DNA from: a bacterium BMS3Bbin08 | GTDB taxonomy: Bacteria > Nitrospirota > Thermodesulfovibrionia > UBA6902 > BMS3Bbin08 | DNA length: 64,000 nt | Assembly (NCBI GenBank): GCA_002897775.1 | Contig: BDTR01000042.1 | Span: forward strand, 61,280-125,279 | Reading direction: 5' to 3' | Shown: positions 1 through 64,000 of the stretch, one piece after another | Layout of the letters: each line of letters opens with the position of its first letter | How positions within the stretch are numbered: the first letter of the stretch is position 1 | The notes under the pieces: generated by a model | What the model saw: only the letters and a program-made list of their open reading frames with translations | The model's database searches: none | Told to the model about the DNA's origin: nothing | Position numbers and translations under genes: made by a program

Positions 1-54
1 TTAATATATATTTTTTCATTGAATTCCTCCTTATATTATATATTATAGAAAATA

Positions 55-2112
55 TCAATATTTTTTTGCCCGTTCCCTCACGGGAATTATCTTCGGCGTA
101 ATAAATATCAGCAGTTCGGTCGTGTCCCTGATCTCTTTTTCTTTTTTAAAGAGCCATCCGATCACAGGTATCTTGCTGAGCAAAGGCACGGCATTCACAC
201 TTTTTGAGATATTTGTTTTGAAAATTCCTCCCATGACCAGTGTATCTCCATTATCGACCAGCACCTGTGTCGTGGCCTCCTTGGTATCGATCGTGGGAAC
301 ACCTTCACCGACCGTCTGCGCAAAATCAGCCTCGTTCTTTGTAGTCTTTATGTCCATTACAATGGTCCCGCGCGGCGTTATGTGCGGCGTGACTACAAGC
401 TCCAGTTTAGCGTCAACAAACTCGGTAGACAGACCCTTATCCTGTGAGAAAGTCTGGTAAGGTATCTTTTTCCCCTGTGAGATAGTTGCCTCCTGGTTGT
501 CCATGGTCACGATCCTGGGGTTGGAGACGATCCTGCCGTTACCGGTGCTTTCCATTGCTGAAAGCTGGATGTCCAGATTCCTGAGTTCCTTGGCGCTGAT
601 ATAACCAAAACCAAGTGAACCGCCGGCGCCCGCTCCGACAGCCGCGGGAAGGTTAACCAGCATGGGATTGTTGCCAAAGAAACCATTACCGCCTGAAAGT
701 CCGTTAACACCGCCGACAACTGACTGGGGCGTGGGCTGCCACAAAACCCCCCACTGGATACCCAGGTCCTTCACAAAGTTCGTGGATACCTCCACGATCC
801 TCGCCTCTATACTGACCTGGGGAGTGGCCTTGTCAAGGGCGGCTATGATCTTTTCATATTCCGGCTGTTTTTCTTCGACGTCTTTTATAAGTATTGAACT
901 TGTTCTTTCGTCTGTACCGATAAAGCCCCTGTCGGTCATGACCGAGGCGTCTTCGATCGCGCTTTTTACGTCATCAACATCCGCGTAATCTATCGGGTAG
1001 ATCTTTGTGACGAGGTCCCCCGCCTTCAGGGCGGATTCCTTCATCCTGGCTATTGTCTCTTCTTCCCGGACTATATCCTTGGTCGGGGCCACACGAATAA
1101 TCTTATCCTCAACCCGCTTTGACAGGTTATAGTTTCTGAGGATTATATCAAGGGCCTGGTCCCATGGAATATTGTCAAGCTTCATGGAGAACTTGCCGCT
1201 CACAGCGGGGCTGACAACAATGTTATAACCGCTTACATCGGCAATCAGCCTGAAAATATGTATAAGGTCAGCGTCCTGAAAATCAATGGATATTTTTTCT
1301 CCTGTATATTCTTTCGTAGCGAACGCCCGCATTTTCTGCTCTGCAGGGGGCGCGGAAGCGGGTGTTTTGGCCGCGGCCGCCTTAAATGTAAGAATGACCT
1401 GATTCCCCTCTGTGGACATATCGTGACCGGCAGAATCAGCAACATCAATTACCACCCGGGTTCTATCGGCCTGTTCATTGACCCTGACGCCCATAACAGG
1501 GGGCGCGAATGTTGTCGGGGCTTCGGCGCTGGACGATACATCCGGTATATCAACAACAACCTTATTGCCGTCAAGCTCAAAAACCTCGGGATACATTCTC
1601 CCGTCCCCGGTTATCACAACAAGCGCCCTGTCGGTATACCGGCGCAGTTCAACCTTTTCCACTGTTCCGGCATCCATGTAAGAGGCTGATGAAGCAGTTC
1701 CGGCCTCAGGGTTGCTGAACGCGAGAACAAGCAGGTCTCCCTGTTGCGTGGGTTCAACGTCCGCCGGCACGGTAAGGATAATTTCAAGCCTGGCGTTCTT
1801 TACAGTTCCTCCGGTCGTTGAAGGGATGATCTCCATTACCCCTGCCCTGTCAACCACTATCTTGTCCCTGAACCTGCCAAGGCCGACTTCCTGGAGCTCT
1901 ACCACGACCCTGTAGGGGTCCGCGGGCTTATAAACGGTGTAGGACAAAGGAGCACTGGTGCTGATCTGTATTTCCGTGGTGCCGTCAACCGCCTGCACAC
2001 TTATGTCAGTGATCTCCGACGTGGCGGCCTGTATATCAGATCCGGCGTACTGCACCGTAAAATATGTAAGAAATATCAATATAAAAAATATCAGAGTCCT
2101 CCTGGATGTCAT
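55..2112 (-). CDS. pilQ: Type IV pilus secretin PilQ
   Basis: 685 aa, N-terminal signal peptide, AMIN-like N-domain, and the conserved secretin C-terminal block (...NAVPLLSKIPVIGWLFKKE...LLIFITPKII); last gene of a pilMNOPQ series on the minus strand. Confidence 0.9.
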   Translation of the reverse strand: MTSRRTLIFFILIFLTYFTVQYAGSDIQAATSEITDISVQAVDGTTEIQISTSAPLSYTVYKPADPYRVVVELQEVGLGRFRDKIVVDRAGVMEIIPSTTGGTVKNARLEIILTVPADVEPTQQGDLLVLAFSNPEAGTASSASYMDAGTVEKVELRRYTDRALVVITGDGRMYPEVFELDGNKVVVDIPDVSSSAEAPTTFAPPVMGVRVNEQADRTRVVIDVADSAGHDMSTEGNQVILTFKAAAAKTPASAPPAEQKMRAFATKEYTGEKISIDFQDADLIHIFRLIADVSGYNIVVSPAVSGKFSMKLDNIPWDQALDIILRNYNLSKRVEDKIIRVAPTKDIVREEETIARMKESALKAGDLVTKIYPIDYADVDDVKSAIEDASVMTDRGFIGTDERTSSILIKDVEEKQPEYEKIIAALDKATPQVSIEARIVEVSTNFVKDLGIQWGVLWQPTPQSVVGGVNGLSGGNGFFGNNPMLVNLPAAVGAGAGGSLGFGYISAKELRNLDIQLSAMESTGNGRIVSNPRIVTMDNQEATISQGKKIPYQTFSQDKGLSTEFVDAKLELVVTPHITPRGTIVMDIKTTKNEADFAQTVGEGVPTIDTKEATTQVLVDNGDTLVMGGIFKTNISKSVNAVPLLSKIPVIGWLFKKEKEIRDTTELLIFITPKIIPVRERAKKY

Positions 2113-2642
2113 TCCTCTACCTCCCCTTTGCGGAGCTCCAAAACGATTTTTTTGGGTTTTAGTTCTCCTTTATAATCCTGTATATATTCCTCTATCACTA
2201 ATTTTGTCAGATCGATCTCCTTAACTTTCCCTTCATTCAGGCCAAGCACAGCGCCTTCTTTTACAGTATAAGACTTATTGTCAGGCGCCAGAAGCAGGGC
2301 GGTATACACCTGACCTTTTGAAGCAACCGCTATCAGCCTGAAGTCCGCCGCGGCATAATTCTCAAGCGGGGACAAAGCAGCCCCCCTTTTTGCGCGGTTT
2401 TTCTTTGGAACGGCCTGAACAAGAGCCACGAACGGATCGCGTCTGCCCGCGGGATCATAAATGTATTTCTTTCCCTTCTCCTCTTCCGCGGGAACTTCAA
2501 GGATCACCTTTGGCTCCGGTTTGACCACGGCCTTCGGAGCGGCTGCCTTTGTCCCGGGTTTAACAGGCGCTTTCTTTTTGCAACCCGTAAACACAGGGAA
2601 AATAAATAGGATAACCACCATAATTAAAAACAGTTTTTTCAT
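2109..2642 (-). CDS. pilP: Type IV pilus assembly lipoprotein PilP
   Basis: 177 aa, signal peptide plus lipobox (FTGCKK), RDPF motif typical of PilP; 4-bp overlap with pilQ. Confidence 0.65.
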   Translation of the reverse strand: MKKLFLIMVVILFIFPVFTGCKKKAPVKPGTKAAAPKAVVKPEPKVILEVPAEEEKGKKYIYDPAGRRDPFVALVQAVPKKNRAKRGAALSPLENYAAADFRLIAVASKGQVYTALLLAPDNKSYTVKEGAVLGLNEGKVKEIDLTKLVIEEYIQDYKGELKPKKIVLELRKGEVEE

Positions 2643-2673
2643 CTTGTCCTGTTCCTTCTTTGTCCCTTATCCT

Positions 2674-3303
2674 TTACCTGGACACAGCCGCGCCTGTCGG
2701 AGATCCCTCTGCCGCCGCGTCATATACCGCGGAGAACGTACTCGCGGTAAAACTGGCCTTGATCAGATCAGAGTAATTTCCCCCAGCCTTTTGTATCTTT
2801 ATATTTGAGATATTTACGATCCTTTTTATACGGCTGATATAACTGAAAAAGACCCCCAGGTCATGATACCCGGCCACGATCTCCATTTTTACCGGTATCT
2901 CCGTGTAAACACCTTTGGGGTCAGGCTTTTTGTTCTCTGGTTTCCACAAAAGAATCACCAGCCCCGACTTAAGTCCGAGGTCTGATATCTGTTTAAGCAG
3001 GACCGAGACTTCATTTTCCTCGGGCATTTGCTGCCTCAGCCCCACAAGCAGTACTTTCAGCCTTTCCGCTTCGGCCCTCAGCTCATCCAGCTTCCTTACT
3101 TTGACCTTTGCGGTCGCTATATCATTATCCAGCTTTGCTATGCCGGCCTCCAGGATCTTTATTTCCTTGTTCATCGGAGAATATTTGACCGTCAGGAACA
3201 GCACTACCAGTACCACGGCAGGCACCACTATAATAATGATTTTCAGGAATTGGGGTATATTTCTTGATTTCAGATCAATTGCCATTTTACACCTTGATAT
3301 CAA
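2674..3303 (-). CDS. pilO: Type IV pilus assembly protein PilO
   Basis: Single N-terminal TM helix, coiled-coil, position between pilN and pilP. Confidence 0.65.
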   Translation of the reverse strand: MISRCKMAIDLKSRNIPQFLKIIIIVVPAVVLVVLFLTVKYSPMNKEIKILEAGIAKLDNDIATAKVKVRKLDELRAEAERLKVLLVGLRQQMPEENEVSVLLKQISDLGLKSGLVILLWKPENKKPDPKGVYTEIPVKMEIVAGYHDLGVFFSYISRIKRIVNISNIKIQKAGGNYSDLIKASFTASTFSAVYDAAAEGSPTGAAVSR

Positions 3304-3826
3304 AAGTTAATATGAACTTGTAAACAGAAATATCTCCGATCGCTTCCTTGCGGGACTCAACCAGAGCCACTTCCGACAGGTATTTGGAGCCCTTCAGTTT
3401 CTGAACATAATTAACAAGTTCGTAATTTGAGAACGCGAAACCGCTCACGTTTATTTTCGTTCCGGAGTGGCTCAGCGCTGTAAGCCATACTCCCCTGGGC
3501 AGCTGCGTGCTTACCTCATCAAGAAGCCTGAGAGGGATGTCCTGGTTCTTTTTTAATTGTTTGATGATCTCGGCCTTTTCCTTAAAAGAGGCCACGAGTC
3601 TCTCATAGCTTTCGACCTCTTTGAGCTTTGTCTGCAGCGCGGCCAGTTCCACCTGCCTGGCCGCCTTTTCGGCCTTTAGACCGGTGATCTTGTTGCCGAG
3701 GAAGTACCAGGTAAAACCGATTGCCACACACACGGCGACCGTTACGATAAAAGAAAATATATAATGCGGCGGTATGGGCTGCGCTTTTTTCTTACGTTTT
3801 ACTCCAAGGAGGTTTATTCTTATCAT
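3287..3826 (-). CDS. pilN: Type IV pilus assembly protein PilN
   Basis: 179 aa, N-terminal TM (FIVTVAVCVAIGFTWYF) followed by coiled coil; overlaps pilM stop and pilO start. Confidence 0.7.
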   Translation of the reverse strand: MIRINLLGVKRKKKAQPIPPHYIFSFIVTVAVCVAIGFTWYFLGNKITGLKAEKAARQVELAALQTKLKEVESYERLVASFKEKAEIIKQLKKNQDIPLRLLDEVSTQLPRGVWLTALSHSGTKINVSGFAFSNYELVNYVQKLKGSKYLSEVALVESRKEAIGDISVYKFILTFDIKV

Positions 3827-4884
3827 CTGTCCCCTACCCTCCTTAGCGCCAGCCCGGCGGCAACCGCCATAAGAGGGCCTGTTTTCTTTATATATCCGAT
3901 GTCAAACGAATCCGGGACATGGATGTTCCTGAAGGGTTCAATGACCTTGACATTTATCCCGATCCGCTCCGACAGAAGAGGGACAAAGTCCTTGACAAGG
4001 GCGCAGCCGCCGCTCAGGACGATCTCATTGATCTCCTCCTGGCTCGTGGCCCCTCTGAAATAGTCAAATGACCGGGAGATCTCTGTAATTATATCTTCGG
4101 AAGCAGAGGTTAACACAGACGCGACCTCTTCCAGGGAAACCCCTTCAACCGCCTCTCCCTGCTTCAGCCGTTCAGCATCGTCGAATGAAACGGTAAACCC
4201 TCTCTGAAGGGCCTCTGTGTGAAGGTTGCCTCCGACAGAGCTGTCCCTTGTAAAGATCGATGTGCCTCCCTTAAGGATATTTATATTGATAGTACCTGCC
4301 CCTATATTAACAAGGGCTATATTGTCTTCCGCGTTGATATCATAATTTATCTCATACATGTTCTCCAGGGCAAAAACATCAACATCAACGATCGCGGGAT
4401 TGAAACCGGCCTCGCGGACAACGGATACGTACTCGGTTATCTTGTCCTTCTTGACCGCCACGATCATGACATCCATCTGATTCCCTTCCTCGCGCTGTCC
4501 CAGGATCTGGAAATCAAGGTTCACGTCTTCGATATCAAACGGGATATACTGTTCCGCCTCGAACTTGATGGACTCCTGCAGTTCTTCCTCGGTCATCTGC
4601 GGAAGGGCAACCCTTTTTATAATGACCGAGGAGTGGCCGGATACGCCGAGCGCCACGTCCTTTATACGGAAATTTTTCTCGGCAATAAGTTCTTTGATGG
4701 TATCTACAACCCGGAGGGAGTCAAGGATCGAACCGTCTACGATAAGTTCGGGAAGGATGGGGGCCATACCCAGATTTTCCAGTTCGTATCCGTTCTTGAC
4801 TTCTTTTAGCTGAACGGCTTTGATCTCTCTCGAACCGATATCAAGGCCTATTATTCCCTTGCCGCGTCCTCCGCCAAATAACAT
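3823..4884 (-). CDS. pilM: Type IV pilus assembly ATPase-like protein PilM (actin fold)
   Basis: 353 aa, N-terminus GIIGLDIGSREIKAVQL and actin/FtsA-like fold motifs; first gene of the operon. Confidence 0.85.
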   Translation of the reverse strand: MLFGGGRGKGIIGLDIGSREIKAVQLKEVKNGYELENLGMAPILPELIVDGSILDSLRVVDTIKELIAEKNFRIKDVALGVSGHSSVIIKRVALPQMTEEELQESIKFEAEQYIPFDIEDVNLDFQILGQREEGNQMDVMIVAVKKDKITEYVSVVREAGFNPAIVDVDVFALENMYEINYDINAEDNIALVNIGAGTININILKGGTSIFTRDSSVGGNLHTEALQRGFTVSFDDAERLKQGEAVEGVSLEEVASVLTSASEDIITEISRSFDYFRGATSQEEINEIVLSGGCALVKDFVPLLSERIGINVKVIEPFRNIHVPDSFDIGYIKKTGPLMAVAAGLALRRVGDR

Positions 4885-5088
4885 AGTTCTATCAATATCA
4901 AAAAAGCATTATATTGTCAAGCTTTTTCTGGTACGTCAGAACCGGCGACTGTGTCAGGAAGCGCCGGCCCGCGGCAGGAACCATAAATAAACACAGCGCG
5001 GGCGCCGGGCTTTAATCTCCGGTCCGTTGACAAACCGTTTAAAATAATTTTAAACTTTCCTGTACAACATATTTTAAAATAAAAATAA

Positions 5089-6384
5089 ATGCTCGCGGAA
5101 ATCTTAGAAACAACACCAACAACAAGAAAACTGAAGATAAATATCCCCGCTTCCGTTATCGAAGAGGAGATCGCCGGCGCCTACGGCAGGCTCAGGGCAA
5201 GCGCGAAAATACCCGGCTTCAGGACCGGCAAAGTACCGCAGGCCATCCTTGAGAAGAAATTCAGCAAAGATATCGAAAGCCAGGTCATAGAAAAGATATT
5301 GCCCGAGTTTTACTCAAAGGCCGTCAGGGAAGCGCGGATAATGCCGGTCTCCTACCCTGATATAGACGGCGGGACCGAACTGGTAAAGGACCGGCCCGGC
5401 TCAAACCGTTACAAGCCGCTCTCCTTCACCGTCACCGTTGAAGTAAAGCCCGAAATAAAAGGCCTCAACTACGAGGGCATCGCGCTTAAAGAGCAGCCGT
5501 TCTCTGTAAAAGACGAGGAAGTGGATACGGCCCTTAAGAGCCTGCGGCAAAGCAGGGCTGTGCTGAAAGTTTTTAAAGGGCCTTTAAAAAAAGGGGACAT
5601 GGCTGTCATAGACTGCGATGCCTTTATAAACGGCAAAGAGGTCACAGATCTGCGATCAAAGGATCATCCTTTTATCCTTGGTTCTCAGGCGATGCCCAAA
5701 GAGTTCAGCGATAACCTGGCAGGCAAAAACAAAGAAGACAGCCTTGAGTTCACGATAAATTTCGAGGCCGGCCTGCCGAACAGTACCATTGCCGGGAAAG
5801 AGGTCCTTTTCAAGGTCTCCGTAAAAGAGATAAAAGAGAGCGTGCTCCCTGACCTGGACGACGGGTTCGCGAAGAGTTTCAACTCTGCCGGCATGGAGGA
5901 GCTCAAAAAGAACATAACCGGGAACATAGGCAAACAGAAAAAGGACAAAATAAACAGCGAATACAAAAAAGAGATCGTGGAACACCTGGTCAGTACCCAT
6001 GAAATTGAAGCGCCCGGCTCCATGGTACAGATGGAACTTAGCTCCCTGATGGACGAGGCAAAGCAGAACGCCATGAGCACGGGTAAGGCCGTTAGGACCG
6101 ATGAAGAGCTGAGGAAGGAACTTGAACCGGCGGCGCATAAGAACGTAAAAGTAATGCTGATACTGGATGCTGTCGGCAAAAAAGAAAAGATCGAGGTAAG
6201 CGAAGATGACGTCAGGCAGGCAGTGGAAGAGGTAGCAACCCGGCACAATATAAAACCCGAGGAAGTGAAAAAGCTGTATATAGCCAAAGAGGGTTCTCTG
6301 GAAGGGTTGAAACACAGGCTGTATTCAGGCAAAGTCCTGGAATTCCTGATGTCTAAAGCATCTATTGAAACAACCACAGATTAA
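5089..6384 (+). CDS. tig: Trigger factor (ribosome-associated PPIase chaperone)
   Basis: 431 aa; ribosome-binding N-domain (GFRTGKVP), FKBP-like middle domain; conserved tig-clpP-clpX order. Confidence 0.9.
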   Translation: MLAEILETTPTTRKLKINIPASVIEEEIAGAYGRLRASAKIPGFRTGKVPQAILEKKFSKDIESQVIEKILPEFYSKAVREARIMPVSYPDIDGGTELVKDRPGSNRYKPLSFTVTVEVKPEIKGLNYEGIALKEQPFSVKDEEVDTALKSLRQSRAVLKVFKGPLKKGDMAVIDCDAFINGKEVTDLRSKDHPFILGSQAMPKEFSDNLAGKNKEDSLEFTINFEAGLPNSTIAGKEVLFKVSVKEIKESVLPDLDDGFAKSFNSAGMEELKKNITGNIGKQKKDKINSEYKKEIVEHLVSTHEIEAPGSMVQMELSSLMDEAKQNAMSTGKAVRTDEELRKELEPAAHKNVKVMLILDAVGKKEKIEVSEDDVRQAVEEVATRHNIKPEEVKKLYIAKEGSLEGLKHRLYSGKVLEFLMSKASIETTTD

Positions 6385-6431
6385 CGCGGATAATAAACTA
6401 CAGATTATCGCTGATATTCCTTCCTGCCGTT

Positions 6432-6466
6432 TTACCCGCCTGGTAGTGTGGCGGGCAGGCAGGTCT
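6432..6466 (+). repeat. Family W hairpin (TTACCCGCC-N9-GGCGGGCAGGC) after tig
   Basis: Related copies at 15963-16010 (inverted, after truB) and 24240-24275 (after SemiSWEET). Confidence 0.6.
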
Positions 6467-6525
6467 GTGCAAATCGCGCGGCTAATCTGTGATCATCTGT
6501 GTTTATTAGCAGAAAGGAGTATACA

Positions 6526-7113
6526 TTGAACTTAATACCGATGGTAATAGAACAGACCGGGCGTACAGAACGGGCATATGACATTTATTCCCGTCTCCTT
6601 AAGGACAGGATCGTATTTATCGGGTCCCCTATCGACGATATCGTGGCGAACACGGTCATCGCGCAGCTGCTATTTCTTCAGACAGACGACCCTGACAAGG
6701 ACATACACGTATATATAAACACGCCCGGGGGTACTGTCTCTTCAGGTCTGGCCATTTACGATACCCTGCAGTATGTAAAGCCGGATATCGCCACATACTG
6801 CATTGGACAGGCGACCAGCATGGGGGCCCTGCTTCTCGCGTCAGGCACAAAGGGCAAGCGGTACGCGCTGCCGCACTCCCGGATAATGATACACCAGCCT
6901 CTGGGCGGTTTTTCCGGCCAGGCAGCCGACGTTGAGATACACGCTAAAGAGATCATGAGAATGAAAGAGACATTAAACAGGATACTTGCCAGGCACACGA
7001 ACCAGCCGTTAGACAAGATCAACGTGGACACTGACAGGGACTTCTTTATGTCGAGCGAGGAGGCAAAGGAATACGGCCTTGTCGATGAAGTGATCGTAAC
7101 AATAAAAAAATAA
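6526..7113 (+). CDS. clpP: ATP-dependent Clp protease proteolytic subunit ClpP
   Basis: ClpP catalytic Ser/His/Asp context ([19 protein letters not shown]); probable TTG start at 6526, 6 nt after GAAAGGAG RBS (ORF track M at 6499 is probably upstream of the true start). Confidence 0.9.
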
Positions 7114-7125
7114 CCGGGGAAGAGA

Positions 7126-8379
7126 ATGAAAGAAAAAATAAAGAAAACATACGGCACATCGCTCAGATGTTCCTTCTGCAGCAGGGGACAGGATGAGGTC
7201 AAGAAACTGATAGCTGGACCTGCTGTCTACATATGCGATGAGTGTATCGGGCTTTGTAACGAGATCATGGCAGAGGAGCTTGATACCGCGTTTGATATAT
7301 CGGTCTCAACCGCGATTCCCGCGCCCAAAGAAATAAAGGCGTATCTCGACGACTATGTAATAGGCCAGGAACGGGCAAAAAAGACCATCTCCGTGGCTGT
7401 GCATAATCACTACAAGAGGATAAACAATCCGCATCTGTCTGATGTAGAGCTCCAGAAAAGCAATATACTGCTTATCGGTCCGACCGGCACCGGCAAAACG
7501 CTTCTTGCCCAGACGCTCGCGAAGCTCCTGGATGTTCCATTTACCATCGCCGACGCGACAACCCTGACCGAGGCCGGCTATGTGGGTGAAGACGTTGAAA
7601 ACATAATACTTAAACTGCTTCAGGCAGCGGACCATGATATTGAAAAGGCTCAGCGGGGCATCATCTACATTGACGAGGTGGACAAGATAAGCCGCAAGAC
7701 CGAAAACCCTTCCATAACAAGAGATGTTTCAGGGGAAGGCGTCCAGCAGGCGCTCCTGAAGATCATTGAGGGCACGGTTGCCAATATACCCCCTCAGGGA
7801 GGGAGAAAGCATCCCCAGCAGGAATCTATCCAGGTCAATACAACGAACATACTGTTCATATGCGGGGGTACGTTCATAGGCCTTGAGGATATAATCGAAA
7901 AAAGAACAGGCAGGAAAACCGTTGGTTTCGGTTCGGAGCTGAAAAGCCGGAAGCAGAAGAAGATAGGAGAGACCCTGGCAATAGTCGAGCCTCAGGACCT
8001 GATAAAAAGCGGCCTGATCCCCGAGTTCGTTGGAAGGCTTCCTATTGTGGCGATACTTGACGAGCTGGACGCTCCGGCGCTTGTAAGGATCCTTCAGGAA
8101 CCCAGGAACTCTCTTTTAAAACAATATGAAAAGCTGTTTTCTTTTGATAATGTAAAGCTCTCATTCACCGACGACGCGGTCTCTGCCGTGGCCCGGGAAG
8201 CCATGAGGCGCAAGACCGGCGCCAGGGGCCTGAGGGCCATTCTTGAGGACGTGATGCTTGACGTCATGTATGAGATACCTTCACGGAGCGGGATAAAAGA
8301 GTGCGTTATAAACGGGAGGGTCATCGACAAAAAAGAAAAACCTGTTCTGGTCTACGAAAAACACGTTGAATCCGCATAA
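7126..8379 (+). CDS. clpX: ATP-dependent Clp protease ATP-binding subunit ClpX
   Basis: N-terminal C4 zinc finger ([11 protein letters not shown]...CDEC), Walker A GPTGTGKT, sensor motifs. Confidence 0.95.
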
Positions 8380-8396
8380 ACCGGTTGAGGCGATCG

Positions 8397-9611
8397 TTAC
8401 TGCCGCGCCTGACGCCCGGTGGTTTTGTGCAGATATAATCCAAGGAAATAAGGTTTTTGCGAGGCAAAGGCCTTTGCCTGGCTTTTGAGCAGACCCTCCA
8501 CATGCTTTGAGTCATAACGCCACGTCTTATAATCGAATGTGACAGAGCGGCAGAAATACAGGGGCTTCAGCGCCTCTATTATATCCCTCTTAACCTTTTT
8601 TGACCCCTTTTGAAATGACGATAAAAGCTGGAAAACGACCTGTGTCCACATCAGGATATCCATGCTGTAGAAATCCTGCTCGAACATCGACTCAAGGCTC
8701 AGGACCGAATATTCATTAAGGTGTTTTTTCAGCAGTTTCCTCCTCTGCATATATTCGCCTCTTAACTGCTCTTTCAGGTCCCGGATATCGATCTTCAGCT
8801 CCTGGGGAAGGCCCAGGTTCTTGAGGCCGAACCTCGGTTTCGGCTTCGGGCTTTCAACATGCGAGCTGATCCAGCAGGTCTTTTTTGCCAGTATCAGGTT
8901 AAACAGGGTTGTAACGACCTGGCTGAACATCGGACCCAGCTTCGGGGCGCTTGCCTTGTGTACCTTTGTTCCCAGTCCGGCCTCGCATATTTTAAAACCG
9001 CCCAGGATCGCGTGAAGCGTCATGAAAATATCTACGCCGTAATGCCTGACATTCGTATCCCACTCCTGCTTCAGCCAGTACTTCATCAAAGAGGGTGAAA
9101 AAGCGAACTCCCCGCCTATCGGCTGACGTATGTCCTCACCCAGCAGGCTGTAAAGAAGCGGGTAACAGATATGATTGGTAATAGTGCCGTCAAACTGGTG
9201 CCTTGAATATACAGGCAGGACATAGTCAAATCCATCCATGACCGGCTTTCCCAGGTAGTTCACCCACTCCGGAGTTATGGAGCGAAGGTCCGCGTCAAAC
9301 ACCACCACCGCCTTTAATGTGCCGGCATACTTTTGCGCGAACCTGAACAGGTTCAGAAAGTTATTGCCTTTGCCGCGTACTCCCTTTGGCGTAGTGATAT
9401 AGTGCCTGGGAGTAAGTGTGCCGGTGGACAGGAACGCCTCCTTTGTATTGTCCCCGCTATGATTATCAACGTTAACGATCACGGAATTGAGCTTGCTGAA
9501 ATATCTGGTTATGCCCTTATCCACCTCTCTTACAACAAAAGCAATACGGTCCGCTTCCATATAGGACGGAATGCCGACGATGAATTCTATGTCATTTGGC
9601 GCTTTCTTCAT
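8397..9611 (-). CDS. GT-A fold glycosyltransferase resembling mannosyl/glucosyl-glycerate synthase (GT78/GT81-like)
   Basis: 404 aa; blocks GKGNN, VVFDADL (DXD), QPIGGEF align by eye with mannosylglycerate synthase motifs (GKGDG, FYDADI, QPLGGE). Confidence 0.5.
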   Translation of the reverse strand: MKKAPNDIEFIVGIPSYMEADRIAFVVREVDKGITRYFSKLNSVIVNVDNHSGDNTKEAFLSTGTLTPRHYITTPKGVRGKGNNFLNLFRFAQKYAGTLKAVVVFDADLRSITPEWVNYLGKPVMDGFDYVLPVYSRHQFDGTITNHICYPLLYSLLGEDIRQPIGGEFAFSPSLMKYWLKQEWDTNVRHYGVDIFMTLHAILGGFKICEAGLGTKVHKASAPKLGPMFSQVVTTLFNLILAKKTCWISSHVESPKPKPRFGLKNLGLPQELKIDIRDLKEQLRGEYMQRRKLLKKHLNEYSVLSLESMFEQDFYSMDILMWTQVVFQLLSSFQKGSKKVKRDIIEALKPLYFCRSVTFDYKTWRYDSKHVEGLLKSQAKAFASQKPYFLGLYLHKTTGRQARQ

Positions 9612-9659
9612 AACCTGAATATTATATATGATTTAAGCGCCTGAACGCCCGGCGCGGGG

Positions 9660-10115
9660 TCAGTCCCCTACCCTTTCACTCCTTAACGCGTGTTCAAGAA
9701 GCTCCCTCAGCCTGCGTTTCAGGTCGTCATCCTTAATGCTTTTAACGGTATTTTCTATATACCGCGCGTCTGCCCCGGACAGGGGGCCGGTCTTCAGTAC
9801 CCTGCTGTCATCAGAGCCTTTCAGGGCCGGATCTGCCGCTGGCAGTTTCCCAAGTTTGAACCTTACATCCGTGATCCTGTAACTCCTGAGTTTTTCGCAA
9901 ATATCCTGTTTGTAAAAGCTCAGATGATGCATCCATTGGGGGGTATCGACCGTGATAAAGATCGTATTGCCTTTGACTATATCAGGGTACGTGTGCGCGG
10001 CGATGGTCTCTCCGACCAGTTTTGTCCACTGGTCGCAGATCCTGGTGAATGTAAGGCCCGCTTCAAGCCCGTAATCACCAATAAATTTTTTGAGGATAGT
10101 GCCGGCCCGCTGCAT
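9660..10115 (-). CDS. DUF721 (DciA-like) domain protein
   Basis: 151 aa, pattern L.KFIGDYGLE...W..LVG..IAAHT.P....G.L.I.VD.P.W...L typical of DUF721. Confidence 0.5.
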   Translation of the reverse strand: MQRAGTILKKFIGDYGLEAGLTFTRICDQWTKLVGETIAAHTYPDIVKGNTIFITVDTPQWMHHLSFYKQDICEKLRSYRITDVRFKLGKLPAADPALKGSDDSRVLKTGPLSGADARYIENTVKSIKDDDLKRRLRELLEHALRSERVGD

Positions 10116-10182
10116 AAGTCAACTCATGGTTCGACAAGCTCACCATCGAGAATAGCTGATAGCTGATAGCTAAAAGTTATTC

Positions 10183-10371
10183 CTATACAACCTTTTGAAC
10201 TTTTCCGGAACGCAGACACCTGGTGCAGACATAAACCCTTCTAATTCCACGGCTGGTATTTGTCCTGACCCTTTGAAGGTTGGGCCTGAACACACGCTTT
10301 GTCCTGTTGTTGGCGTGGCTGACGTTATTACCGGAAACTTTTTTCTTTCCACAAACAGAGCATACTGCCAT
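10183..10371 (-). CDS. rpmB: 50S ribosomal protein L28
   Basis: 62 aa; CxxC...C..C; [19 protein letters not shown] matches L28. Confidence 0.85.
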
Positions 10372-10618
10372 TCGCTTTTTTCCTCCTTGCCTGCCTTAAA
10401 GCAACTCCTCTTTTCCTGACCTTATTACGGATCCACAAAGACTTATTTGTCTCTGTACATGAAACGTGAGAGGATTGCATTAACAACAGCGATTATGATA
10501 CCATGTAAAAGTTAAAACTTACAACTCAAAAATTACCCGTGGTCATAATCCTTTATTGACTTTACTTTATCCCTGTGGTTTGCTTTAACTGAACTTAAGA
10601 TCGGAGTTTTGAAAATAA

Positions 10619-13042
10619 ATGGCAAAAAAAAGAGTACATGAACTAGCCAAAGAACTTAACATCACCAGCAAGGAACTGCTGGCAAAGCTTGTCAGGCTTG
10701 GTGTCAAAGCCAGGAGCCACGCGTCCAGTGTAGACGAAAAAGTGGTAAAAAAACTCCTGGCAGCCCCGGCTAAAAAAGCAAAGCCCGCCCCGGCGGGTAA
10801 ACCAACCCCTGCCGCGGCCAAAAAGAAAACCGCAAAACCCCGTGCCGCAAAAAAGAAGGCGGATTTTTCAGCCGCGGCTGAAAAGCCCGCCACAGCGGGC
10901 AAGCCTGCAAAGGCAGCCAAGGCGGGTAAAACCAAAAAAACGATCAAGACCGAGAAAAAACCAGCCGCAGCAGCGGAAGCACCGCCGGTAAAAGGAGTTG
11001 TTGAGAAAAAACCCGCCAAGGTGAAAAAGACTGTCCCACCTGTTGTGGAAGAAGAGAACGAAGAGGTAAAGGTCCCTGACAGGTTCAAAAAAGAACTGGA
11101 CACCGGGAAGCTTATAACGAAGTTCAAGGGGAAACCCGGCATGCAGAGGGCATTCGATACCATCAAGCGGGTGGACACTGAAAAAAGATGGCATGTCTTT
11201 AAAACATCCCATAAAAAACATGAGAGAAAACCGCAGTCTCAGAAAACCGACACAAAGCCCGCGCCGACCACGACCCTGCCAAGGAAACGCGTGCCCAAAT
11301 TCCAGGAAGGCACCACTGTAAAGGAATTCGCGGAACTGCTGGGGCAGAAACTCCCTGACGTCATGAAAAAGTTCATGGAACTGGGCTATATGCCGACGAT
11401 CAACCAGCCGCTCGACGCGGACGCGGCGCAGATCATTGCCGAGGCATTTGGCACAAAACTCGAAATAGTAGATGTTGAGAGCGAAGAGATCCTGCTTGAG
11501 GAAAAAGAGGTCGATACCGCGGCACTCAGCCCGCGTCCCCCGATCGTAACGATAATGGGTCATGTTGACCACGGAAAGACCACCCTGCTCGACGCGATAA
11601 GAAAGACGAATGTGACAGAAATGGAAGCAGGGGGGATAACCCAGCACATAGGCGCTTACAAGGTCAAGCTGAAAGACAGGGAAATAGTATTCCTTGACAC
11701 CCCCGGCCATGAGGCATTTACCATGATGAGGGCAAGGGGAGCAAAGGTAACTGACATTGTGGTCCTTGTAGTGGCTGCCGACGATAGTGTCATGCCCCAG
11801 ACCATAGAAGCGATCGACCACGCCAAGGCCGCGAACGTACCAATAATAGTGGCAATAAACAAGATCGATAAACCTGAAGCAAATGTCGCGAACGTCAAAA
11901 ATGAACTGGCCCAGCACGACGTTGTGGCTGAGGAATGGGGCGGCAAGAACATTATGGTGGAGATCTCGGCAAAGCAGAAACAGGGGCTTGCACAGCTTCT
12001 TGAACTGGTCCTTCTGCAGGCTGATATGCTTGAGCTGAAGGCAAATTATGACAGGCTTGCAAGGGGCACTATTATTGAGGCCAGGCTTGACAAAGGCAAA
12101 GGCCCGGCAGGCACTGTCCTTGTTAATACCGGCACTCTCAGGGTCGGGGACCCCTTTATCGTGGGAACGATCTCAGGAAGGGTCAGGGCCCTTCATGACG
12201 AGAACGGCCTCAGGATCGAAAAAGCGCCTCCTTCAACACCTGTTGAGGTCGTCGGTTTTCCGGATGTTCCAAAGGCAGGCGCCATATTCGTTGTCATGGA
12301 AGACGAGAAAAAGGCAAGGCAGATAGCCATGACACGGCTCCACAAACTTAAAACCGTGGAAGCCGGAAAAACAAGAAAGATAACCCTTGATGACCTGTAC
12401 GACAAAATAAAAGAAGGAGAGATCAAAGATCTCAATATTATCATCAAGGCTGACGTGGGCGGTTCGGCAGAGGCAGTGAAAGACGCCCTTGAAAACCTGA
12501 CCCACCCTGAGGTCCAGGTAAAAGTAATACATGCCTCTGTCGGAGGGATCAATGAATCCGACGTCATGCTCGCGACAGCTTCGAATGCCATAATAATCGG
12601 GTTTAACATACGGCCTGATTCAAATGCCCGCATGCTCGCGGAAAAAGAAGGTGTTGATATAAGGCTCTATAATATAATTTACGAGGCTGTCGGGAGCGTT
12701 AAAAAAGCCCTTGAGGGACTGCTTGAGCCTACTGTTAATGAAAAGATCCTCGGCCGGGTCGAGGTCAGGAATATCTTTACCGTATCCAGGATCGGAACGA
12801 TCGCCGGGTGCTATGTGCTTGAAGGCATGGTCTCAAGGGCCAGTTCAGGGATAAGGGTGATAAGGGATAATGTAGTTATATATGACGGAAAGATATCATC
12901 CCTTAAAAGGTTTAAAGACGACGCAAAAGAGGTCCAGACAGGCTACGAATGCGGTATCACCATAGAGAACTTCAATGACATCAAGGTAGGCGATATACTC
13001 GAGAACTACGTAATGGAAGAAGTAGCGACAAAACTGGAATAA
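10619..13042 (+). CDS. infB: Translation initiation factor IF-2
   Basis: 807 aa; N-terminus [13 protein letters not shown], Lys/Ala-rich linker, G domain [21 protein letters not shown]. Confidence 0.95.
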
Positions 13043-13096
13043 GAACGCAGCAAATAGAGAGCAGCGAGCAGCGAGATACAACTCTCTACTTTCTAC

Positions 13097-13405
13097 TTGC
13101 TACTCTCTACTTTTTTTAAAAAAATGATCGTCGGGATTCTTACTTTAGAGCTTCACCTGCCGGAAGCAAACTCCCTTAAATCAAAACGCATTATCATTAA
13201 AAGTCTCAAAGACAGGATAAAAAATAAATTCAACGTATCTATCGCTGAAGTCGGCGCCAATGATCTCTGGCAGCGGAGCGTGCTCGGGGCCGCCTGCGTG
13301 GCAAATGAAACAAGAATGGCAAATCAGATCCTTGACGGCGTAAGAAACATGGTCATAAGCAATCCTTCAGTTGAGCTGATCAACTCCTCGATGGAAATGC
13401 TATAA
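13097..13405 (+). CDS. DUF503 (YlxP-like) protein
   Basis: About 95 aa; conserved position between infB and rbfA; motif LELHLPEANSLKSKR; true start probably at MIVGIL. Confidence 0.65.
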   Translation: MLLSTFFKKMIVGILTLELHLPEANSLKSKRIIIKSLKDRIKNKFNVSIAEVGANDLWQRSVLGAACVANETRMANQILDGVRNMVISNPSVELINSSMEML

Positions 13406-13580
13406 TAATTCTGTCAAAAGCCCGTTGCCGGTCGTCAGTTGTCCGCAGCTGCTGACTATGGACTACTGACCATTGACCATTTACGAAAATCCAAATAAAA
13501 ATTTGCAATGTTAAATGTTAGTTTTGTCCAGCCTCAGGCGGATCCGCCGGGGCGGACATTTTTTGAATTGAGGAAAGCAC

Positions 13581-13958
13581 ATGCATCCCTATAAACGGTC
13601 AGCCAGGGTCAGCGATCTGATCAGACAAGAAACAGCCGACATTATAATGCGCAAGCTGAAGGACCCCAGGCTCGGGTTTATAACTGTTACCGAGGCCGAT
13701 GTCAGTGACGACCTCAGACACGCGCGTGTCTATGTAAGCGTTCTCGAAGACGCGAAGAAAGCAGAAACCTTAAAGATACTGTCCTCGTCAGCAAAGTTCA
13801 TAAGGGGCGAACTGGGCAAGAGGATAAAGATGAAGTTCATTCCCAGCCTTGCTTTTAAACTTGACAGTTCCATTGAATACGGCTCAAAGATCGACAGGAT
13901 ATTCGACAAGATCAGATCAACAAAAGAGGGATCAGGGAACAATGAAAGTTCCAGTTAG
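13581..13958 (+). CDS. rbfA: Ribosome-binding factor A
   Basis: RVSDLIRQE..., GFITVTEADVSDDLRHARVYVSV motif. Confidence 0.85.
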   Translation: MHPYKRSARVSDLIRQETADIIMRKLKDPRLGFITVTEADVSDDLRHARVYVSVLEDAKKAETLKILSSSAKFIRGELGKRIKMKFIPSLAFKLDSSIEYGSKIDRIFDKIRSTKEGSGNNESSS

Positions 13959-14892
13959 CCTGCTGAAGCTGATAAAGGAAAACAGGAGATTCCTGATCGT
14001 AAGCCACATCAATCCTGACGGCGACGCGGCAGGCTCGGTTATTGCCCTGGCGATGGGACTTAAAAAACTGGGGAAATCAGTGTACGCGCTTTGCAAGGAC
14101 CCGGTTCCTCATATCTACAGGTTTCTGCCGGGTTCTGACCTGATAAAAAGCAGGGTCCCTTCGTCAAAGTTCGATGCTGTCCTGCTGTTGGACTGTAATT
14201 CATTTAAAAGGACCGGCTTCAAAGAACTTCAGGCAGAAGCGATCGGTGTTATAGACCACCATTTAACCGCTGGAAAAGACCCCTGGCGCGTCAATTTTCT
14301 TGACCCTGATGTGTCAGCAACAGCAGAGCTTGTGTACGCGCTTCTGAAGGCGCTGCGCGTTCCCATAGACAAAAAAATGGCTTTAAACCTTTACACCGCG
14401 ATATTTACTGATACCGGCGGTTTCAGGTATTCCAACACAAACGTCAAAACATTGGAAATAGCGTCCGAGCTTATGAAAAAAGGCGTAAACGCGTGGGAGA
14501 TATCAAAAGAAGTATATGAGAGCTACCCGTACAAGCGTCAGAAGCTCCTGATCCTTGTGCTCGCGACACTTGAAAAAAGGGGCAGAATAGCCTCGGTAAC
14601 AGTCACCAGGAACATGTACAAAAAAACCAACACAACCGCGGAGGACACAGAGGACTTTGTGAACCACGCCAGAAAGATAAAAGGCGTTGAAGTGGGTATA
14701 CTCTTCCGTGAGACCGGAAAGAACAAATATAAAATAAGCCTTCGTTCAAAAGGCAGTATCGATGTCGCGAATGTCGCGAAAGGCTTTGGCGGAGGAGGCC
14801 ACGCCAGCGCGGCGGGGCTGACTGTGGACGGCACCCTGAAAGAGGTCAAAAGCCGGGTCTTCAAAGCAGTAAGGAAAGCTATCAAAGAATGA
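13942..14892 (+). CDS. nrnA: DHH-family bifunctional oligoribonuclease / pAp phosphatase NrnA
   Basis: DHH motif (SHINPDGDAAGS), DHHA1 C-terminus GGGHASAAG; start at ATG 13942 (MKVPVSLL) overlapping rbfA end. Confidence 0.75.
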   Translation: MKVPVSLLKLIKENRRFLIVSHINPDGDAAGSVIALAMGLKKLGKSVYALCKDPVPHIYRFLPGSDLIKSRVPSSKFDAVLLLDCNSFKRTGFKELQAEAIGVIDHHLTAGKDPWRVNFLDPDVSATAELVYALLKALRVPIDKKMALNLYTAIFTDTGGFRYSNTNVKTLEIASELMKKGVNAWEISKEVYESYPYKRQKLLILVLATLEKRGRIASVTVTRNMYKKTNTTAEDTEDFVNHARKIKGVEVGILFRETGKNKYKISLRSKGSIDVANVAKGFGGGGHASAAGLTVDGTLKEVKSRVFKAVRKAIKE

Positions 14893-14943
14893 TTACACTG
14901 ATTAAACACCAGATTACACAGATAAAATCTATGTGATCTTTTT

Positions 14944-15948
14944 TTGACATCTGTGAAAAAGACGTTCCGCCTTTACAATATCCCTATTCCGGACAGATAT
15001 GAAATGGACTTTATAATCAATCTTAACAAACCTGCAGGTATCACATCCCAGGACGCGGTAACAAAGGTAAAAAAAACGATAAAGGCGAAAAAGGCCGGGC
15101 ATGCCGGAACACTTGACCCCGCGGCCACCGGGGTCCTGCTTGTCTGCACGAACAGGGCGACCAGGCTTGCCTCGTACTTCTCAGACCTGGACAAGGAATA
15201 CAGGGCTGTGATAAAGCTTGGCGAGGTCACTGACACGCAGGACGCCCAGGGTAAAGTAATAGAAAAAAGCGACAGCATTGATGTTGATGAGAGCGCGATA
15301 AAGAGCGCCCTTGGCGCTTTTGAAGGTGAAACACTTCAGCAGCCTCCAATGTACTCAGCGCTTAAACATGAAGGTAAGCCTCTGTATAAATACGCGAGAC
15401 AGGGGATAGATGTCCCGAGGAAGCAAAGAAAGATCAGCATTCATAAAATCGAACTATTGGACATAGACCTTCCTTTTGCCGGCTTTACAGTGGTATGTTC
15501 CAAAGGCACATACATAAGAACACTCTGTCATGATATAGGCAAAAAACTGGGCACAGGCGCCCACCTTTTTAAACTTGAACGCACTGCGATAGGCCCATTC
15601 AGCATAAAAGACAGCTTAAGTTTGGAAGAGTTGAGTCCCCTTAGGAAGCAGGAAGGCTTCCTGAACAAGGGGATGTACCCCGATAGGAAGCAGGAAGGCT
15701 TCCTGAACAAGGGGGTGTACACAATGGACAGTGCGCTTTCATGGATGCCTGAATACAGGGTAACAGACTCCCAGGTCGGGGATGTTCAGAACGGAGTACC
15801 GGTCAGCATAAGCGGCTCACAGGACTTTCTTGACAGCCTTGCGGCCAGCAGCGGCATAAGGGTTAAATCTCCTGAAGGCCTGCTTCTTGCGATAGGCAGT
15901 TTTCAACCAATTAGAAAAACAGTTAAAATGGACGTTGTGTTCGGCTGA
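14944..15948 (+). CDS. truB: tRNA pseudouridine(55) synthase TruB
   Basis: Catalytic motif GHAGTLDP, PUA C-domain; alternative start at 15000 (MDFIINLNKP) possible. Confidence 0.9.
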   Translation: MTSVKKTFRLYNIPIPDRYEMDFIINLNKPAGITSQDAVTKVKKTIKAKKAGHAGTLDPAATGVLLVCTNRATRLASYFSDLDKEYRAVIKLGEVTDTQDAQGKVIEKSDSIDVDESAIKSALGAFEGETLQQPPMYSALKHEGKPLYKYARQGIDVPRKQRKISIHKIELLDIDLPFAGFTVVCSKGTYIRTLCHDIGKKLGTGAHLFKLERTAIGPFSIKDSLSLEELSPLRKQEGFLNKGMYPDRKQEGFLNKGVYTMDSALSWMPEYRVTDSQVGDVQNGVPVSISGSQDFLDSLAASSGIRVKSPEGLLLAIGSFQPIRKTVKMDVVFG

Positions 15949-16075
15949 TCATTCAGTCCCGTAACGCGTTACCCGCCTGACCGCCACACTAAAAGGCGGG
16001 TAAACCGGCAGGTTTACATACCGCAGGTATGCAGGAATAAACACAATAATGACTACTTAAAGATTTAATCTAAAC

Positions 16076-16936
16076 ATGAGACCTGTTGATATCCTTACAT
16101 TCGGTTTTATCTTATTACTTTCCGCGGTCACGATAATTTTCATCAGGCAGATACCGGACGCGCATATTATTCTGTCTGTTTACACTGCCCTGGCAGTCAC
16201 CCTTGTTATTCTTATTCTCCTAAAAAAACGTTATAACGGAAAGGCCCTGACCTTCACATACCATCTTGTTTATCCGTACCTGGCGGTAGTGCTGATCTTT
16301 GACAGCCTGGGCAGGCTGATCCGTTACATAAACCCCGCGACTTATGACCACCTGCTGATACGCCTTGATTACATGATATTTGGCGCGCACCCGACAGTAC
16401 TGTTTGAAAGCGTCACATCTCCAATAATTACCGAACTCCTTCAGTACGCCTATATATCCTATTACTTTCTGCCGATAATCCTTGGGACGGCATTAATAGT
16501 AAAGAATAAGGACGCAGAGCTTGAGAGGTCCATCTTTCTTGTTGTTCTTTGTTTCTATCTCTCATACGTCGGGTATATCCTTGTGCCTGCAATAGGTCCG
16601 AGGTTCACAATGCACCATCTTCAAAGCTTTGATCTGCACGGTGTACTGCTCAGAGACATTATCGACAGCACTCTTAGTGTGCTTGAAGGCATAAAAAGGG
16701 ACGCCTTCCCCAGTGGACACACTGCCGTGACCCTTGTGGTGCTTTCCCTTGCGTTCAGGTTTCAAAGACCGCTGTTCTGGATTTTTCTTCCGTTCGTACT
16801 TGGGTTGATAGTGTCAACAGTATATCTGCGCTATCACTATGTTGTTGACATTATCGGCGGGATCCTGCTTTTTTTATTTACCATGTATATCGGTGAGAAA
16901 TACTATGATTACTGGGAAAAGAAACAAAGACAGTAA
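16076..16936 (+). CDS. PAP2-superfamily integral membrane protein
   Basis: About 8 TM helices; PSGH and RYHYVVDIIGG resemble PAP2 motifs 2 and 3. Confidence 0.45.
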   Translation: MRPVDILTFGFILLLSAVTIIFIRQIPDAHIILSVYTALAVTLVILILLKKRYNGKALTFTYHLVYPYLAVVLIFDSLGRLIRYINPATYDHLLIRLDYMIFGAHPTVLFESVTSPIITELLQYAYISYYFLPIILGTALIVKNKDAELERSIFLVVLCFYLSYVGYILVPAIGPRFTMHHLQSFDLHGVLLRDIIDSTLSVLEGIKRDAFPSGHTAVTLVVLSLAFRFQRPLFWIFLPFVLGLIVSTVYLRYHYVVDIIGGILLFLFTMYIGEKYYDYWEKKQRQ

Positions 16937-17000
16937 CCACTGAGGACACTGAAAAAACCGTGAATAGAGAATCGAGAATAGTGAATTGCAAATAATTAAC

Positions 17001-17120
17001 TATGAGCTACAAGCTATGTATTTACCCCAGCCTGTCCCGTGGTCCAAGTCCAATTGGACTTTACGGGATAGTTTTAGGTTCGCCCTTTTTAAGAAGAACC
17101 TTACGGGGAGCTATGAGCTA
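17001..17120 (+). repeat. Interspersed hairpin repeat family X, full copy 1 (core CCCCGTGGTCCAAGTCCAATTGGACTTTACGGG)
   Basis: About 105 bp, about 98% identical to 49687-49789; contains palindrome GTCCAATTGGAC inside a CCCGT...ACGGG stem. Confidence 0.85.
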
Positions 17121-17145
17121 TTATCGATGGTGAGCTTGTCGAACC

Positions 17146-17394
17146 ATGAGCGATGAACTTATTATCAACATTAAAGTAGCGCCCCGCTCTTCAAGACCGG
17201 GAATTGCCGGCCCCTATAAGGACGGCCTGAAGGTTAAGCTGTCCTCCCCTCCTGTCGAAGGCAGGGCTAATAAGGAACTTATAGCGATACTTGCCAAAGA
17301 GTTCAGGATACCTAAAAAGAATGTTGAGATAATCAGGGGTAAGAGATCGAAGAACAAAGTTGTGAGATTAACTGGAGTGACCGGCAATCGGTAA
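17146..17394 (+). CDS. DUF167 (YggU-like) protein
   Basis: 82 aa; I.VAPRSSR..I.G..D.LKVKL...P.EG.AN.ELI..LAK pattern. Confidence 0.7.
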   Translation: MSDELIINIKVAPRSSRPGIAGPYKDGLKVKLSSPPVEGRANKELIAILAKEFRIPKKNVEIIRGKRSKNKVVRLTGVTGNR

Positions 17395-17464
17395 CAAGTA
17401 ACGGGTTACAAGTTACGTGTCACTATTATCCATGAGCTATGAACTATGAGCCATCAGCTACGAG

Positions 17465-18184
17465 TTACTTCCCCTGCGGGAACTTCACATACCTGTTCCA
17501 GTAATTAAACAGCTCTGCGGTTGCGTACAGGTCTCCAACGCAGTATCTGGCGATGTCCGCGTATTTTCGCTCTTTAAAAAGGTCGTTGACCATCAGCCCT
17601 GTAATACCCTCTTCTTTCGGGCTTTTTATGCCGAATGCCTTGCACCACATATGAAGGCTGAATTTTCTCCTTACTGAGCCGTAGAACGTAAGCTGGTCAA
17701 AAAGGTCGGCATGCGTTGTACTGTTGAAGCGGTTGGGCATCAGGTCCCTGGTTGGTTTTATCTTATGTACTGCCGAGCGTATCAATAGATAGGGAGCGTC
17801 AAACCCCCTGCCGTTAAAGGTTATTACCTGGTCATAGTGTTTGACCGCCTCCCAAAAACTTTTAAGTATGCCCTCTTCTGTGTCAGGCACAAACCTGATG
17901 TCATTTTCCTCAAACTCTTCAACCAGACTTCCAGGCGCCTGAAAATACACTGCGCCCTTGTTCGTATCAGGGTTCAGCATGCCTATGGCCACGATCTCGC
18001 CTGTAAGAGGTGAAAATCCCAGGCCGTCCTTAACCTCTTTTATCTGTTCCTCGGTCTCTGCGAATTTCAGCAGGTATTCTCTGGAGATCTCATCAAAGGA
18101 CTCAAAATCCCTGCCTATTGTCTCGATATCGACTACAATTTTTTTCGATGCGAATCTCTGACCGGACATGACAGTTTTTAACAC
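17465..18184 (-). CDS. RNase H-like fold predicted 3'-5' exonuclease
   Basis: 239 aa; IVVDIETIG (DEDD-like exo I), FNGRGFDAPYL (exo II). Confidence 0.45.
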   Translation of the reverse strand: MLKTVMSGQRFASKKIVVDIETIGRDFESFDEISREYLLKFAETEEQIKEVKDGLGFSPLTGEIVAIGMLNPDTNKGAVYFQAPGSLVEEFEENDIRFVPDTEEGILKSFWEAVKHYDQVITFNGRGFDAPYLLIRSAVHKIKPTRDLMPNRFNSTTHADLFDQLTFYGSVRRKFSLHMWCKAFGIKSPKEEGITGLMVNDLFKERKYADIARYCVGDLYATAELFNYWNRYVKFPQGK

Positions 18185-18421
18185 TTTTCAATCAAAAGTG
18201 CAAGCCCTTTCAACAAATTATTACCAATTAGGCTCTGAATATTTTAAATAATACGAATAACAATTAACGGTCTTTTTATGGTAGTTACTATTAACGCTTA
18301 ACGAATAACGAATAACGGTCTTTATAAACCCCTTGAAAATGGCACTGATTTTAGGATATATTAATTGCTCGCATCATTCACTGATAACCGTAAAATAAAT
18401 ACCATATTTCGGAGGAATGAG

Positions 18422-18997
18422 ATGGCAAAAGCAATTGAAATTCGATGGCACGGCCGCGGCGGACAGGGCACGGTCACTGCTGCCAAGGTCCTGGCTGACG
18501 CGTGCCTGAGCGGCGGAGGATATGTACAGGCTTTCCCGGAGTACGGTCCTGAGAGAGCGGGGGCCCCGATCAGGGCGTTCAACAGGGTAAGTGAGAAGGT
18601 GATAAGGATGTACGGACCTGTTCTTCACCCCAGGGTGATCAGTATCGCGGACGCTACATTGATAGACACTGTCAATGTAACTGAAGGCGCGCCGGATGAC
18701 GCGATCTATATTGTGAACACATCAAAGGACCCCAAAGAGGTCAGGAAAAAGCTCAAGGCAAAAGACTCCCAGGAAGTATATGCCGTTGACGCCACAAAGA
18801 TCGCTGTAGATTCTTTCGGAAGACCTCTCCCTAATTCATCGATGCTTGGCGCGATATGCAAAGTAACGGAAATTGTGAACATGGACACACTTCTGGATAG
18901 CATCAAAAAGAGCTTTGGAAAGAAATTCGCCCAGAAGATCATTGACGGCAACCTTGAAGCGGCAAAGCGCGGATATGAGGAGGTAAAACAGGGATGA
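18422..18997 (+). CDS. porG: Pyruvate:ferredoxin oxidoreductase gamma subunit
   Basis: Start MAKAIEIRWHGRGGQGTVTAAK..., typical POR/KOR gamma N-terminus. Confidence 0.85.
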   Translation: MAKAIEIRWHGRGGQGTVTAAKVLADACLSGGGYVQAFPEYGPERAGAPIRAFNRVSEKVIRMYGPVLHPRVISIADATLIDTVNVTEGAPDDAIYIVNTSKDPKEVRKKLKAKDSQEVYAVDATKIAVDSFGRPLPNSSMLGAICKVTEIVNMDTLLDSIKKSFGKKFAQKIIDGNLEAAKRGYEEVKQG

Positions 18998-19091
18998 GCC
19001 CCATACACTCGGTTATTCTGCGTAACAAGGTTATTTTTCAGCAAATTAATAAATTAAAATATGTGAGATACACGGAAGGAGGGTTTACGGG

Positions 19092-19388
19092 GTGAACAAA
19101 AAATTTTGGGAAAAACTTCCTCAGGGCTCTGTTGTACTGGAGGCCGGGAGTTCAGTTAAATTCAAGACTGGCGGATGGAGGTCCATGAGGCCCAGATGGA
19201 TAAAAGAGAACTGTATCCAGTGCCTGTTCTGCTGGATATACTGTCCGGACATGGCTGTTAAGGTAAATAAAGAAGGCAAAAGAGAAGATTTTGATTTTGA
19301 TTACTGCAAGGGCTGTGGCATCTGCGCCCTCGAATGCCCGGGTAAAAAGGGCAACAAAGCAATAGTAATGGAAGAGGAGGGCAAATAA
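19092..19388 (+). CDS. porD: Pyruvate:ferredoxin oxidoreductase delta subunit (2x[4Fe-4S] ferredoxin)
   Basis: Two CxxCxxCxxxCP motifs (CIQCLFCWIYCP, CKGCGICALECP); probable GTG start. Confidence 0.85.
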   Translation: MNKKFWEKLPQGSVVLEAGSSVKFKTGGWRSMRPRWIKENCIQCLFCWIYCPDMAVKVNKEGKREDFDFDYCKGCGICALECPGKKGNKAIVMEEEGK

Positions 19389-20567
19389 ATGGGTAAGATA
19401 GTCGCGGTTACCGGTAACGAGGCCTGCGCGCAGGCCCTGAAGCAGATCAATCCTGATGTATGCGCCGCATACCCGATCACACCTGCCACTGACCTTATGC
19501 AGAGGTTCTCAGGCTTTGTCAATGACGGCAAAGTGGATACAGAGCTGGTGCTTGTAGAGAGCGAGCACAGCGCCATGAGCGCCTGCATAGGCGCTGCCGC
19601 GGCAGGCGGAAGGGTTGCCACAGCCACATCCTCGCAGGGCCTTGCCCTGATGTGGGAAATGCTTCACATAGCGGCAGGCACAAGGCTTCCGATAGTCATG
19701 CCTCTTGTGAACAGGGCGTTGTCAGCTCCCCTTAACATTCACGGCGACCATTCCGACGGTATGGGCGCGAGGGACACAGGCTGGATCCAGTTCTATTCAG
19801 AGAACGCGCAGGAGGCATATGACAACACCATCCAGGCGTTCAGGATCGCGGAGCACCTGGACATCAGACTGCCTGCCATGGTCTGCATGGACGGTTTTAT
19901 AGTCAGTCACTCTATTGAGAGGGTCGAATATATTGATGACGCGGATGTAAAGAATTTCGTGGGAAAATTTGAGGCTGTAAATCCCCTGCTTGATCTGGAC
20001 AACCCCAAAAGCTACGGTCCTCTGATCCTGACCGACCTTTATCACGAGTATAAAAGGGCACAGCACGAAGTTATGACCAAAGTGCCGGGTGTCGTGCTTG
20101 AGATTGCGGCTGAATTCGAAAAAATGACCGGCAGGAACTACGGCCTCTTTGAGACATACAGGCTTGAAGACGCTGAAATAGCTGTCGTTGTCATGAGTTC
20201 TGCCGCAGGCACGACCAAGGACATAATCGACCAGTACAGGGACAAGGGCGTAAAGGTCGGCCTTTTAAAGCCCCGGATGTTCAGGCCTTTCCCGTTCCAG
20301 GAAGTAGCTGACGCGCTTAAGCACGTTAAGGCAATAGCAGTGCTTGACAGGGCTGATTCATTCGGCGGCTATGGACCGCTGTACTCAGAGATCACAGGCG
20401 CGGCAATGTCGATGAACAGTAAGCCCGCGATGATAAACAAGATCTTCGGCCTTGGCGGAAGGGATTACCTCCCCGACCAGGCAGAGTATGTACTTGATGA
20501 GCTGGCAGAAATCGCGAAAACAGGAAAAGTAAAGACCATTAAAGAATATATAGGAGTCAGAGAATAA
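19389..20567 (+). CDS. porA: Pyruvate:ferredoxin oxidoreductase alpha subunit
   Basis: 392 aa, POR domain I/VI architecture, adjacent to delta and beta. Confidence 0.9.
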   Translation: MGKIVAVTGNEACAQALKQINPDVCAAYPITPATDLMQRFSGFVNDGKVDTELVLVESEHSAMSACIGAAAAGGRVATATSSQGLALMWEMLHIAAGTRLPIVMPLVNRALSAPLNIHGDHSDGMGARDTGWIQFYSENAQEAYDNTIQAFRIAEHLDIRLPAMVCMDGFIVSHSIERVEYIDDADVKNFVGKFEAVNPLLDLDNPKSYGPLILTDLYHEYKRAQHEVMTKVPGVVLEIAAEFEKMTGRNYGLFETYRLEDAEIAVVVMSSAAGTTKDIIDQYRDKGVKVGLLKPRMFRPFPFQEVADALKHVKAIAVLDRADSFGGYGPLYSEITGAAMSMNSKPAMINKIFGLGGRDYLPDQAEYVLDELAEIAKTGKVKTIKEYIGVRE

Positions 20568-20654
20568 ATAGCTCATGGCTCGTAGCTCATTGTTGATAGT
20601 AAAAAACTATGAGCTATCAGCTAAGAACTATGAACTAATTCCGGAGGAATTATT

Positions 20655-21629
20655 ATGACAACTGAAACTAAGAAACAGCCGTTAAGATTAAAGGAGTTTG
20701 CAAAGAAGCCTGACCGGTTCGTTCACGGCCACAGGATGTGCTCCGGATGCGGCGCTCCTATCATTGTTAAACAGGTGCTCATGGCAACTGACTATCCCAT
20801 TATCGCGTCCAATGCCACAGGATGCCTTGAGGTCTCCTCTTGCATTCAGGAGTACACCGCGTGGAAGATCCCCTGGATACACAGCGCGTTTGAGAACGCC
20901 GCGGCAACAATATCAGGCGTTGAGGCAATGTACAGGTCCCTTGTAAAACAGGGGAAAATAGATGACAGGCAGGTGAAGTTCATCGCATTCGGCGGAGACG
21001 GCGGCACGTATGATATCGGTTTCCAGAGCCTTTCCGGCGCAATGGAGCGCGGACATGACATGATGTATATATGCTATGACAACGGCGCCTACATGAACAC
21101 AGGCATTCAGCGCTCAAGCGCGACCCCGTTCGGCGCGAACACCACAACCTGCCCTGCGGGTGATGTTATACCCGGCAAGCCCCAGCACAGAAAAGACCTG
21201 ACAAGGATAATGGCTGCCCACGGTATCCCTTACGCGGCCCAGGCATCGCCAGGACACTGGATGGACCTGGTGAGAAAAGTGCAAAAGGCCTTTGAAATAA
21301 AAGGCCCAAAGTTCATGAATATTATCTCACCCTGCAACCGCGGGTGGAGAAGCAAAACAAATGACGCCATCGCTCTTTCCAAACTGGCAGTTCATACCTG
21401 TTACTGGCCTCTGTATGAGGTCGAGAACGGAGTCACAAGGATCACAGTTAAGCCTAAGGATAAGAAACCTATTACAGACTTCCTGAAACCCCAGGGCAGA
21501 TTCAAACACATGTTTGCGCCCGGAAAAGAATGGATGCTTAAGCAGGCTCAGGAATATGTAGACACTCAGTGGGAACGCCTTCAGCAGGAGGCCGCGTGCT
21601 GGGCAGAGGACACTGAAGAAAGCAAATAA
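20655..21629 (+). CDS. porB: Pyruvate:ferredoxin oxidoreductase beta subunit (TPP-binding)
   Basis: Cys ligands (C..C..C) and TPP-binding GDG...N motif (GGDGGTYDIG...YDNGAYMNTG). Confidence 0.9.
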   Translation: MTTETKKQPLRLKEFAKKPDRFVHGHRMCSGCGAPIIVKQVLMATDYPIIASNATGCLEVSSCIQEYTAWKIPWIHSAFENAAATISGVEAMYRSLVKQGKIDDRQVKFIAFGGDGGTYDIGFQSLSGAMERGHDMMYICYDNGAYMNTGIQRSSATPFGANTTTCPAGDVIPGKPQHRKDLTRIMAAHGIPYAAQASPGHWMDLVRKVQKAFEIKGPKFMNIISPCNRGWRSKTNDAIALSKLAVHTCYWPLYEVENGVTRITVKPKDKKPITDFLKPQGRFKHMFAPGKEWMLKQAQEYVDTQWERLQQEAACWAEDTEESK

Positions 21630-21654
21630 GTACAGCTGATCATTATTTATTAAA

Positions 21655-21707
21655 TAAAAAAAGCCCTTGGTTCGATATGCTCTTCATAAACCAAGGGCTT
21701 TTTTTAT
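21655..21707. terminator. Bidirectional rho-independent terminator shared by convergent porB and rhodanese genes
   Basis: A-run, perfect 12-bp stem AAGCCCTTGGTT/AACCAAGGGCTT, T-run. Confidence 0.55.
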
Positions 21708-21713
21708 ATTTAT

Positions 21714-22178
21714 CTAATAGCTATATCCCTTGGGATACACAGGATATCCCTCATATATCCAGCGCTTGAGACCGCCAAGCAGGGCATAGACACGGCTGTA
21801 TCCATGTTCGTACATTACAAGCGCCGCACGGACGCTTTTGTGCTCATTCGGTCACGTTCAATAAAAGATAATATCTTTGTCGCGGGGAAATTCCTTGATG
21901 CGGGCCTCTATCTCATTGACAGGAATCGAGCGAGCGCCGATTATGCGCCTGGCATTATACTCTGCAAAGGAGCGGACATCCACGATCATGATATCCTCAC
22001 CCTTGTACAGAAGGTCCATGACCTGTTTTGGGGTGATCCTGGGGACTTCAGGTTCTTTTTCCAGGACAGAAGGAGGAACGGGTTTCTGCGCTTCCTGTGC
22101 CAAGGCCAGGTTCCAGGCAGGAACCAGCAGGCACGTAACCAGGATAATAAGCTTTTTTAAGAAATTCATATCTCTCAT
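21714..22178 (-). CDS. Periplasmic single-domain rhodanese (sulfurtransferase) with two in-frame TGA codons in the catalytic loop: candidate selenoprotein or recently inactivated gene
   Basis: Signal peptide, then rhodanese N-half (IMIVDVRSFAEY...IPVNEI...DKDIIFY). ORF stops at TGA at 21858-21860, but the same frame continues Y-TGA-T-TGA-PNEHKSVRAALVMYEHGYSRVYALLGGLKRWIYEGYPV with clear rhodanese C-terminal homology to a TAG at 21714. Confidence 0.55.
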
Positions 22179-22238
22179 AGCGCTCTAAAATTATAACAGA
22201 CTGTGATGTGAAGTCAAGCAGGCCTGCCCTTGCCCTTA

Positions 22239-22268
22239 TTGAATTTAAGGGTGCTAATTCTTTATAAT
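22239..22268 (+). promoter_or_regulatory. Sigma-70-like promoter (TTGAAT-N18-TATAAT) upstream of tRNA-Asn
   Basis: TTGAAT at 22239-22244, TATAAT at 22263-22268, about 100 nt upstream of the tRNA 5' end. Confidence 0.4.
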
Positions 22269-22402
22269 GTATTGCTTAGTTCGTTATTTGTATTCCGGGC
22301 AGCCCAGCCATCACGAAAGGTCTGGCAGGTGGCTGTTCAGGATTTGTTCTTTGAAATCATTTTATATTCCCGGGTAGCTCAGCTGGCAGAGCAGGTGGCT
22401 GT

Positions 22403-23035
22403 GCGAGCTCCGACAAGTCGGAGCGAGCAGTGAATTTGCAATGTTTCGTCTTTAACAGTGGCGAGCAACGAAAAGCAGGTGACCCTTGGCTAAGCGTGAA
22501 ACTCGACGCTACGCAGACCGCAGACAGTACTTAATTAAGGCGGTTCATAAGCGCCGCAAGAAAATCCGCCAGATGGCCGTTGATTATAAAGGCGGATGTT
22601 GTGAAGTCTGCGGTTATGATCGTTGTATCGAGGCATTAGACTTTCACCACAATAATTCTTCCGGGAAAGACTTTAGCATCTCAGATAAAGGCTATACGAG
22701 AAGCTGGGCTAAAGTTCAGGAAGAATTAGATAAGTGTAAGTTGCTTTGTGCCAATTGTCACCGCGAAATTCATGCTCAAAGTGCAGCTTTCCCGAGAAAT
22801 CGGGATTGAAAAATCGGGTGAATTCAGGGAAGCCTAAATGGTGAGTTAATCGCACCGTATGGTAATCCTGAGCGAAGTCCGCTGAAGGGTACAAAGTAAG
22901 CGGAAACGTGCAGAGACTAAGGAGTGAGGAACCCAACCAATAAACTCCTATTAGCGCCCGATCCCTAAACCCCGCACAAAAGCGGGATATGGGAATGAGA
23001 TAGTCCAGGCCTTGTGGAAACATAAGGAGCTCTTG
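22403..23035 (+). mobile_element. Group I intron (ORF-containing) in tRNA-Asn
   Basis: 5' exon ends in U and intron ends in G (omega G). Conserved catalytic-core elements: R-like GTGCAGAGACTAAGG (about 22908-22922) and S-like GAGATAGTCC (about 23000-23010) forming P7. HNH ORF sits in a 5' peripheral loop. Confidence 0.7.
22486..22809 (+). CDS. HNH homing endonuclease encoded within the group I intron
   Basis: 107 aa; CCEVCGY...LDFHHNN...CKLLCANCHREIH = HNH (beta-beta-alpha metal) motif with flanking Cys zinc ligands. Confidence 0.8.
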   Translation: MAKRETRRYADRRQYLIKAVHKRRKKIRQMAVDYKGGCCEVCGYDRCIEALDFHHNNSSGKDFSISDKGYTRSWAKVQEELDKCKLLCANCHREIHAQSAAFPRNRD

Positions 23036-23085
23036 TAACCACCCTGTCGGGGGTTCGAATCCCTCCCCGGGAGCCAATAAAAAAA

Positions 23086-23117
23086 TCCCTCGCCTTTTAC
23101 GGCGGGGTTTTTTTATT
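23086..23117 (+). terminator. Rho-independent terminator after tRNA-Asn
   Basis: CCCTCGCC-TTTTA-CGGCGGGG followed by TTTTTTT. Confidence 0.5.
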
Positions 23118-23220
23118 CTATGTTTCAAGGGGGATTTGGATGAGAACCCGAGTGAGTTTACCCTGAGGCGTGAAACAACGAAGGGAATCCCTCTTTGAGA
23201 ATCCGATTAATTTTGCAATC

Positions 23221-23442
23221 ATGTGGTATTTATATATTATTCAAAAAAAAGATCGGTATTACACAGGGATCACTACAAACATTGAAAACCGCTTGCGCCA
23301 GCACGGAAACCAGCCGTTACTCTATATTGAAAACCATGAAAACAAATTCCAGGCAGCAAAGCGGGAAAGAGAGATCAAGGGCTGGTCAAAGCTAAAAAAA
23401 GAAGAGCTGATTGCAAAATTTAACAAGGTGAGTTTACCCTGA
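23221..23442 (+). CDS. Small GIY-YIG nuclease-domain protein (UPF0213/YhbQ-like)
   Basis: WYLYIIQKKDRYYTGITTNIENRLRQH...YIE...EIKGWSKLKKEELI = GIY-YIG core; ORF track starts at 23170 but M at 23221 fits the family. Confidence 0.65.
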   Translation: MWYLYIIQKKDRYYTGITTNIENRLRQHGNQPLLYIENHENKFQAAKREREIKGWSKLKKEELIAKFNKVSLP

Positions 23443-23482
23443 GGAGTGAAACGACGATGGGAACCCCGAGGGTGGTTTAGAC

Positions 23483-23881
23483 ATGCCATTACTAAGAGGA
23501 CATCACCTAATTTGTCTGCACTTCTTTAATGGCGAAGGATATGATGAGGCATTTATAAAAAACCTCAGGCATACGTTAAGCCAGGCAGACAAGGAGATGA
23601 TCACTATATCTTCCGGCGCTGATAATGTATGCGCTGGCTGTCTCCATCTTAAACAGAATAAATGCCAGTATGAAGACAATGCCGAAGAATTAATTAAGGA
23701 AATGGACGCAAAAGCCCTGGCGCTCCTCGGGCTTTTATGTAACGATCAGATCGGATGGGATACGCTTAAAAAAAGGATCCCGGAAATGTTTTCCGAATGG
23801 TTTAACTTGTACTGCAAGGAATGCAATTGGCGCGGGGCTTGTGAGAAGGATGAGTTTTTTCGGGAGTTGGCAGAGAAGTGA
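23483..23881 (+). CDS. DUF1284-like cysteine-rich protein
   Basis: 132 aa; N-terminus M.LLRGHHLICLHFFNGEGY and CAGC/CxxC pairs resemble DUF1284. Confidence 0.4.
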   Translation: MPLLRGHHLICLHFFNGEGYDEAFIKNLRHTLSQADKEMITISSGADNVCAGCLHLKQNKCQYEDNAEELIKEMDAKALALLGLLCNDQIGWDTLKKRIPEMFSEWFNLYCKECNWRGACEKDEFFRELAEK

Positions 23882-23969
23882 ATAGCGTCCCTGCCCTCTT
23901 TGAGCATTGTTCGAGATCAAACTTTTCCCCTGAAAATACGAACTTGCGCGGCTACTGTGATATTCTATT

Positions 23970-24233
23970 ATGATGGATATAAACTATATAACGATCATTG
24001 GCCTGCTTGCCGGGACATGTACGATCATCTCTTTTTTGCCCCAGGTTATTAAAACCGCCAAAACAAAAAAAACAAAAGACATTTCTTTGGCAATGTATGC
24101 TGTGCTTGCGGTGGGCCTGTTCATGTGGGTTATTTACGGCGTATTATTAAACAGTTATCCAATAATTCTTGCGAACTCGGTCAGTTTTATTCTTGCTGTA
24201 ACTATATTAGTCCTTAAGATCAGATACGGATAA
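23970..24233 (+). CDS. SemiSWEET (PQ-loop, 3-TM) sugar transporter
   Basis: 87 aa, three TM helices, PQ motif FLPQVIKTAKTKKTKDIS in loop 1. Confidence 0.65.
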   Translation: MMDINYITIIGLLAGTCTIISFLPQVIKTAKTKKTKDISLAMYAVLAVGLFMWVIYGVLLNSYPIILANSVSFILAVTILVLKIRYG

Positions 24234-24393
24234 TCGGAATGGTGAGTTTACCCGCCTATCAGTGTGGCGGGCCTGCCGTATTTTAATGGTGAGCCTGGAT
24301 GCTACTGAAGCATAGTCGAACCGGAATGATGAGCTTGTCGAACCACCCCTCATACCCCTCAACCTCCTACCAAATCTACAAAAACAGCCCCAA

Positions 24394-24416
24394 CTATGGA
24401 AGTCCGACTTCCATAG
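24394..24416. repeat. Palindrome CTATGGAAGTCCGACTTCCATAG in 550-bp noncoding region
   Basis: Perfect 23-bp palindrome; larger relative at 24575-24615 (TATGAATAATTATGGAAGTCCGACTTCTATAATTATTCATA). Confidence 0.7.
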
Positions 24417-24732
24417 TTTTCCCCCGATATTACTCCTAACTATTTGTTTTATAAATAAATTTTGAGATTAAGAGTTGTAAACTCCTCCTATCCAGAAGGC
24501 TCGCAAAATAGCGTAACAGTGAATAATCATTCGACAACTCATTGAAAATAAAGAATAATATCTCCATTACCCAACTATGAATAATTATGGAAGTCCGACT
24601 TCTATAATTATTCATACGGATAAATCTTCAAACCACGCCTAGGGCGGATGAACTTCACTTAACCCTCACTCTACTCAAAACTCCACCCCAAACTCCTTAC
24701 CAAAACGACAAAAATGTTATAATCTACTTTTT

Positions 24733-24778
24733 TGCCCTGCCTGCCCCGTGGTCCAAGTCCATTTGGACTTTACGGGAA
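24733..24778 (+). repeat. Family X partial copy
   Basis: TGCCCTGCCTGCCCCGTGGTCCAAGTCCATTTGGACTTTACGGGA. Confidence 0.75.
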
Positions 24779-24790
24779 GGAACTATCGAT

Positions 24791-25720
24791 ATGGATCAAC
24801 TGCGTAAAAGCGTCAAAGACTTTGTAGCACTTGAGCGCCACATAACTGATGGCAGTTCCCAGCTTTTCCACAAGGTCGCTGCCGGCATGCATGACCTGTG
24901 CTTTTACATATTAGAGGCTGAAAAGAACGGCATGTCCCGCGAAAAGATAGACGAGATCATAAAACCTGCCAGGGACATCCACAGCCGCTCGGTCTTTGTT
25001 AAGCGCCTGCAGGAATGGCCCAGGGAATATCCCGGTGACTTTGAGACCATTGAATACATCTGTAACCTTGAGAACCTTTCGCAGTACGGAAAGATCGAAT
25101 ACTACATTGAGGATTACGCCCTTAATTCCGCGATGGCACAACAGCATAGAAACAAGATACAGCGCCAGTCTGAGATCATCTTAAATAAACTGTTAAACGG
25201 CAAGACCGAACAAAAGATCCTTTCAGTCGGGTGCGGGGGCTGCCGCGACATATTAAAGATCACAAAATTAATCTCTGATATCCAGTTCGACCTGGTCCTT
25301 TACGATATAGACAACGACGCCCTGGAACTGTCAAAGCAAAGGCTTAAAGACCTTAAGGCTAATATTCAGCCGATCAGCGGCAATTTCCTGCATTCACTCA
25401 GGATCATGGAAAAATCAGGGCCCTTTGACCTGATACTTGCCGGCGGCCTGTTTGATTATATATCTGACAAGCACATCTCTTTTTTCCTTAAATACGCGCT
25501 TAATAAACTTCTAAAACCGGACAGCATTCTGTTCTTTACAAACATCAAAAAAGACAACCCTTACAAGGTATGGCAGGAATACCTGGCTGACTGGAAACTT
25601 GTTTACAGGTGTGAAGAGGACATTCTTGCGCTTCTGGCGGCCGCTGGTTTTCCGGACAACGCGATCAAGCTTGAAAAGGATGAAACAGGGCTGACTTTTT
25701 TAGTAACAGTGAAGAAATAG
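24791..25720 (+). CDS. Class I SAM-dependent methyltransferase
   Basis: Motif I ILSVGCGGCRD, acidic beta2 end (VLYDID), post I-III blocks; no DNA-MTase (D/N)PPY motif. Confidence 0.7.
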   Translation: MDQLRKSVKDFVALERHITDGSSQLFHKVAAGMHDLCFYILEAEKNGMSREKIDEIIKPARDIHSRSVFVKRLQEWPREYPGDFETIEYICNLENLSQYGKIEYYIEDYALNSAMAQQHRNKIQRQSEIILNKLLNGKTEQKILSVGCGGCRDILKITKLISDIQFDLVLYDIDNDALELSKQRLKDLKANIQPISGNFLHSLRIMEKSGPFDLILAGGLFDYISDKHISFFLKYALNKLLKPDSILFFTNIKKDNPYKVWQEYLADWKLVYRCEEDILALLAAAGFPDNAIKLEKDETGLTFLVTVKK

Positions 25721-25734
25721 CAAAAGATCGCTGC

Positions 25735-26055
25735 TTACTGATCAACATCATCTTTTTTTAACTGCTCCAGATAATCCTCCCATTCGATCGGAAGAAGGTT
25801 TTTTTTCCTGTTGTTGCACTCCTTGCAGGAAGGCACGACATTGTTCTTTGTTGACCTGCCTCCCCTTATAAGCGGCACAACATGGTCCATGGTCAGGTCC
25901 CTGGGCAGTACTTCCCTTTTGCAGTAATAACACTTTCCTTTGGCGCGTTTCTGCTTCCACCACTGCGTTTTCCTGAGGTCCCGCGCCCTGTTCTTTTCCC
26001 TGCTGATCTGCTGATCATCAACAGCCGGCACAAATCGATCCATTCTCTTCCTCAT
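25735..26055 (-). CDS. Stand-alone HNH endonuclease
   Basis: CYYCKREV...DHVVPLIRGG...NNVVPSCKECNNRK = classic HNH with two CxxC pairs. Confidence 0.75.
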   Translation of the reverse strand: MRKRMDRFVPAVDDQQISREKNRARDLRKTQWWKQKRAKGKCYYCKREVLPRDLTMDHVVPLIRGGRSTKNNVVPSCKECNNRKKNLLPIEWEDYLEQLKKDDVDQ

Positions 26056-26078
26056 AGCAGATATATATTACTCCTCCC

Positions 26079-26109
26079 CCATCTATCGAGGTTGAACCTC
26101 GATAGATGG
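26079..26109. repeat. REP palindrome copy 1 (CATCTATCGAGGTTGAACCTCGATAGATG)
   Basis: Near-perfect 29-31 bp palindrome with TTGAA centre, immediately 3' of the RAYT gene. Confidence 0.85.
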
Positions 26110-26112
26110 GCC

Positions 26113-26853
26113 TTAATCAATAACCACATCCTGCATCAGCTCTTTATTCTGACTAAAAAACCTTTCTTTTAAAATACTTACAGCATCTTTCTTGTATTGC
26201 TTCTCTCCAGCAAACATATCAAGGAGATACTCCCTGTGGGTCACTGAAGGAAAATTAGCCTTTCCGATATAATCAGGAAAGCTGCTCCACCGATAGTCCT
26301 CCAAAGACTTTATTTTCCCCCGCCAATCTATCGAGGTTGAACCTCGATAGATGAGCTCCAGGGGGTTGAGATGGATATAATGGGGCAGATACTCAAAATG
26401 CTCCTGACTGATTATTAGTACCCCTTTAAATCTTCCCTGAAAAAGCCCGCCAACCCGCTTATATTTCTGATTGAAATACATGGTGTAACCAGTTCCTAGT
26501 TTCTGCATAAATCTTACAATCCCGTCTCTTGCCTTTTGTCTGATCAGCAAATGGAAATGGTTCGGCATAAGTGTAAAAACCAGGATTTCTACTAAGCGCT
26601 TCCTCGGCGGTCTTTCCTTTTTCAGAGCGCGGGTCGCGCGGAACTCAACATTCATACTGCGAGGATTAAAAAAATATCCGAAATTAGTAACAGGATTTTC
26701 ATCATTAAACTCATACAGGTTTTGTATAAATCGAAAATAATCATCGTCATCCATGAAAATCTTTCTTTTTTCAACTCCCCTGTTAAAGAGATGATAGACG
26801 TAATCATTTACAAATTGAGGTTTTCGCATTGCTTTAAATCTTACCACAGTCAT
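26113..26853 (-). CDS. IS200-like Y1 (HUH) transposase of the REP-associated tyrosine transposase (RAYT) type
   Basis: HUH motif MPNHFHLLI; catalytic Tyr region GTGYTMYFNQKYKRVGGLFQGRFK; flanked by palindromic REPs; start codon lies inside a REP. Confidence 0.8.
   Translation of the reverse strand: MTVVRFKAMRKPQFVNDYVYHLFNRGVEKRKIFMDDDDYFRFIQNLYEFNDENPVTNFGYFFNPRSMNVEFRATRALKKERPPRKRLVEILVFTLMPNHFHLLIRQKARDGIVRFMQKLGTGYTMYFNQKYKRVGGLFQGRFKGVLIISQEHFEYLPHYIHLNPLELIYRGSTSIDWRGKIKSLEDYRWSSFPDYIGKANFPSVTHREYLLDMFAGEKQYKKDAVSILKERFFSQNKELMQDVVID
26325..26353. repeat. REP palindrome copy 2, located in-frame inside the RAYT coding sequence
   Basis: Same palindrome (TTGAA centre) encodes LIYRGSTSIDWR within the transposase ORF. 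Confidence 0.8.
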
Positions 26854-26880
26854 CTATCGAGGTTCAACCTCGATAGATGG
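26851..26880. repeat. REP palindrome copy 3 (inverted centre TTCAA) overlapping RAYT start codon
   Basis: CATCTATCGAGGTTCAACCTCGATAGATGG; opposite orientation to copies 1-2. Confidence 0.85.
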
Positions 26881-26955
26881 ACCCGCCTTCCTCAATTATA
26901 TGTTCGGTTTTTTTGAGCGGAAATGTTAAAATTATGAACCAATCAAAGGAAAGGC

Positions 26956-27291
26956 TTGAGCGTGGAACGAAGGCAGCAGGATAGAAAGGTCCTAAGTTTA
27001 AAAGCAGAGCTTGTCTCAGGTAAACGCCGCTACTCCTGCTTTATAAAGAATTTAACCGCGGCAGGCGCGTATATTGAGACCGTTCCTTCATCAGTGCCAA
27101 TGGAGCTTTCTCCCCAGTCAAAGGTGGAACTGACATTTCAGACCTCCGCTGGAAAGGTACTGAACCTTCCGGGTGTAGTGAAGTGGTCAAGCGCTGACAG
27201 TAAATCAGTCAGCCGCTGCACAAACTGCCTTGGCATTGAGATCCTTGTACAGTCCTCAGGACTCAAAGAGTTCCTGAAGACCCTTCCGTAA
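26956..27291 (+). CDS. Stand-alone PilZ-domain (c-di-GMP binding) protein
   Basis: RRQQDRKV (RxxxR) and NLTAAGAYIE (D/NxSxxG) motifs. Confidence 0.6.
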   Translation: MSVERRQQDRKVLSLKAELVSGKRRYSCFIKNLTAAGAYIETVPSSVPMELSPQSKVELTFQTSAGKVLNLPGVVKWSSADSKSVSRCTNCLGIEILVQSSGLKEFLKTLP

Positions 27292-27434
27292 ATCATTCCG
27301 AATCAAGTGATATTGGCAAAGATCTCTTCCCTGTCCTGTACTGCATCAGGAGCCAGGGGTTGCGGCCTGGCCGCCCTGATCAGGTGTTCAAAGGGATAAT
27401 CTTGTTCGGGGATCAAGCCTCAGGAAGAACATCA

Positions 27435-28094
27435 TTAATCCGGCCATATCTGGGATCGGGTATAATCAACGGCTATTTCCGATTTCCCCTCAACGAGAAA
27501 ACCCACTCTCTTGCCAAAAAGGGATATATCCGAAACTCCATCGACATAATAATTGTTTATGTAAAAACGTATCTTACTGCCCAGTTTTTCCATCTTAAGA
27601 GTATTAAAGGAATCTTTCTGGAAAACCATTCTCCTTATCTTTCCGCCGGACAGCTCCTCTGAAATACCCTTTTGATACTTCTTAATCGAATAGGTCTCAT
27701 CTCCTATGATCTGAAACACATAACTATTGCTGGCATCACTGGCGCCCATCACAAATCCATAAGAGTGTTTACCTGAAGCCTTTACTGTTTTGATAGAAGT
27801 CTCTATTACGAACTCTCTGCCAAGTGGGAAATCCTGATAATACAGTATGAAGAGTTCACCTACCTCGCTTTTGTTCTCGATATAATACTTCCCGTTTTCT
27901 ATTCGCGCAGAAGCCATGGTTGTATTGAATATTTCCCAGTTATTGGCATTATTATCGAATTGTTCTTCGGTGCGCATGAACTTTTCTTCCTGAGGTCCGG
28001 AAGCTGCTTTTTCACTTGGAGATTCCGCATAAACTAATTGAATGTTTGAAACAAAAGTCGCAATCGCTAATAGAATAATAAATATATTTTTCAT
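27435..28094 (-). CDS. Secreted beta-rich domain protein, paralog of the C-terminal domain of the downstream PilZ/J-domain protein
   Basis: Signal peptide MKNIFIILLAIATFVSNIQLVYA; about 190-aa domain about 65% identical to residues about 540-734 of ORF 28257-30461; DNA-level similarity too. Confidence 0.5.
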   Translation of the reverse strand: MKNIFIILLAIATFVSNIQLVYAESPSEKAASGPQEEKFMRTEEQFDNNANNWEIFNTTMASARIENGKYYIENKSEVGELFILYYQDFPLGREFVIETSIKTVKASGKHSYGFVMGASDASNSYVFQIIGDETYSIKKYQKGISEELSGGKIRRMVFQKDSFNTLKMEKLGSKIRFYINNYYVDGVSDISLFGKRVGFLVEGKSEIAVDYTRSQIWPD

Positions 28095-28256
28095 AGCTGC
28101 TCCTTTCAGTACCAAAAAACTCTTAATTTCCCGAATACCATATTCGTCCAAATTCTATCTCAGGCATTCATGCCATGGGGTCAGAATGTCAGGACTTAAC
28201 CCAAATGTCAATAGTCAAGCCTGCCTACCGGCAGGCAGGTCTGACCCTGTTTTGTT

Positions 28257-30461
28257 CTATTTAGACCACATTTGCGTACGGGTATAATCAACAGCTACTT
28301 CCGATTTCCCCTCAACGATAAAACCCATTCTTTTGCCAAGAGGGGATAAATCCGAAACTTCACCGAGATAATTATCGTTTAAGTAAAAGCGCATCGTAGT
28401 ACCCTGTTTTTCCAACTTAAGAGTATTGAAGGAATTTTTCTGGAAAACCATGTCCTTTATCTTTCCGCTGGCCAGTTCCTGTGGAACGCCTTTGTAATAC
28501 CTCTTGATAAAATATAACCCATTTGAGCTGATCTGAAACGTATAATTATTGCCGGCATCTTTAGCGCCCATCACATATCCATAAGAGTGGTTGCCAGAAG
28601 CCCTCACTGTTTTCATAGCAACCTCTACTATGAACTTCCTGTCAAGAGGAAAATCATAAGCATTCAGCGTGACGTATTTGCCTCTCTCGCTTTTGTTCTC
28701 GATATAATACTTCCCGTTTTCTATCCGTGCAGAAGCCATGGTTGTATTGAATGTCTCCCAAGTCTTATCCTCATTATTATCGAATTGAGTCTTATATAGC
28801 ATGAACATTTCGCTCGGAGACTTGGAAGTTGGTTTTTCAGGTTTAAGGCTAGCGAGAAGTTCTTTAGCAGCCTCTTCCTCGGCAAGCTTTGCAGCCTTTT
28901 TCCTGGCAGCCTCTTCCTCGGCAAGCTTTGCAGCCTTTTCTTTGGCAGCCTCTTCCTCAGCAAGCTTTGCAGCCTTTTCTTTAGCAGCCTCTTCCTCGGC
29001 AAGCTTTGCAGCCTTTTCTTTGGCAGCCTCTTCCTCGGCAAGCTTTGCAGCCTTTTCTTTGGCAGCCTCTTCCTCGGCAAGCTTTGCAGCCTTTTCTTTG
29101 GCAGCCTCTTCTATCTCAACAGCCTCAGGTAAAAGTGTCCTGTCATATTCAGCCTTCCTGCCCGGATCAGACAGGTGTTCATGCGCCTCTGTAATATATG
29201 AGAATATTGCGGTCAGTTTCCCCTTCAGGTCGTCCTGGTCGTCAGACGGCAGGGCAAAGTGCCTGTCCGGGTGGAACTCCTTTGATTTGCTGTAGTATGC
29301 CTTGCTGATCTCTTCAGCAGACGCGTTTTTTTCAGTGCCGAGTATACCGTAATATCCTATGGACCACAGCTTTTTAAGTATGTCTTCCACTTTATTCAGG
29401 AACTCAGGCGTGATCTCTTCAGCCGGTTCTTTTATGATCTCTTCAACGTCTTCGATCTTGAGCTCCGCAGGCGCTCTTTCTTCTTTCCTGACAGCGATCA
29501 TCCCTATGCTGAGAAGGGCGCAGATGGTTTTGAGGGTATCGGGTTCAGGCAAAAGTGAAAGCGACAACACGGTTTTTAATGAACGTTTGCCATCTATACA
29601 GGAAAGGATCGCCTTGTCAGATCCATCAAGTTTGACATCCTGAAAGATGTTCATCGGGCTGGGCGAAAGATCAAGCACTGCCGTCAGAGGCGGGATTACC
29701 TTTTTTATGTGAAGGATATTATTAACGTTTTTGATACCGTTGCATATAATATTTGCGGCACTGATCCTGAGAGTTATCAAATCGTCTGAAGAAAGAGAGC
29801 CTTCATGGAACCTGAACTTGCCGGTTTCCATGGCAAAAAGACTGAGTATGATCTCCTCTATCTGATGCTGTACCGCGACAAAGACCTCTTTTGGTTTTAG
29901 GCATCCGAGCTCTACAAGGACCTTGCCCAGCTTGCTCCCGCTTTCTTCAGATAAACCGCGCGCCTTGTCAAATTCTTCCTGGCTGATCCTTTTTTGCCTT
30001 ACAAGAAGTTCTCCAAACCCATCCTCTTTGTAATTGGACGAGGCAAATATCATGTCCCCGTTCCTTATGAAGACCTCCTTGATTACCGAGCCGCTCGCAA
30101 CCCTGAGAACCCCTGTTTTTGTGCTCCTCTGCAGGCCGATCAGCACATCTGCCAGTGCAAAGCTCTTTAAAGAGCCCTGAAGGCTGTCCAGTCTTTTGAA
30201 CCCCACCCTGAGTTCATCGTCTGTTTTGTTTACCCATGCGACCTCGCCCCTAAACTGTATCTCAGGGTCAAAGACCTTTACATCCGCCTGTGTGCCGACA
30301 GTAAGCTTCGGGGCATTCTCAAAAACCGCGCCAAGCCCGTCCGAATAGTCAAGTACTCTGCCTCTATAGGTCTCTGAGCCTACCTTTACCTCACACTCAG
30401 ACCGGCTTTCATATCTTTTAAAATGTCTTCTGTCCTCATCGCTCATAATTAAATTATACAA
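28257..30461 (-). CDS. Multidomain PilZ - DUF4388 - J-domain (DnaJ) protein with EEAAKEKAAKLAE x7 coiled-coil repeats and C-terminal beta-domain
   Basis: N-terminal PilZ (RRHFKR...DYSDGLG), DUF4388 (SLKSFALADVLIGLQRSTKTGVLRV), J-domain with HPD (YYGILG...EFHPDRH), seven 13-aa repeats, C-terminal jellyroll-like domain. Confidence 0.7.
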   Translation of the reverse strand: MYNLIMSDEDRRHFKRYESRSECEVKVGSETYRGRVLDYSDGLGAVFENAPKLTVGTQADVKVFDPEIQFRGEVAWVNKTDDELRVGFKRLDSLQGSLKSFALADVLIGLQRSTKTGVLRVASGSVIKEVFIRNGDMIFASSNYKEDGFGELLVRQKRISQEEFDKARGLSEESGSKLGKVLVELGCLKPKEVFVAVQHQIEEIILSLFAMETGKFRFHEGSLSSDDLITLRISAANIICNGIKNVNNILHIKKVIPPLTAVLDLSPSPMNIFQDVKLDGSDKAILSCIDGKRSLKTVLSLSLLPEPDTLKTICALLSIGMIAVRKEERAPAELKIEDVEEIIKEPAEEITPEFLNKVEDILKKLWSIGYYGILGTEKNASAEEISKAYYSKSKEFHPDRHFALPSDDQDDLKGKLTAIFSYITEAHEHLSDPGRKAEYDRTLLPEAVEIEEAAKEKAAKLAEEEAAKEKAAKLAEEEAAKEKAAKLAEEEAAKEKAAKLAEEEAAKEKAAKLAEEEAARKKAAKLAEEEAAKELLASLKPEKPTSKSPSEMFMLYKTQFDNNEDKTWETFNTTMASARIENGKYYIENKSERGKYVTLNAYDFPLDRKFIVEVAMKTVRASGNHSYGYVMGAKDAGNNYTFQISSNGLYFIKRYYKGVPQELASGKIKDMVFQKNSFNTLKLEKQGTTMRFYLNDNYLGEVSDLSPLGKRMGFIVEGKSEVAVDYTRTQMWSK
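28858..29112. repeat. Seven near-perfect 39-bp tandem repeats (coding EEAAKEKAAKLAE)
   Basis: GCAGCCTCTTCCTCGGCAAGCTTTGCAGCCTTTTCTTTG repeated head-to-tail on the plus strand. Confidence 0.85.
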
Positions 30462-30577
30462 AAACCAGCCCCATAAAAGGAAATTTTTTATTATGAAACT
30501 GAACCCGTACCATAATCAAAGCCGCATATCTGCGTTTTTCAGGCTTTATTTCCTTAATTAACCGTTTATAATCAACT

Positions 30578-31396
30578 ATGGACAAACATGGGATTAAATA
30601 TAAATCCGTTAAAGGGAAAACCTACTCCCTGTACGGTGAAACTCATGAAATATCAGGATATTACCGTCTCATTAAAGGCATAACAGATTTATTTCTTAAG
30701 AAATGCCCTGACGAAAAGAAACTGCTTGCCCAGATCCAGAACGCGGGCAGCAACAGGTCCTTCATAAAAAAGCTTTCAAGAAAATATGTCGATAAACCGC
30801 TGGTTTCCTTTATAAAAAAGACCCTCTCGGAAAACCTGTCACTCTATACCACAGGCGTTAAAAGGCATTTACAGACCCTGCCCCTCTCACAGAGATTCGA
30901 CCCGGTCATTCGTACAAAAGAGGCACAGTACCACCTGTACATGACCGAGATCGAACTGATAAACAGGATATATAAGCATGTATTTACGAGCAGCAAATAT
31001 AAGTTCGCCCTTATTGCCCACTGCCTGCGTGATTTCAGGCCTGACTGCCGGGCTGTTGCCGGTGATATTGAATCCATCTGCAGGGGATGCACTAAAGAGT
31101 GTTTTGTGAACCTTGGAAGCCTTCTGTTGAAAAAATATGATATCCACCCCCATATTTCTGTTTCAATGGAACTTGAAAAACTTTTTAAGAAGATCAAGGC
31201 CGGACATCACAGCGTCGGAGCCCTGGGCATTGCGTGCGTGCCCGAGCTTGCCCAGGGAATGAGACTATGCATTAAACTGGGGATCCCGCCTGTCGGTATC
31301 CCGCTTGACGCTAACCGCTGCTCCAGGTGGATGAAACAGTGCCGGGAAAGCTCGTTCAATCTTGAGGAGCTTGAGGAGCTTATAAAGGATCAGTAA
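30578..31396 (+). CDS. Hypothetical protein (Cys-containing, possibly DUF116-like)
   Basis: 272 aa, CRGCTKEC and GIACVPELAQG blocks; no confident family. Confidence 0.3.
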   Translation: MDKHGIKYKSVKGKTYSLYGETHEISGYYRLIKGITDLFLKKCPDEKKLLAQIQNAGSNRSFIKKLSRKYVDKPLVSFIKKTLSENLSLYTTGVKRHLQTLPLSQRFDPVIRTKEAQYHLYMTEIELINRIYKHVFTSSKYKFALIAHCLRDFRPDCRAVAGDIESICRGCTKECFVNLGSLLLKKYDIHPHISVSMELEKLFKKIKAGHHSVGALGIACVPELAQGMRLCIKLGIPPVGIPLDANRCSRWMKQCRESSFNLEELEELIKDQ

Positions 31397-31541
31397 CGGT
31401 TGGCAACTGACCATTCGTTTACTACTGACTATCGGCTGTGTGCCATGAGCTATGAGCGTCTTTCAGGACAATTCAAGGCTGGACAAAACACAAAAAATAT
31501 CTTAGTCTTAAACTGATATATTCTTTCCCCCGAATACTCTT

Positions 31542-33608
31542 ATGGCTGAAAATAAAAAAACATCTGGAAACAGAGAAAAACCGGAAAATAACACCGGAAA
31601 ACCCTCAGCGTCAGACCACCATCACGGCAGCATGCAGACAGAAGAGGAATTAGAAAAGCACCGCGGATACCTTGAAATTTTAGTGGAGGAACGCACTGTT
31701 GAATTAAGAAAACTCAATGAACAGCTTCAGGAGGAGATCGTTGAGCGAAAATGGGCGCTGCATGAACTGGAAGAAAGTGAAAGGCGGTACCGGGAGCTGT
31801 TCAATTATATGAGCAGCGGGGTCGCTGTATATGAGGCTACTTCAGACGGAAAAGACTTTGTATTAAGGGATTTCAACAAAGCAGGAGAAAAAATAGATTC
31901 GATCAAAAAGGAAAAAATTATAGGGGAGAAAGTAACAGAAGTATTTCCCGCTGTCAGGGAGTTCGGGCTTCTGGACGTATTCCGGCGCGTATGGAAGACC
32001 GGAAAACCCGAACATCTCCCCGCTACTCTATATAAAGATAACAGGATCTCAGGCTGGCGGGAAAACTATGTCTATAAACTGCCTTCGGGCGAAATAGTTG
32101 CTGTTTATGATGACATCACCGGACTCATGCAGACAGAGGAAACCCTCAGGATCTTCTCAACAGCGGTTGAGAACGCCCCGGACGGCGTGCAGATCGTGGG
32201 GCTCGACGGCCATATTATCTACTCGAACAAGGCCGTAGCAAATATATACGGCTTTTCAGTTGAAGAATTCAGGGGAAAACATGTCAATGAACTGAACGTA
32301 GACCCTGATATTGCCGGTAAAGAGATAATGCCGAAAGTAATGGAGACAGGCCGGTGGACCGGGGAACTTATGGTCAGGCACAAGAAAGGGCGCATCTTCC
32401 CCGTCTGGCTGACGACATCAGTAGTTAACAACACAAAAGGCGAGCCCGTTGCCAGGATAGGAATAATCAGGGATATTACAGAGCGCAAAAAAATCGAGGA
32501 GGAAATACTGCGGACAAGGCAGTTCTACGCTGATATCCTGAACAGCATTGTCAATGGCGTCTGGGTAACTGACAAAGATGATATAATCAATTACATTAAT
32601 AAAGGAATGGAAAAGATCGCCGGGATCCCCTTCACTCAAATTCTGGGAACTCATGTGCTTACAAGGCTTGAAGAAAAGAGCATGAGATCCTTCGGCCCTT
32701 ATTATCTGGAAGCTAAAGATCTGCTGAAACCGGTCCATTACGACGCGGTCCCCCTAATGACCCATGCAGGCAGACAGAGTTTTCAGAGCGGATGGCTTAT
32801 CCCGATAACAAGAGAGGGGAGTTTCGACGGCATGATCTGTACAGTTGAGGACATCACTGAAAGTAAACTGGCCAGGGAAGAGGCCCAGCGCGCGGGCCAC
32901 CTGGCGGCTTTAGGCGAACTGGCCGCGGGTGTGGCACATGAGATCAATAACCCCCTGAACGGCATTATAAACTACGCGCAGATCCTGGCCAACATGTATG
33001 AGCAGAACGAAAAAGAACGTGATATTACCGGCAGAATAATAAACGAAGGCAACCGCATCGCGAATATCGTAAAAAACCTCCTTTCTTTTGCCCGTGACAG
33101 TAAAGAGGCAAAACACCCTGTACTGGTCAATGAAATATTTAGCACAGTACTTAGCCTGGTTGAAACGCAATTAAAAAGAGACCGGATCACTCTAAAAAAG
33201 CACATACCGCCTGACCTGCCCAAAATTCTGGCCCAGCCGCAACAGATCGAACAGGTCCTCCTGAACATAATAAGCAATTCACGGCATGCCCTGAACCAGA
33301 AATACGAGGGGGCGCATAAAGATAAAATAATTGAACTCCTTGGAGAAAAGGTGATAATCGAAAAAAAACCCTTCCTGCGGATAGCGGTCCTTGATCACGG
33401 CAGCGGAATCCCCACTGATATGCTGGATAAGGTCCTGAACCCGTTCTTTTCATCCAAACCAGCTGACCAGGGGACCGGGCTGGGGCTTAGCATCAGTCAT
33501 GGTATCATCACTGACCATAACGGCAAGATGTCCATTGAAAGCATGGAAGGTAAATTTACCAGGGTTGTGATCGATCTGCCCGCAGATGAAAAAGGGAATG
33601 AAGAATGA
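31542..33608 (+). CDS. Cytoplasmic multi-PAS sensor histidine kinase
   Basis: Coiled coil plus at least three PAS/PAC repeats, HisKA H-box HEINNPLNGI, HATPase_c G-boxes (DHGSGIP, GTGLGLSISHGII). Confidence 0.85.
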   Translation: MAENKKTSGNREKPENNTGKPSASDHHHGSMQTEEELEKHRGYLEILVEERTVELRKLNEQLQEEIVERKWALHELEESERRYRELFNYMSSGVAVYEATSDGKDFVLRDFNKAGEKIDSIKKEKIIGEKVTEVFPAVREFGLLDVFRRVWKTGKPEHLPATLYKDNRISGWRENYVYKLPSGEIVAVYDDITGLMQTEETLRIFSTAVENAPDGVQIVGLDGHIIYSNKAVANIYGFSVEEFRGKHVNELNVDPDIAGKEIMPKVMETGRWTGELMVRHKKGRIFPVWLTTSVVNNTKGEPVARIGIIRDITERKKIEEEILRTRQFYADILNSIVNGVWVTDKDDIINYINKGMEKIAGIPFTQILGTHVLTRLEEKSMRSFGPYYLEAKDLLKPVHYDAVPLMTHAGRQSFQSGWLIPITREGSFDGMICTVEDITESKLAREEAQRAGHLAALGELAAGVAHEINNPLNGIINYAQILANMYEQNEKERDITGRIINEGNRIANIVKNLLSFARDSKEAKHPVLVNEIFSTVLSLVETQLKRDRITLKKHIPPDLPKILAQPQQIEQVLLNIISNSRHALNQKYEGAHKDKIIELLGEKVIIEKKPFLRIAVLDHGSGIPTDMLDKVLNPFFSSKPADQGTGLGLSISHGIITDHNGKMSIESMEGKFTRVVIDLPADEKGNEE

Positions 33609-35311
33609 GCGCCAATATTCTGGTTATTGACGACGAGGAAAGTATCTGTTATACCTTTGAAAGCTTTCTTGCTAATGCAGGGCATAATGTCGTTACGGCC
33701 CTGGATTTTGAGTCAGCTCTCAAAAAAACAGATGAAAGCAATTTTGATCTGATATTCGTGGACATTATTCTGGGAGGAAAGACAGGCCTTGACCTTCTGC
33801 AGGAGGTCAGAAAAAAAAATCTGAGATGCCCTGTTGTCATGATCACAGGAGCTCCGGACGTTGAAACAGCAGCCGAGGCCCTTAGACTCGGAGCCTTTGA
33901 GTACATTCCCAAACCGATCCGGCAGAACACCCTGCTTCACGTCACTGATATCGCCCTGCAGCACAAGGCCCTGCAGGACAAGGCGGAAAAATACCGGTCC
34001 AATCTTGAGGCTATTTTCAGGAGCGTAAAAGAGGCAATAATTACAGTGGATAATGACCTTAAGGTGCTTGAGATCAACAGGTCCGCTGAAAAAATATGCG
34101 GATATTTCCGGGATGTCATTGGCAGGGATCTCCGAACCCTGCCCAAACATTGCAACAGCTGGTGCGTTGAGGCGCTTTTAAAGACCATCAGCACGAAAAA
34201 GTCCGTCGAACTGCACCGCCTTGAATGCCGGCGCAGGAACAGGCCGTCACAGATCGTGAACCTGAAAACCGCCCCGCTTCTTGACAATGAGGGAAGGTTC
34301 TCCGGAGCTGTCCTGGTCATCAGTGATGAAACACGGCTGGAAAGCCTGGAAAAACATTTAAAAGACCGCCGGGAATTGCATAACATAATCGGCAAAAACA
34401 AGAAAATGCAAAATATCTACTCCCTTATAGAAGACCTTGCAGATATTCAAACAACCGTGCTGATCACCGGTGAAAGCGGAACCGGCAAAGAGCTTGTAGC
34501 AGACGCGATCCATTACAGGGGAAATCGCGGCACTAAACCCTTTGTCAAGGTGAACTGTTCGGCCCTGTCTGAGAACCTGCTTGAAAGTGAGCTGTTCGGC
34601 CATGTCAAAGGCGCGTTCACAGGCGCTGACAGGGACAGGATCGGCAGGTTTCAAAAGGCACACACAGGCACCATTTTTCTTGATGAGATTGGAGATGTTT
34701 CTACCGGACTGCAGTCGCGGCTTTTGAGGGTACTGCAGGAAAAAGAATTCGAGCGCGTTGGAGAGTCAAACCCGATCAAAGTGGATGCGCGTGTAATAGC
34801 AGCCACCAATCATGGTCTTATGGACAAGGTCAAGAGCGGCAAGTTCAGGGAAGACCTGTATTACCGCCTGAAGGTCGTTGAGATCGAGATGCCGCCGCTC
34901 AGGGAACGAAAAGACGATATCCCCCTTCTTATTAATCATTTTCTGAAGAAGTTCAACAAGAAATTCAATAAGAATATAGTTGCAGTCTCCAGAGACGTCC
35001 AGCAGGTTTTCATGGAATATTCCTGGCCCGGCAACATCAGAGAGCTGGAAAATGTCCTGGAACATGCCTTTATCCTCTGTTTTCATGACACTATTACTGT
35101 CCATCAGATCCCGGCCTACATGAATGCGGCTCAGGAAGAAGCGTCCGCGCAGGCAGGTGAGAAAAAAGGGGCTGGCCCTGACATCCTGCTTCAGGCACTT
35201 GAGAAATCCGGGTGGAACAAGTCCAAAGCAGCGCGTCTTCTTGGCATCAACGTGCGCACGATCTTCAGGAAGATCGAAAAGTATGGACTCACAGAACCGA
35301 ATTTGAAATAA
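33605..35311 (+). CDS. Sigma-54-dependent response regulator (REC-PAS-AAA+-HTH, NtrC family)
   Basis: REC (ILVIDDE...DLIFVDI), internal PAS, sigma-54 activator Walker A GESGTGKE, GAFTGA motif, ESELFGH, C-terminal Fis-type HTH; 4-bp overlap with kinase. Confidence 0.9.
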   Translation: MSANILVIDDEESICYTFESFLANAGHNVVTALDFESALKKTDESNFDLIFVDIILGGKTGLDLLQEVRKKNLRCPVVMITGAPDVETAAEALRLGAFEYIPKPIRQNTLLHVTDIALQHKALQDKAEKYRSNLEAIFRSVKEAIITVDNDLKVLEINRSAEKICGYFRDVIGRDLRTLPKHCNSWCVEALLKTISTKKSVELHRLECRRRNRPSQIVNLKTAPLLDNEGRFSGAVLVISDETRLESLEKHLKDRRELHNIIGKNKKMQNIYSLIEDLADIQTTVLITGESGTGKELVADAIHYRGNRGTKPFVKVNCSALSENLLESELFGHVKGAFTGADRDRIGRFQKAHTGTIFLDEIGDVSTGLQSRLLRVLQEKEFERVGESNPIKVDARVIAATNHGLMDKVKSGKFREDLYYRLKVVEIEMPPLRERKDDIPLLINHFLKKFNKKFNKNIVAVSRDVQQVFMEYSWPGNIRELENVLEHAFILCFHDTITVHQIPAYMNAAQEEASAQAGEKKGAGPDILLQALEKSGWNKSKAARLLGINVRTIFRKIEKYGLTEPNLK

Positions 35312-36562
35312 ATCCCGTTAGAATTCCTTCACCCACACCTTAGGCCTATAAACTACTTGTGCGGGAAGTCCTGCCTACCGGTTTGCATGCCGTATGCAGG
35401 GCAGGCCCATAAAGTCGATGCGACTCCCGATGCGGGTCTACACTGAGGGTCGCTTCGACTTCGCGAGACTCGCTTCGAGCCACAGGGTTTTGTTATAGGA
35501 TAAAACCATGGCATGTCATGGTTTCGTGACATCATGCTTTTATGACATGTCATGGTTTTTGCCTGTTTATGTTTGCTCTTCAGCACCCCTGGATCCGGTC
35601 TTCTTAACAACTTTTTTTCATTAATAAAAAAGCGCCTTCATGAACCTACAAGCAAAAATCCACGCCACAACTTCCTGTTTTTATTGTATTTTTTTATTGA
35701 TATAACTTTTCCTTCCTTAGCGGCCTTCCCTGTTAAGGGCTCCCCGACTGATCAAAAAAAAATAACTACAACATTTACTAACAAAACTGGCACATTTCTT
35801 GTTACACATTCTATCATGGTAAGGCCTTCACATGTGAAATGTCCCAAATTGGCAGATACCATAGACTGGATAATATTGGTGGCGGGGACGAGCCTTACCT
35901 CCCCAGCCCTTTTCAGCTTCAGGAATACTGCCTGAATAAAGACCATTACAGGTGCCCTTTCCTGTTGAAGCCGAAAAATAGCGGCTATACGGAAACAATT
36001 TAACAGACCTTAACGTTGGGAGGTCATAAGAAAAGCAGTGTTTAGCGTAAATAATAACATATTAGAGGCCACCACTAAATGCAGGAGCGGGTTTTCCTGT
36101 TTGTCCGGGGAGCGGGATTGTCTTTGTGAACCTGAGGATCATTTTTCGGACAGGATCATTTTTATCAGGTCAGGTGATTGCGGCTTTTGCGAGTACAGGC
36201 TTTCATTCGGATACTCCTTTATTTGCACATGTCCCACAAGGAAGGAGATCTACAGCCGCTATAAGATCTGATCTTTACTTTGACGGAAATTTAGAAGACA
36301 CTGTACGGTCAGCGAAATACCAGATTATGCCCTTTTATTATGAAGCCTTTTAAGGACTGTTATAGCGTTAATCCAAGCAGTACGAACATCAGCTTCTTAA
36401 TGCGTTATTGCCGAAATGATTTTGGATCGCGCGTGATCTATAAAAAAACGGCGCCGGGTCAGCCCGGACCTGATGTGAAAAAACTGAACGATATTGTCGA
36501 TCACTAATTGAGATTAATAATTAAAAAAAGGCGGGGTCATAAGCAAAACCCTTGATAACACC

Positions 36563-36859
36563 ATGAACATCGACCTTGAACAGTCAGGGCATATAGGGAT
36601 ATTGACGATTGACGGCGCACTAACTTCAGAACACCATGCTGAACTGAAGGTCCAGTTAATGAAGGCTTTTCATAACTTTGATCTTATTGTTCTTAACCTT
36701 AATAAGGTACGCGGGATCGATATGACGTGCAACCGGCTGCTCTGCTCTGCATACAGGAAATCTTTAAGATTAAAAAAACCCTTAAAAATCATAGGGATCG
36801 CTCCTGAAGAATTTAACTGCGGCAACGGCGCCGGGGACCTGAATTATTTAAAGATATGA
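36563..36859 (+). CDS. STAS-domain protein (anti-sigma factor antagonist-like)
   Basis: 98 aa; SpoIIAA-like pattern (GILTIDGALTSEHHAELK...LIVLNLNKVRGIDMTCNRLL). Confidence 0.6.
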   Translation: MNIDLEQSGHIGILTIDGALTSEHHAELKVQLMKAFHNFDLIVLNLNKVRGIDMTCNRLLCSAYRKSLRLKKPLKIIGIAPEEFNCGNGAGDLNYLKI

Positions 36860-36900
36860 CGGAAATCATATGAAACTTATCAAAATTTATTTATTATTAA

Positions 36901-37212
36901 ATGAACGGATCTGGTCATTCAATGCTGTCACCAACTAAAACAATGGCTTCAGGAAAAAACGCGGAAATGTCCGGAAACCGGAAAAAACATTGCCGGAGAA
37001 AGCTCAGAAGCAACGGAAGTCTTAAGGGCCTGAAGAGTCTTTCAGAGGCGATCATACTTCAGTCCATCGAAGACATGTTTAGCCCTGATCACAGGAATGA
37101 AAGCCTGGAATTCTTCTCAGGTAACAGCTTTAAAGTCTGTTCAAAACTGGCCGGGCTGGACACAAAAAAACAATCTGAAATACTTTTTCTCATGGGAGGC
37201 AATAAAAAATGA
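36901..37212 (+). CDS. Hypothetical basic protein translationally coupled to rpoD
   Basis: 103 aa, stop overlaps rpoD start (ATGA); no recognisable family. Confidence 0.3.
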
Positions 37213-38690
37213 CAGCACACCTTGATTATGAAAGCCTTAGAGACGGCGAGTACGGCAAAGCCCTCACAAAAGACACGGATAAGTTCACTGAAGAGATCAA
37301 AGGCAGAACCGGTGAAGCGGGACTCGCGACAGCAGACCCCCTTAAGATGTACCTCCGGGAGATGAGGGCCTACCCTCTGATCTCAAGAGAACGTGAAGTT
37401 GAGATAGCCAGAGAAATAGACGAAAGAAAACGGGACGCGTTAAGAACCGTCCTTTCCATGCCCTTTGCAGTAAAAAAAGTACTATCCTTTTCTGACGCGC
37501 TCAGGAAAAAACAGATCTCGACAAAAGACGTGATCATAATGAAGGAAGACATATCAGACGCAGAACAAAAAAAGATCCTGGACAAGTTCCTGAAAGATAC
37601 CAGGTCATTAAGAAACCTGCTGTCAAGAAGGAACGGTCATAATGGAAAGCGCAACACAGCAAAACTGAAGGCTGTGAGGGATAAACTGGAAAAAAACAAA
37701 CTGACAACAATTGACAGGATGTTCGGACTCAACCTCAGGGAAGCAAAAATTACGGCTTTTCTGGGGCAGTTCAAAGAGTATACCTCGGCATACAACAACA
37801 TCATCACGCAGACCGGCAATAAAAACAACGGCAAAAGCGGAAAACCGTACGGTGATCCCGTAAAATTGGCCGGGGAAAAAAGGTTCATCGAATCCGAGCT
37901 CGGGCTTAAGGGAAAAGAAGCAGCAAAAGCGCTCGAGACCTGCGTGAGCAATGAGGAAAAAGCATTAAGCGCAAAAAAACTGCTTGTGGAGGCAAACCTG
38001 CGGCTTGTGGTGAGCATAGCAAAAAAATACATGGGAAAAGGTCTGAGTCTGTCAGACCTTATACAGGAGGGCAACATAGGCCTGATGAAGGCTGTTGATA
38101 AATTTGATTATACAAAGGGGTATAAGTTCAGCACCTACGCGAACTGGTGGATACGCCAGTCTATTACTCGCTCGCTGGCAGACCAGGCACGGACCATAAG
38201 GATCCCGGCGCATATGGTAGAAACCATGAACAGGTTAAAACGGGTTACCGGTGACCTTGTGCAGGAACTGGGCAGAGAACCAAATCCGGAAGAGATCAGC
38301 CAAAGAATGGGACTGCCACTGAACAAGGTGCGGGTGATCCTTAAGATCTCCAAAGAGCCTGTGTCACTGGAAACCCCGCTGGGCAGGGAAGAGGACAGCA
38401 TTCTCGGAGACTTTATTGAGGACAAGACCGCGCCTTCGCCGCTTGAAGAGGTCATGAAGAACGACCTGCAGAGTCAGATAAAGGCCATTATAGGCTCCCT
38501 CGACACAAAAGAGGCAGCGATCATCAAAAGGCGCTTCGGCATTGAAAGTGAAGATTCATTTACTCTTGAAGAAGTCGGGCAGCAATTCAATGTCACCAGG
38601 GAGCGCATAAGACAGATCGAGGTAAGGGCACTCAGAAAACTGCGGTATCCGTTAAAAAACCAGGCTATCAAAGAGATCGCCAAATTATAG
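37209..38690 (+). CDS. rpoD: RNA polymerase primary sigma-70 factor RpoD
   Basis: Regions 1.2 ([10 protein letters not shown]), 2 ([34 protein letters not shown]), 3, 4 (rpoD box). Confidence 0.9.
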
Positions 38691-38821
38691 AGCGTTCCGA
38701 AAAGCCGGTTCGTCAACAACCGAATTGATCATAAGGGTCGGGTATATGGGCGATAAGTCCCGCTCTCTTCGTATAAGGGACGCGATCAGGAAACATTTAT
38801 AATTTCCCCTTTATCTTTTTA

Positions 38822-38854
38822 CCCCGTTAGAAGGGCTGAGGTGTTCTAACGGGG
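38822..38854 (+). terminator. CCCCGTTAGAA...TTCTAACGGGG hairpin (repeat family T) after rpoD
   Basis: Perfect 11-bp stem; same consensus recurs at 42425-42457, 44524-44557, 57132-57166, each just 3' of a stop codon. Confidence 0.55.
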
Positions 38855-38940
38855 TTTATCAGGATCAAGCCTGCAATACAAATGTATTTCATTCTGAAGG
38901 CACTTCAGTGATCATCTGTGTTATTTTAGGGGGGGGGATT

Positions 38941-39168
38941 ATGGCGACCTTATCATTCAAGATCGGCCATGTTTATTGTTATGACTGCGTAAAAGCAGTG
39001 GGAAAGTTTGTGGGTAAAATGAAGGGTGTACTCTCGGTCGAGGTAAAAAATAATGACAGCGCTGTTATTGAGTATGATCCCTCCAGGATCGAGTTCAGCG
39101 AGGAAAAGTTCAGGCGGATCGTCATGGACTGCATAGACAGGCTCGGATTTAGAATAAAAAAAACTTGA
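38941..39168 (+). CDS. Small HMA-like (ferredoxin-fold, CxxC) protein
   Basis: SFKIGHVYCYDCVKAV...VEVKNNDSAVIEYD resembles heavy-metal-associated domain topology. Confidence 0.35.
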   Translation: MATLSFKIGHVYCYDCVKAVGKFVGKMKGVLSVEVKNNDSAVIEYDPSRIEFSEEKFRRIVMDCIDRLGFRIKKT

Positions 39169-39292
39169 AGGACTAACTTTGTTTTTCAGCCTTTTTCAAC
39201 GATCAGCCCATACAGCTATAAATATAAATAAATTGACAAAGACTTTTTCAAACAAATATAATTTATAAAATTTGAGGAGGAGGATATGAATT

Positions 39293-39622
39293 ATGTCTGA
39301 AGGTGTTACAAATGTTACTCAGGACTCGTGGGACGCGGAAGTTCTTCAGTCACCTGACCTGATACTGGTCGATTTTTGGGCGGCGTGGTGCGGTCCCTGT
39401 AAAATGGTTGCTCCAATGGTGGAAGAATTGGCCAGGGAATATGAAGGTAAAGCCAGGTTTGTCAAACTCAATACTGACGAGAACCCCGATCTTGCGAGTC
39501 GTTATAAGATCCGGGGGATACCCACTCTGATGTTTTTCAAAAAAGGCGAGATAGTGGAGCAGATAGTCGGCGTAGTTCCCAAGGCACAGCTCAAGGCGAA
39601 GATCGACTCGCTCCTTGGATAA
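39293..39622 (+). CDS. trxA: Thioredoxin
   Basis: WAAWCGPCK active site. Confidence 0.9.
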   Translation: MSEGVTNVTQDSWDAEVLQSPDLILVDFWAAWCGPCKMVAPMVEELAREYEGKARFVKLNTDENPDLASRYKIRGIPTLMFFKKGEIVEQIVGVVPKAQLKAKIDSLLG

Positions 39623-40558
39623 ATGCTTTTTGATACTGTAATTATCGGCGGAGGTCCCGCGGGGCTCACGGCAGGACTTTATACTTCAAGGGCCAGACTA
39701 AAAACCCTGCTTATAGAAAGAGGCCTTCCAGGCGGTCAGGTCATGACCACTGAGCTGGTGGAGAACTACCCGGGGTTTGAGGAAGGGATCATGGGCCCGG
39801 AACTTTCCGCCAAAATGGAAAAACAGGCCAGAAAGTTCGGCCTTGAGATAGTTCAGGATTCTGTCCGCGAGATCTCCCTTGATGGAAAAACAAAAAAAAT
39901 AATTCTGGAGGAAGGCCGGCAGTACGAGGCAAAGAGCGTTATCCTGTGTACCGGCGCCCATCCAAGGCTTCTGGGTGTTAAAGGAGAAGCAGAACTCAGG
40001 GGAAAAGGTGTTTCATACTGCGCGACCTGTGACGGCGCCTTTTTCAAGGGGCAGAAAATCGCGGTCGTGGGCGGTGGGAATTCAGCGGTGGAAGAGGCTC
40101 TGTTTTTAACGAAGTTCGCCAAGGAAGTTCACGTGATCCACAGGAGAGACCAGCTAAGGGCTGACAGGATAGTCCAGGAACGCGCCTTTGCCAATGAAAG
40201 AATAAAGTTTATCTGGGACTCTGTCGTAGAGGAGATAAGAGGGGATGAAGAGGTCACCTCTTTACTTATAAAGAACAGGAAAACACAGCAGGAATCAGTG
40301 CTTGATGTTCAGGGCATTTTTATCTATGTTGGTTATATCCCGAACACCGAGTTTCTCAGCGGCTTTATTACCCTTGACGAGGAAGGCTATATAGTTACCG
40401 ACCATAATATGGCCACTTCCGTACCGGGAGTTTTTGCGGCAGGCGACGTAAGGGCCAACTCTGTGAAACAGATCTCGGTTGCCGTTGGAAGCGGGACGAC
40501 AGCCGCCATATCAGCGGCAAAATATATTGAGGAAAACTTCCAAGAGAGATTAAAATAA
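39623..40558 (+). CDS. trxB: Thioredoxin reductase (NADPH)
   Basis: FAD GxGxxG (IIGGGPAGL), redox-active CATCDG, NADPH GGGNSA. Confidence 0.9.
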   Translation: MLFDTVIIGGGPAGLTAGLYTSRARLKTLLIERGLPGGQVMTTELVENYPGFEEGIMGPELSAKMEKQARKFGLEIVQDSVREISLDGKTKKIILEEGRQYEAKSVILCTGAHPRLLGVKGEAELRGKGVSYCATCDGAFFKGQKIAVVGGGNSAVEEALFLTKFAKEVHVIHRRDQLRADRIVQERAFANERIKFIWDSVVEEIRGDEEVTSLLIKNRKTQQESVLDVQGIFIYVGYIPNTEFLSGFITLDEEGYIVTDHNMATSVPGVFAAGDVRANSVKQISVAVGSGTTAAISAAKYIEENFQERLK

Positions 40559-40595
40559 ATCTTACTCTCTTTAGTCAGTGATTTTAAAATCACCC

Positions 40596-41912
40596 ATGTT
40601 TGAAGCATTATCAGAGAAATTAGACGGCATACTGAAAAAACTGAAGGGACGCGGGTTCCTTAGGGAAGAGGATATAGTGTCCGCCCTTAAGGAGATCAAA
40701 ATGGCCCTTCTTGAGGCAGACGTTAATTTTAAGGTTGTCAAGGATTTCGTGGAAAAAGTCAGGGTAAAGGCTGTCGGCAAGGAGGTCACTGACAGCATTA
40801 CCCCTGGACAACAGGTAGTGAAAATAGTCCATGACGAACTCTGCAGTCTCATGGGCGGCGGCCATAGCAAGATAAAGCTTGCTCCTAACCCTCCAACCAT
40901 TATCATGCTGGTCGGCCTTCACGGCTCGGGTAAGACAACTTCAGCGGCAAAACTCGCGAAAAGCTTTAAAAAAGACGGCAGAAGACCGCTGCTTGTACCC
41001 CTTGACACAGCCCGGCCTGCCGCCATTGATCAGCTGATCACCCTGGGCGCTCAGATAGATACCCCGGTGTACGCGACAAAACCTGGGGAAAACCCTGTAA
41101 ACATCTGGCCCGAAGCTGTCAAACAGGCTAATTCCGAAGGAAGGGATGTTCTTATACTTGATACGGCAGGCAGGCTCCATATAGACGAGCAGTTAATGAA
41201 AGAACTGGAAGAAATAAAAGAACAGGCAAAACCGGCTGAGATCCTGCTTGTTGCCGACGCCATGACAGGACAGGACGCTGTCAACATCGCGAAGTCTTTT
41301 AACGACAAACTGAGCCTGGACGGCATTATTCTCACCAAAATGGACGGTGACGCCAGAGGCGGCGCGGCGCTCTCTATGGTCTCTGTTACCGGCAAGCCGG
41401 TCAAATTCATTGGAGTCGGCGAAAAAATTGATTTGCTTGAGCCGTTCCATCCGGACCGCATGGCCTCGAGAATTCTGGGCATGGGTGATGTTTTAAGCCT
41501 TGTGGAAAAGGCCCGGGATACTATGGATATGGAAGAAGCGCTTAAGCTGCAGAAAGGCATCAGCAAGAACAGGTTCACGTTTGAGGACCTCAAAACCCAG
41601 ATAAAACAGATAAAGAAAATGGGTCCGCTTGAGAACATACTGGGGATGATACCGGGCATGGGCAAGCAGCTTAAAGGTATTTCTGTGGACAACAAACAGT
41701 TTCAAACGATCGAGGCCATCATCAATTCCATGACCAGGCAGGAAAGAATGAATTATGTTATAATTAACGGCAGTCGCAAGAGGAGAATAGCCGCTGGAAG
41801 CGGTACCGCAGTGCCCGACGTGAACAGGTTGCTAAAGCAGCATCTCGCGATGAAAAAGATGCTTAAAAAGTTCAAAGGCGGGAAACTCAAGTTCGGTAAT
41901 TTTTTTAATTAG
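40596..41912 (+). CDS. ffh: Signal recognition particle protein Ffh
   Basis: MFEALSEKL start, NG domain [15 protein letters not shown] domain; ORF track start 40578 is slightly upstream. Confidence 0.95.
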
Positions 41913-41925
41913 GAGGAGAACTGAT

Positions 41926-42162
41926 TTGGTAAAAATAAGACTTACACGAAAAGGCGCCAAAAAGAAGCCTTTCTATAGAGTGATTGCAGCTGACTCAAGG
42001 GCGAGGAGAGACGGGCCGTTCCTGGAGATCCTGGGGACTTATAATCCTTTAACAGACCCTTCAGAGATAAAAATAAACACGGACAGGGCCAAATATTGGC
42101 TTAGTCACGGGGCACAACCAACTGCCACTGTTAAGAAACTCTTGAAAATCGCGGGCTTGTAA
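41926..42162 (+). CDS. rpsP: 30S ribosomal protein S16
   Basis: [30 protein letters not shown]. Confidence 0.9.
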
Positions 42163-42192
42163 TATCCGGTCCAGGATCGCATGGAGGTGGAG

Positions 42193-42423
42193 ATGAGAGA
42201 ACTAATCGAACAAATGGCCAAGGCTCTGGTTGACAAACCTGAAGATGTTTCTGTCTCTGAAGTGCAAGGAGAAAGGACAACCGTCTATGAGCTGCGTGTC
42301 GCACAGAGTGATCTCGGCAAGGTCATAGGAAAGCAGGGCAAGACAGCAAGGTCTATGAGGACCATCCTGAGTGCCGCCGGAACAAAGCTTGGCAAGAGAT
42401 GCGTACTTGAGATATTAGAGTAA
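42193..42423 (+). CDS. KH-domain RNA-binding protein (YlqC-like)
   Basis: [16 protein letters not shown] GxxG-type KH core; conserved position after rpsP. Confidence 0.7.
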
Positions 42424-42424
42424 A

Positions 42425-42457
42425 CCCCATTAGAAGGGCAAAGGTCTTTTAACGGGG
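42425..42457 (+). terminator. Family T hairpin after KH-protein gene (where rimM would normally lie)
   Basis: CCCCATTAGAAGGGCAAAGGTCTTTTAACGGGG. Confidence 0.5.
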
Positions 42458-42579
42458 TAATGAGTAAAATTTAAAATAATTTTTTTAAATTCAAGAGTCC
42501 TGAATACAGATTAGAGTTTAGGATTTAGACCTGTCCGCCTTATAGGGTTTTGGCAGGCGGGTATTAGGATTTATATCCC

Positions 42580-43326
42580 GTGAAATGTGATGTCCTGACC
42601 CTCTTTCCTGATATAATAACCGCCTATCTTAAAGAGAGTATTTTAAAAAGGGCTCAGAAAAAAAAACTCCTTGAGGTCAAGACGTATAACATCAGGGATT
42701 TTGAGCCGGGTAAACATAAGTCTGTTGACGATTATCCTTTCGGGGGCGGCGCGGGAATGGTAATAAAGCCTGAGCCTCTCTTTAAGGCGATCGATTTTAT
42801 TAAAAAAGACGGGGAACCGAGAAAAATAATTCTCTTAAGCCCCCAGGGGAAACCCTTTGATCAGTCAGTCGCGGAAGAGTTCTCCCGAGAGAAAAAGCGG
42901 CTTGTGTTCATATGCGGGCGCTATGAAGGCATTGATGAAAGGGTCAGAGCAGTCCTGGTCGATGAGGAGGTCTCGATCGGTGATTATGTCATGACTGGCG
43001 GAGAACTGGCCGCACTTGTTATAATTGATGCCTCGGTCAGGCTTATTAAGGGAGCCCTTGGTGACGAAAGGTCTGCTGAGGAGGATTCTTTTTCGCGGGG
43101 ATTGCTTGACTATCCCCATTACACAAGACCAAGGGAATTCAGGGGATTCAGCGTCCCTGACGTGCTTTTGTCCGGGAACCATAAGGAAATATTACGCTGG
43201 AGGAGAAAAGAGGCGTTGAGAAAGACCCTTGAGAAAAGGCCTGACCTGATCGAAAAGATACATCTTACTGATGAAGATAAAGAAATAATAGCAGAAATAA
43301 AGGCATCCTCTAAAGAGGATGCCTGA
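42580..43326 (+). CDS. trmD: tRNA (guanine37-N1)-methyltransferase TrmD
   Basis: [12 protein letters not shown]..., SPOUT trefoil-knot motifs ([22 protein letters not shown]). Confidence 0.9.
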
Positions 43327-43395
43327 TTTCACAGATAAAAAATACAGATAACCGGCGTAATTAATTTAATAGAATTAAACAGGAGGAGTACTACA

Positions 43396-43749
43396 ATGGA
43401 TGCCGTAAAAATAGTAGAAGAGGGTTTCAAAAAGAAGATCCCGCCGTTCAGCATTGGTGACACGGTTAAAGTGAGCATGAAGATCAAAGAAGGCGACAAG
43501 GAAAGGATCCAGGCATATGAAGGGATCGTGATAGCCAGAAGAGGCGGCGGTATTCGCGAGACTTTCACTGTGAGAAAGATATCCTACGGCATCGGGGTGG
43601 AGAGGATCATACCCCTTCATTCTCCTTTGATCGACAAGATACAAGTAGTAAAAGAAGGGGCCGTAAGAAGGGCCAAGCTGTACTACCTGAGAGACAGGAA
43701 AGGCAAGGCGGCAAAAGTGAAAGAAAAGGGATTTAAAAGGTCCAGATAG
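43396..43749 (+). CDS. rplS: 50S ribosomal protein L19
   Basis: FSIGDTVKV...[16 protein letters not shown]...TFTVRKIS. Confidence 0.9.
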
Positions 43750-43781
43750 AATTTAACCGATCTAAATTTATTTTCTGTGGG

Positions 43782-44504
43782 GTGGTACCCCGGTTATTAG
43801 CAGTTAGTTTTCCGCTATGGCGAAACTCGCTCAAGCGGTTTATCTATCAACTAACAACTATCAACTGGCTAATGTCTCCTCCCAAAATTCTACGAACACT
43901 GTTCTCACACGATGAAAAGGTAAGAAAAAATTACCCTGTTACCTGCGGTATCGATGAGGCAGGCAGGGGGCCGCTTGCAGGCCCGGTAGTAGCTGCTGCC
44001 GTAATACTTCCGGCACGACTTGTCATTGAAGACCTCAGAGATTCAAAGCAGATACCTGAAAACAGGCGTATAAGGCTCTTCTGGGACATTGTAATCAGTT
44101 GTCCGGATATCGGGATTGGAATTGTTGATGAAAATACGATAGACAGGACAAATATACTTAAAGCCACAAAACTCGCAATGCAGATGGCTGTTAAGGACCT
44201 GAGCCGCAAGCCGGACATGCTGTTGATAGACGCGGTCAGCCTGCCTGAGCTCAATATTAGCCAGAAACCAATAATCAAAGGCGAATCAGTGAGCGCCTCG
44301 ATCGCCGCCGCGTCTATTGTAGCGAAAACAGTGAGGGACCATATCATGACCGCTTACCACGAAGAGTATCCTGTTTATAATTTTAAAGGACATAAAGGCT
44401 ATCCCACAAAAGAGCATGTTGAACTTATACGCCTGCATGGGCCCTGCCCGATCCACAGGAAGAGTTTCAGAAAGGTAATGGGCATGGAACTACCGTTTAA
44501 ATAA
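43782..44504 (+). CDS. rnhB: Ribonuclease HII
   Basis: CGIDEAGRGPLAGPVVAAAVIL catalytic N-motif; true start probably downstream of ORF-track start. Confidence 0.8.
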   Translation: MVPRLLAVSFPLWRNSLKRFIYQLTTINWLMSPPKILRTLFSHDEKVRKNYPVTCGIDEAGRGPLAGPVVAAAVILPARLVIEDLRDSKQIPENRRIRLFWDIVISCPDIGIGIVDENTIDRTNILKATKLAMQMAVKDLSRKPDMLLIDAVSLPELNISQKPIIKGESVSASIAAASIVAKTVRDHIMTAYHEEYPVYNFKGHKGYPTKEHVELIRLHGPCPIHRKSFRKVMGMELPFK

Positions 44505-44523
44505 AAAAGTAGAGAGTAGCAAT

Positions 44524-44557
44524 CCCCGTTAGATTCTGATGAATCTGGACAACGGGG
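44524..44557 (+). terminator. Family T hairpin after rnhB
   Basis: CCCCGTTAGATTCTGATGAATCTGGACAACGGGG. Confidence 0.5.
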
Positions 44558-44596
44558 TAAATACATAGCTCATAGTAAAATTCCAAAGAAGAAATA

Positions 44597-44712
44597 ACAT
44601 TAAATCTATAAATGCACAGCGAGCGGTTAGTAAGCGAATATAATAATAATTATTCCTTACATTGTGCTTACCCTCCAGTTTTTGTGGAGGGTGATCACTA
44701 ATCTAAAATTTG
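44597..44712. repeat. Family Z repeat, left arm of a 4.8-kb inverted pair
   Basis: Reverse complement matches 49474-49640 (which carries two extra hairpin insertions), about 80% identity; contains CCCTCCAGTTTTTGTGGAGGG hairpin. Confidence 0.75.
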
Positions 44713-44729
44713 CAATTTAAAATGTATCT

Positions 44730-45110
44730 GTGTTCTATAAAATAATTGCTGACATTGTTGTTCTGCTTCATTTCCTGTGGATAATATTCCTTGTCTTCGG
44801 TGCGCTTATCGGCAGGCGGCACAAAGTGGTAAAAGTCCTGCATATCCTGGGAATGGGATTTGCAATTATCATTCAGATCTTTGGATGGTACTGCCCCCTG
44901 ACATATCTTGAGGTCTGGCTCAGGCGGACGTATGATCCATTACACGGATATGCCGGCTCATTCATAATAAATTACGTCCAGAAGCTTGTATATATTGAGC
45001 TACCGGGAAATACGATCCTCTTAGCTACAATTTTCCTTGTACTGGGGTCTGCCTTTATTTATATGTACCCCCCCCCCGTTAGATCCGGTGAGAAAACACC
45101 CCGCATCTAA
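44730..45110 (+). CDS. DUF2784-like small membrane protein
   Basis: 126 aa, 4 TM, HFLWIIFLVFGAL...CPLTYLE pattern. Confidence 0.4.
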   Translation: MFYKIIADIVVLLHFLWIIFLVFGALIGRRHKVVKVLHILGMGFAIIIQIFGWYCPLTYLEVWLRRTYDPLHGYAGSFIINYVQKLVYIELPGNTILLATIFLVLGSAFIYMYPPPVRSGEKTPRI

Positions 45111-45200
45111 GAATACAGATCACGGGGCTGGCGCCGTTAGATCCGGTGAGAAAACACCCCGCATCTAAGAATACAGATCACGGGGCGGACGCCGTAAGAT
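45065..45200. repeat. Tandem direct repeat, about 62 bp x 2.2, each unit with CCCCG...CGGGG hairpin
   Basis: CGCCGTTAGATCCGGTGAGAAAACACCCCGCATCTAAGAATACAGATCACGGGGC repeated; overlaps 3' end of the DUF2784 ORF. Confidence 0.7.
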
Positions 45201-45268
45201 CCAGAAAAAAATAGACAGTCCCGGACTTTAGGGCAAGGGTAAAAAACAAGGTGGGAGAGGGTTCGGTC

Positions 45269-45661
45269 TTAATCTTTTAACGCTTCGGCTACACGCATCC
45301 TGTTATATTCCTTAAGGTTGTCTATGAGCTCATCATGTGACAGTACCCTGGTTTTCACAAGGGCCTCGCCGAAAAAAATATAGCTGTCAGGCTGTTCTTT
45401 CAAAAGTTCATCAACCTGGCTCTTTGTCAGAAAATTTTCCCTGACCGCTATGGCGCCGAATTTTTCATGTGTCTCTTCCTGAATGATCAGGACCCTTTCA
45501 ATATCCTCTTCTGTCAGCCAGCCTTTTTTTTTGGCCAGCTGCCCTATCCTGAGGTTGATCTCTTTCTGCAGCAGCCTGGCCTTAAAAACACCTTCCCTGT
45601 CTATAAGGCCTTTACCCATCAAAAACTGCCCGAAAAGCATGTGATATCTGGATTTTCCCAT
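45269..45661 (-). CDS. Small protein with tandem T2SS-E N-terminal (MshEN-like, putative c-di-GMP binding) motifs
   Basis: Three about 25-aa repeats of FG.FLM.KGLI....V..A.LLQKE form (FGQFLMGKGLIDREGVFKARLLQ; FGAIAVRENFLTKSQVDELLKEQ; FGEALVKTRVLSHDELIDNLKE). Confidence 0.35.
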   Translation of the reverse strand: MGKSRYHMLFGQFLMGKGLIDREGVFKARLLQKEINLRIGQLAKKKGWLTEEDIERVLIIQEETHEKFGAIAVRENFLTKSQVDELLKEQPDSYIFFGEALVKTRVLSHDELIDNLKEYNRMRVAEALKD

Positions 45662-45843
45662 TTTTTTTATTTTAGCAGATAAGATTTTATAAGTAAAATA
45701 ATTTAGTATTGATTTTTGCTTTTTATATATGATATAACAATAGACTCTTTGTTCTTACGGCTGTACAGAGTAAGGACTGGTTCCTGCGCTTATGTTGGGG
45801 TAATGCAGCAGGCGGGAATACTAATCCATAAGGAGACAGAAAG

Positions 45844-46221
45844 ATGAATTTTTATGAAAATTTGGTAATTTTCGAATCCAGCCTTGATGATAAAGCAATC
45901 GAAGGCTCGGTCGAACGGATCAAGGGACTGATCGTCAAAAAGGGCGGTGAAATCCTCAAGACAGAAAATTGGGGGCAGAAAAAACTGGCTTATGTCCTCA
46001 AAAAGCAGAAAAAAGGCATTTACGTCCTCCTGATCTTCAAGGCCCTCCCGAACACCATTGCTGAACTTGAAAAGTTTTACAAGGTATTTGACCCTGTTTT
46101 CAAATTCCTGATCATAAAATTAACAAAGAAACAGATAGAGGTTTTTCTGACTGCTATGGCAGAAGAAGAAAATAAAGAAACAGAACCCGCTCCGTCACAA
46201 GAGGAGAATAAGAATGTTTAA
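45844..46221 (+). CDS. rpsF: 30S ribosomal protein S6
   Basis: MNFYENLVIFESSLDDK...ENWGQKKLAY. Confidence 0.9.
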   Translation: MNFYENLVIFESSLDDKAIEGSVERIKGLIVKKGGEILKTENWGQKKLAYVLKKQKKGIYVLLIFKALPNTIAELEKFYKVFDPVFKFLIIKLTKKQIEVFLTAMAEEENKETEPAPSQEENKNV

Positions 46222-46606
46222 CAAAATAATTTTAATAGGCAACCTTACAAGAGACCCTGAGGTGCGATACACTCCGCAGGGCACATCAGTCTGTAACTTT
46301 GGAATCGCCGTTAACCGCAAATATAAACAGGGGGACGAGCTAAAAGAAGAGGTTACTTTTATTAATGTGGCTGTTTTTGGCAAACAGGCGGATACTTGCG
46401 GCCAGTACTTAAACAAGGGCAGCAGTGTCCTTGTAGAGGGCCGGTTACAGGAGCGGCGCTGGGAAACGGAAGAGGGACAGAAGAGGAGCAAGTATGAGGT
46501 AGTTGCCCAGACTGTCAGGTTCCTCTCCAGGAAAGCCGATTCTGCCGGTACTACGGGCGGCAGTGCGCCGCCTCCTGACGAAACAACGGATTTGGAGCCA
46601 TTTTAA
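46214..46606 (+). CDS. ssb: Single-stranded DNA-binding protein
   Basis: OB-fold block NKIILIGNLTRDPEVRYTPQG, acidic C-terminal tip DLEPF. Confidence 0.9.
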   Translation: MFNKIILIGNLTRDPEVRYTPQGTSVCNFGIAVNRKYKQGDELKEEVTFINVAVFGKQADTCGQYLNKGSSVLVEGRLQERRWETEEGQKRSKYEVVAQTVRFLSRKADSAGTTGGSAPPPDETTDLEPF

Positions 46607-46882
46607 ATGATGAACAGAAAATTTAGAAGTTCAGGGGACAAGCCGAGAGGACAGAGAGGGCCGTACAGGAGATTTCAGGTAAGACGGTACTGCAAATTTT
46701 GCGCTGACAAGACACCGTTCATAGACTACAAAAATGTCAAAGTGCTAAAAAGCTACCTTTCTGAAAAAGGCAAAATTACCGCGGCTAGAATGACAAATAC
46801 CTGTGCAAAGCACCAGAGAGCGCTGTCTGCCGCAATTAAAAGGGCAAGAAACATAGCTCTACTGCCATTCGTGGAAAAATAA
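46607..46882 (+). CDS. rpsR: 30S ribosomal protein S18
   Basis: [30 protein letters not shown]. Confidence 0.9.
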
Positions 46883-47163
46883 TGCGGGTTCCGAAAGGGT
46901 GGATATCTGTCCTCGCTAAAGAGATCATCAAGGGGCTTTGCGAGAAAAAACTTGTCGATCTGAACAAACCTGAAGAAGAAGTTGTCCGGTCAACCGACAA
47001 ATTAATACTTGACGAACTTATGGCAGAAGATATCATTAACAAAGAAGTCAGAGAGATGTTAAGTGAATATGACACGCAGATAGAGAGAGGCAATCTCGAC
47101 TATCGCAGGCTCTTTGAGCTTACAAAGCGGAAGCTCGTCAGGGAACGGGATATAATTCTGTGA
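46882..47163 (+). CDS. DUF507 family protein (paralog 1)
   Basis: 93 aa, paralogous to next ORF; MR..K.KI..LAK.II.GL pattern of DUF507. Confidence 0.5.
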   Translation: MRVPKGWISVLAKEIIKGLCEKKLVDLNKPEEEVVRSTDKLILDELMAEDIINKEVREMLSEYDTQIERGNLDYRRLFELTKRKLVRERDIIL

Positions 47164-47438
47164 GGCTCTCGGACGATAAAATAACTCATACAACTCACGT
47201 CTTGCTCAAGGGTCTTCTGGAGCAGGGGCTGATAATGCCGCTGGCTGAAGACGGAGAAATAAGGCGCGAGATGAGGAGGATATTTACAAAAGAGCTGATG
47301 CTCGTAGATGAGATAGACGCCGGGATCCGTACCAAATTACAGTCGTATTCAAAGAAAATACACGAAGGAAGCCCTGAATGGGAGGTCCTCTATCAAAAGT
47401 TTTTCCACGAAGAGGCAGCCAAAAAAGGTAGAGCTTAA
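47160..47438 (+). CDS. DUF507 family protein (paralog 2)
   Basis: MRLSDDKITHTTHVLLKGLLEQGLI; tandem pair with overlapping stop/start. Confidence 0.5.
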   Translation: MRLSDDKITHTTHVLLKGLLEQGLIMPLAEDGEIRREMRRIFTKELMLVDEIDAGIRTKLQSYSKKIHEGSPEWEVLYQKFFHEEAAKKGRA

Positions 47439-47553
47439 AGGGATCATCTTCCCGTCTGTTCTAGTACTCCTCTATACTGTATTTGTTTTTCCGCCTGATC
47501 TTATAAAAACGACCCCGGTTCTGACAGGATGGTTCATTGCGCTCTGTATAGCA

Positions 47554-49461
47554 TTGGGTACCGGTCTATTCAGGTATATAAAGGCCCGGCCTCATGTTCC
47601 TGAATGGAAAAGCCTTGAATTCCTGCTGCCGCTGCTGCTCATTGTTGAAAGTGTGATTCAGTTCCTGGGCGCGCCTTTGCTCCACCTTATATATATACCT
47701 TTTATCGTGGTCATAACAGGTTATTTCCCCCTGAAAATAATAGTAAGCTGCGTTATTGCCATTCTGCTTCTGGGCGCCCCTACCCTGTGGTGGATCGATA
47801 TCTATCCTTTTCAGACAGTTCATTTAGTATCGTCGGTACATCCAGGTCCGGATTCCCTGATATGGGTTTACCTGTCAATAGTGACGACCGGGATCCTGTC
47901 TTATTCCATTTTTTACTGGAAAACAAAAATATCAAAAAAAGCCCTTGCTGAGCTTGAACAGCTTAAAAGCAGCGCGATCAACCTCGAGTCTTCCATTGAG
48001 AGTGATATTTTTCACGAGGACAGGTTTTCCCATGCTGTCAAGTCCATCCTGGAAACACAGGAAGAATTAAGCGCTATGCTTATCTTGGTGAAAAAAGCTT
48101 TAAATACAGACTCCGCGACGCTTTTTACCCTCGAACAGGATGAACTCGTCATAAAAACATCTACAGAAGACATAAAGGCACAACCAACTTACGCTGAAAA
48201 AGGGTATTTATCAGGAATTATAAAAGAAAAGACCCCGGTTATTCAGACAAAACTGAAAGGCGGCTTTTTCGGCCTGCGTTATCGCCATTCAGATGAGGCA
48301 GGATCCTTTCTTTGCGTGCCTGTACTTGATGGCAACGTTCCCCTCGGAGCCATTGTAGTGGACAGCCACAGAGGAGACGCCTTCGGGGACAGGGAAAAAG
48401 ACATCGTCAGTGAATTCGCGGTCCAGACAAAACAGATACTGAAAAGAACACGCCTTTATGTTGAAGTGGAGAGATTCACAAAAGGGTTCAAGGCGCTGCA
48501 TGACGCTAGCAGGACCCTGAGCACCTCTTTAAAGATCGAGGAGATAGCGGATGCGTTCGTTGACCTTATTTCCGGGATGGTGAGTTCATCTGCCGTCGGG
48601 TTCTTTGTCGTGGATAAAGGAAAGCTCAGGATACTGTCAAAAAAAGGTTTTGAACCTGAAAAAAACTCCTTCTACACAAAAGGCACTTTCTTTGATTTCA
48701 TCGTCAGGAACAAACAGACCATGCACCTGTCCCGTCTGGACGGGAAAGAAGGCGTACTCCCCTTCAGGATAAATGAGACCAGGACCTTTCTTGGGATACC
48801 TATCATCCCGGGAGATGAACTGTTCGGGGTCCTTGCCGTAACATCAAGAGAGCCTGACGCTATAAGTTCATTCCAGGCACACCTCATGCAAACAGTAGCT
48901 GACCAGGCAACGATGTATATCAACAACGCTCAGCTTCACAATAAAGTCGAAAAACTGGCAATAACCGACGGCCTGACCAGCCTTTATAATCACAAGCATT
49001 TTCAGGAAAGACTGAATGACGAGTTTGACAGGATCAAGAGGATCCCCCAGACCCTGTCTCTGATGTTGATAGATATTGACCATTTCAAAAAAATAAATGA
49101 CACTTACGGACATCCGGTAGGAGACAGTGTACTTAAAAACATCGCACAGCTTCTTAGGAAAACCCTGAGGGGGATAGATATCATAGCCAGGTACGGCGGG
49201 GAAGAGTTCGCCGCTGTACTGATGGGCACCGGAAGCGGCGGCGCCAGGAAAATGGCGGAAAGACTGAGGTCATCCATAATGAACACGCCTTTTTTTATAG
49301 CTGACCATAAAATATCAGTAACTCTTAGCCTGGGAATAGCTGTATACCCTAACGACGCTGAAACCAGGGAAGAACTCATCGACAAGGCTGACAAAGCGCT
49401 TTATCACGCCAAGGAAAGCGGAAGAAACCTGGTATGCGAATGGAAAGACATAAAAAGATAA
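47554..49461 (+). CDS. Membrane-anchored GAF-GAF-GGDEF diguanylate cyclase
   Basis: About 4 N-terminal TM helices, two GAF domains, GGDEF domain with intact GGEEF and RxxD I-site context. Confidence 0.85.
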   Translation: MGTGLFRYIKARPHVPEWKSLEFLLPLLLIVESVIQFLGAPLLHLIYIPFIVVITGYFPLKIIVSCVIAILLLGAPTLWWIDIYPFQTVHLVSSVHPGPDSLIWVYLSIVTTGILSYSIFYWKTKISKKALAELEQLKSSAINLESSIESDIFHEDRFSHAVKSILETQEELSAMLILVKKALNTDSATLFTLEQDELVIKTSTEDIKAQPTYAEKGYLSGIIKEKTPVIQTKLKGGFFGLRYRHSDEAGSFLCVPVLDGNVPLGAIVVDSHRGDAFGDREKDIVSEFAVQTKQILKRTRLYVEVERFTKGFKALHDASRTLSTSLKIEEIADAFVDLISGMVSSSAVGFFVVDKGKLRILSKKGFEPEKNSFYTKGTFFDFIVRNKQTMHLSRLDGKEGVLPFRINETRTFLGIPIIPGDELFGVLAVTSREPDAISSFQAHLMQTVADQATMYINNAQLHNKVEKLAITDGLTSLYNHKHFQERLNDEFDRIKRIPQTLSLMLIDIDHFKKINDTYGHPVGDSVLKNIAQLLRKTLRGIDIIARYGGEEFAAVLMGTGSGGARKMAERLRSSIMNTPFFIADHKISVTLSLGIAVYPNDAETREELIDKADKALYHAKESGRNLVCEWKDIKR

Positions 49462-49473
49462 GTTATATTTTAC

Positions 49474-49640
49474 ATTTTAGATTAGTGCCCGCCCGCCAGT
49501 CTGTTTGGCGGGGTCACCCTCCACAAAAACTGGAGGGCAAGCCCTCCACAAGAACCGGCGGGTAAACACAATGTAAGAATTTACTTATTATCATATTCGC
49601 TCACTAAACGTTCACTGTGCATTCATAGATTGAAGAATTT
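49474..49640. repeat. Family Z repeat, right (inverted) arm with nested CGCCCGCCAG...GGCGGGG hairpin
   Basis: See left arm. Confidence 0.75.
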
Positions 49641-49680
49641 AGATTTAATCTTTTAGATTATTTCTCTCTTGGAACTGTAC

Positions 49681-49792
49681 TATGAACTATGTATTTACCC
49701 CAGCCTGTCCCGTGGTCCAAGTCCAATTGGACTTTACGGGATAGTTTTAGGTTCGCCCTTTCAAGAAGAACCTTACGGGGAGCTATGATTTG
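49681..49792 (+). repeat. Family X full copy 2
   Basis: See copy 1; abuts the family Y inverted repeat. Confidence 0.85.
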
Positions 49793-49912
49793 CATTTATG
49801 GAATTGTTTGCGATTAACGAATAACTATTAACCCCGTAAAGTCCACAATTGTCGTGACTAGACTACGGGGCAGGCGTATAACGGTCATTTTGTCTATGAG
49901 CCATGAGCTATC
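49784..49912. repeat. Family Y repeat, left arm of a 9.3-kb inverted pair
   Basis: About 125 bp; reverse complement at 59085-59208 is about 97% identical; core CCCCGTAAAGTCCACAATTGTCGTGACTAGACTACGGGG related to family X. Confidence 0.85.
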
Positions 49913-50011
49913 AACTACTGAGGACACTGAATACACAGAGACTGCAAATTTTAGATTTTAGAATTCAGGTTTTAATCTCTCTACTTTCTACTCTCTACTT
50001 TTTAAGGAGCT

Positions 50012-52000
50012 ATGAATCGTTTCAAACTAACTTCTGACTTCAGGCCCGAAGGAGATCAGCCCCAGGCTATAGAAGAGCTTACAGAGGGCGTTCAAAAGGG
50101 CCTGAGACATCAGGTACTGCTTGGCGTCACAGGCTCGGGCAAGACATTTACCATTGCCAATACAGTCGCAAATGCGAACAAGCCGACCCTGGTCATAGCC
50201 CATAATAAGACCCTTGCCGCGCAGCTCTATGGAGAGTTCAGGGCATTTTTCCCTGAGAACGCGGTGGAATACTTTGTCAGCTATTACGACTACTACCAGC
50301 CCGAGGCTTACCTGCCCTCATCAGACACATACATTGAAAAAGATTCGTCGATCAACGAAGACATTGACAGGATGAGGCATTCGGCAACCCGCGCTGTTCT
50401 TGAAAGAAGCGATACCATAGTGGTCGCGTCTGTTTCATGCATATACGGCATCGGCTCGCCTGAAGATTATCTCGGCATGCACCTTTTTATTGAAGAGGGT
50501 ATGCATATTGAAAGAGACGCGTTCCTGAGAAGGCTTGTGGACATGCTCTACGAACGCAGGGAGGACTTCACAAGGGGCGTGTTCAGGGTAAGAGGGGATA
50601 TAGTCGAGATATTCCCTTCTTTTTCAGTTGATAACGCGATCAGAGTCGAGTTCTTCGGTGACGATATTGACGCGATCTACGAATTTGATTCTTTAACAGG
50701 CAGGGTCATCAAACAATTTTCAAAGTTCGCCCTGTTCCCCAACAGTCACTGGATCACTCCAAGATCAAGGCTTGACGCGGCCATGACCTCGATCAATGAC
50801 GAACTCGAGCAAAGGATCGATTTTTTCATTAGAGAGAATAAACAGCTTGAGGCTCAAAGGATCGAGCAAAAAACCAGGTTTGACCTGGAAATGTTAAAGG
50901 AATTCGGCTACTGTCACGGGATTGAGAATTATTCAAGACATCTGAGCGGCAGGGCTTCGGGTGAACCATCGTTCTGCCTGATAGATTATTTTCCGGAGGA
51001 CTTTCTAATAATAATAGACGAGTCCCACGCAACCATACCACAGATCGGCGGTATGTATCAGGGAGACCGCTCAAGAAAACAGACCCTTATTGACTTCGGC
51101 TTCAGGCTTCCGTCAGCGCTTGATAACAGGCCCCTTAAGTTCAGGGAATTTGAGCAACGCATAAACAATGCGATATACATATCCGCAACCCCTTCCGAGT
51201 ATGAGATCAGGAAGTCAAACCACAGGGTGATCGAGCAGATAGTCAGGCCTACCGGCCTTACAGACCCTTCTGTGGATGTAAGACCTGTAAGGGGCCAGCT
51301 CGATGACCTGCTGGGAGAGATCAGGGAAAGGGCTGATAAAGGTGAAAGAGTACTGGTAACCACCCTGACCAAGAAAATGGCAGAAGACATTACCGAATAC
51401 TATAAAGAACTTGGGCTTAAGGCGAGGTATCTGCATTCCGATATTGATACTATAGAGAGGGTTGAAATACTTAGAGACCTCAGACTCGGAGAGTTTGATG
51501 TACTCATCGGTATTAACCTGTTAAGAGAAGGACTTGATCTTCCTGAAGTCTCACTCGTCGCTGTCCTTGACGCGGACAAGGAAGGTTTCCTGCGCTCTGC
51601 CCGCTCCCTTATTCAGACCTCAGGCCGTGCCGCGAGGAATGTAAACGGCAAAGTCATTTTTTATGCTGACACAATCACCGGATCCATGCAGACAGCTATT
51701 GATGAATCAAACAGGCGGCAGAAGATCCAGCTGGAATATAACAAAAAGAATAAAATAACTCCTAAATCAATCATCAAAGATATAACTAACGTCCTCAGTT
51801 CAATATACGAGGCTGACTACTGGACAGTCCCGGCGGTTGCAGACGAGAAGGTTGAATACACGGACGAAACAGGCATTAAACAGCTTGAAGATGAGATGAA
51901 ACAGGCGGCTGATAAACTCGAATTCGAAAAGGCAGCGGAACTGAGAGACAGGATAAAGGCAATCAGGAACAGGCAGATTGAGGTAGGGATAAAGACATAG
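50012..52000 (+). CDS. uvrB: Excinuclease ABC subunit B
   Basis: Walker [11 protein letters not shown], beta-hairpin, helicase motifs, C-terminal UVR domain. Confidence 0.95.
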
Positions 52001-52126
52001 TTGAAAGGATAACCCTTCACAATTTTGCTTTTGCACCAGCTCCTGTCTACCGACAGGAAGACGCAGGGGCAAGCAAAATGAACCGTGAGGGCTGAAGGAG
52101 TTGAAAGTTGCCTTGATTCGACCTTA

Positions 52127-52852
52127 TTATGGATTAAAAGTCTTAATATGCGCATGGCAACTTGATTTTGTGCACGTTCTTCCCCATTGATGGCTGTGCC
52201 CGCCACCACCGCCTCCACCGCCGCCTCCACCGCCGCCACCACCGCCGCCTCCGCCTCCGCCGCCGGAGGTGTTGCGATGCCTCGCGGTTTGTGTATGGCA
52301 GGTGTCACAGACACTGTCGTAGTACCCGTTGCCATCCTGGTCACGATCGCAGAAAGAATGCAGGGTTGGATCCCCAACATCCGTGCCGCGGTTTTCAAAA
52401 ACCACATGTCGGATCCCGCTGTTAGGGGTGTTAATTTTTGTATAGCCGGAGGCGTCCAGGTCTGAATCCCCCACCATCTTGATATTAGTGCCGGTTCCAT
52501 TACCATTACAGTTGCCCGGACACCAGTTGTCAAAGGCCAAAACTTCCCCTTCATGCGGGTTGTGGCATTCTCTGCACGTTATCTGCCACACACCATAATC
52601 AGGAGAACTGTCATTCGGGTCGTTCTCATGGACTTCCACCTGGGTAGCGTTTCCTCCGGGCCCGTGACAGCTCATGCACAGGGCTTCTATAGATGCGGGT
52701 GATCCCGTTAACAGAAAATAAGACGGGCTGCCGCCATGAATGTCATGGCAAAAATCACATTCATGAACCCGGGCATTACCAATACCCGGCAGGAAAAAAA
52801 CAATGCCCGATAAAACAAATGTAAAAACTAATGACCGGAGAAGATACCTCAT
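52127..52852 (-). CDS. Secreted tetraheme c-type cytochrome with 23-residue poly-glycine tract
   Basis: Signal peptide; four CxxCH (CDFCH, CMSCH, CRECH, CDTCH); G23 linker encoded by mixed GGN codons; 4-bp overlap with upstream NHL gene. Confidence 0.65.
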   Translation of the reverse strand: MRYLLRSLVFTFVLSGIVFFLPGIGNARVHECDFCHDIHGGSPSYFLLTGSPASIEALCMSCHGPGGNATQVEVHENDPNDSSPDYGVWQITCRECHNPHEGEVLAFDNWCPGNCNGNGTGTNIKMVGDSDLDASGYTKINTPNSGIRHVVFENRGTDVGDPTLHSFCDRDQDGNGYYDSVCDTCHTQTARHRNTSGGGGGGGGGGGGGGGGGGGGGGHSHQWGRTCTKSSCHAHIKTFNP

Positions 52853-53826
52853 GGTATCACACCTCCCCCTGGATACGCCTCTATCCGTCTGGGACGGTTA
52901 TTCGTGACAAAAACATCTTCTGTCGCCGGGTCAATTATAATATCCAGGGGCAAAAACAGCTGTCCGGGGTTAGAACCAAAGCTGCCAATTGTCTTTACGC
53001 CGGCAAATGTCCCGCGGTTGAACACAAGGATCTTACCCAAAACGGATTCCACCATAAAGATGTAGTTATCACTTACTGCAATACCCTGCGGACTTGCGAA
53101 TTCATAGCCACTGGCCACATCTTCTGCTGAAAACCCGCCGAGGTAGTTGCCCGCATAATTGTAAATCTTTAATCGCGCGGGGATTTCAGCAGAGTCAGAC
53201 GGGTTACCGAAATCCGTTACAAATATCTCCTGGGCATTTTCATCTACTGCTATGCCTCTCGGGCTAACCAGAAGTTCAGGATCTGCCCCTGTCCCGCCTA
53301 TTGAGTACAGAAATTGTCCATCTGTTCTGAAGACCTTTATAAGCCCGTCATTGCTATCCACAACAAATACCATATTCTGTGTTTTATCAATTGCGATATC
53401 ATTCGGCTTTTTTACATTCCCTTTGGTGCCGCCCAGATCGTATAGCCACCAGCCCTGCAAGGTGTAAGCTTCAACTGTTCCGGTTGATTCATTGCCGACA
53501 AAAACAATGTCAAAAAAAAGACTGTCCAAAAAAGCGACTGCCAGCGGTCTCCCCGCGACGGGAAAAGAACTGATCATCTTAAGATCTGAGCTGTCAATTA
53601 TGTATATTCTCTTCCGGAAATAATCAGAAACAAGGAGGTTGCCGTCTGAGGTAAAATCAATCCTGACAGGAGAGCGTATGGATATTGGTTTATCACCAAT
53701 ACCGCCTTCCCCGGTCATGCTGTCGTCGCTTCGGCATGATTGAAGGCCTGCGGCCAGGAATAAAACAAGAGGAACAAACAAAACCAGAAGCCAGGCATGA
53801 AAGTTCCCTTTAAATGTCCGCTTCAT
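52849..53826 (-). CDS. Secreted NHL-repeat beta-propeller protein
   Basis: Signal peptide; repeated (S/P)xGIAVD...IFV(V/T)D NHL blades x about 6. Confidence 0.7.
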   Translation of the reverse strand: MKRTFKGNFHAWLLVLFVPLVLFLAAGLQSCRSDDSMTGEGGIGDKPISIRSPVRIDFTSDGNLLVSDYFRKRIYIIDSSDLKMISSFPVAGRPLAVAFLDSLFFDIVFVGNESTGTVEAYTLQGWWLYDLGGTKGNVKKPNDIAIDKTQNMVFVVDSNDGLIKVFRTDGQFLYSIGGTGADPELLVSPRGIAVDENAQEIFVTDFGNPSDSAEIPARLKIYNYAGNYLGGFSAEDVASGYEFASPQGIAVSDNYIFMVESVLGKILVFNRGTFAGVKTIGSFGSNPGQLFLPLDIIIDPATEDVFVTNNRPRRIEAYPGGGVIP

Positions 53827-53967
53827 ATCAGCCCCTTTTATTTAGTTTAACCTTATAAAACAATATGAGTCAACAAATCTTAATTCTTATCAGGGTCTTA
53901 ATGATAGGAAGGCGGTATTATGCGGGGTCTAACTATACGTTTTTTCAGCTTTTATTTATACTTAATC

Positions 53968-54519
53968 TTATTCCTCAAGCAGTTTTCTCAGTTCTTTGGT
54001 CTCTTCCTCAGTCAGCTGCATTGAAGACTCTTTACCTTTCATCATCGCCATGGCCTTGTCAAACTGTGTCCTGAAAATCCCGGCGGTATCTGCAAAGCCC
54101 TGCGCAACAGCCTCGGAGTATGTCAGGGCGGTCCTGATGCTCTTTGTTGCTTCTTCTTCATTGCCTCTATGGGCATAGGCGGTTCCCCTTCCGAAAAAGG
54201 CCGCGCCGTGGTCTGGTTTCAGCTTTATAACTCTGTCAAAATCGGCTATCGCCTTTTCATATTCCTCTTTTGCCAGAAGTGCTATGCCGCGATAGTAATA
54301 GGCCCTGTAGTTCTGGTCGTTCAGACCTGTTACAGCGCCAAAATCCTTAACAGCATTATCATATTCGTTCATTTTAAAATATGCCGCGCCGCGGCTCAGG
54401 CACGCGATCTCCGTGTGCTCTCCCGCATCTATGATCTTTGTAAAAACCTCCACACTCTCTTTGTATTTGCCCTCCAGGAAAAAACGCTGAGCATCGCCTA
54501 ATAATTCCTTTATGTCCAT
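53968..54519 (-). CDS. TPR-repeat protein
   Basis: Four or five TPR units (W-LG-Y-A-F-P patterns: AYYYRGIALLAKEEYEKAIADFDRVIKLKPDH...). Confidence 0.65.
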   Translation of the reverse strand: MDIKELLGDAQRFFLEGKYKESVEVFTKIIDAGEHTEIACLSRGAAYFKMNEYDNAVKDFGAVTGLNDQNYRAYYYRGIALLAKEEYEKAIADFDRVIKLKPDHGAAFFGRGTAYAHRGNEEEATKSIRTALTYSEAVAQGFADTAGIFRTQFDKAMAMMKGKESSMQLTEEETKELRKLLEE

Positions 54520-54697
54520 TTACAAACCTCCTTAAAGACCAGCCATGCCGAAAACAGATTTATTCTTTTCTATGAAAACACAGCGTTTCCCATTAAAGCA
54601 AGCTGATATGTAAGGCCAATGATCACATATACTGGTTTTGATGTTATAATCTGGAAAAAGAATTGCGTATTAAAGCAAAAGCGCAAAAACACTGAAA

Positions 54698-54772
54698 TGA
54701 TAAAAGCGGTTATGTTTGACTTTGGAGGGGTCCTGGCAGAAGAATGTCTCAGCCTGATCGAACAGTCATAAT
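54698..54772 (+). pseudogene. Remnant of a HAD-family hydrolase gene (motif I only)
   Basis: Encodes MIKAVMFDFGGVLAEEC then stops after 24 codons; HAD motif I DxDGxL-like context without remainder of gene. Confidence 0.25.
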
Positions 54773-54828
54773 AAGACGCGGGCATTCAGTCAGGTGATCC
54801 AGCAGGTTCTTAAACTCTTCTCAGGCTT

Positions 54829-55137
54829 TTATTCCTTTGGTACATACGGTCCGGGTGTGAATGCAGGGTCAATGAAATAGGCCTCTTCAAAATACTTTAT
54901 TGCCTCATCGTGCCTTCCAAGCTTATAGAGCGCGTAGCCCAGGCGGTAATACGCGGGTGCTGCAGGGTGCTCCTCGACATACTCTTCAAAATATTTTATT
55001 GCCTCTTCGAATTTTCCGGTGTTGTAGTACTTCAGCCCTTCTTCATATGAATCATCGATCTGGGCAAGAGCCGCAGCTGACAGCATGAACAGCATTAAGA
55101 ACATTGAAATTATAAAAACCCATGTTTTCATAAACAC
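54829..55137 (-). CDS. Small secreted TPR-like protein
   Basis: Signal peptide, two TPR-like units (YYNTGKFEEAIKYFEEY.., YYRLGYALYKLGRHDEAIKYFEEA). Confidence 0.5.
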   Translation of the reverse strand: MFMKTWVFIISMFLMLFMLSAAALAQIDDSYEEGLKYYNTGKFEEAIKYFEEYVEEHPAAPAYYRLGYALYKLGRHDEAIKYFEEAYFIDPAFTPGPYVPKE

Positions 55138-55284
55138 CTCCTGAAATGATGTTTTAATATAATTTCTTAAATATTACCACATAATCATAATATATCATAT
55201 AACAAAATAACCCCGGCCAATATAACGAATTTTCGGCCCTTTGACCGCCGGAACTTTAAACTGGAACTGGGTTATAATCTTTTT

Positions 55285-57123
55285 ATGGATATCAGGGGAA
55301 AATTACAGCAGGCGCCCTCTTCTCCCGGTGTTTACGTCATGAAAGCCGCCGGGGACCGTGTTATTTACGTCGGCAAGGCAAAAAACCTGAAAACCAGGCT
55401 GAGGTCATATTTCCAGAAGTCCGCTTCTCTTGACGCCCGGAAAAAAAGAATGGTCAGGGAGATACGGGATTTTGACTGTATCGTAACCAGGAACGAGCTT
55501 GAGGCGCTGGTGCTCGAGGCAAACTTCATAAAAAGGTCAAAGCCCAGATACAACATAATCCTCAGGGACGACAAAAACTATCCTTATCTCAAGCTGACAA
55601 TAAACGAAAAATGGCCGAGGCTTGAAGTAGTCAGGAGGATCGCCAAAGACAGGGCGGTTTATTTTGGCCCATATGTACCGTCAGGCAGTATGTGGGAGAT
55701 ACTGAGGTTCATAAGGCGCAATTTCCCCCTCAGGACATGCAAATTTAATCTCGATAAGCCCTTCAGGCCGTGCGTCCAGTACCAGATAGGAAGATGTCTC
55801 GCGCCGTGCGGAAAAGATTTTCGAAAAAAGGCGGATGAAGACAGGTACAGGGAAGTGGCCGACGAGGCAAAACTTTTTCTGCTCGGACACAAAAAAGAAC
55901 TCCTTTCAGGCCTTGAGGACAAAATGAGAACATATTCGGATAATCTGAAGTTCGAGCGGGCCGCAGCCATAAGGGACAGGCTCCGGGCAATTGAGCGGGC
56001 GTGGGAGTCACAGCGCGTAATATCACCTGAACTTGGAGATATGGATGTCATAGGCCTTCACATGGAAGACAATGAAGCCTCCGTGTTCCTGCTCTTCATA
56101 AGAAACAACATGGTTATCGGACAGAAAGATTTTTTGCTGAAAAAGACGGCGGGCTTAAGTAACAGCGAGCTTATTGAGGGCTTTATAGAGCAGTTTTATT
56201 CAAAGGAGATGATCCTTCCTCCAAAGATACTGCTTCCCTTTAAAGCAAAGCTTGATACACAGAGACGCTGGCTAAACGAAAAACGGAAAGATAAGGTCGT
56301 AATTGCAGACACAAAAAGCAGGGCAGAGAAAGAGATCATGAAAATGGCTCTGGACAATGCCTGTCACTCCTTTATAAGGCATAGGGAGTTAAAGGCCTCT
56401 CCGGCTGTAAAACAGGCCCTTCTGTCGCTTAAAGACCTTTTGAAGCTGAAAACCGTTCCGCGCAGGATCGAGGCTGTCGATGTTTCAAATCTGTCCGGTT
56501 CAGAAGCGGTCGGAGCTGTTGTTGTATGGGAGGACGGGGTCTTTATCAGGGATGACTACAGGCTCTATAAAATAAAAACAGTAACAGGGATCGATGATTT
56601 TGCTATGATAGAAGAAGTATTGATAAGATATTTCAAAAAACTTTCTGATGGAGAAAGAAAATTGCCTGACCTGATACTTATAGACGGCGGCAAAGGACAG
56701 CTCGGGTCCGCTTTAAACGCGATGAAACAGTTCAAACTGCCTGTGATGATCGCTGCCATTGCAAAAGCAAAGACAGGCAGGGCCGCAATGGCAGCCGCGC
56801 AGAAAGACAGGATATTTTTACCCCGTGAGAAAGAAAAACGATTGGAACCTTTTCTGGCCTCAACTCACCTGCTCCAGAAAATAAGGGATGAAGTGCACAG
56901 ATCTGCCATAACGTTCCACAAAAAACTACGCGCCAGGAGGGTGCTTGAATCCCCGCTGGAAAAGATCAGGGGCATAGGCAAGAAAAGGAGGCTCCTGCTA
57001 TTAAGGCACTTTGGGAGTTTAAGCGCCATTAAAAAGGCGTCGGTCGATGAAATAGCGTCTTTAAAAGGCATGAACAAAAAAATCGCTGAAATTTTAAAGT
57101 CGTCCCTGCAGGGGATGAAATAA
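55285..57123 (+). CDS. uvrC: Excinuclease ABC subunit C
   Basis: N-terminal GIY-YIG (GVYVMKAAGDRVIYVGKAKNLKTRLRSY), UVR domain, RNase H-like and C-terminal HhH domains. Confidence 0.95.
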   Translation: MDIRGKLQQAPSSPGVYVMKAAGDRVIYVGKAKNLKTRLRSYFQKSASLDARKKRMVREIRDFDCIVTRNELEALVLEANFIKRSKPRYNIILRDDKNYPYLKLTINEKWPRLEVVRRIAKDRAVYFGPYVPSGSMWEILRFIRRNFPLRTCKFNLDKPFRPCVQYQIGRCLAPCGKDFRKKADEDRYREVADEAKLFLLGHKKELLSGLEDKMRTYSDNLKFERAAAIRDRLRAIERAWESQRVISPELGDMDVIGLHMEDNEASVFLLFIRNNMVIGQKDFLLKKTAGLSNSELIEGFIEQFYSKEMILPPKILLPFKAKLDTQRRWLNEKRKDKVVIADTKSRAEKEIMKMALDNACHSFIRHRELKASPAVKQALLSLKDLLKLKTVPRRIEAVDVSNLSGSEAVGAVVVWEDGVFIRDDYRLYKIKTVTGIDDFAMIEEVLIRYFKKLSDGERKLPDLILIDGGKGQLGSALNAMKQFKLPVMIAAIAKAKTGRAAMAAAQKDRIFLPREKEKRLEPFLASTHLLQKIRDEVHRSAITFHKKLRARRVLESPLEKIRGIGKKRRLLLLRHFGSLSAIKKASVDEIASLKGMNKKIAEILKSSLQGMK

Positions 57124-57131
57124 AAAATGAG

Positions 57132-57166
57132 CCCCGTTGTCCAGAAAGTATAACTTTCTAACGGGG
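57132..57166 (+). terminator. Family T hairpin after uvrC
   Basis: CCCCGTTGTCCAGAAAGTATAACTTTCTAACGGGG. Confidence 0.5.
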
Positions 57167-57182
57167 GAAACAGAGGGGTTAA

Positions 57183-58124
57183 ATGAGCATGCATATTTAT
57201 GTTTCAGGTTCAATGGCGTATGACAGGATAATGGATTTTCCCGGCAAATTCTCCGACCACATCCTGCCTGACAAGATACACATTCTGAACGTGTCTTTTA
57301 CTGTTAATGGAATGGTTGAAAAATTCGGAGGCACCGCGGGAAACATTGCCTATTCATTAAGCCTGCTAAAAGAAAATTCCGTGATACTTGCCACCATAGG
57401 AAAGGACCACGCGCGTTATTTTGACTGGCTCAAAGGCAACGGGATCTCGGCAGAGGGCATAAAAGTAATACATGAAGAGTTCACTGCCGGCGCTTATATA
57501 ACAACTGACAAGGCTGATAACCAGATAACAGGTTTTAACCCGGGTTCCATGAAGCACCAATCCGGGTACAAATTCAATAACGTAAAGCCTGAGGATTCAA
57601 TAGCGGTTATCGCAGCCGGAAACCTCCAGGACATGATCGAATACGCAGCGACATATAAGAGCAGGGGGATCAATTATATATGCGACCCGGGCCAGTCCCT
57701 GACGTCGTGGGAAGGCAAAGACCTTGCAGACTGGATCAAGGGTTCGATAATGCTTATCTCAAATGACTATGAACTTGATATGATCATGCGGAAAACAGGG
57801 TTGGACAAAAAAAACCTTCTAAAAAAGACAAAAACCATTATCACGACCCTGGGAGAAAAAGGTTCTGTTATAAGTACATCTGAAGGCGACACCAGCATAC
57901 CTGCGGCAAAGATCATAAATATCCTTGACCCCACAGGCGCGGGCGACGCGTACAGGGCAGGCCTTGTAAAAGGAATTGTGATGGGCAAGGATATTGAAAC
58001 ATCGGCAAAGATAGGGGCTGTCGCGGCGACATACGCGATAGAGCACTACGGGACCCAGGAGCACTACTACACATACGAAAACTTCGTAAAGAGATACAAA
58101 ACCAATTTCGGGGATCTGGAATAG
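57183..58124 (+). CDS. PfkB-family carbohydrate/nucleoside kinase
   Basis: GG dipeptide (KFGGTAGN), C-terminal DPTGAGDAYRAG anion hole. Confidence 0.8.
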   Translation: MSMHIYVSGSMAYDRIMDFPGKFSDHILPDKIHILNVSFTVNGMVEKFGGTAGNIAYSLSLLKENSVILATIGKDHARYFDWLKGNGISAEGIKVIHEEFTAGAYITTDKADNQITGFNPGSMKHQSGYKFNNVKPEDSIAVIAAGNLQDMIEYAATYKSRGINYICDPGQSLTSWEGKDLADWIKGSIMLISNDYELDMIMRKTGLDKKNLLKKTKTIITTLGEKGSVISTSEGDTSIPAAKIINILDPTGAGDAYRAGLVKGIVMGKDIETSAKIGAVAATYAIEHYGTQEHYYTYENFVKRYKTNFGDLE

Positions 58125-58291
58125 TAAGTGTACAAAATAGTTCATCCCGACGTTTCGGGACAAACCGTTTAAAAAATCTAAAAAAAGGCGGGATGGCGAG
58201 GAAACACAATAACAGCTCGATTCATGATATATGTTCAATTATAACCAGTTAACGATTCACTATTCACCATTCACAATTCACGTTTTTACAA

Positions 58292-59083
58292 ATGAACATT
58301 GAAACTCTCAGAAATATCGGAAAACAGCTGAGACAGGAGATCCCTCCCCTTGCAGTAAAACCTCACGGCACCGCTCCGATCGGCAAGGGTGCGGGCGGTG
58401 ACATGACCTTTGCGGTTGATAAAAAAGCTGAAGAGATCATTTTTAAGGAGATAGAAAAACTCAATGAGCCGGTCACCCTGGTGTCAGAAGAACACGGCAT
58501 TAAGGATATAAAAGGCGGCGGTCCAAATATCCTCATAGACCCCATAGACGGCAGTAAGAACGCCGTATCAGGCATACCTTTTTTCTCAACATCCATCGCG
58601 ATCGTGAATGGGGACACGCTGGGTCATATATCCATGGGTTATGTGATAAACCTTATTAACGGCGATGAGTTCTGGGCTGAAAAAGGTAAAGGAAGCTTTT
58701 TAAACGGCGTCCCTGTAAGAACACAGGAGGATGAGGTTCTTAATGTTATTGCGTACGAGGCTCAGACGCCAAAAGTGCACATACCTGAAATTCTCCCTCT
58801 GCTTTCACTTTTCAGAAGAACAAGGTGTCTTGGTTCAACAGCACTTGACCTGGCGCTCCTGGCAGCCGGGGCTGTAAGCGTGTTCGTTGCCCCTGCCCCT
58901 TCAAGGAGCTTTGACCATGCCGCTGGATATTTGCTGGTAAGAGAGGCGGGCGGGATCATTACTGACCTCAATGGAGAAGATATTGACAGTGTTCCCGTTG
59001 GGATAAAAAGGACGGTCGCGCTTCTTGCCTCAGGGAATAAAAAACTGCATTTTAAGGCCCTGGCGGCCTTAAAACGCTCATAG
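58292..59083 (+). CDS. Inositol monophosphatase / fructose-1,6-bisphosphatase family protein
   Basis: Metal-binding motifs EE..., IDPIDGSKN, WDHAAG-like (FDHAAGYLLVREAGG). Confidence 0.8.
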   Translation: MNIETLRNIGKQLRQEIPPLAVKPHGTAPIGKGAGGDMTFAVDKKAEEIIFKEIEKLNEPVTLVSEEHGIKDIKGGGPNILIDPIDGSKNAVSGIPFFSTSIAIVNGDTLGHISMGYVINLINGDEFWAEKGKGSFLNGVPVRTQEDEVLNVIAYEAQTPKVHIPEILPLLSLFRRTRCLGSTALDLALLAAGAVSVFVAPAPSRSFDHAAGYLLVREAGGIITDLNGEDIDSVPVGIKRTVALLASGNKKLHFKALAALKRS

Positions 59084-59084
59084 C

Positions 59085-59208
59085 TGATAGCTCATAGACA
59101 AAATGACCGTTATACGCCTGCCCCGTAGTCTAGTCACGACAATTGTGGACTTTACGGGGTTAATAGTTGTTCGTTAATCGTAAACAATTCCATAAATGCA
59201 AATCATAG
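59085..59208. repeat. Family Y repeat, right (inverted) arm
   Basis: Reverse complement of 49784-49912. Confidence 0.85.
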
Positions 59209-59254
59209 TTCATATTCTCTCTACTCTCTACTTGCTACATGCTACTTTATTAAG

Positions 59255-59620
59255 TTACGGCATTTGCACATTTAAGTCATAGCTTCCCACAGCTGTTCTA
59301 TCCGCAATGCCTTTTTTCCATAACAGGTCTATGACCTTTGCCTTTGACGCCCTGGGGATCATGATGATCAATTTTACTCCAGGGCCTGTCCCGACCATTC
59401 GGGACCATTCATCCGCCTTTTCAGAGGTTATGCCTTCAATAGTTTCAACCTCCACAACAGCAAGCTCCAGGCCGTGGTTGCTTAGTATCAGGTCAGGATA
59501 ATGCCCTTTGAACTCATGTTTTTGTTCCCCCTCAAGATTGATTTTAACTTCGTCATACTCTCTTGAGAGTTTTTGTTTCAGATGGTTTATCATCCAGTCA
59601 TGGATCGGATTTTTATTCAT
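59255..59620 (-). CDS. Hypothetical protein (possible PD-(D/E)xK-like fold)
   Basis: 121 aa; YPDLIL...ELAVVEVET...K spacing reminiscent of restriction-endonuclease-like core; weak. Confidence 0.25.
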   Translation of the reverse strand: MNKNPIHDWMINHLKQKLSREYDEVKINLEGEQKHEFKGHYPDLILSNHGLELAVVEVETIEGITSEKADEWSRMVGTGPGVKLIIMIPRASKAKVIDLLWKKGIADRTAVGSYDLNVQMP

Positions 59621-59623
59621 ATC

Positions 59624-60625
59624 TTATAATCTCCTCTTGTAAGAGAGGTTTATTATAAAATCAGGCGCGGCTGATTCATTGACATCCTCTGTTAAAGAAA
59701 GTTCGAACACATCATCTCCAGTGTCATACCTTCCGCCGAACGCAAGAAGGTACCCCGGCCTGTCAACCGCCTTCAGGTCTGTCTCAGGATATATAGATGA
59801 CTGCACCTGGATCTGCGTAAGCACAGAGAAATTCCTGCCCGCGTCCACTTCTATTGCGGCACCGCCATACACAAAATTCTTTAGATCTATTTTTTGGTAT
59901 CCACTGACATCGCCTGGAAATACAGCGCCGAAATTCCAGTATGTCATAATGAATTCGCCGATATTTTTATCAAGCAGCACAGAAATCCCCGCATCCACCC
60001 TTCCGTTACCATAACCTTTTTCAGCGTTTCCTGTGGGCAGTTCCAGGTCTCCTTTTAGAGCTAAATTGAACCCGTTCTCTGAGACAAGAGGTTTTTTAAG
60101 CGTAAGCCTGATATCGCCAAGCCCTATGCCTGTCTCACCCTTTATAATTAAAACATCATTCTGTCTTATCTCGTAAAGAAATTCGTTCCTTGGTCTCGCA
60201 TCCCTTCCATAGCCGCGAAAACCAAAAGTATCATGATAGTTTATGAGAAAGCCGTCCATAAAACCATCGCTAAACCACAACACAGGAACATCCAGGCCGA
60301 ATTCAACAACATCCCTTATGATCCTCTTGTACCTTAGATTAACCTCTGTAATTTCCATGTCAAGGGCAATAAGCCATGAGCCTGAAGACTGCACAGTATA
60401 AGTGCCTGAATGGGAAAGGCTGGCTGAAAAGGAGTTCTCCATCCGCGCCTTTTCCAGATACGGCTGGCCGGCATGGAGGAATATGGGGTACTGGTTCTTT
60501 ACCTGAAGAGGCCCGTCAAATGAATATGCCAATGAGGGAAGAACAAAGAGAGTGATTATCAGTATGAGAGATCTGACGCAGATTTTCATTGCGTCTAAAA
60601 TAACAGAGGGGAAGATGGATGTCAA
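59624..60625 (-). CDS. Secreted/outer-membrane hypothetical protein
   Basis: Signal peptide (MKICVRSLILIITLFVLPSLA), beta-strand-rich alternating pattern. Confidence 0.35.
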   Translation of the reverse strand: MTSIFPSVILDAMKICVRSLILIITLFVLPSLAYSFDGPLQVKNQYPIFLHAGQPYLEKARMENSFSASLSHSGTYTVQSSGSWLIALDMEITEVNLRYKRIIRDVVEFGLDVPVLWFSDGFMDGFLINYHDTFGFRGYGRDARPRNEFLYEIRQNDVLIIKGETGIGLGDIRLTLKKPLVSENGFNLALKGDLELPTGNAEKGYGNGRVDAGISVLLDKNIGEFIMTYWNFGAVFPGDVSGYQKIDLKNFVYGGAAIEVDAGRNFSVLTQIQVQSSIYPETDLKAVDRPGYLLAFGGRYDTGDDVFELSLTEDVNESAAPDFIINLSYKRRL

Positions 60626-60652
60626 ATGATGCTTATTCCGGAACGGCCGGTT

Positions 60653-63600
60653 TTAAAGCCCCTCTTCTTTGAGCTGATACCACTTAATTTCCCACCATTT
60701 GAGAAGTTCATCTGTCATTATCCTTATTGATCCCACGTCCAGTGTTGTCACTTTACTTAGACTTTGGGCGGCTTTGATTATATCTTTAATATTCTTCTCA
60801 ATGTCTTCACTTGATATAACATTTCTATTCAAGACTTTTTCGAGGCTGTTTACCGCATCATAAATCCTGACCAGGTCATCACCTTCAGCGTTTAAAGCAT
60901 TAAGTTGGGCTACAATCTCTTCCGCCATGCCCGGCAAATCTTCCTCTATACTTAATACGATCTCATCAGTGCTGTATTCAGAATATGATCCATTCTCTAA
61001 ATTCGACAATACTGTTTCGAGTGTATATGAGCCTTCAATATCCGGAAGCTGCAGTAAGTAACTGAAAATAACCGATGTATCAGCATCCAGATACTCCTGC
61101 CAGGTTATTGTGTCGCCTTCCAGAATGCCACCCTCTGAAATCCCAAGTATCTCCACTTCAGAAGGTACTGTCTCCTCCACTTTAATATCAAAAGCACCAT
61201 CCACAGCATCTACCTTTATTTGAACCTCAAGAATACTGCCGGGATATTGAGTGTATTCTATTGGAGCCGCATAATTTATAGAGTTTTCGAATATGTCTGC
61301 CATCAGGGACTCTTCCTCTATATCTATCGGATTGAAAACGAAAAGAACAGTTCTACCGGCCCCAAAATCATTGGCTGTTATAGCAGGCAAATCTGACCCT
61401 TCAAAATACCCAATAACAGACGCAGTTGTCGTGTCTATCTTCACAGAATTACCTGCAAGATTTATCAGACCGCTGCCGGCTATTTCTGTATCAAGCGTTA
61501 CTATCACGTTGTCTTCATTGTTCACGCCGTAGGAATGAACTCCGAGAGCTTCCTTAAGATATGAGAGTTCCGATGGGTGAGTTTTTATAAAAACTATTCC
61601 TTCCCCTCGATATACTGCCTCTCTGAGCTCTTTCTGGAGTTCAGGATGAATTGATATATGATGGCCATGGGATTTATAGCTATGTAAATCAACAATAATA
61701 TAAGTGTTATAGATGCCGGATCTGAGTTCAAGGTAGAAATCATCCTCCTCTGTTACAACCTTATACAGGGCACCCATATCTTCAAGGGCGCTCTCTATAA
61801 ATTCTTTTGTCTGAACTATAGTTGGATCATCACCCTTATGCTTACCACACTGGTGATTTTCATCTCCAATCCATACAAGGGTATTTAATGCCGCGAATAC
61901 GGATTTAGACAGTTCCAGTTCTCCTATAGACAATGTAAGAGTGTATCTGTTTTGTTCGCTTTCATTTCCAACGTTATCAGCCGCTGTAAAAATAAAGATA
62001 TTTTCGCCGGGGATCAGATTGACATTGCTGAAAATAAACTCGCCCGTCACTGAATCGGCCTGTGTTGTAAAGATATTGATAAAGCCCATTTCAACTGTTG
62101 AGCCGGGTTCTGCCTGGCCGATTATATCAACTGTTTCTGTATCAACTGTTGAACCTTCAGGAGGTGATGTAATAACCGGCGGAAGCGGGGGAGTCATATC
62201 AATTGTAAAACTTATGGTTACGCCTGAAGCATTGCCGGCTCTGTCTGTGGCAGTTACGTCAAGTATGTGCTCACCCTCTGCTGTTATCACTGTTCCGCTT
62301 GCAAACTCCTCATTATTAAGCTTAATTATCAGTATATCCGGATTTTCGTCTATAACAGTGACTACAGGCGTTACATCAACATTATGGTACTGCCCGTCCT
62401 CAACACCGCTTATTTCTATAACAGGCGGTGTAAGGTCAACTATGACTGTAGTTGATACAGGCTCACATGTATTTCCAGTCTTATCTGTTGCCCTGAAGCT
62501 TATTGTATGTATGCCTTCATCAGTGCCTTCAGGAGTCCATGATGTTGAATATTTCCCCAAAGATGGATCTGAGGCCCGCAGCAGTTTCCAGGAGCCGTCA
62601 TCCATTTTGTATTCTACCTTCTCAATGCCTGACGCATTGTCCGCAGCCAGAACTGCAATATTTACCATTGAATTATGATAACTGCCTGAGACAGGTGAAA
62701 GTATTGATACCACCGGCGGCGTACCGTCTATTACTGTAAAAGATGAGCTTGATACGCTTCCGCTATCCTCTCCATATATATACTTAAGGCTTACTGTGTA
62801 GGTCTTAAGTCCATAACCTTCTGTCGGAATTATAAATTCTCCGTTCTGAACACCGCCGATCAAAAGGTCTGCTATCTCCTCATATGTTTTCATTACTGCC
62901 TGTGTAGCAGGATCTGTTACCAGAACTCTCAATACAAGACCGCTTGCATCAGCATTGCCATTGTTCTGTATGTCGTATTCGACGTTAACATTGTTTCCAA
63001 GGTCCACTACTGCCGGTGCGGCCTTGATACTTCCGGTGATTATTATGGACTCATTAACGCTGAACGCCGATGATTCGCTCGTAACGAGCTGTCCGTCAAC
63101 AAATATGTCCACGACTGCCGTATAATCTCCCGGCGTATTAAGCCCGGTATTCCATACAGAAGCAAGAGCGCTTGTTACACCGGGCAGAAGGTTTGTCAGT
63201 ATCCTGTTATCCGTGAATTTTTCAATGCCGTCAGAGTCAGTGATACTTACCGCAGCTGTCAGTTCAGGAATAATGTAATTAATTCCGTTATTTGTAACAT
63301 TAAAGCTAACTGTTACATCCTCGTTGGCATCATATCGAGTCTTGTCAGTCGCCGCAGTGAGGCCTATATCAACATCAGCCAGGATCTCAAAAGGTACAAT
63401 ATCCTCAGCCATTACATCAGGCGGATTCTTAAGGAGCGCATGCACGCTGTACGGGCCCGCGTACGTTGAACGCGTGTTCCACACAAAACTGTAATTTTCC
63501 AGTGCTCCATAAGCAAGATGGGTACTAATAATATCAATCGAAGTTACTTTATATCCATTCACATCTTCTACAAATATTTCTAAAACAACATCCCTTTCCA

Positions 63601-64000
63601 TACCGCTGTTGATAATTTCTATATTGATATTCACATCATCGTTGCTTGTGTATACATTAGAGTCAAGAGTGGTTGTCATTGACAGCCCCTCTTCTTCTAC
63701 TACTACAAAATCCCTCGTCGCGTAGTTGTTGGCTTCAGACTGCTCAACTATCTTATCCTCAGGATCAATAACAACAATTACCGTATTTATACCAACCTTG
63801 CCATCCGTATCCCAGCTAAATCCTACGGTTTCGCTTGAGGCGGCCCCCATATACGGAATCGTTTCCGACTTCACAAGTTCCAGATTGCCTGAGAAATCCC
63901 AGACATAAATATCAACATCCACATTCTCAGCCTCGCTTCCGCCTGTATTACGAACAACTACATTTATTGCTGCCTGTTCTCCTGTCAACGGATAAACAGG
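60653..64000 (-). CDS. Large extracellular Ig-like/CARDB multi-domain surface protein (5' end outside window)
   Basis: Over 1111 aa open to the window edge; repeated about 100-aa beta-sandwich modules rich in T/V/D/N (CARDB-like DVDIYVWDFSGN). Confidence 0.5.
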   Translation of the reverse strand, partial: PVYPLTGEQAAINVVVRNTGGSEAENVDVDIYVWDFSGNLELVKSETIPYMGAASSETVGFSWDTDGKVGINTVIVVIDPEDKIVEQSEANNYATRDFVVVEEEGLSMTTTLDSNVYTSNDDVNINIEIINSGMERDVVLEIFVEDVNGYKVTSIDIISTHLAYGALENYSFVWNTRSTYAGPYSVHALLKNPPDVMAEDIVPFEILADVDIGLTAATDKTRYDANEDVTVSFNVTNNGINYIIPELTAAVSITDSDGIEKFTDNRILTNLLPGVTSALASVWNTGLNTPGDYTAVVDIFVDGQLVTSESSAFSVNESIIITGSIKAAPAVVDLGNNVNVEYDIQNNGNADASGLVLRVLVTDPATQAVMKTYEEIADLLIGGVQNGEFIIPTEGYGLKTYTVSLKYIYGEDSGSVSSSSFTVIDGTPPVVSILSPVSGSYHNSMVNIAVLAADNASGIEKVEYKMDDGSWKLLRASDPSLGKYSTSWTPEGTDEGIHTISFRATDKTGNTCEPVSTTVIVDLTPPVIEISGVEDGQYHNVDVTPVVTVIDENPDILIIKLNNEEFASGTVITAEGEHILDVTATDRAGNASGVTISFTIDMTPPLPPVITSPPEGSTVDTETVDIIGQAEPGSTVEMGFINIFTTQADSVTGEFIFSNVNLIPGENIFIFTAADNVGNESEQNRYTLTLSIGELELSKSVFAALNTLVWIGDENHQCGKHKGDDPTIVQTKEFIESALEDMGALYKVVTEEDDFYLELRSGIYNTYIIVDLHSYKSHGHHISIHPELQKELREAVYRGEGIVFIKTHPSELSYLKEALGVHSYGVNNEDNVIVTLDTEIAGSGLINLAGNSVKIDTTTASVIGYFEGSDLPAITANDFGAGRTVLFVFNPIDIEEESLMADIFENSINYAAPIEYTQYPGSILEVQIKVDAVDGAFDIKVEETVPSEVEILGISEGGILEGDTITWQEYLDADTSVIFSYLLQLPDIEGSYTLETVLSNLENGSYSEYSTDEIVLSIEEDLPGMAEEIVAQLNALNAEGDDLVRIYDAVNSLEKVLNRNVISSEDIEKNIKDIIKAAQSLSKVTTLDVGSIRIMTDELLKWWEIKWYQLKEEGL

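Follow-up and report, generated by a model that had tools for sequence, protein, structure and literature searches.

The question raised by this locus is what kind of short repeat crowds its intergenic spacers, and how such repeats spread and change. The window (the whole stretch of DNA analysed, 64 kb long) comes from a marine, deep-sea, uncultured Nitrospirota MAG (bacterium BMS3Bbin08/BMS3Abin10), and its proteins match BMS3Bbin08/BMS3Abin10 and 'Nitrospirae bacterium' MAGs at full identity. A first-pass annotation, made from the letters alone, had described the spacers as colonised by at least six MITE-like families of short hairpin repeats; its observation has been partly confirmed and its interpretation partly supported. 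Dense colonisation by several short-repeat families, nested within one another, is borne out, and all the motifs that had been named exist, at offsets of 0-40 nt from where they had been placed. The statement that almost every spacer above 80 bp carries such an element was too strong, about 23 of 37 having a recognisable one, which in 11 is a heptamer array (the count being made partly by inspection). The spacers are probably best understood as a mosaic of tandem heptamer arrays, REP-type hairpins of 27-45 nt and composites built from both.

Repeats of this kind may be suspected of arising from a mis-assembled or collapsed metagenome bin, or from chimeric joins at the repeats themselves. Two contigs from other assemblies (L124 and L125) do terminate within the heptamer array at 17428-17458, and repeats therefore do break assemblies. 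More than 10 independent assemblies nevertheless contain the window sequence, with an identity of about 99.9%; the region is reproduced at 99.2-99.98% identity in assemblies from ENA, NCBI and Logan, the same arrangement being found by SPAdes, MEGAHIT, Logan and NCBI assemblies of several samples across 619-60694, and the spacer that holds the element called X here is identical in 9/9 assemblies. The artefact, which the first-pass annotation had itself considered, is already contradicted by this agreement and is hardly credible: recurrence across independent assemblies excludes it, and the repeats are real. The picture of repeats in the host genome covers the 64 kb of the window plus 7.5 kb, the latter being a contig of the same genome (L012) with heptamer arrays, both REP types described below, a W-related hairpin and the GTGAGC..GTCGAAC module, so that the families extend beyond the window.

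The spacers, 8.3 kb in all, contain 21 tandem arrays of 7-nt units; dinucleotide shuffles give 0.37 and coding DNA 1, while other periods (5, 6 and 8-11) yield 0-2 arrays in the same spacers. Peaks of autocorrelation at lags 7 and 14 are confined to spacers, the value being 0.302 at lag 7 and about 0.265 elsewhere. The unit types number at least 8 (GAGCTAT, CTCTACT, GAATNGN, TAACGNN, TTTTAGA, TGACCAT and others). The arrays frequently lie 0-20 nt from start or stop codons, in many cases ending 3-17 nt from one, and inverted pairs of arrays, able to form long hairpins (z -5.4 to -6.2), are common. The main examples are the following:

10148-10179, minus strand: CAGCTAT x3, between the rpmB stop and dciA start codons
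13053-13113, plus strand: two abutting, roughly inverted arrays, GAGCAGC type then CTCTACT type
13460-13487, plus strand: TGACCAT type
16959-16988, plus strand: GAATAGA type, the unit family of the 58249-58285 array, reversed
17109-17150, plus strand: GAGCTAT heptamers with the module GGTGAGCTTGTCGAACC, continuing into the start ATG of a DUF167 gene
17390-17417, plus strand: GTAACNN array
17428-17458, plus strand: CTATGAG array
18290-18320, plus strand: TAACGAA type
20568-20637, plus strand: inverted GAGCTAT-type pair in the korA/korB spacer, forming a long hairpin (-29 kcal/mol, z -5.4)
58249-58285, plus strand: ATTCACN x4-5, its end lying 6 nt before the start codon of the IMPase gene
59212-59248, plus strand: CTCTACT type

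The pair at 13053-13113 stops 10 nt upstream of a DUF503 start codon and folds as a hairpin with z -2.6. By self-BLAST, a 42-bp repeat with 95% identity occurs in the window, made up of the segment 17109-17150 and the reverse complement of 10123-10164, which lies upstream of dciA. Two sequences that had been taken for dispersed modules, CTATGAGC and CTCTCTAC, proved to be part of such arrays; their matches are only degenerate (1-3 mismatches) because they belong to tandem 7-nt arrays and are not dispersed modules.

These arrays resemble the STRR heptamer repeats of cyanobacteria and the intergenic TAACTGA repeats of Beggiatoaceae, the latter of which lie near start codons and for which a role as sites for a single-strand-binding regulator has been proposed (MacGregor 2015, PMC4679880). 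As in those repeats, 7-nt units are arranged in tandem in arrays of 2-10, found in spacers alone and in many cases a short way before a start codon, several unit types occur per genome and are frequently mixed, and the arrays disrupt assemblies. Here the units stand head to tail between genes and vary in number between strains, the array at 17428-17458 occurring with 5, 6 or 10 units among the 10 assemblies compared, next to an X spacer that is unchanged. Whole heptamer units are gained and lost, presumably through replication slippage. Nitrospirota, the host phylum here, is absent from the survey list of PMC4679880, and the arrays differ in often forming inverted pairs and in being interleaved with REP-type hairpins. 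None of the published units CCCCAGT, TTGGTCA, CAACAGT and TAACTGA is found among the window arrays; TGACCAT is one base off the reverse complement of TTGGTCA, which is a resemblance only.

Among the hairpins, the X family has the form CCC-GT(G/A)G-TCC..GGA-CTTTAC-GGG, with a GTRG tag, CCCGT...ACGGG feet and a TT bulge. It had been reported as a 105-bp element at three sites, two of which carry it at full length (103 bp, at 17014-17116 and 49687-49788, 98% identical over 103 bp by self-BLAST) and the third the core alone:

17014-17116, plus strand: composite X element, 103 bp, set within GAGCTAT heptamers and identical in 9/9 assemblies
24735-24777, plus strand: solo X-core hairpin, 14 nt upstream of a methyltransferase start codon
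59080-59208, plus strand: 129-bp element with the X2 hairpin (59122-59158) and TAACGAA-type heptamers

Within the first of these lie a bulged hairpin at 17036-17067 (CCCGTGGTCC..GGACTTTACGGG) and another, small one; the last matches the reverse complement of 49783-49911 at 97% identity. The two X2 copies lie in opposite orientations. A covariance model scores the three X copies at 61-63 bits and the two X2 copies at 38 bits. Hairpins with CCCGT..ACGGG feet are concentrated in spacers (8 in 8.3 kb, as opposed to a single one elsewhere in the 55.6 kb that is coding), an extra one straddling the 3' end of a DUF2784 gene at 45075. All three window X copies are sense-oriented relative to the flanking genes. 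X is fixed in all 9 assemblies compared, and no transposition event of X, T or W was observed in the genome.

T and W are further hairpins of the same spacers, W and its relatives having been recovered at each of the five sites proposed for them:

38822-38854, unoriented: T hairpin CCCCGTTAGAA..TTCTAACGGGG, z -4.5
42424-42458, unoriented: T hairpin variant, beginning directly after the stop codon of a KH-domain gene
44524-44557, plus strand: T2 hairpin with CCCCGTT/AACGGGG feet, a GGAC bulge and a variable apical stem
57133-57166, minus strand: T2 hairpin, 9 nt past the uvrC stop codon, in opposite orientation to the 44524 copy
35313-35323: T half copy
6423-6464, plus strand: W hairpin in two tiers, CCTGCC/GGCAGG outer and CCCGCC/GGCGGG inner, with a GTTTTA bulge
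15971-16012, minus strand: W hairpin, inverted, 88% identical to the 6423-6464 copy
24240-24275, plus strand: third W copy, opening a 557-nt mosaic spacer
28218-28241, unoriented: W-related hairpin CCTGCCTACCGGCAGGCAGG, z -4.5, also on L012, with similar ones in L112 and L115
35370-35406, unoriented: W-related hairpin with an additional hairpin in its loop

T had been credited with four copies directly after stop codons; of the full copies located (38822, 42424, 44524 and 57133), three do lie 0-19 nt beyond one, as does the half copy, and the remaining one lies at 131 nt. The apical stems of the 57133 and 44524 T2 copies differ, yet their complementarity is kept. With the X covariance model T scores weakly (10-15 bits, E 0.02-0.6); it was therefore not placed firmly in the X family, and the two are regarded as possibly related. 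W is GC-rich, and its stability is little above that of shuffled sequence (z -1 to -1.9). A terminator scan of 38001-58000 called no T, X or X2 hairpin and found no T-runs among them; canonical terminators are present in the organism, at 21660 and 23080. Intrinsic termination was rejected for T and X because they have no T-runs and occur in both orientations.

Small palindromes mobilised by a dedicated transposase are well known from REP/RAYT systems, or REPtrons (Nunvar 2010; Bertels & Rainey 2011, PMC3116915; Di Nocera 2013, PMC3733652), and the window contains such a system, together with the palindromes of another:

26113-26853, minus strand: RAYT-1, a Y1/HUH transposase (PF01797)
26078-26110, unoriented: REP-1 palindrome flanking RAYT-1, z -7.4
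26851-26879, unoriented: REP-1 palindrome on the other flank of RAYT-1
24392-24418, unoriented: REP-2 palindrome AACTATGGAAGTCCGACTTCCATAGTT, cognate to RAYT-2
24576-24616, unoriented: REP-2 palindrome, extended variant, z -7.0

The second enzyme, RAYT-2 (P0030), is 59% identical to RAYT-1 and is encoded on contig BDTC01000017 (L012, 5160-5867), where the palindrome AACTATGGAAGTCSGACTTCCATAG (REP-2) flanks it at 4933, 5124, 5891 and 6637. REP-1 is also found on L012, at 7370, and REP-2 is dispersed, lying in the window far from RAYT-2. A RAYT flanked by a palindrome that is also dispersed was thus found for REP-1 and REP-2 only. The expectation that further RAYTs would exist elsewhere holds for one family, that of RAYT-2 and REP-2; for X, T and W none was identified, and no RAYT adjoins any of them in the window, in L012 or at 80 metagenome loci. 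The lone RAYT near an X hairpin, on the metagenomic contig L031, bears a distinct REP of its own. RAYT-1, RAYT-2 and the L031 enzyme have a different palindrome each, and X was on these grounds ruled out as the REP of RAYT-1 or of the L031 RAYT.

The likeness to known REP/RAYT systems is close: the window hairpins are imperfect palindromes of 27-45 nt, mostly intergenic, single or in inverted doublets, each of the two RAYTs is flanked by its own REP, and several REP families and RAYTs share one genome. A first difference is that X, T and W have no adjoining RAYT in all the sequence examined. Another is that both RAYTs hold their own REP within the coding sequence, encoding YRGSTSID or YGSRTSID (the REP-1 copy in RAYT-1, at 26326-26353, encodes IYRGSTSID); a literature search returned no paper on REP copies inside RAYT genes. 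X may be compared with the REPs tagged with GTAG/GTRG, stem-loops of 20-40 bp with a GTAG (or GTRG/GTGG) motif at one end, for which G-T pairs have been described as well as copies lying inside genes such as uvrA and those of tRNA synthetases (PMC3733652). Like them, X has a stem kept by compensatory changes with G-T pairs tolerated and relatives inside uvrA and tRNA-synthetase genes, and it carries a GTGG/GTAG tag and a G-T pair. It differs in that the tag is no unpaired end, being enclosed by an additional CCC/GGG foot, partly paired, with a TT bulge, and the X sequence has no match in the supplements of PMC3733652. The repeats of the window are REP-type hairpins and STRR-like heptamers, both known kinds of bacterial repeat DNA.

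Hairpin and heptamer modules are assembled into composites of 100-190 bp, and some spacers consist of little else:

44554-44694, plus strand: 141-bp repeat (the annotated 'Y/Z'), with about 85% identity to 49514-49701 when that segment is reverse-complemented
45076-45202, plus strand: 58-bp tandem repeat, 2.2 copies, across the 3' end of the DUF2784 gene, with CCGTTAGAT / CACGGGG motifs
49462-50011, plus strand: 550-nt spacer made up of repeat modules almost throughout
24281-24345, plus strand: GTGAGC..GTCGAACC module in duplicate, with a small hairpin splitting the first copy
40559-40595, plus strand: trxB-ffh spacer, replaced in strain L018 by a version 57 nt longer

The 550-nt spacer contains heptamers, GC hairpins, a Z copy (49514-49701, minus strand), X (49687-49788, plus strand), a copy of the 129-bp element (49783-49911, minus strand) and three more heptamer arrays, the last of which ends 7 nt before uvrB. 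Sites of GGTGAGCTTGTCGAACCA were located at 10127 (minus strand), 17129 (plus strand) and 24328 (plus strand, one mismatch). Two complete spacers differ among strains whose genes are 99.9% identical: the trxB-ffh spacer of L018 consists of inverted AGTAGAG/CTCTACT arrays and a terminator-like hairpin, and the spacer with the T2 copy 44524-44557 is wholly different in strain L022. Such replacement could reflect recombination between co-existing lineages rather than mobility of the elements.

Outside the host, the X hairpin pattern was found at no fewer than 80 metagenome loci (54 distinct sequences) and in 2 Nitrospirota MAGs of GTDB, neither locus coming from the host genome. The conserved positions of the metagenome hairpins are set by the search pattern, and information therefore resides only in the variable pairs. 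Of the stem cells, 97.6% are paired; 95 show changes on both sides of a pair, against 25.6 in shuffles, a value reached in 0/500 of them, and the signal collapses once the pairing partners are slid. Four pairs show 3-6 pair types, and one position is G.U in 53/67 sequences. At some loci the hairpin lies in frame within genes for UvrA, IleRS, Pgk and a nuclease, encoding PVKS..DHGA, and the UvrA insertion appears as a clean 12-residue gap on alignment to solved UvrA structures; at another, one hairpin is nested in the loop of another. Relative to flanking genes the hairpin is antisense to both in 15 cases, sense to both in 8, between convergent genes in 7 and between divergent genes in 5, without sense-strand bias. 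Insertion in frame into essential genes, with addition of a short peptide, recalls the palindromic elements of Rickettsia (RPE; Ogata 2000), from which X differs in being much shorter, adding 10-12 residues, and in that its intragenic copies were seen only in contigs of other organisms, with none in the window. Furthermore, period-7 arrays are also the commonest tandem repeat in these unrelated contigs (57, against 8-11 for periods 6, 8 and 10), which suggests a mechanistic link between the arrays and the hairpin repeats.

Rfam 15 gave a group I intron alone above threshold in the window, and no match at the hairpins of seven hairpin-bearing loci even at E<=5; over the window and the hairpin loci, the group I intron, tRNAs and a tmRNA were all that these scans detected. 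A literature search with the hairpin sequence string returned unrelated primers only, and a home-made regex and RNAfold scan for CGT/ACG-footed hairpins was too restrictive for use. A phage origin of the hairpin was discarded, IMG/VR having given 1 hit only.

The mosaic reading joins the observed anatomy, spacer enrichment, strain polymorphism, RAYT-2 with its REPs, covariation and intragenic insertions to a set of processes that are proposed. REP-1 and REP-2 would be spread in trans by the RAYTs as single-stranded hairpins, by analogy with characterised REP/RAYT systems. X and X2, and probably T, with their bulged stems, CCCGT...ACGGG feet and GTRG tag, may be grouped with the REP type. The X family, spread across many uncultured bacteria, behaves like a minute mobile DNA insert, being met in either orientation, nested in hairpins and in frame within housekeeping genes. 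Nested insertion and recombination among modules would then produce the 100-190-bp composites and, presumably by the latter process, the spacer swaps between strains.

A different account is that hairpins and arrays are mainly selected functional RNA elements and not mobile DNA, the hairpins serving as 3'-end stabilisers or atypical terminators and the start-adjacent arrays as sites for a single-strand-binding regulator, e.g. a Csp or S1-like OB-fold protein. The position of T just beyond stop codons (three full copies and the half copy at 0-19 nt), the many heptamer arrays ending 3-17 nt from a start or stop codon, the sense orientation of the three window X copies and the X-family G.U pair (53/67 sequences), whose conservation implies one functional strand, would all be expected of such elements, and translational control has been suggested for heptamer repeats of like placement (PMC4679880). 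The account is nonetheless unlikely, since the T2 copies at 44524 and 57133 are oppositely oriented though both lie downstream of plus-strand genes, as is the X2 pair, since metagenome X copies are more commonly antisense than sense to their neighbours, and since some X hairpins lie in frame within genes. Moreover, the hairpins have no U-tract and none is terminator-like, whereas the organism does have canonical terminators (21660, 23080), and whole spacers, as well as the unit count of one array, vary among strains that are 99.9% identical.

The interpretation that starts from the first-pass annotation, that of at least six classic MITE families, derived from IS elements by deletion, with TIRs and target-site duplications, and moved by DDE-type or IS200-type transposases encoded elsewhere, appears quite improbable. 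Like MITEs the repeats are short, non-coding and multi-copy, the composites of 103-190 bp (within the overall range of 100-190 bp) recur in 2-3 copies at 85-98% identity, and some spacers in other strains have a hairpin at the centre with inverted heptamer arrays on either side, a MITE-like layout. When the boundaries of X, the 129-bp element and Z were inspected by eye, however, no consistent TIRs with target-site duplications were seen, and there is no IS in the window and no related or parent IS in the sequence examined. The recurring units are hairpins of 30-45 nt and not the composites, the X core standing alone at 24735 and in other genomes, and two of the six supposedly comparable families are tandem heptamer arrays. 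The hairpins fit the REP class, small and mobilised in trans, better than they fit MITEs.

Under the mosaic reading, a pattern of heptamers and hairpins best known from cyanobacteria and giant sulfur bacteria has its range extended to uncultured deep-sea Nitrospirota, and near-identical strains with unit-number alleles and spacer swaps offer a natural experiment on the turnover of repeat DNA. In practice, such repeats break metagenome assemblies, yield spurious ORFs and can alter 5'/3' untranslated regions among strains.

As to the enzyme that might mobilise X, the hairpin often has, at metagenome loci, a tRNA or tmRNA gene on one side and the gene of a small GIY-YIG nuclease on the other, and among loci picked by the protein 3/4 were positive for the hairpin. 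It can be tentatively proposed, with considerable doubt, that the X-type hairpin (NCCCGTG-stem-loop-stem-TTTACGGGN, with CACGT..ACGTG variants) is partnered, as the non-autonomous member, with a small GIY-YIG nuclease cassette (about 88 residues, 'M[FY]YVYIL...' type) settling just downstream of tRNA/tmRNA genes, in a REPtron-like arrangement with the GIY-YIG nuclease replacing the RAYT. No GIY-YIG paralogue of the host genome was among the named hits. Were the proposal true, solo hairpins in spacers and genes, including X in the window, would be dispersed copies and the GTGAGC..GTCGAAC module a remnant of the cassette end; and should the link hold, the missing enzyme would be named for 'orphan' REPs that have no known transposase.

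Finally, in Nostoc, SDRs are reportedly tiny hairpin-capable repeats, often found within tandem heptamers or MITEs, and are said to insert without an obvious transposase. Like the SDRs, X would be a mobile, hairpin-capable repeat of some tens of nt, although the former measure 21-27 nt and X 30-36 nt. Since some X-bearing metagenome contigs look cyanobacterial, with HIP1 adjoining the hairpin, it is possible that the X family overlaps a cyanobacterial one.

The intergenic repeats of the window are best described as STRR-like heptamer arrays together with REP-type hairpins in a new host lineage. The observation made in the first-pass annotation is real, although partly mis-described. All its named motifs were found close to where it had placed them (offsets of at most about 40 nt), and its several families, their nesting and a further RAYT (REP-associated transposase, HUH/Y1) elsewhere are borne out, but the MITE framing found no support. 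Elements could be recognised in about 23 of 37 spacers above 80 bp, a count made partly by inspection, and the colonisation of "almost every" such spacer was too strong a wording.

The IF-2, RAYT and DUF167 proteins of the window are identical to those of 'bacterium BMS3Bbin08' (139-kb contig) and BMS3Abin10, and also to those in MAGs labelled Nitrospirae or Nitrospirota by NCBI. The genes are ordinary housekeeping ones (pilMNOPQ, tig-clpPX, infB-rbfA-truB, korABCD, ffh-rpsP-trmD-rplS, rpsF-ssb-rpsR and uvrB/uvrC). Since the same DNA was recovered at 99.2-99.98% identity over 619-60694 in independent assemblies (ENA, NCBI and Logan) of several marine samples, the repeats, which recur in them, are not an artefact of assembly. 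Self-BLAST of the window returned the following:

17014-17116 and 49687-49788: 103 bp, 98% identity; core-only copy at 24735-24777
49783-49911 and the reverse complement of 59080-59208: 129 bp, 97% identity
44554-44694 and the reverse complement of 49514-49701: about 85% identity
10123-10164 and the reverse complement of 17109-17150: 42 bp, 95% identity
26078, 26326 and 26851: palindromes around the RAYT gene

Repetition is also found in coding DNA. Two adjacent minus-strand genes, for a 219-residue hypothetical protein and a PilZ-DnaJ protein, have a 509-bp segment in common (27457-27962 and 28279-28787, 81% identity), which is a local partial duplication. The latter gene (PilZ/PatA_N/DnaJ domains, 28257-30461, minus strand) contains a coding 39-bp tandem repeat at 28860-29111 (6.5 copies, 94% matches), whose copy number varies among assemblies: one (L017) has 39 bp more, and the product has 1036 residues in another (L016) and 734-742 elsewhere.

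TRF detected many period-7 arrays in spacers, and two of the dispersed "modules" annotated earlier are not such but degenerate tandem arrays of 7-nt units. Spacer autocorrelation peaks at lags 7 (0.302) and 14 (0.283), other lags being at about 0.265, while coding DNA has only 3-nt periodicity. With a fixed criterion of at least 11/14 matches at the lag concerned, 21 period-7 arrays were counted in 8.3 kb of spacer, as against 0.37 in dinucleotide shuffles and 0-2 for periods 5, 6 and 8-11. At least eight types of heptamer unit occur; many array ends lie 0-17 nt from a start or stop codon, and several arrays are inverted pairs folding into long hairpins (e.g. 20568-20654, z -5.4). This matches the heptamer pattern known from cyanobacteria and marine Beggiatoaceae, including the location beside start codons (PMC4679880), a work whose listed hosts do not include Nitrospirae. 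Furthermore, metagenome contigs chosen solely for the presence of an X hairpin (L028-L110, 537 kb) hold 57 period-7 arrays versus 8, 11 and 8 for periods 6, 8 and 10.

Spacer replacement and unit-number alleles together show that it is in its spacers that this genome evolves fast. The array at 17428-17458 has 5, 6 or 10 units depending on the assembly, and two contigs terminate within it; the adjoining 209-nt spacer with an X element is identical in 9/9 assemblies. Between assemblies with about 99.9% identity in their genes, two spacers differ wholly in content: that between trxB and ffh contains, in L018, inverted AGTAGAG/CTCTACT arrays and a terminator-like hairpin, and that between rnhB and the DUF2784 gene contains, in strain L022, heptamer arrays flanking a CCCCGCC..GGCGGGG hairpin, where the window has a T2 hairpin and a 141-bp repeat. 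At its C-terminal end, the reading frame of the DUF2784 protein enters a 58-bp tandem repeat (45067-45202), and a 1-nt indel at 45067 in L022 alters the protein end (PPPR versus PPPVRSGEKTPRI, each before the stop codon).

The transposase encoded in the window is:

26113-26853: RAYT-1 (PF01797), flanked by the palindrome ATCTATCGAGGTTSAACCTCGATAGAT (REP-1)

A homologue search identified a second RAYT of the same genome (P0030, 59% identity) on the 7.5-kb contig BDTC01000017, whose flanks carry AACTATGGAAGTCSGACTTCCATAG, the palindrome (REP-2) present in the window at 24392-24418 and 24576-24616; the additional enzymes postulated earlier are thus correct for the REP-2 family. This contig also bears heptamer arrays, a REP-1 copy, a hairpin related to W (the GC-rich two-tier family) and the GTGAGC..GTCGAAC module, so that the families extend beyond the window. 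Unexpectedly, each RAYT also has its own REP within its ORF, encoding IYRGSTSID in RAYT-1 (26326-26353) and NYGSRTSID in RAYT-2 (5634 of the contig). The codons involved differ between the paralogues, and both copies are still palindromic and match their own REPs. No description of a REP copy inside a RAYT coding sequence was found in the literature, and these copies, with a GIY-YIG partnership for X hairpins, make two more novel leads.

The bulged hairpins with CCCGT...ACGGG feet (families X, X2, T and T2) number eight in spacers, one across the 3' end of the DUF2784 gene (45075) and one elsewhere in 55.6 kb of coding DNA. X and X2 have the common form GCCTGY-CCCGT(G/A)GTC...GGACTTTACGGG. The exact X 27-mer was found in two further Nitrospirota MAGs, and a looser pattern in at least 80 metagenome loci (at least 54 distinct sequences), all of which fold alike: the lower stem NCCCGUG/UACGGGN is followed by a UU bulge, by GUCC/GGAC and by an apical stem that varies. 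From 18 of these X-type sequences a covariance model was built, which gave 61-63 bits for the X copies of the window, 38 for X2 and just 10-15 for T. In 67 distinct hits, paired cells amount to 97.6%, and four pairs, the closing one and three apical ones, each occur as 3-6 pair types. There were 95 double changes versus 25.6 in shuffles, none of 500 shuffles reached 95, and sliding the partners collapses the signal. Pattern-fixed positions are uninformative, and variable pairs alone count. No Rfam family matches these hairpins. Some of the metagenome contigs look cyanobacterial, and HIP1 GCGATCGC abuts the hairpin in L041, L073 and L087. In L031 (4200-4560), L076 and L079, the X hairpin directly adjoins GTCATTCC..GGGAATCC hairpins of the CGTC-tagged REP type, so different hairpin families cluster at the same sites.

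Several properties are evidence that X-type hairpins are probably mobile DNA and not RNA signals. Several metagenome contigs carry such a hairpin well within long ORFs, on the antisense strand and in frame, where it encodes PVKS...DHGA, in the following genes:

L090: UvrA
L075: isoleucyl-tRNA synthetase (IleRS)
L043: phosphoglycerate kinase (Pgk)
L035 and L084: PD-(D/E)XK nuclease

The UvrA segment is a clean 12-residue insertion when aligned with solved UvrA structures, and at one locus a hairpin is nested within the loop of another. The hairpins do not favour the sense orientation to their flanking genes (antisense to both in 15 cases, sense to both in 8, convergent in 7 and divergent in 5), and the two T2 copies of the window lie in opposite orientations, as do the two X2 copies. 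Moreover, none of these hairpins has a T-run or terminator-like call, while canonical terminators occur in the window. These properties match those of the GTAG/GTRG-tagged REPs of Di Nocera et al. (PMC3733652), including the intragenic copies in uvrA and tRNA-synthetase genes. No X-flanked RAYT was found, and the RAYT near one X copy (L031) bears a different REP. Mini-hairpins resembling CCTGCCTNCCGGNAGGCAGG are found in several unrelated settings and may be another very small mobile hairpin: L112 1460-1530 (in a duplicated 5' fragment of tRNA-Asn beside a GIY-YIG ORF), L115 2340-2380 (in an apparent intron-containing tRNA), BDTC01000017 2035 and window 28218-28241.

Among the 80 hairpin loci listed (506 kb), 19 contain a small GIY-YIG gene, many with a hairpin at most about 215 nt upstream on the same strand, in several apparently independent lineages. 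This hairpin usually belongs to a short array in which X-type hairpins stand in both inverted and direct orientation, and the array often comes immediately after a gene for tRNA or tmRNA. When four GIY-YIG homologues were selected by protein alone, three (two Nitrospirota, one Omnitrophota) were preceded, 50-170 nt upstream, by such a hairpin doublet, and tRNA-Asn stands immediately before two of these three. The partnership is suggestive only; in the window, no GIY-YIG gene has an X hairpin next to it, and the named homologue matches included no M[FY]YVY-type gene of this genome. The GIY-YIG ORF of the window (23219-23428, PF01541), of a different subtype, directly follows tRNA-Asn and its terminator, with a 40-bp direct repeat at either boundary (23152-23191 and 23428-23467, 90% identical; whole region 23140-23476). 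Up to three tandem cassettes occur in relatives, each ending with a tRNA 3' end copy. In the related metagenome locus L108 (1-900) the first two of three are closed by such a copy plus a terminator, which suggests that the cassettes home to the tRNA 3' flank. The GGTGAGCTTGTCGAACCA module annotated earlier resembles the cassette end in L113.

Finally, a group I intron some 640 nt long (79.5 bits to Rfam RF00028; core 22761-23027) interrupts the anticodon loop of the tRNA gene at 22368-23076 and carries an HNH-endonuclease-like ORF at about 22486-22809. The joined exons give tRNA-Asn(GUU), or Thr(UGU) by another junction, and in the related Nitrospirota loci L112 and L113 a tRNA-Asn(GTT) very close to it in sequence is uninterrupted.

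Follow-up and report, generated by a model that had tools for sequence, protein, structure and literature searches.

We find that a rhodanese gene on the minus strand of the window, by which we mean the whole stretch of 64,000 nucleotides that was analysed, carries two in-frame TGA codons one codon apart in its catalytic loop, and that it is in all likelihood an intact gene for a selenoprotein decoded through both UGAs. As far as can be read from the sequence, the locus very probably holds an undamaged, monocistronic gene that encodes an exported single-domain rhodanese with the loop U-T-U-P-N-E. A first-pass annotation of this DNA had left the choice between an enzyme with selenocysteine and a gene inactivated only recently. 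The first of these readings is supported by the presence of both TGAs in 8 assemblies, by their conservation among homologs, by the existence of Cys counterparts, by purifying selection and by a covarying hairpin, while the second is rejected on evidence given below.

Results

A rhodanese reading frame with two TGA codons

The first-pass annotation had pointed out a rhodanese frame with two in-frame TGAs and rhodanese homology continuing beyond them, and both observations hold on the minus strand. The frame starts at ATG 22178 or at ATG 22169, the latter being the GenBank call, which gives a protein of 154 or 151 residues, respectively, and its N-terminus reads MRDMNFLKK.... The first TGA directly follows ...DIIFY, and in DIIFY-TGA-ACG-TGA-PNEHKS the same frame runs on for 45 codons past the second TGA, encoding PNEHKSVRAALVMYEHGYSRVYALLGGLKRWIYEGYPVYPKGYSY, to the TAG at 21716-21714 that is the stop of the full-length frame. 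The pieces divided by the two TGAs measure 108, 1 and 45 codons. The features of the gene are as follows:

21714..22178, minus strand: putative rhodanese selenoprotein coding sequence, full length (from the reading of the ORF and PF00581)
22098..22169, minus strand: predicted Sec-type signal peptide MNFLKKLIILVTCLLVPAWNLALA, then QEAQ (read by eye)
21756..22034, minus strand: rhodanese domain PF00581, residues 49-141 of 154, with both TGAs inside
21858..21860, minus strand: first in-frame TGA (putative Sec 1), at the predicted canonical catalytic Cys position, residue 1 of the active-site loop
21852..21854, minus strand: second in-frame TGA (putative Sec 2), at loop residue 3, where known CxU rhodanese selenoproteins have Sec

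With Cys written for the stops, the Pfam profile PF00581 matched at 60.2 bits (cutoff 22.2), over profile positions 1-100 of 102 and thus across both TGAs, and solved rhodaneses also aligned across the TGA site in HMMER. The deposited annotation (P0001) is a protein of 103 aa that ends at the first TGA and bears the name 'molybdopterin biosynthesis-like protein MoeZ'. By eye, the leader of the window protein shows KK in its n-region, then a hydrophobic core, and A-L-A as the cleavage motif; the N-termini of homologs are signal-like or lipoprotein-like, with a lipobox-like LPGC in L026.

Sequence fidelity and genetic code

The window stems from a metagenome-assembled genome, and stops created by a sequencing or assembly artefact therefore had to be considered. 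Both TGAs are present in 8 independent assemblies (NCBI, ENA, Logan), and the window sequence is identical to contig BDTC01000063.1 of GCA_002897755.1 (bacterium BMS3Abin10). The few neighbouring SNPs among the 8 contigs indicate that these are independent samples of one population. Since 8 contigs, each assembled separately and drawn from different runs and pipelines, share an identical TGA-ACG-TGA next to these SNPs, an artefact is extremely improbable.

TGA has been reassigned in some uncultured bacteria, so that it might be read here as a sense codon for Trp or Gly. The 45 confident ORFs of the window end on 26 TAA, 11 TGA and 8 TAG codons, and because 11 of 45 genes end on TGA it must be a normal stop in this organism. 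No internal TGA occurs in these 45 ORFs, the longest of 1111 codons, as defined under table 11. Moreover, the two TGAs align with Cys, not with Trp or Gly. The stop-codon usage of the window already refutes a reassigned code, whose probability we regard as practically nil, and the two rhodanese TGAs are special in a code that is otherwise ordinary.

Conservation of both TGAs and selection on the downstream region

Truncated homologs ending at ...[IV][IVL][FL]Y were found by word-indexed and by exhaustive profile searches. Every one of them with retrievable DNA carries TGA-NNN-TGA, at identities to the window protein of 32-86%, which makes nine distinct genes with this arrangement when the window gene is included. 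In eight of the nine the full rhodanese C-terminus follows in frame, and the contig of the remaining one (L025) ends just after the second TGA. Given nine distinct homologs, the feature is far beyond chance. The genes other than that of the window are listed here with their identity to the window protein, the sequence around the two TGAs (residues in one-letter code, and codons for L025) and the source:

L011: 84-86%, FY-TGA-T-TGA-PNEN, GCA_006243145.1
L009 (the same as L012 and L013): 52-60%, FY-TGA-T-TGA-PNEN, Nitrospirales MAG
L010: 51%, FY-TGA-T-TGA-PDD, ERZ1742235
L025: 49%, FY-TGA-ACG-TGA and then the contig end, ERZ23491517
L027: 59%, FY-TGA-T-TGA-PAEN, GCA_006243215.1
L026: about 40%, FY-TGA-N-TGA-PAEH, Nitrospirae bacterium
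L028: 40%, LY-TGA-T-TGA-SREN, Ca. Mariimomonas ferrooxydans
L029: 32%, FY-TGA-T-TGA-PAEF, JGI 3300039233

We compared the window gene with L009, L027, L028 and L026 by the Nei-Gojobori method. Over the 26 codons past the hairpin described below dN/dS is 0.15-0.25, from which we conclude that what follows the two TGAs is translated and subject to purifying selection. Upstream of the TGAs, over 60 codons, the orthologs differ with a pS of 0.34-0.86, and this excludes one recently spread dead allele. These data bear directly on the proposal of a pseudogene, namely that two nonsense mutations have struck the catalytic loop of a C-x-C rhodanese. It is true that gene callers and GenBank end the gene at the first TGA, and that no Sec machinery was seen in the 64 kb window. 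Against this stand the retention of both TGAs and of the frame across such divergent homologs, the low downstream dN/dS, dozens of 50%-identity clusters that end at exactly this residue, and a promoter-like site and a terminator that bracket the full ORF. Together with the presence of both TGAs in 8 assemblies, the conserved frame and the purifying selection lead us to reject recent inactivation, which we consider very improbable.

Cys and CxU counterparts

The full-length homologs P0005-P0009 read FYC[TV]CP[NSA]E and thus have Cys at both TGA positions; accordingly, in the alignment with the C-x-C homologs, P0005-P0009 as well as P0206, each UGA faces a Cys. Identity of P0005-P0009 to the window protein is 31-36% over the whole alignment and 33-43% in local BLASTP matches. 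Many other homologs stop after YC[TAS], where the DNA reads C-x-TGA, and on the DNA of L014, L019, L020, L021, L022 and L024 this C-x-TGA is followed by an in-frame C-terminus. The second UGA of the window gene aligns with the Sec of these CxU genes.

Placement of the TGAs in the active-site loop

The AlphaFold2 model of P0006 (pLDDT 90.3) has a strand at 109-112 (VVFY), a loop from C113 to E118 (C-T-C-P-N-E) and a helix at 119-130, and in Foldseek it falls among the single-domain rhodaneses (3nhv, 3gk5, 3ilm, 6mxv). When this placement is carried over to the window protein by alignment, both TGA positions are predicted to lie in an ordinary six-residue rhodanese loop, the first of them being the canonical catalytic Cys. 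The HMMER alignment to solved rhodaneses was discarded as a guide to the loop register, as it placed the catalytic Cys inconsistently around the two TGA positions, and for this reason the secondary-structure register of the model was used instead. The first-pass annotation had taken the loop spacing to be atypical, a concern that proved unfounded, since C-T-C-P-N-E fills the usual six-residue active-site cradle in the P0006 model.

A covarying SECIS-type hairpin downstream of the second UGA

One further feature lies within the coding sequence:

21819..21837, minus strand: SECIS-type hairpin AAGCGUC-CGUGC-GGCGCUU (from RNAalifold, covariation and MFE)

The hairpin is located 15 nt downstream of the second UGA, its apical loop lies 21 nt past the second TGA and 27 nt past the first, and its MFE in the window is -7.7 to -8.8 kcal/mol. 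To assess conservation we used a gapless alignment of 66 nt (A4) that starts one codon before the first position and comprises 7 UxU and 6 CxU genes. On this alignment RNAalifold predicts a single hairpin, in which columns 27-33 pair with columns 39-45. Counting the pairs of this named structure over the 13 genes, 90.1% of the cells are paired, as compared with 26-50% after shifting the 3' arm by 1-3 columns. Compensatory double changes occur in 5 of the 7 stem pairs, as exemplified by AGCGUC/GGCGCU, GCCGCC/GGCGGC, AGUGCC/GGCACA and GAGCGCAA/UUGCGCUC, and the observed covariation was reached by 0 of 500 shuffles. In the loop, G35 and U36 are invariant in all 13 genes. The covariation comes mostly from the CxU relatives, the stem being nearly invariant within the UxU genes, and the hairpins of L028 and L029 have one mismatch each. 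A hairpin just 3' of the second TGA had been suggested in the first-pass annotation; its location was confirmed and it covaries, whereas the 9-nt loop given to it was not upheld, the conserved pairing leaving the 5-nt loop CGUGC.

Natural bacterial SECIS elements are modelled with a loop of 3-9 nt, a stem of 4-16 bp and an MFE <= -7.5 kcal/mol, with a G within the first two positions of the loop and, as a rule, G or U after it, and with a UGA-to-loop distance of 16-37 nt (PMC13188914). The window hairpin agrees with every one of these values for both UGAs, having a 5-nt loop with G at position 2 and then U, and a 7-bp stem. Because the spacing fits and no second conserved structure is present, it appears that one hairpin serves both codons. 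Whole-region folding of single sequences was uninformative (z-scores 0.17 to -1.77, with an MFE structure that differs per ortholog), and an alternative long stem in L010 that takes in the second UGA was dropped, as it is absent from the other genes.

Synonymous change in this region points the same way. In the 12 hairpin codons pS is 0.12-0.35, compared with 0.50-0.85 further on, for L009, L027, L028 and L029, and the depression is smaller for L026 (0.47 versus 0.68), which fits an overlapping constraint on the RNA. Since the stretch that folds into the hairpin also encodes a conserved S-x-R-A-A-L peptide, protein and RNA constraints are partly confounded; the lack of conservation of this peptide in the all-Cys homologs suggests that it is the RNA that constrains it.

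Transcription signals, neighbourhood and selenium genes

Two signals flank the gene:

22190..22217, minus strand: sigma-70-type promoter-like site, TTGACT-16 nt-TATAAT with TG extension (consensus scan, 11/12 matches)
21654..21700, minus strand: intrinsic terminator hairpin AGCCCUUGG...CCAAGGGCU with a U run, after the TAG stop

The promoter-like site lies just upstream of the rhodanese ORF, and its candidate promoter function is suggested by the consensus scan. The terminator, correctly anticipated in the first-pass annotation, consists of a hairpin at about 21662-21699 and a T run after it, and is common to the rhodanese gene and the convergent por operon that faces it head-to-head. It is the ORF at full length, not its truncated version, that the two signals enclose.

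Using ARAGORN, Rfam and Pfam on 30 ORFs, we found no selA, selB, selD, tRNA-Sec or other selenoprotein genes within the 64 kb window; the thioredoxin encoded beside trxB is the Cys form, WCGPC. No tRNA-Sec was found in the fetched homolog loci. A scan of the window for ORF pairs joined by a TGA was too noisy to use. An overlap of selC and selB has been described in Nitrospirae (PMC13188914), and the phylum of the named homologs thus includes users of Sec, an indirect pointer as far as this genome is concerned.

No conserved gene neighbourhood was found among the UxU loci, so that context gives little functional support and we make no operon-based functional call. In the L026 locus an HMA gene is followed by the UxU rhodanese and then by a DsbD_2 gene, which lies two genes downstream of the rhodanese, and P0093 is an HMA-rhodanese fusion that ends at IVFY. 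This locus and this fusion give hints, and nothing more, of links to soft metals or to a redox relay.

Size and spread of the family

In its top 150 representatives of clusters at 50% identity, the exhaustive profile search gave about 42 new ones that stop right at the first position and about 53 that stop after C-x. The word-indexed search added more clusters at 90% identity, one of them named Anaerolineae, and pooling the searches gives 62 sequences cut at the first position and 80 cut after C-x. Wherever DNA was available (9/9 genes), the first-position stop is the first of two TGAs. Where homologs carry a taxon name, this is Nitrospirae or Nitrospirales, Ca. Mariimomonas or Anaerolineae. 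In a rough NJ tree built from 62-residue cores, 37 of the 62 first-position-stop sequences fall in one clade and the rest are scattered among the CxU sequences; the segment is too short to tell one origin from repeated switches between Cys and Sec.

Discussion

Decoding and possible function

We propose that both UGAs would be recoded as Sec by SelB and Sec-tRNA(Sec), recruited by one SECIS hairpin. For both codons the distance from UGA to loop is in the permitted range, and the hairpin could stay folded while the ribosome moves from one to the other. The resulting rhodanese would be exported through its signal peptide, a prediction taken from the sequence. Sec-104 (numbered from ATG 22169) would occupy the position of the rhodanese nucleophile and accept sulfane sulfur or a related chalcogen, the adduct being, by analogy with rhodanese enzymology, a selenenyl-sulfide or perselenide. 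Sec-106, two residues on in the loop, could form a diselenide with it or resolve one, and the pair may thus act as a very low-potential vicinal redox pair in the extracytoplasmic handling of sulfur, polysulfide or metalloids. The host, to judge from the BMS3 assembly name, is presumably an anaerobe from a deep-sea sulfide deposit.

A different outcome, which we consider unlikely, would be that Sec is inserted efficiently at one UGA only, the second being the likeliest by the example of the CxU relatives, with the other read by a near-cognate tRNA (Cys or Trp) or mostly terminating translation. This would imply a heterogeneous functional product, or a synthesis gated by the selenium supply. The distance from the hairpin to the second UGA is indeed the same as in the CxU genes and the first UGA lies 6 nt farther away, and our literature search turned up no experiment in which a single bacterial SECIS served two UGAs 6 nt apart, nor anything specific on closely spaced UGAs with one such element. 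However, the first codon is always UGA, never TGY or TGG, in 9 of 9 genes with DNA, and about 60 further truncated clusters end at that residue with a stop that is a putative UGA; without selection for UGA itself such a pattern would be difficult to account for. Furthermore, the 27-nt spacing of the first UGA is inside the range of 16-37 nt. Insertion of Sec at both UGAs remains our preferred reading.

More tentatively, and as a proposal that we would ourselves call doubtful, the window gene may belong to a large and mostly unannotated family of exported UxU proteins (about 60 clusters ending at the first UGA) centred on Nitrospirota-like anaerobes. In such a family one SECIS would program two Sec residues, two codons apart, that form a vicinal diselenide/selenol pair in the catalytic loop. 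They would serve something other than ordinary sulfur transfer, such as periplasmic handling of polysulfide, selenium or soft metals, and a DsbD-like membrane reductant may feed the pair, as hinted at by the HMA-rhodanese-DsbD_2 locus L026, the HMA-rhodanese fusion P0093 and the TsoB fusion.

GenBank carries the gene as a mis-annotated 'MoeZ-like' fragment of 103 residues. The same truncation is found in dozens of public protein clusters, and a two-Sec family would therefore largely escape both the usual pipelines and the current NCBIfam model. With two UGAs one codon apart and one covarying hairpin, the locus offers a natural test of the tolerance of SelB for UGA-to-SECIS spacing, and it also tests the reuse of one SECIS element within two translocation steps. 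Lastly, the predicted Sec-x-Sec in the rhodanese loop of an exported protein would be a new catalytic arrangement to examine; we found no experimental study of any UxU rhodanese in the literature searched.

Comparison with known systems

Classical single-domain rhodaneses (GlpE, PspE, Wolinella Sud 1qxn, 3nhv, 3gk5, 3ilm, 6mxv) share the fold and the six-residue loop with the protein proposed here. They have a single catalytic Cys, without a second chalcogen in the loop and without Sec. PspE and Sud are periplasmic. The C-x-C-P-N-E rhodaneses P0005-P0009 have N-termini that are membrane-anchored or signal-bearing, like the predicted leader of the window protein. Their loop is C-T-C-P-N-E instead of the putative U-T-U-P-N-E, with sulfur in the place of selenium, and they do not conserve the S-x-R-A-A-L segment that encodes the hairpin in the window gene.

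Among selenoproteins, rhodaneses appear in the reviews of 2022 and 2026 as CxU proteins with one Sec only, listed as 'COG0607 form 2, CxU' (PMC9312934) and as 'form 3, NF041203, CxU, 1 Sec' (PMC13188914). The corresponding model, NF041203 rhodanese_LYCAU ('rhodanese-related (seleno)protein'), is the best NCBIfam match of the window protein, at 86.9 bits and under the cutoff of 115. The other UxU genes score 71-94 bits and the CxU genes 45-103 bits, all below the cutoff as well, and since the recovered CxU genes also fall short, the model covers only part of the superfamily. Its members have the same domain, a Sec at the same third loop position and a homologous hairpin in the same register. 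They differ in having C-x-U with one Sec, whereas the first loop position of the window gene is TGA, not TGY, which would give two. TsoB (NF045694, rhodanese/DsbD fusion-like, UxxxxU, 2 Sec) resembles our proposal in being an exported rhodanese domain with two Sec residues. Its match is weak, with 31.5 bits here and 45-47 bits for L028 and L029 against a cutoff of 805; in addition, the window protein has neither a DsbD fusion nor a DsbD domain, and the spacing of the putative Sec residues differs.

The U-x-U motif itself is that of a UxU 'rhodanese-related sulfurtransferase' selenoprotein mentioned for the deltaproteobacterial symbionts of Olavius algarvensis (Zhang & Gladyshev 2007, NAR 35:4952, PMC1976440). 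In a full-text search of the literature for 'UXU' and selenocysteine, this was the only paper to deal with a rhodanese that has Sec in a UxU motif. Judged by its motif description, it is a rhodanese-family protein with two Sec residues in U-x-U, as proposed here. The source in 2007 was Deltaproteobacteria, and the named homologs here are Nitrospirae/Nitrospirales, Ca. Mariimomonas and Anaerolineae. The mention itself comes without a shared SECIS, an export signal, a placement in the loop or a family size (PMC1976440). Going by that mention, UxU rhodaneses are a kind already known since 2007, and the window locus is a further, mis-annotated example of it, to which we add the shared covarying SECIS-type hairpin, the model-based placement of both putative Sec residues in the active-site loop, the predicted export signal, the Nitrospirota-centred spread and the size of the family.

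Homologs and neighbours of the rhodanese

A short contig carrying homologs of the exported rhodanese of the window (L024) holds two rhodanese genes in tandem:

L024 554-904: rhodanese, loop YCS-TGA-P[NS]EH
L024 1398-1766: rhodanese, loop YCS-TGA-P[NS]EH

In both genes the C-terminus continues in frame past the TGA, and we therefore read them as a pair of CxU Sec-rhodaneses (Cys and, two residues on, one Sec) on one short contig. A homolog with two predicted Sec residues in its loop (UxU) is found in a Nitrospirae MAG (contig L026), where it lies between two other genes:

L026 5687-7679: heavy-metal-associated (HMA) protein, UxU rhodanese, DsbD_2 membrane protein

The homolog P0093 is itself a fusion of HMA and rhodanese, cut short at IVFY. 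Together with the L026 neighbours, this fusion may tie the rhodanese family to soft-metal handling or to a reductant relay of the DsbD type.

Other loci in the window

Two further loci in the window stand out:

38908-40558, plus strand: row of a small HMA-like ORF, a thioredoxin and a thioredoxin reductase
52127-53826, minus strand: protein with a doubled CXXCH multiheme motif, beside an NHL/beta-propeller protein

The label of the HMA-like ORF rests on a CYDC motif read by eye from the sequence. With its Cys-type active site, WCGPC, the thioredoxin is no selenoprotein. The multiheme-motif protein and its NHL/beta-propeller neighbour are compatible with an anaerobic respiratory lifestyle.

A group I intron in tRNA-Asn

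The following features, all on the plus strand of the window, make up or surround a split tRNA gene:

22291-22345: incomplete and degenerate copy of the 5' half of the tRNA, ttccgggcagcccagcc...ggcaggtggctgttcagg, immediately upstream of the real 5' exon
22368-23076: tRNA-Asn(GUU) gene, exons 22368-22402 and 23036-23076
22486-22809: HNH-endonuclease-like ORF, 107 aa, CxxC...CxxC...H, in the 5' part of the intron
23170-23442: small ORF with a GIY-YIG domain, immediately downstream of the tRNA gene

A group I intron of 633 nt interrupts the anticodon loop of the gene directly following CUGU; Rfam Intron_gpI matches it at 22761-23027 (79.5 bits). ARAGORN detected zero tRNAs in the whole unspliced 64,000-nt window, and when the two exons were spliced in silico it returned a perfect 76-nt tRNA-Asn with the CCA encoded. 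The intron-borne ORF is likely a homing endonuclease; in the gene tables of two contigs carrying this gene (L001 and L002) it is assigned to Pfam HNH. Taken together, the tRNA 5'-half copy and the GIY-YIG ORF may be a footprint of mobile-intron activity. The classical bacterial hosts of such introns are tRNA-Leu, tRNA-fMet, tRNA-Ile and tRNA-Arg, and to our knowledge tRNA-Asn stands outside this set.

Follow-up and report, generated by a model that had tools for sequence, protein, structure and literature searches.

We analyzed a 64-kb stretch of DNA (64,000 nucleotides, hereafter the window) from a Thermodesulfovibrionia (Nitrospirota) MAG, in the whole of which default ARAGORN called no tRNA. 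With intron detection on, the program called tRNA-Asn(gtt) i(36,633), a tRNA-Asn(GUU) gene at 22368-23076 that is broken between anticodon positions 35 and 36. The gene is made up of the following parts.

22368-22402, + strand: tRNA-Asn(GUU) exon 1, positions 1-35, ending C32 U33 G34 U35 (ARAGORN with introns)
22403-23035, + strand: group I intron of 633 nt (Rfam RF00028; ends set by ARAGORN together with the U(-1)/omega-G rule)
23036-23076, + strand: tRNA-Asn exon 2, from U36 to the encoded CCA (ARAGORN with introns and comparison with relatives)

The joined exons form a canonical 76-nt tRNA-Asn(GUU) with CCA at its end, and the exon coordinates proposed in an earlier sequence-only reading of this DNA proved to be exact. 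That reading had invoked the group I end rule, and we found both ends as it predicts, with U as the last base of the 5' exon and G as the last base of the intron. The spliced tRNA is identical at 74-76 of 76 positions to the uninterrupted tRNA-Asn genes of close relatives, ruling out the possibility, raised in the same reading, that the two halves are chance matches. We also spliced 80 related loci anew under the U(-1)/omega-G rule, and 77 of them proved to be tRNA-Asn genes interrupted at 35/36; the remaining three are cut by a contig end and retain only an exon 1 ending in GGCTGT. ARAGORN had suggested several host tRNAs (Thr(UGU/CGU), Tyr, Pro, Ser) at many of the related loci, all of which disappeared after re-splicing. 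The related loci include one from a Patescibacteria MAG.

The intron matched Rfam Intron_gpI (RF00028) at 22761-23027 with 79.5 bits against a gathering score of 50 (E=1.4e-18), spanning model positions 1-253 of 253, in the covariance-model search that had been recommended as a check. The Rfam alignment placed GUGCAGAGACUA and GAGAUAGUCC, previously read as the R and S elements forming P7, onto the P7 strands of the model. A consensus fold obtained with RNAalifold on 67 related introns, together with pair counts, gave 43 pairs in nine helices. The elements of the core are listed below.

22790-22805, + strand: P2 hairpin with a GAAA loop (22790-22795 / 22800-22805)
22814-22961, + strand: P3 (22814-22818 / 22957-22961), enclosing P4, P5 and P6 (RNAalifold, 67 introns)
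22824-22871, + strand: P4 (22824-22829 / 22866-22871; RNAalifold and pair counts, 67 introns)
22833-22862, + strand: P5 (22833-22834 / 22861-22862; RNAalifold and pair counts, 67 introns)
22872-22909, + strand: P6 (22872-22874 / 22907-22909 and 22878-22883 / 22899-22904; RNAalifold, 67 introns)
22915-22919, + strand: 5' strand of P7, GACUA, pairing with 23001-23005 in the pseudoknot of the guanosine-binding core, on Rfam conserved core segments
22920-22954, + strand: peripheral insertion between P7 and P3', in place of P7.1/P7.2
22962-22994, + strand: P8 (22962-22965 / 22991-22994, plus an inner CCCGC/GCGGG helix; pair counts, 67 introns)
23001-23005, + strand: 3' strand of P7, UAGUC (pair counts, 67 introns)
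23010-23027, + strand: P9 hairpin with a GAAA loop (compensatory changes at 6/6 pairs)
23035, + strand: omega-G, the final intron base, after which lies the 3' splice site (G in 75/75 loci)

The conserved P3-P9 core with its P7 pseudoknot is borne out by covariation. Across the 67 introns, 96.5% of the core-fold cells were paired, compared to 73.5% in shuffles and at most 47.6% with the partners slid; 35 of the 43 pairs changed on both sides; and the covariation score was 0.636 vs 0.19, the observed values being reached by none of 500 shuffles. The six pairs of P2 all carry compensatory changes, with 99.5% of cells paired, and in P7 four pairs are invariant while one covaries (A-U to U-A in 13 sequences). 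The insertion after P7, found in 22 of the 67 introns, forms a hairpin of AGGAGU (22920-22925) with ACUCCU (22944-22949), and compensatory changes in it are visible by eye, for example AAGACU/AGUCUU at locus L061. This extra hairpin stands where IA introns have P7.1/P7.2, an indirect pointer to structural subgroup IA. A further complementarity of GAGCUCC (22405-22411) to GGAGCUC (23027-23033) showed by eye no counterpart elsewhere and was taken as chance around the palindromic GAGCTC.

The remaining elements of the intron lie in or around the loop of P1.

22397-22404, + strand: 5' strand of P1, GGCUGU plus intron bases +1 and +2 (GC), pairing with 22781-22788; the 5' splice site follows U22402
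22403-22428, + strand: stable hairpin opening the P1 loop on its 5' side (GCGAGCUCCGAC AA GUCGGAGCGAGC, with tandem G-A; leader fold)
22477-22482, + strand: Shine-Dalgarno-like AGGTGA, 5' of the TTG start (read from the sequence)
22486-22809, + strand: ORF for an HNH (His-Me finger) endonuclease of 107 aa, in the P1 loop (TTG start; PHROG HNH match)
22783-22788, + strand: internal guide sequence GCAGCU, the 3' strand of P1, within the 'SAA' codons of the ORF

The guide sequence pairs with the exon end, and the GU at 22781-22782 lengthens P1 onto intron bases +1 and +2. The U(-1)-G wobble and Watson-Crick pairs at -2 to -4 were present at all 75 resolved loci, where GCAGC never varies, has C or U after it as sixth base in 73 of 75, and is fixed in position directly 5' of P2. 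P1 also forms in the minimum-free-energy fold of a construct from which the ORF was deleted. The guide did not covary with the few hosts that differ at tRNA position 31, and six of the 75 loci are mismatched at -5. Since the exon hardly varies and the guide is static where position 31 differs, the support for P1 comes from invariance and position, not from covariation. A free scan for the best complement of the exon end had chosen the CxxCGY codons by means of G-U pairs; this candidate was dropped for the positionally fixed GCAGCY beside P2.

The ORF and the ribozyme overlap. The last nine codons of the ORF double as guide sequence and P2, and the stop codon TGA (22807-22809) falls in J2/3, after P2; the 3' end of the ORF is fused to the guide and P2 in the same way in 75 of 75 resolved introns. 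The 83-nt leader has a minimum-free-energy fold of -26.2 kcal/mol, and leaders of the form GCGAG-hairpin-CGAGC look alike by eye at other loci. In a rough scan, 51 of the 75 loci had a Shine-Dalgarno-like motif, and among the aligned start codons TTG is the most frequent.

The 107-aa protein, already named as an HNH endonuclease from the letters alone, matched PHROG HNH families at E=6.6e-30 and has more than 1100 homologues, the best 120 of them 70-93% identical. It carries CxxC (C39, C42), HH (54-55), CANCH (88-92) and H96, and among 32 sequences C39, C42, H54, H55, C88, N90, C91, H92 and H96 are invariant, a pattern that matches the catalytic H...N...H motif with two zinc-binding CxxC pairs by which HNH / His-Me finger endonucleases are recognized. 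In a search with Pfam HNH PF01844 the protein scored 14.2 bits, under the gathering score of 21.4, and all 32 family members matched this model with E-values no better than 0.0008 and up to 1. Because the PHROG HNH match is strong, we regard the protein as a divergent HNH branch and not as a non-member. In a check for the beta-beta-alpha-metal fold, its AlphaFold model (pLDDT 74, pTM 0.58) retrieved only HNH nucleases as top Foldseek PDB matches, namely T4 endonuclease VII (probability 0.97), Cap5, the Cas9 HNH and Gme HNH, all of them weak (E = 0.05-1, TM ~0.4). The reading frame is unbroken and evolves under purifying selection, with pN ~0.10 vs pS 0.57-0.80 and dN/dS ~0.1. We examined two other genes and set both aside: a second HNH gene (25735-26055) is not related to the intron ORF, and a GIY-YIG gene did not belong to the mobile unit, as DNA similarity to the related locus L283 ends at the 3' end of the tRNA and the GIY-YIG proteins of the two loci are only 33% identical.

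Three further elements flank the gene.

22239-22268, + strand: promoter-like site (TTGAAT, 18 nt, TATAAT; 10/12), candidate promoter of the tRNA precursor (consensus scan only)
22286-22337, + strand: degenerate copy, 52 nt, of the tRNA-Asn 5' flank and 5' half, ending GGCTGTT (local alignment)
23088-23115, + strand: terminator-like hairpin followed by a T-run, 3' of the tRNA (conserved in intron-less L155)

The promoter-like site stands upstream of both the pseudo-exon and the tRNA. A 13-nt copy of the end of exon 1 had been noticed at 22324-22336 and read as a possible scar of homing or duplication. The copy itself is real: 12 of its 13 bases agree with exon 1, GCAGGTGGCTGT being present only at 22325 and 22391, and it is the best-kept end of the 52-nt copy, whose local alignment score of 32 exceeds the maximum of 28 in 2000 shuffles. 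The homing-scar reading did not hold, because the closest relative, the intron-less L155, has the orthologous pseudo-exon upstream of its tRNA-Asn. The copy was found at none of the 74 other intron-bearing loci, and it is an older local duplication outside the intron. An 11-nt CGGGTGAATTC match to the P3-P4 segment upstream of the L155 tRNA was considered as an intron remnant and rejected; we estimate it to be within chance, with about 0.09 such matches expected, and Rfam (E<=0.1) detected no intron at the site.

The kind of element that we describe is genuine but not new, having been described between 2020 and 2026. Introns of this class were catalogued as 'Asn.4Ug' (Williams 2020, bioRxiv 10.1101/2020.01.27.920355), and the window intron shares with the class the host tRNA, the insertion site CUGU|UAA, U(-1) and omega-G; the 2-nt ARAGORN miscall as Thr(UGU/CGU) known for the class was seen again in about half of our loci. 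The available text of Nakagawa et al. 2026 (mSystems; PMC13011429) reports in vitro self-splicing of two Patescibacteria 35/36 introns; in its set of 4,934 complete genomes the intron carried an HNH gene in four cases, every one of them from Patescibacteria, and it regards horizontal transfer as limited; an ORF in the P1 loop that overlaps the guide and P2 does not appear in that text. An ORF-less Nitrospirota tRNA-Asn 35/36 intron in its Table S5 (GCA_951812745.1), labelled IA1, shares the post-P7 insertion and is 71.5% identical (173/242) to the window ribozyme, with a P1 loop of 33 nt compared to 380 nt in the window. What is new here is the Nitrospirota host for an HNH-bearing copy, the occurrence of relatives of the HNH protein in at least 553 species-level genomes of many phyla, and the existence of free-standing relatives. 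The sequence-only reading was right in every tested respect about a group I intron that carries an HNH gene and divides tRNA-Asn(GUU) at 35/36, but given the 2020 catalogue and the number of species that carry relatives it overstated the rarity of such a combination.

All 80 genome loci that we examined have the HNH gene in or beside tRNA-Asn, and among the best 80 relatives Omnitrophota predominate. At two of these loci (L042 and L080) a free-standing HNH copy adjoins a tRNA-Asn with an ORF-less intron. Relatives also occur beside uninterrupted tRNA-Asn in phage tRNA arrays, where the nearest tRNA to the free-standing copy is tRNA-Asn(GTT) in 50 of 75 cases; the median distance between a viral relative and a tRNA is 21 nt. 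Close relatives of the window organism (PorB 85-92% identical) have the same tRNA without the intron, so that intron presence is polymorphic, which could stem from precise loss of the intron and not from its gain. The PorA protein of the window, looked up by exact sequence, had no match.

We conclude that the window very probably holds a mobile tRNA-Asn(GUU) 35/36 group I intron of a Thermodesulfovibrionia lineage that combines splicing with HNH-driven homing. The tRNA precursor would be transcribed with the intron included, and pairing of GCAGCU (22783-22788) with GGCUGU would place a U-G wobble at the 5' splice junction. Both transesterifications would fall to the P3-P9 core and its guanosine pocket in P7, an exogenous G attacking after U22402 and omega-G23035 then docking, and ligation of the exons would yield a normal tRNA-Asn. 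The HNH gene would be expressed from its own Shine-Dalgarno sequence and weak TTG start. A ribosome finishing the ORF would unfold P1 and P2, and therefore translation and splicing of one RNA should exclude each other. The most likely role of the HNH product is to cut or nick tRNA-Asn genes that lack the intron, close to the anticodon, and repair off the intron-bearing copy would bring the ORF, alone or together with the ribozyme, to the empty site; because the intron splits the target sequence, it would shield its own host gene. Active or recent homing, as suggested in the sequence-only reading, gains indirect support from the intact ORF under purifying selection and the empty sites of close relatives, and the spread over many phyla and the discordant histories of ORF and ribozyme are likewise indirect evidence of homing.

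The ORF and the ribozyme have separate histories, as similarity to the window in the one does not track similarity in the other (Spearman rho = -0.11). Omnitrophota copies match the window HNH protein at 80-85% identity; their ribozymes reach only 55-62% identity to that of the window and have no post-P7 insertion. This discordance would also arise if the mobile unit were the HNH gene alone, specific for tRNA-Asn and settled in the P1 loop of an older ORF-less intron, with the intron serving as a harmless landing place that shields the host gene and the ribozyme inherited largely vertically. Such a history, which is a refinement of our explanation and does not exclude it, is also favored by the ORF-less introns of the same ribozyme type in Nitrospirota and by the free-standing genes beside tRNA-Asn in phages and beside tRNA-Asn with an ORF-less intron. 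We consider it possible but rather doubtful, given that ORF and ribozyme were inherited together within the clade of the window (L011 and L283-L286) and that the fusion of the ORF to guide and P2 implies that the parts now move or persist together.

Another possibility is that of a resident intron that is no longer mobile. The ribozyme would still splice, because the tRNA is needed, and would have descended vertically within Nitrospirota, while the HNH protein would drive no homing in the lineage and would be inert or kept for help in RNA folding or for general nuclease activity. Consistent with this, the closest copies outside the window's own population are in related lineages (L283-L286, 81-87% DNA identity), one of which, L283, has a MamF/MmsF-like gene hinting at a magnetotactic Nitrospirota; the exons of L011 (Nitrospiraceae) are 98.7% identical; and against every sampled relative save the same-population MAGs synonymous sites approach saturation. 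Nothing points to very recent transfer into the lineage. Complete Nitrospirota genomes have ORF-less or ORF-remnant versions, as expected late in a homing cycle. Loss of mobility is nevertheless unlikely in our judgment: the low dN/dS of an intact ORF indicates a protein still under selection, no substitution is seen in its catalytic and zinc-binding residues, the site is empty in close relatives, and the nearest relatives of the ORF are in a different ribozyme lineage, which requires that the ORF moved at some point.

That the halves are remnants of a gene killed by the insertion, with the RNA left unspliced, is highly improbable, for although default tRNA finders are blank at this locus and the degenerate copy upstream indicates that tRNA fragments occur there, the exons match intact tRNA-Asn of relatives at up to 76/76 positions, the ribozyme helices, guide sequence, U(-1) and omega-G are all intact, members of the class self-splice precisely (PMC13011429), and default ARAGORN gives no second tRNA-Asn within the 64-kb window.

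Returning to the mobile, HNH-bearing intron, we tentatively propose, at somewhat less than even chances, that one tRNA-Asn-specific HNH homing lineage has been caught in three stages of becoming intron-borne. The first stage would be the free-standing gene beside uninterrupted tRNA-Asn in phage tRNA arrays, the second the free-standing gene beside tRNA-Asn with an ORF-less intron (L042 and L080), and the third the gene in the P1 loop with its 3' end serving as guide and P2 (seen in the window and at 74 further loci).

Bonocora and Shub reportedly described, in 2001 (cited in PMC3984707), a cyanobacterial tRNA-fMet group I intron that encodes I-Ssp6803I and, in 2009, a free-standing endonuclease route to mobile introns. 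The I-Ssp6803I intron reportedly differs from ours in its tRNA, its site (33/34), its PD-(D/E)XK enzyme in place of HNH and its IC3-type ribozyme. The layout of L042 and L080 resembles, for tRNA-Asn, the collaborative homing of F-CphI and the cyanophage psbA intron (PMC6083498; reviewed in PMC3984707), in which a free-standing endonuclease gene lies beside an intron-bearing target and the intron interrupts the target site. Cases of the F-CphI type involve phage protein-coding genes and other nuclease families, whereas the putative target here is a tRNA gene, and unlike in those cases the HNH lineage also sits inside the intron. The viral HNH relatives, embedded in phage tRNA arrays, further recall T4 SegB, a free-standing homing endonuclease in a phage tRNA cluster that favors the transmission of the tRNA region in which it lies (PMC2330249); SegB is a GIY-YIG enzyme, whereas these relatives are HNH proteins tied to tRNA-Asn(GTT).

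The results correct the annotation of a 64-kb stretch that is free of tRNA by standard tools and has what may be the tRNA-Asn of the genome; missed split tRNA genes skew estimates of MAG completeness, as PMC13011429 likewise argues. HNH-bearing tRNA-Asn introns are no peculiarity of Patescibacteria, as they extend to hundreds of species, in particular Omnitrophota. The presence of one HNH lineage inside introns and, outside them, beside tRNA-Asn genes offers a tractable natural system for the long-standing question of the union of an endonuclease gene with a self-splicing intron, with a single conserved 76-nt target that could be used to compare cleavage by the several forms. If the three-stage reading is true, it would run counter to the literature, in which tRNA-Asn introns with an HNH gene are seen as restricted to Patescibacteria and seldom transferred, phages would be vectors across bacterial phyla, and the family would constitute a natural series on the assembly of a mobile group I intron.

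With default settings, ARAGORN found no tRNA in the whole 64-kb window. With intron detection on, it called a tRNA-Asn(gtt) carrying a 633-nt intron after position 35, and joining the exons manually gave a canonical 76-nt tRNA-Asn with a CCA end. Only one pair of boundaries satisfies the 7-nt anticodon loop CUGUUAA, the U before the 5’ splice site, U(-1), and the terminal intron G (omega-G) together. The covariance-model search with the Rfam group I intron model matched 22761-23027 at 79.5 bits (E=1.4e-18), above the gathering score of 50, and the model alignment placed GUGCAGAGACUA and GAGAUAGUCC on conserved P7 segments. The sequence of 22368-23076 agrees with its description in the sequence-only reading; the intron-mode call, the 76-nt tRNA and the Rfam score confirm that observation and support its main interpretation, a tRNA-Asn split by a group I intron. 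The intron carries a reading frame:

22486-22809: HNH ORF, TTG start, with AGGTGA just 5’ of the start

For this ORF, Pfam returned nothing at E<=0.01, and the Pfam HNH model scored 14.2 bits, under the curated cut-off of 21.4; all 31 aligned relatives were likewise matched below that cut-off. Several PHROG HNH families match the ORF (best E=6.6e-30), and the family shows no variation in the H-N-H residues or in either CxxC pair, upholding the earlier claim of an HNH endonuclease. The McrA HNH domain was the sole solved relative found by sequence (E=0.002). The best PDB matches of the AlphaFold model (pLDDT 74) were, with weak E-values, the HNH nucleases T4 endonuclease VII, Cap5, Cas9 HNH and Gme HNH. 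We accept the product as a putative divergent HNH nuclease. Against the closest relatives pN is about 0.10 and pS 0.57-0.80, a dN/dS of about 0.1 with synonymous sites near saturation.

Homologues of the HNH protein number more than 1100; the top 120 are 70-93% identical, and most of the named ones among these come from Omnitrophota MAGs. In a collection where each species is represented by a single genome, relatives are encoded on at least 553 stretches, the best 80 of which span many phyla, including Omnitrophota, Elusimicrobiota, Nitrospirota, Bacteroidota, Acidobacteriota, Melainabacteria and Patescibacteria. Raw ARAGORN labels for the host tRNAs of these 80 were Asn, Thr, Tyr, Pro and Ser. 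Several different host tRNAs were ruled out, since re-splicing by the U(-1)/omega-G rule gives a uniform tRNA-Asn: 74 loci and the window have the unique solution tRNA-Asn(GUU) split between positions 35 and 36. Four of the remaining loci end at a contig edge with exon 1, ending GGCTGT, still visible, and in two the HNH gene lies just outside a tRNA-Asn with a short ORF-less intron. In about 21 of the 80 loci the contig ends within roughly 300 nt past the tRNA-Asn, possibly through intron-plus/intron-minus population heterogeneity or repeated tRNA genes.

We analyzed the ribozyme fold with RNAalifold on 67 introns, from the guide sequence (the intron strand of P1) to omega-G. P2, P3, P4, P5, P6, P8 and P9 were recovered, with compensatory double changes in 34/38 predicted pairs. 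The P7 pseudoknot was then added and the pairs were counted.

Pairing and covariation in the aligned introns
Cells paired: observed 96.5%; shuffled 73.5%; partners slid, at most 47.6%
Covariation score: observed 0.636; shuffled 0.19; partners slid, at most 0.12

Four P7 pairs are invariant and one flips from A-U to U-A in 13 sequences. The minimum-free-energy structure of the window intron minus its ORF is P1-P9. Folding recovered the guide pairing with GGCUGU and the expected core, the latter with covariation above that of the shuffles. An additional hairpin between P7 and P3’ (22920-22954), also present in 21/66 other introns, occupies the place of P7.1/P7.2 in IA introns.

With the 75 resolved introns (74 loci and the window) aligned starting where the C-x-N-C-H codons stop, GCAGC plus one further base falls at a fixed site in 75/75, directly 5’ of a usually GNRA-looped P2 hairpin, which is followed by J2/3 (UGAAAA) and P3. 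This 6-mer complements GGCUGU, the end of exon 1: U(-1) pairs with G and positions -2 to -4 are Watson-Crick paired in 75/75 loci, position -5 is paired in 69/75 and position -6 in 73/75. All 75 introns have omega-G. The sequence 5’ of the guide pairs in one of two ways: with the 3’ exon, as a P10 of 3 or more pairs (25 loci), or with intron bases +1 and +2, lengthening P1 by 2 or more pairs (39 loci, including the window). The ORF thus sits in the P1 loop, 303-398 nt long across the 75 introns, and its final codons double as guide sequence and P2. This stretch is translated in differing frames between loci (protein tails ‘SAAS...’ vs ‘TQLPRE...’) and is therefore conserved as RNA, not protein. 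The codons of the conserved CxxCGY motif (window 22609-22616, GCGGTTAT; equivalents, including variants, in most loci) could pair with up to 8 bases of the exon end GUGGCUGU when G-U pairs are counted. The protein motif itself probably accounts for this match, though these codons might also pair with the 5’ splice site in place of the guide.

The earlier suggestion that a tRNA-Asn host with an HNH ORF is uncommon was overstated, given at least 553 stretches with HNH relatives and a kind of intron already described in 2020-2026, of which the window copy is a new member, in Nitrospirota. Williams mapped 21 types of intron-split bacterial tRNAs (bioRxiv 10.1101/2020.01.27.920355), with ‘Asn.4Ug’ among them as cited in PMC13011429. 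Nakagawa et al. (mSystems 2026; PMC13011429) assigned 25/28 such introns to subgroup IA, identified Thr(UGU) at 33/34 as a frequent ARAGORN/tFind miscall of these genes through a 2-nt shift, and reported HNH genes in four Patescibacteria tRNA-Asn introns; among 4,934 complete genomes, 35/36 IA introns with HNH occurred in Patescibacteria only. Horizontal transfer was judged probably infrequent, and draft genomes might show more (PMC13011429). A published ORF-less tRNA-Asn 35/36 intron from a complete Nitrospirota genome, labelled IA1, is 71.5% identical to the window ribozyme and shares the P7-P3’ insertion, whereas its P1 loop is 33 nt compared to 380 nt in the window. The 347-nt Nitrospirota tRNA-Asn intron of GCA_958295805.1 (Table S5 of PMC13011429) appears by eye to have kept a short in-frame piece of the HNH ORF, with an N-terminal ‘MAARRRHTNRREYVI’ stretch fused to ‘CADCHR’; this piece resembles a deletion remnant, as expected of a degenerating homing endonuclease gene.

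The window also encodes IF-2, UvrB, UvrC, a PilQ secretin and signalling proteins. Nearly all of the best named UvrB relatives (78-87% identical) belong to Nitrospirota or Thermodesulfovibrionia, and MAGs GCA_011040835.1 and GCA_011041435.1 carry the exact HNH protein in the same gene order with 100% identity over the 1 kb compared; the host is therefore a Nitrospirota bacterium, not a Patescibacterium. When metagenomes were scanned with the 42-nt anticodon region in its spliced form, at least 120 tRNA-Asn genes without an interruption were detected. Nine of these contigs carry a PorB homologue 68-92% identical to that of the window (five at 85-92%), and their tRNA-Asn matches the spliced tRNA at 74-76/76 positions. 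Intron presence is polymorphic among close relatives, because near-identical tRNA-Asn genes are uninterrupted on these contigs. Outside the population, the nearest full copies are L283-L286, with 81-87% DNA identity over ORF plus ribozyme; their gene neighbourhoods differ and the similarity ends at the tRNA ends. The window HNH protein is closest (80-85% amino acid identity) to Omnitrophota copies whose ribozymes are 55-62% identical and have no post-P7 insertion. The closest ribozyme (83%) is that of L011, from the same lineage, followed by other insertion-bearing introns at 67-71%, with HNH proteins 64-69% identical. HNH and ribozyme similarity to the window are uncorrelated (rho = -0.11).

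The copy of the exon-1 end upstream of the tRNA had been read as a possible homing scar. GCAGGTGGCTGT has just two occurrences, at 22325 and 22391, and represents the most intact end of a degenerate copy, 52 nt long (22286-22337), of the tRNA 5’ flank and 5’ half (alignment score 32; 2000 shuffles reached 28 at most). Such a copy is absent from the other 74 intron-bearing loci, and the closest intron-less relative, L155, has the orthologous copy and, in addition, another partial copy; each is joined to a TCCCGA...TCGGGA hairpin. The copy is therefore an older, intron-independent local duplication, and the scar reading is rejected. The two partial copies of the tRNA-Asn 5’ end upstream of the L155 tRNA (9549-9700; TCCCGGGTAGCT..., each followed by the TCCCGAnGCGTCGGGA hairpin) form a small local repeat family. 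The pseudo-exon 22286-22337, which ends GGCUGU|U, is flanked by a promoter-like site (22239-22268) on one side and the true tRNA on the other; if co-transcribed, it would be a decoy, giving the guide sequence another 5’ splice site to pair with.

HNH relatives also occur outside introns. IMG/VR viral contigs hold at least 548, and in the best 80 (45-69% identity) the gene is free-standing within phage tRNA arrays. These loci of about 6 kb each hold 7 tRNAs (median), and the median distance from the gene to the nearest tRNA, an uninterrupted tRNA-Asn(GTT) in 50/75 cases, is 21 nt. One contig listed as viral in IMG/VR (L203, 2934-3553) has the intron-borne form, in contrast to a 2014 review in which phage introns were seen in protein-coding genes only. 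In MAGs of Ca. Saccharicenans (L042, 2023-2790) and Ca. Elulimicrobium (L080, 2501-3210), a free-standing HNH gene was observed near an intron-bearing tRNA-Asn, either 150 nt downstream of it or upstream by about 110 nt. The introns of these tRNAs (251 and 236 nt) are ORF-less and belong to the same family; this layout resembles collaborative homing. From gene positions we infer three states of the HNH lineage around tRNA-Asn: free-standing in phage, beside an ORF-less intron, and intron-borne. This series would fit the collaborative-homing idea, in which free-standing endonucleases targeting an intron insertion site can later enter the intron (PMC3984707, PMC6083498). Placement of a nuclease gene within a phage tRNA cluster has a precedent in T4 SegB (PMC2330249). 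Three further genes lie downstream of the split tRNA:

23170-23442, + strand: small GIY-YIG gene, just downstream of the split tRNA-Asn
25735-26055, - strand: second HNH gene, with clear Pfam HNH/HNH_5 matches
26113-26853, - strand: IS200-like Y1 transposase gene, adjoining the second HNH gene

The second HNH gene, about 2.7 kb downstream of the tRNA-Asn, is unrelated to the intron ORF (BLASTP E=4.8). A GIY-YIG gene also follows tRNA-Asn in L283 (4816-5082) and L284, among different neighbours and at only 33% protein identity. Similar small genes were seen on 22/120 contigs with an uninterrupted tRNA-Asn, roughly 15-170 nt from the tRNA in the contigs checked, and at 5/80 intron-bearing loci; further examples are L085, L091, L095, L107 and L125. 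GIY-YIG may be a second nuclease family tied to tRNA-Asn genes, the comparison covering tRNA-Asn loci alone.

What is new beyond the published picture is the wide distribution of HNH copies, the P1-loop ORF overlapping guide and P2, the shuffling of ORF and ribozyme, and the free-standing relatives beside tRNA-Asn.

Follow-up and report, generated by a model that had tools for sequence, protein, structure and literature searches.

In the 64-kb stretch of DNA analyzed in this work, referred to as the window, a gene coding for a Y1 HUH protein is both bracketed and interrupted by copies of a single palindrome; the features of the locus are listed in Table 1. A pattern scan of the window found the 27-nt palindrome ATCTATCGAGGTT[G/C]AACCTCGATAGAT as exact copies at 26081-26107, 26326-26352 and 26852-26878, and no further copies in the rest of the 64 kb: a sequence-only reading of this DNA had described two copies around the gene, a third one in frame within it and none elsewhere in the window, and all of this is borne out. 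No copy is expected by chance, as estimated from 100 shuffles. The central base on the + strand is G, G and C, respectively, and the internal copy is identical to the flanking ones over 27 nt, except for the central base.

When folded as single-stranded DNA, the downstream, internal and upstream hairpins reach energies of -17, -12 and -13.1 kcal/mol, with z-scores of -7.8, -5.0 and -6.3. No known RNA family was recognized, Rfam giving only a chance snoRNA match below threshold. GC content in intervals centred within the unit is 0.39-0.43, barely lower than the values of about 0.40-0.50 found nearby, and a foreign composition of the unit was rejected on the basis of this slight difference.

Table 1. 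Genes and hairpins at the locus (positions in the window)
Feature	Position	Strand	Description
Upstream hairpin (U)	26851..26879	.	+ strand CATCTATCGAGGTT-C-AACCTCGATAGATG; 14-bp stem; 22 nt separate it from the likely start codon
Y1 HUH (IS200/RAYT-like) gene	26113..26829	-	238 aa from M9; Pfam Y1_Tnp
Decayed slot-1 hairpin relic	26638..26658	-	encodes S58-M-N-V-E-F-R64
Internal hairpin, slot 2	26326..26352	-	13-bp stem; in frame, I160-Y-R-G-S-T-S-I-D168
Downstream hairpin (D)	26078..26110	.	+ strand CCCATCTATCGAGGTT-G-AACCTCGATAGATGGG; 16-bp stem; begins 3 nt past the stop codon
Stand-alone HNH nuclease gene	25735..26055	-	Pfam HNH/HNH_5; 102 aa in the annotation of the source MAGs
Sister-family hairpins, core GGAAGTCCGACTTCC	24392-24418 and 24576-24616	.	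solitary; intergenic, neighbouring genes PQ-loop and methyltransferase

The Y1 HUH gene and its surroundings

The IS200-like HUH gene proposed from the sequence is confirmed: ORF 26113-26853 (-) matches Pfam PF01797 Y1_Tnp with 31.8 bits (cut-off 23, E = 1.8e-7) and features the HuH motif N90-H91-F92-H93 (26551-26562) and, within YIHLNP, the catalytic Tyr151 (26377-26379). H91, H93 and Y151 are invariant in the best 120 homologues; further motifs are LFQGRF and a YRWSS tail. The first in-frame ATG of this ORF falls within the foot of the upstream hairpin (GATAGATG). The database protein (P0001, 100% identical, 238 aa) and all homologues begin at M9 (MRKPQF, ATG at 26829), which is most likely the true start, the longer reading frame up to 26853 being probably unused. 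Given this likely start, the hairpin lies entirely before the gene, and the overlap with the start codon, described earlier as the canonical RAYT arrangement, is not maintained.

The AF2 model of the protein (pLDDT 78.6) finds its best fold match in the PDB, at E = 2.2e-5, in 4er8_A, a structure of the E. coli RAYT in complex with a REP hairpin, followed at ranks 2-7 by TnpA proteins of the IS608/ISDra2 type; matches include 2vic_A, 2xm3_A and 2a6o_A. By sequence, the PDB contains no relatives at E <= 1, the matches coming from the fold search instead. The predicted fold is therefore closest to that of the E. coli REP-associated tyrosine transposase (RAYT). Membership in the canonical RAYTs, as originally suggested, is not sustained: NCBIfam NF047646 REP_Tyr_transpos gives 38.3 bits, against a cut-off of 80, and the GT[AG]G tetranucleotide is missing at the hairpin foot. 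Pfam detected no HTH-like distal tail.

The internal hairpin is read as ATC TAT CGA GGT TCA ACC TCG ATA GAT, nine residues past Tyr151, and its position within the 238 residues corrects the earlier placement near the C-terminus. In the AF2 model the peptide forms the loop right after the helix of the catalytic Tyr: the block of residues 161-170 (mean pLDDT 68) is located between helices 156-161 and 169-178, and the internal copy is predicted to occupy a permissive surface loop.

The adjacent HNH gene had also been noticed and is recognized by Pfam. A tblastn search found no HNH protein in 80 other homologous loci, with matches in the source MAG contigs only; a partnership with the Y1 gene was rejected on this count (0 of 80), and the neighbour is incidental, outside the family-wide module.

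The sister-family hairpins lie 1.5-1.7 kb away from the module. Their core is common to many family members (e.g. L004, L021, L043, L070). A second Y1 gene or pseudogene as their source in the window was rejected: the family HMM, run on all six-frame open segments, matched only the known gene, and no Y1 remnant was found near the hairpins at 24392 and 24576.

Hairpins across the family

Homologues were collected in a sample of 83 gene copies, mostly from Patescibacteria, along with Nitrospirota, Nanoarchaeota and others. The source species is absent from the retrieved loci, the best match being 62% identical, and a scan of metagenomes found no locus with a gene copy above 62% identity. At 50% identity (E <= 1e-30) the family comprises 266 clusters, most of them in the streamlined genomes of Patescibacteria and DPANN; its spread is patchy, over Patescibacteria, Nitrospirota, Nanoarchaeota, Omnitrophota and Spirochaetia. 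In IMG/VR, only two distant relatives were detected, and carriage by phages was rejected, the family being essentially absent from viral contigs.

The complete set of upstream, internal and downstream hairpins is found in 57 of the 83 gene copies, and 8 more carry the upstream and downstream ones only, so that both flanks are occupied in 65. Taken singly, the upstream hairpin is found in 78 of 83, where it holds a corresponding place, with usually 8-30 nt between it and the ATG, the downstream one in 67, mostly from -8 to +40 nt of the stop codon, and the internal one in 66. The palindromes are perfect, 13-20 bp long, with what is formally a 1-nt centre.

Hairpins of the same locus evolve in concert, with an identity of 0.90, against 0.56 between loci, and for 52 of 61 internal copies the closest hairpin is a flanking one of the same locus. 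Covariation, with double-sided changes, is seen at each of the 13 stem pairs: 90.8% of the cells are paired, a figure reached by none of 500 shuffles, although this statistic has an ascertainment component, a search for palindromes having been used to identify the hairpins. Conservation is highest in the GA-rich top of the stem and in the loop. Paralogues within one genome or contig (L004/L013, L112) bear different hairpin types, and tnpA_REP paralogues with REP types of their own have been likewise described (PMC6006769).

The feet of the hairpins are diverse (CTAT/ATAG, TTAC/GTAA, TGTT/AACA and others), and the GT[AG]G guide tetranucleotide is not conserved there, either in the window or in the family loci. 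Loose runs of G adjoin some of the feet. The opposite orientation claimed for the outer copies holds in the window, where their central bases differ (G vs C), but does not extend to a rule, as no fixed relation between upstream and downstream centres is found across the family. In the internal copy, read on the sense strand, the central C is forced, because a G would create a TGA stop codon.

Internal copies are confined to two codon-precise slots, with the centre of the hairpin at about +186 nt (slot 1, before the HuH strand, mostly codon phase 0) or at about +463-499 nt (slot 2, just after the Tyr helix, phase 1). In the protein alignment, the columns taken up by each slot are the same across homologues, and both slots map to variable regions modelled by AF2 with lower confidence. 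Besides the intact copy in slot 2, the gene of the window retains in slot 1 a relic that agrees with the consensus at 12 of 23 nt and has kept only 3 of 11 stem pairs; in relatives, the hairpin at this place is intact, of the TATGGAGGTTGAACCTCCATA type, and is translated as the peptide SMEVEPRY. Around the relic, residues 48-50 and 66-70 have pLDDT <50, and the model shows a beta-hairpin at residues 52-63.

Copy numbers of the hairpins are low, and most copies are sited at the gene. The flanks of 80 loci, 371 kb in total, contain about 19 extra copies, and in three relatives no dispersed copies occur within ±10 kb of the gene. The exact 27-mer is present in 24 metagenome stretches, 14 of which contain no Y1 gene, and one copy lies, in frame, inside a P-type ATPase gene (L096). 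Since solitary 27-mers are found in other contigs away from Y1 genes, the palindrome behaves, in some genomes, like a mobile element of the REP type. In the genome of the window it is no more than a candidate REP, all three copies in 64 kb being sited at the gene.

Relation to known systems

The closest parallel is offered by REPtrons (RAYT/TnpA_REP, as E. coli YafM, 4ER8), which also rely on a Y1 HUH enzyme of class 2 (Y---NP). As in the present family, their gene is bracketed by cognate palindromes of a type specific to each paralogue, gene copy number is low and solitary palindromes are found elsewhere (PMC6006769). In contrast, the elements described here lack the GT[AG]G guide tetranucleotide, are perfect palindromes, while REPs are imperfect or bulged, and occur in low numbers, mostly at the gene only. 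The protein also differs from RAYTs of the E. coli type in its length (238 vs 165 aa), in the replacement of the W motif by FQ and in the YRWSS tail.

REPs placed in frame within tnpA_REP genes have been reported for subclass 2.4 (Bertels group 4), where they predominate, by Quentin, Siguier, Chandler and Fichant (2018, PMC6006769), and the feature has been called unique to this subclass, whose hosts are Cyanobacteria and Bacteroidetes (PMC6006769). The similarity is close: in addition to flanking REPs, a cognate REP is found in the transposase gene, with the frame intact and in a peripheral loop (PMC6006769). The protein of the window, however, is 238 aa long, with FQ in place of WQ and YIHLNP in place of YIxNNP; the slots are located before HuH (about aa 58-64) and after the Tyr (aa 160-168); and hosts are mainly Patescibacteria, DPANN and Nitrospirota.

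Alignment of the protein to TnpA-REP groups, suggested earlier, was followed by motif: class 2 is confirmed by Y---NP, subclass 2.4 motifs are not found, and NH[YF]H, FQ, Y[IV]HLNP, the SS proximal tail and a median length of 238 aa point to subclass 2.1 (Bertels RAYT group 1; TIRYTs), an assignment based only on the comparison of motifs with Table 1 of PMC6006769. No REP-like sequences have been found near subclass 2.1 genes (Quentin et al., PMC6006769), and TIRYTs have, on either side, terminal inverted repeats bearing a GGGGWSAS motif (Di Nocera et al. 2013, PMC3733652). Unlike these, the present genes are flanked and interrupted by self-complementary hairpins, three times over. A subclass reported to lack REPs seems to have hairpins of the REP kind in uncultured lineages of both bacteria and archaea.

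Short palindromic repeats found in frame within genes, and tolerated in loops, are also known from the Rickettsia RPEs and the intragenic GTAG/CGTC REPs (PMC3733652); the copy in the P-type ATPase is of this kind. These repeats are scattered in unrelated host genes, whereas here the host gene codes for the presumed mobilizing enzyme and the slot is conserved throughout the family. Overall, the module is REPtron-like, and the oddity of a REP within its own transposase gene, already known, is extended to a new subfamily.

The family is an unusually clean natural experiment on the coevolution of RAYT-type enzymes with their palindromes, and on the role of domesticated transposases: each of hundreds of diverged lineages carries three matched, lineage-specific perfect hairpins, one of which is apparently under coding and pairing constraint together. 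Covariation of protein and hairpin could be mined for the recognition code of Y1 enzymes, which find use as HUH tags and as tools for ssDNA, and the fixed internal slot makes the function of a REP in its own transposase gene directly testable.

A probable REPtron-like module and alternative explanations

Positions 26078-26879, about 0.8 kb, make up, in our opinion, what is probably a compact module of the REPtron type, in which a RAYT-like, class-2 Y1 HUH ssDNA endonuclease/transposase is delimited by copies of its cognate palindrome and carries a further one in frame, and would act on these hairpins. By analogy with the TnpA of IS608/ISDra2 and the TnpA_REP of E. coli, the palindromes would extrude as hairpins in single-stranded DNA, e.g. 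in the lagging-strand template, and would be recognized by the enzyme; Tyr151 would cleave at the foot of the hairpin, and the enzyme could rejoin the strands. The internal copy would be of ancient origin and, throughout the family, would occupy one of two fixed slots, in an orientation set by the reading frame. It may be kept nearly identical to the flanks either by the enzyme, through repeated swapping or re-insertion of hairpins at the same sites, or by selection matching all three to the specificity of the enzyme. Hairpins would be mostly cis-acting and low-copy, with an occasional spread as solitary REP-like units, at times in frame into other genes.

We suggest, only tentatively, that the in-frame hairpin, instead of being a tolerated passenger, may be maintained by selection as the third element of a three-hairpin architecture. 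If so, keeping its own substrate within the coding sequence would physically couple the specificity of the enzyme to its gene. It might also provide a self-limiting feedback, by binding or nicking of the gene or by stalling of the mRNA, and programmed excision of the upstream-internal or internal-downstream sub-elements might seed hairpin-pair units similar to REPINs. Enzyme-mediated swapping of hairpin "cassettes" at fixed sites would then drive concerted evolution, and would explain how a palindrome could overwrite a stretch of the P-type ATPase gene of equal length and compatible motif.

Alternatively, the locus could be an autonomous IS200-like insertion sequence, a 0.8-kb unit moving as a whole by single-strand peel-and-paste, with the outer hairpins as left and right ends and the internal one as an incidental feature. 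The resemblance to TnpA of the IS200/IS605 group (IS608, ISDra2) includes the HUH/Y1 fold, the hairpins at both ends of a single-gene unit of about 0.7-0.8 kb and the presumed single-strand mechanism. The compactness of the unit, with hairpins hugging start and stop, fits this explanation, as do the patchy distribution across the five groups given above, an identical tandem duplicate in one locus (L070) and a 784-bp unit in another (L108), which lies on the opposite strand between the prepilin peptidase and pilin genes of a type IV pilus operon and looks inserted. We nevertheless consider it unlikely. Members of the IS200/IS605 group (subclass 1.1) have Y---Q, about 150 aa, distinct, imperfect and asymmetric end hairpins and many near-identical copies, none of which is found here: the protein has the class-2, RAYT-like Y---NP and 238 aa, the same perfect palindrome is present at both ends, the window contains a single copy, and paralogues of the same genome are divergent, with different hairpins. 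Solitary hairpins without the gene, and the near absence of the family from viral contigs, also argue against an insertion sequence.

Another explanation is that the hairpins control expression of the gene and are unrelated to the catalytic substrate: the upstream one would act as an operator or by promoter occlusion, the internal one as a ribosome or RNase III obstacle within the mRNA, and the downstream one as a terminator or stabilizer. IS200 represses its own transposase with stem-loops, and such a role would agree with the stereotyped distances of the outer hairpins from the ATG (8-30 nt) and from the stop codon (0-30 nt), and with an extended -10-like box (TGnTAnnnT), which 17 of 65 loci have between upstream hairpin and ATG, the window among them (TGGTAAGAT). 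The spacers scanned for these boxes are AT-rich, and only 17 of the 65 contain one. No T-tract follows the downstream hairpin, for which the terminator scan made no call; scans of the hairpins for sigma-70 promoters and intrinsic terminators did not rise above shuffled expectation, and both were rejected. Mismatches on the sense strand are of the G·T type in 34 cases and of the A·C type in 27: no RNA-strand-specific selection is seen, and this asymmetry was set aside as uninformative. The same palindromes are, moreover, found solitary, far from Y1 genes, and inside an unrelated gene, and paralogue-specific hairpin types would be unexplained, unless the protein reads the hairpin; should this be the case, control of expression merges with the REPtron-like module as autoregulation. 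As a separate explanation it is, in our view, improbable.

Recent insertion of a REP into the gene of its own transposase, proposed by the sequence-only reading in terms of a young REP/RAYT pair, could account for the perfect 13-bp stem and for its identity to the flanks over 27 nt, central base excepted. It appears very improbable. Slot 2 is shared, in the same codon phase, by homologues of other phyla at 45-73% identity; comparison with close homologues, run as that reading had advised, shows no clean indel; and the decayed hairpin in slot 1 of the same gene shows a long residence of hairpins. The embedded copy is neither a young insertion nor simply part of the protein, the latter being an outcome that the same reading had named as contrary to its own proposal.

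A further possibility, that conservation of the peptide IYRGSTSID gave rise to the internal palindrome, with no relation to the copies on either side, can be practically dismissed: although Y-[RG]-G-S-T-S-I-D is nearly invariant in the best 120 homologues, other members keep the slot palindrome with quite different peptides (YRGSTSI, YGSSTPI, PPTVRSSTSNSWG and others are found in the slot), and neither the identity to non-coding flanks nor the compensatory codon pairs (CGA/TCG, GGA/TCC, GGG/CCC, AGT/ACT) would be explained. Between the gene of the window and its homologue in L010, the internal hairpin is identical at 27 of 27 nt, including 9 of 9 third positions, beyond what the peptide constrains, while the rest of the gene shares 62% of nucleotides and 55% of third positions. 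As judged from these comparisons, it is the palindrome, together with its match to the copies on either side, that is conserved, while the peptide varies.

Palindromes at the Y1 transposase gene

As the sequence-only reading had proposed, copies of one palindrome stand before, inside and after the Y1 gene of the window: the pattern ATCTATCGAGGTTSAACCTCGATAGAT has three exact matches in the 64 kb, where shuffles expect none, and within the window the palindrome is confined to this gene. All three hairpins fold as single-stranded DNA far better than shuffles. The internal copy is indeed translated in-frame, its codons ATC TAT CGA GGT TCA ACC TCG ATA GAT reading IYRGSTSID, but it occupies residues 160-168 of 238, immediately after the catalytic YIHLNP, and not the vicinity of the C-terminus, as first thought. 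The ATG which the upstream palindrome was said to overlap sits in the hairpin foot (GATAGATG); the protein most likely starts 22 nt further on, at MRKPQF, where all homologues also begin, as does the database entry of 238 aa, P0001, from Nitrospirae MAGs.

Features of the Y1 unit, of its surroundings and of the compared loci
Feature	Locus	Position	Strand	Details
Y1 gene	window	26113-26853	-	matches Pfam Y1_Tnp
Upstream hairpin	window	26851-26879		exact match 26852-26878; extended stem 14 bp; -13.1 kcal/mol (ssDNA)
Internal hairpin	window	26326-26352		exact match over the same interval; stem 13 bp; -12 kcal/mol (ssDNA)
Downstream hairpin	window	26078-26110		exact match 26081-26107; extended stem 16 bp; -17 kcal/mol (ssDNA)
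Slot 1	family	centre ~186 nt from ATG		mostly codon phase 0; variable loop before HuH strand
Slot 2	family	centre ~463-499 nt from ATG		phase 1; right after Tyr helix; used by window gene
Slot 1 relic	window	26638-26658		S58-MNVEF-R64
Hairpin-to-ATG spacer	window	26830-26850		short, AT-rich
HNH nuclease	window	25735-26055	-	stand-alone, 102-106 aa; starts just past downstream hairpin
Sister hairpins	window	24392-24418; 24576-24616		184 nt apart
Adjacent ORFs	window	27435-28151; 28257-30461	-; -	similar C-terminal domain
Complete unit	L108	9951-10734		784 bp
Tandem units	L070	1284-2990		identical
Paralogues	L112	10001-13540		~2 kb apart
Palindrome in ATPase gene	L096	3185-3211		27 nt, in-frame
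Doubled hairpins	L014	1132-1164; 1849-1883		inverted pairs
Doubled hairpins	L110	6080-6122		inverted pair

An extended -10-like box, TGnTAnnnT (TGGTAAGAT in the window), lies in the spacer between upstream hairpin and ATG in 17 of 65 loci, the window included; a scan for promoter or terminator signals gave nothing beyond chance. Judging from the sequence, transcription may start leaderless or close to the hairpin, because many of these spacers leave too little room for a Shine-Dalgarno sequence.

The hairpins of a locus evolve in concert and their stems covary

Eighty homologous loci from species-representative genomes, mostly Patescibacteria, along with Nitrospirota, Nanoarchaeota, Omnitrophota and Spirochaetia, were scanned for palindromes. 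A matching trio accompanies 57 of their 83 gene copies, upstream and downstream hairpins only are found in 8 further copies, and an internal hairpin is present in 66. From the end of the upstream hairpin to the ATG there are usually 8-30 nt, the start of the downstream one lies mostly at -8 to +40 nt relative to the stop, and internal hairpins are restricted to two codon-precise slots, both intact in five genes. Slot 1 of the window gene is a decayed relic, with 3 of 11 stem pairs remaining; its equivalent in relatives, SMEVEPRY, is the translated intact TATGGAGGTTGAACCTCCATA hairpin.

The peptide LIY[RG]GSTSIDW is kept across alignments of 20, and then 120, homologues at 58-73% protein identity, which, taken alone, would make the internal copy simply a part of the protein; the DNA contradicts this. 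Hairpins diverge strongly among loci (e.g. TGTTTGGAGATCGGGTCTCCAAACA, TCTATTGATTTCCGAAATCAATAGA, AAGCAGGTTCAACCTGCTT, ATATATCGTAACCGGGTTACGATATAT, TTAACGAGAAATGTTCTCGTTAA), mean identity over 25 nt being 0.90-0.91 within loci versus 0.56 between them, and the internal copy finds its best match in a flank of its own locus in 52 out of 61 cases. In 66 distinct internal hairpins, aligned by their centres, 13 out of 13 stem pairs feature double-sided changes; 90.8% of cells are paired, a figure not approached by shuffles or slid registers, and inflated since the hairpins were chosen as palindromes, although their homologous positions played no part in that choice. Slot peptides vary through complementary codon pairs (YRGSTSI, YGSSTPI, HYRGSTSIME, PPTVRSSTSNSWG, SGGSTSGD). 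Between the window gene and its homologue in locus L010, the nine hairpin codons are identical at 27 of 27 nt, while the remaining gene is 62% identical, with 55% third-position identity at identical residues. It is the palindrome, together with its likeness to the flanking copies, that has been conserved: within-locus identity, covarying stems, varied peptides and the identity to L010 rule out both a conserved peptide and a young insertion, and contradict the young REP/RAYT pair previously suggested.

Of 21 slot-2 hairpins, 18 have C as their central base, since a G there would give GGT TGA ACC, with a stop codon. This constraint explains the TTCAA/TTGAA difference, correctly noticed in the first reading; the opposite orientations deduced from it do not correspond to any rule for upstream and downstream hairpins across the family. 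The hairpins have no Rfam family, and no sense-strand bias was found in G·T versus A·C mismatches.

Solitary copies and possible movement of the unit

No hairpin copies away from the gene were found in three relatives with 10-kb flanks, and about 19 extra copies in the 371 kb flanking the 80 loci. Among 241 million metagenome records, the exact 27-mer occurs in 24 stretches, 10 at Y1 genes and 14 on contigs without one, the solitary copies being mostly intergenic. One exact copy lies in-frame within a P-type ATPase gene of the metagenome contig Ga0137829_10348924 (L096, GKIYRGSTSIDESMLTGES; …PVDGKIYRGSTSIDESMLTGES…), the Pfam E1-E2_ATPase match being uninterrupted. The residues it encodes seem to agree with GxSxVDES, the motif usual in this part of the protein; if so, an equal-length native segment was replaced by the element, rather than a simple insertion having occurred. 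Given the solitary copies and their scarcity away from the gene, the REP-like palindrome can exist and spread alone, yet is low-copy and mostly found in cis.

Two strong solitary hairpins of a sister family, AACTATGGAAGTCCGACTTCCATAGTT and a version with a 19-bp stem, lie in a 560-nt intergenic region of the window; many other members of the Y1 family use their GAAGTCSGACTTC core. Neither this region nor the rest of the window yielded a further Y1 gene or a remnant of one; the two hairpins may point to a second paralogue elsewhere in the genome, or be orphan REPs. In L014, L037, L045 and L110 the flanking hairpins are doubled as inverted pairs, forming a larger palindrome which resembles REPIN/BIME dimers. 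In L034, L039, L042, L044 and L048, partial repeats of one arm ('taagcctcgtaaagttta', 'caacctcacacataattac') come directly 3' of the downstream hairpin, perhaps left behind by repeated insertion or by slippage.

There are signs that the whole hairpin-gene-hairpin unit can move, as a mobile IS. In the 585-kb JGI contig Ga0315285_10000001 (L108), a complete unit with a slot-2 hairpin, which separates the prepilin peptidase and pilin genes of a type IV pilus operon and runs on the opposite strand, looks like a whole-unit insertion, and locus L070 holds the whole unit as an identical tandem duplicate. Against an IS stand the divergence of paralogues that share a genome and differ in hairpin type (L004/L013, L112), and the near-complete absence of the Y1 family from viral contigs. 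Two divergent paralogues are found both in L045, where they are adjacent, and in L112, where the second has its own hairpin type. The window unit has no marked compositional anomaly.

Proposed mechanism, known REPs and neighbouring genes

A sequence search of PDB found no relative of the window protein. Its AlphaFold2 model (pLDDT 78.6, confidence being lower around both slots) best matches 4er8_A, the E. coli REP-associated tyrosine transposase with bound REP hairpin (E = 2.2e-5), followed by IS608 and ISDra2 TnpA; NCBIfam REP_Tyr_transpos scores 38 bits, below its cut-off of 80. The motifs NHFH, FQ and YIHLNP, the YRWSS tail and the 238-aa length agree with those of subclass 2.1 in Quentin et al. 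2018 (PMC6006769), coincident with Bertels RAYT group 1 and TIRYTs. The close family includes 266 clusters at 50% identity (E ≤ 1e-30).

IS608/ISDra2 TnpA and E. coli TnpA_REP (PMC8266576) offer an analogy for the mechanism: most likely the enzyme recognises and cleaves the hairpins in single-stranded DNA. It would cleave via Tyr151 and then rejoin the strands, the internal copy being presumably housed in a permissive loop. The match of internal and flanking copies might derive from repeated enzyme-mediated excision and re-insertion at the same sites ('cassette swapping'), or from selection acting on the three hairpins alike. It seems rather unlikely that selection maintains the internal hairpin for a function of its own, be it autoregulation or the seeding of sub-elements.

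Cognate REPs in-frame within tnpA_REP genes were already reported by Quentin, Siguier, Chandler and Fichant in 2018 (PMC6006769), who saw none in the neighbourhood of subclass 2.1 genes, and intragenic in-frame REPs and RPEs are known in other genes (PMC3733652); the window case is therefore a variant of a known phenomenon. It differs from the former in subclass, slots and hosts, and in its perfect palindromes, devoid of GTAG. A REP within its own transposase gene being already known, what is added here is an unusually clear family-wide, codon-precise pattern.

The adjacent nuclease proved to be HNH, as initially noted, its weak best NCBIfam matches being the HNH domains of Cas9d and IscB; a linkage to Y1 was rejected, adjacency being limited to the source MAGs and seen in none of the 80 homologous loci. 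Two further ORFs, adjacent to each other, closely resemble one another over a C-terminal domain of ~170 aa (…ASARIENGKYYIENKSE…AVDYTR[ST]Q[IM]W…), and the larger one also contains six tandem AEEEAAKEKAAKL repeats.
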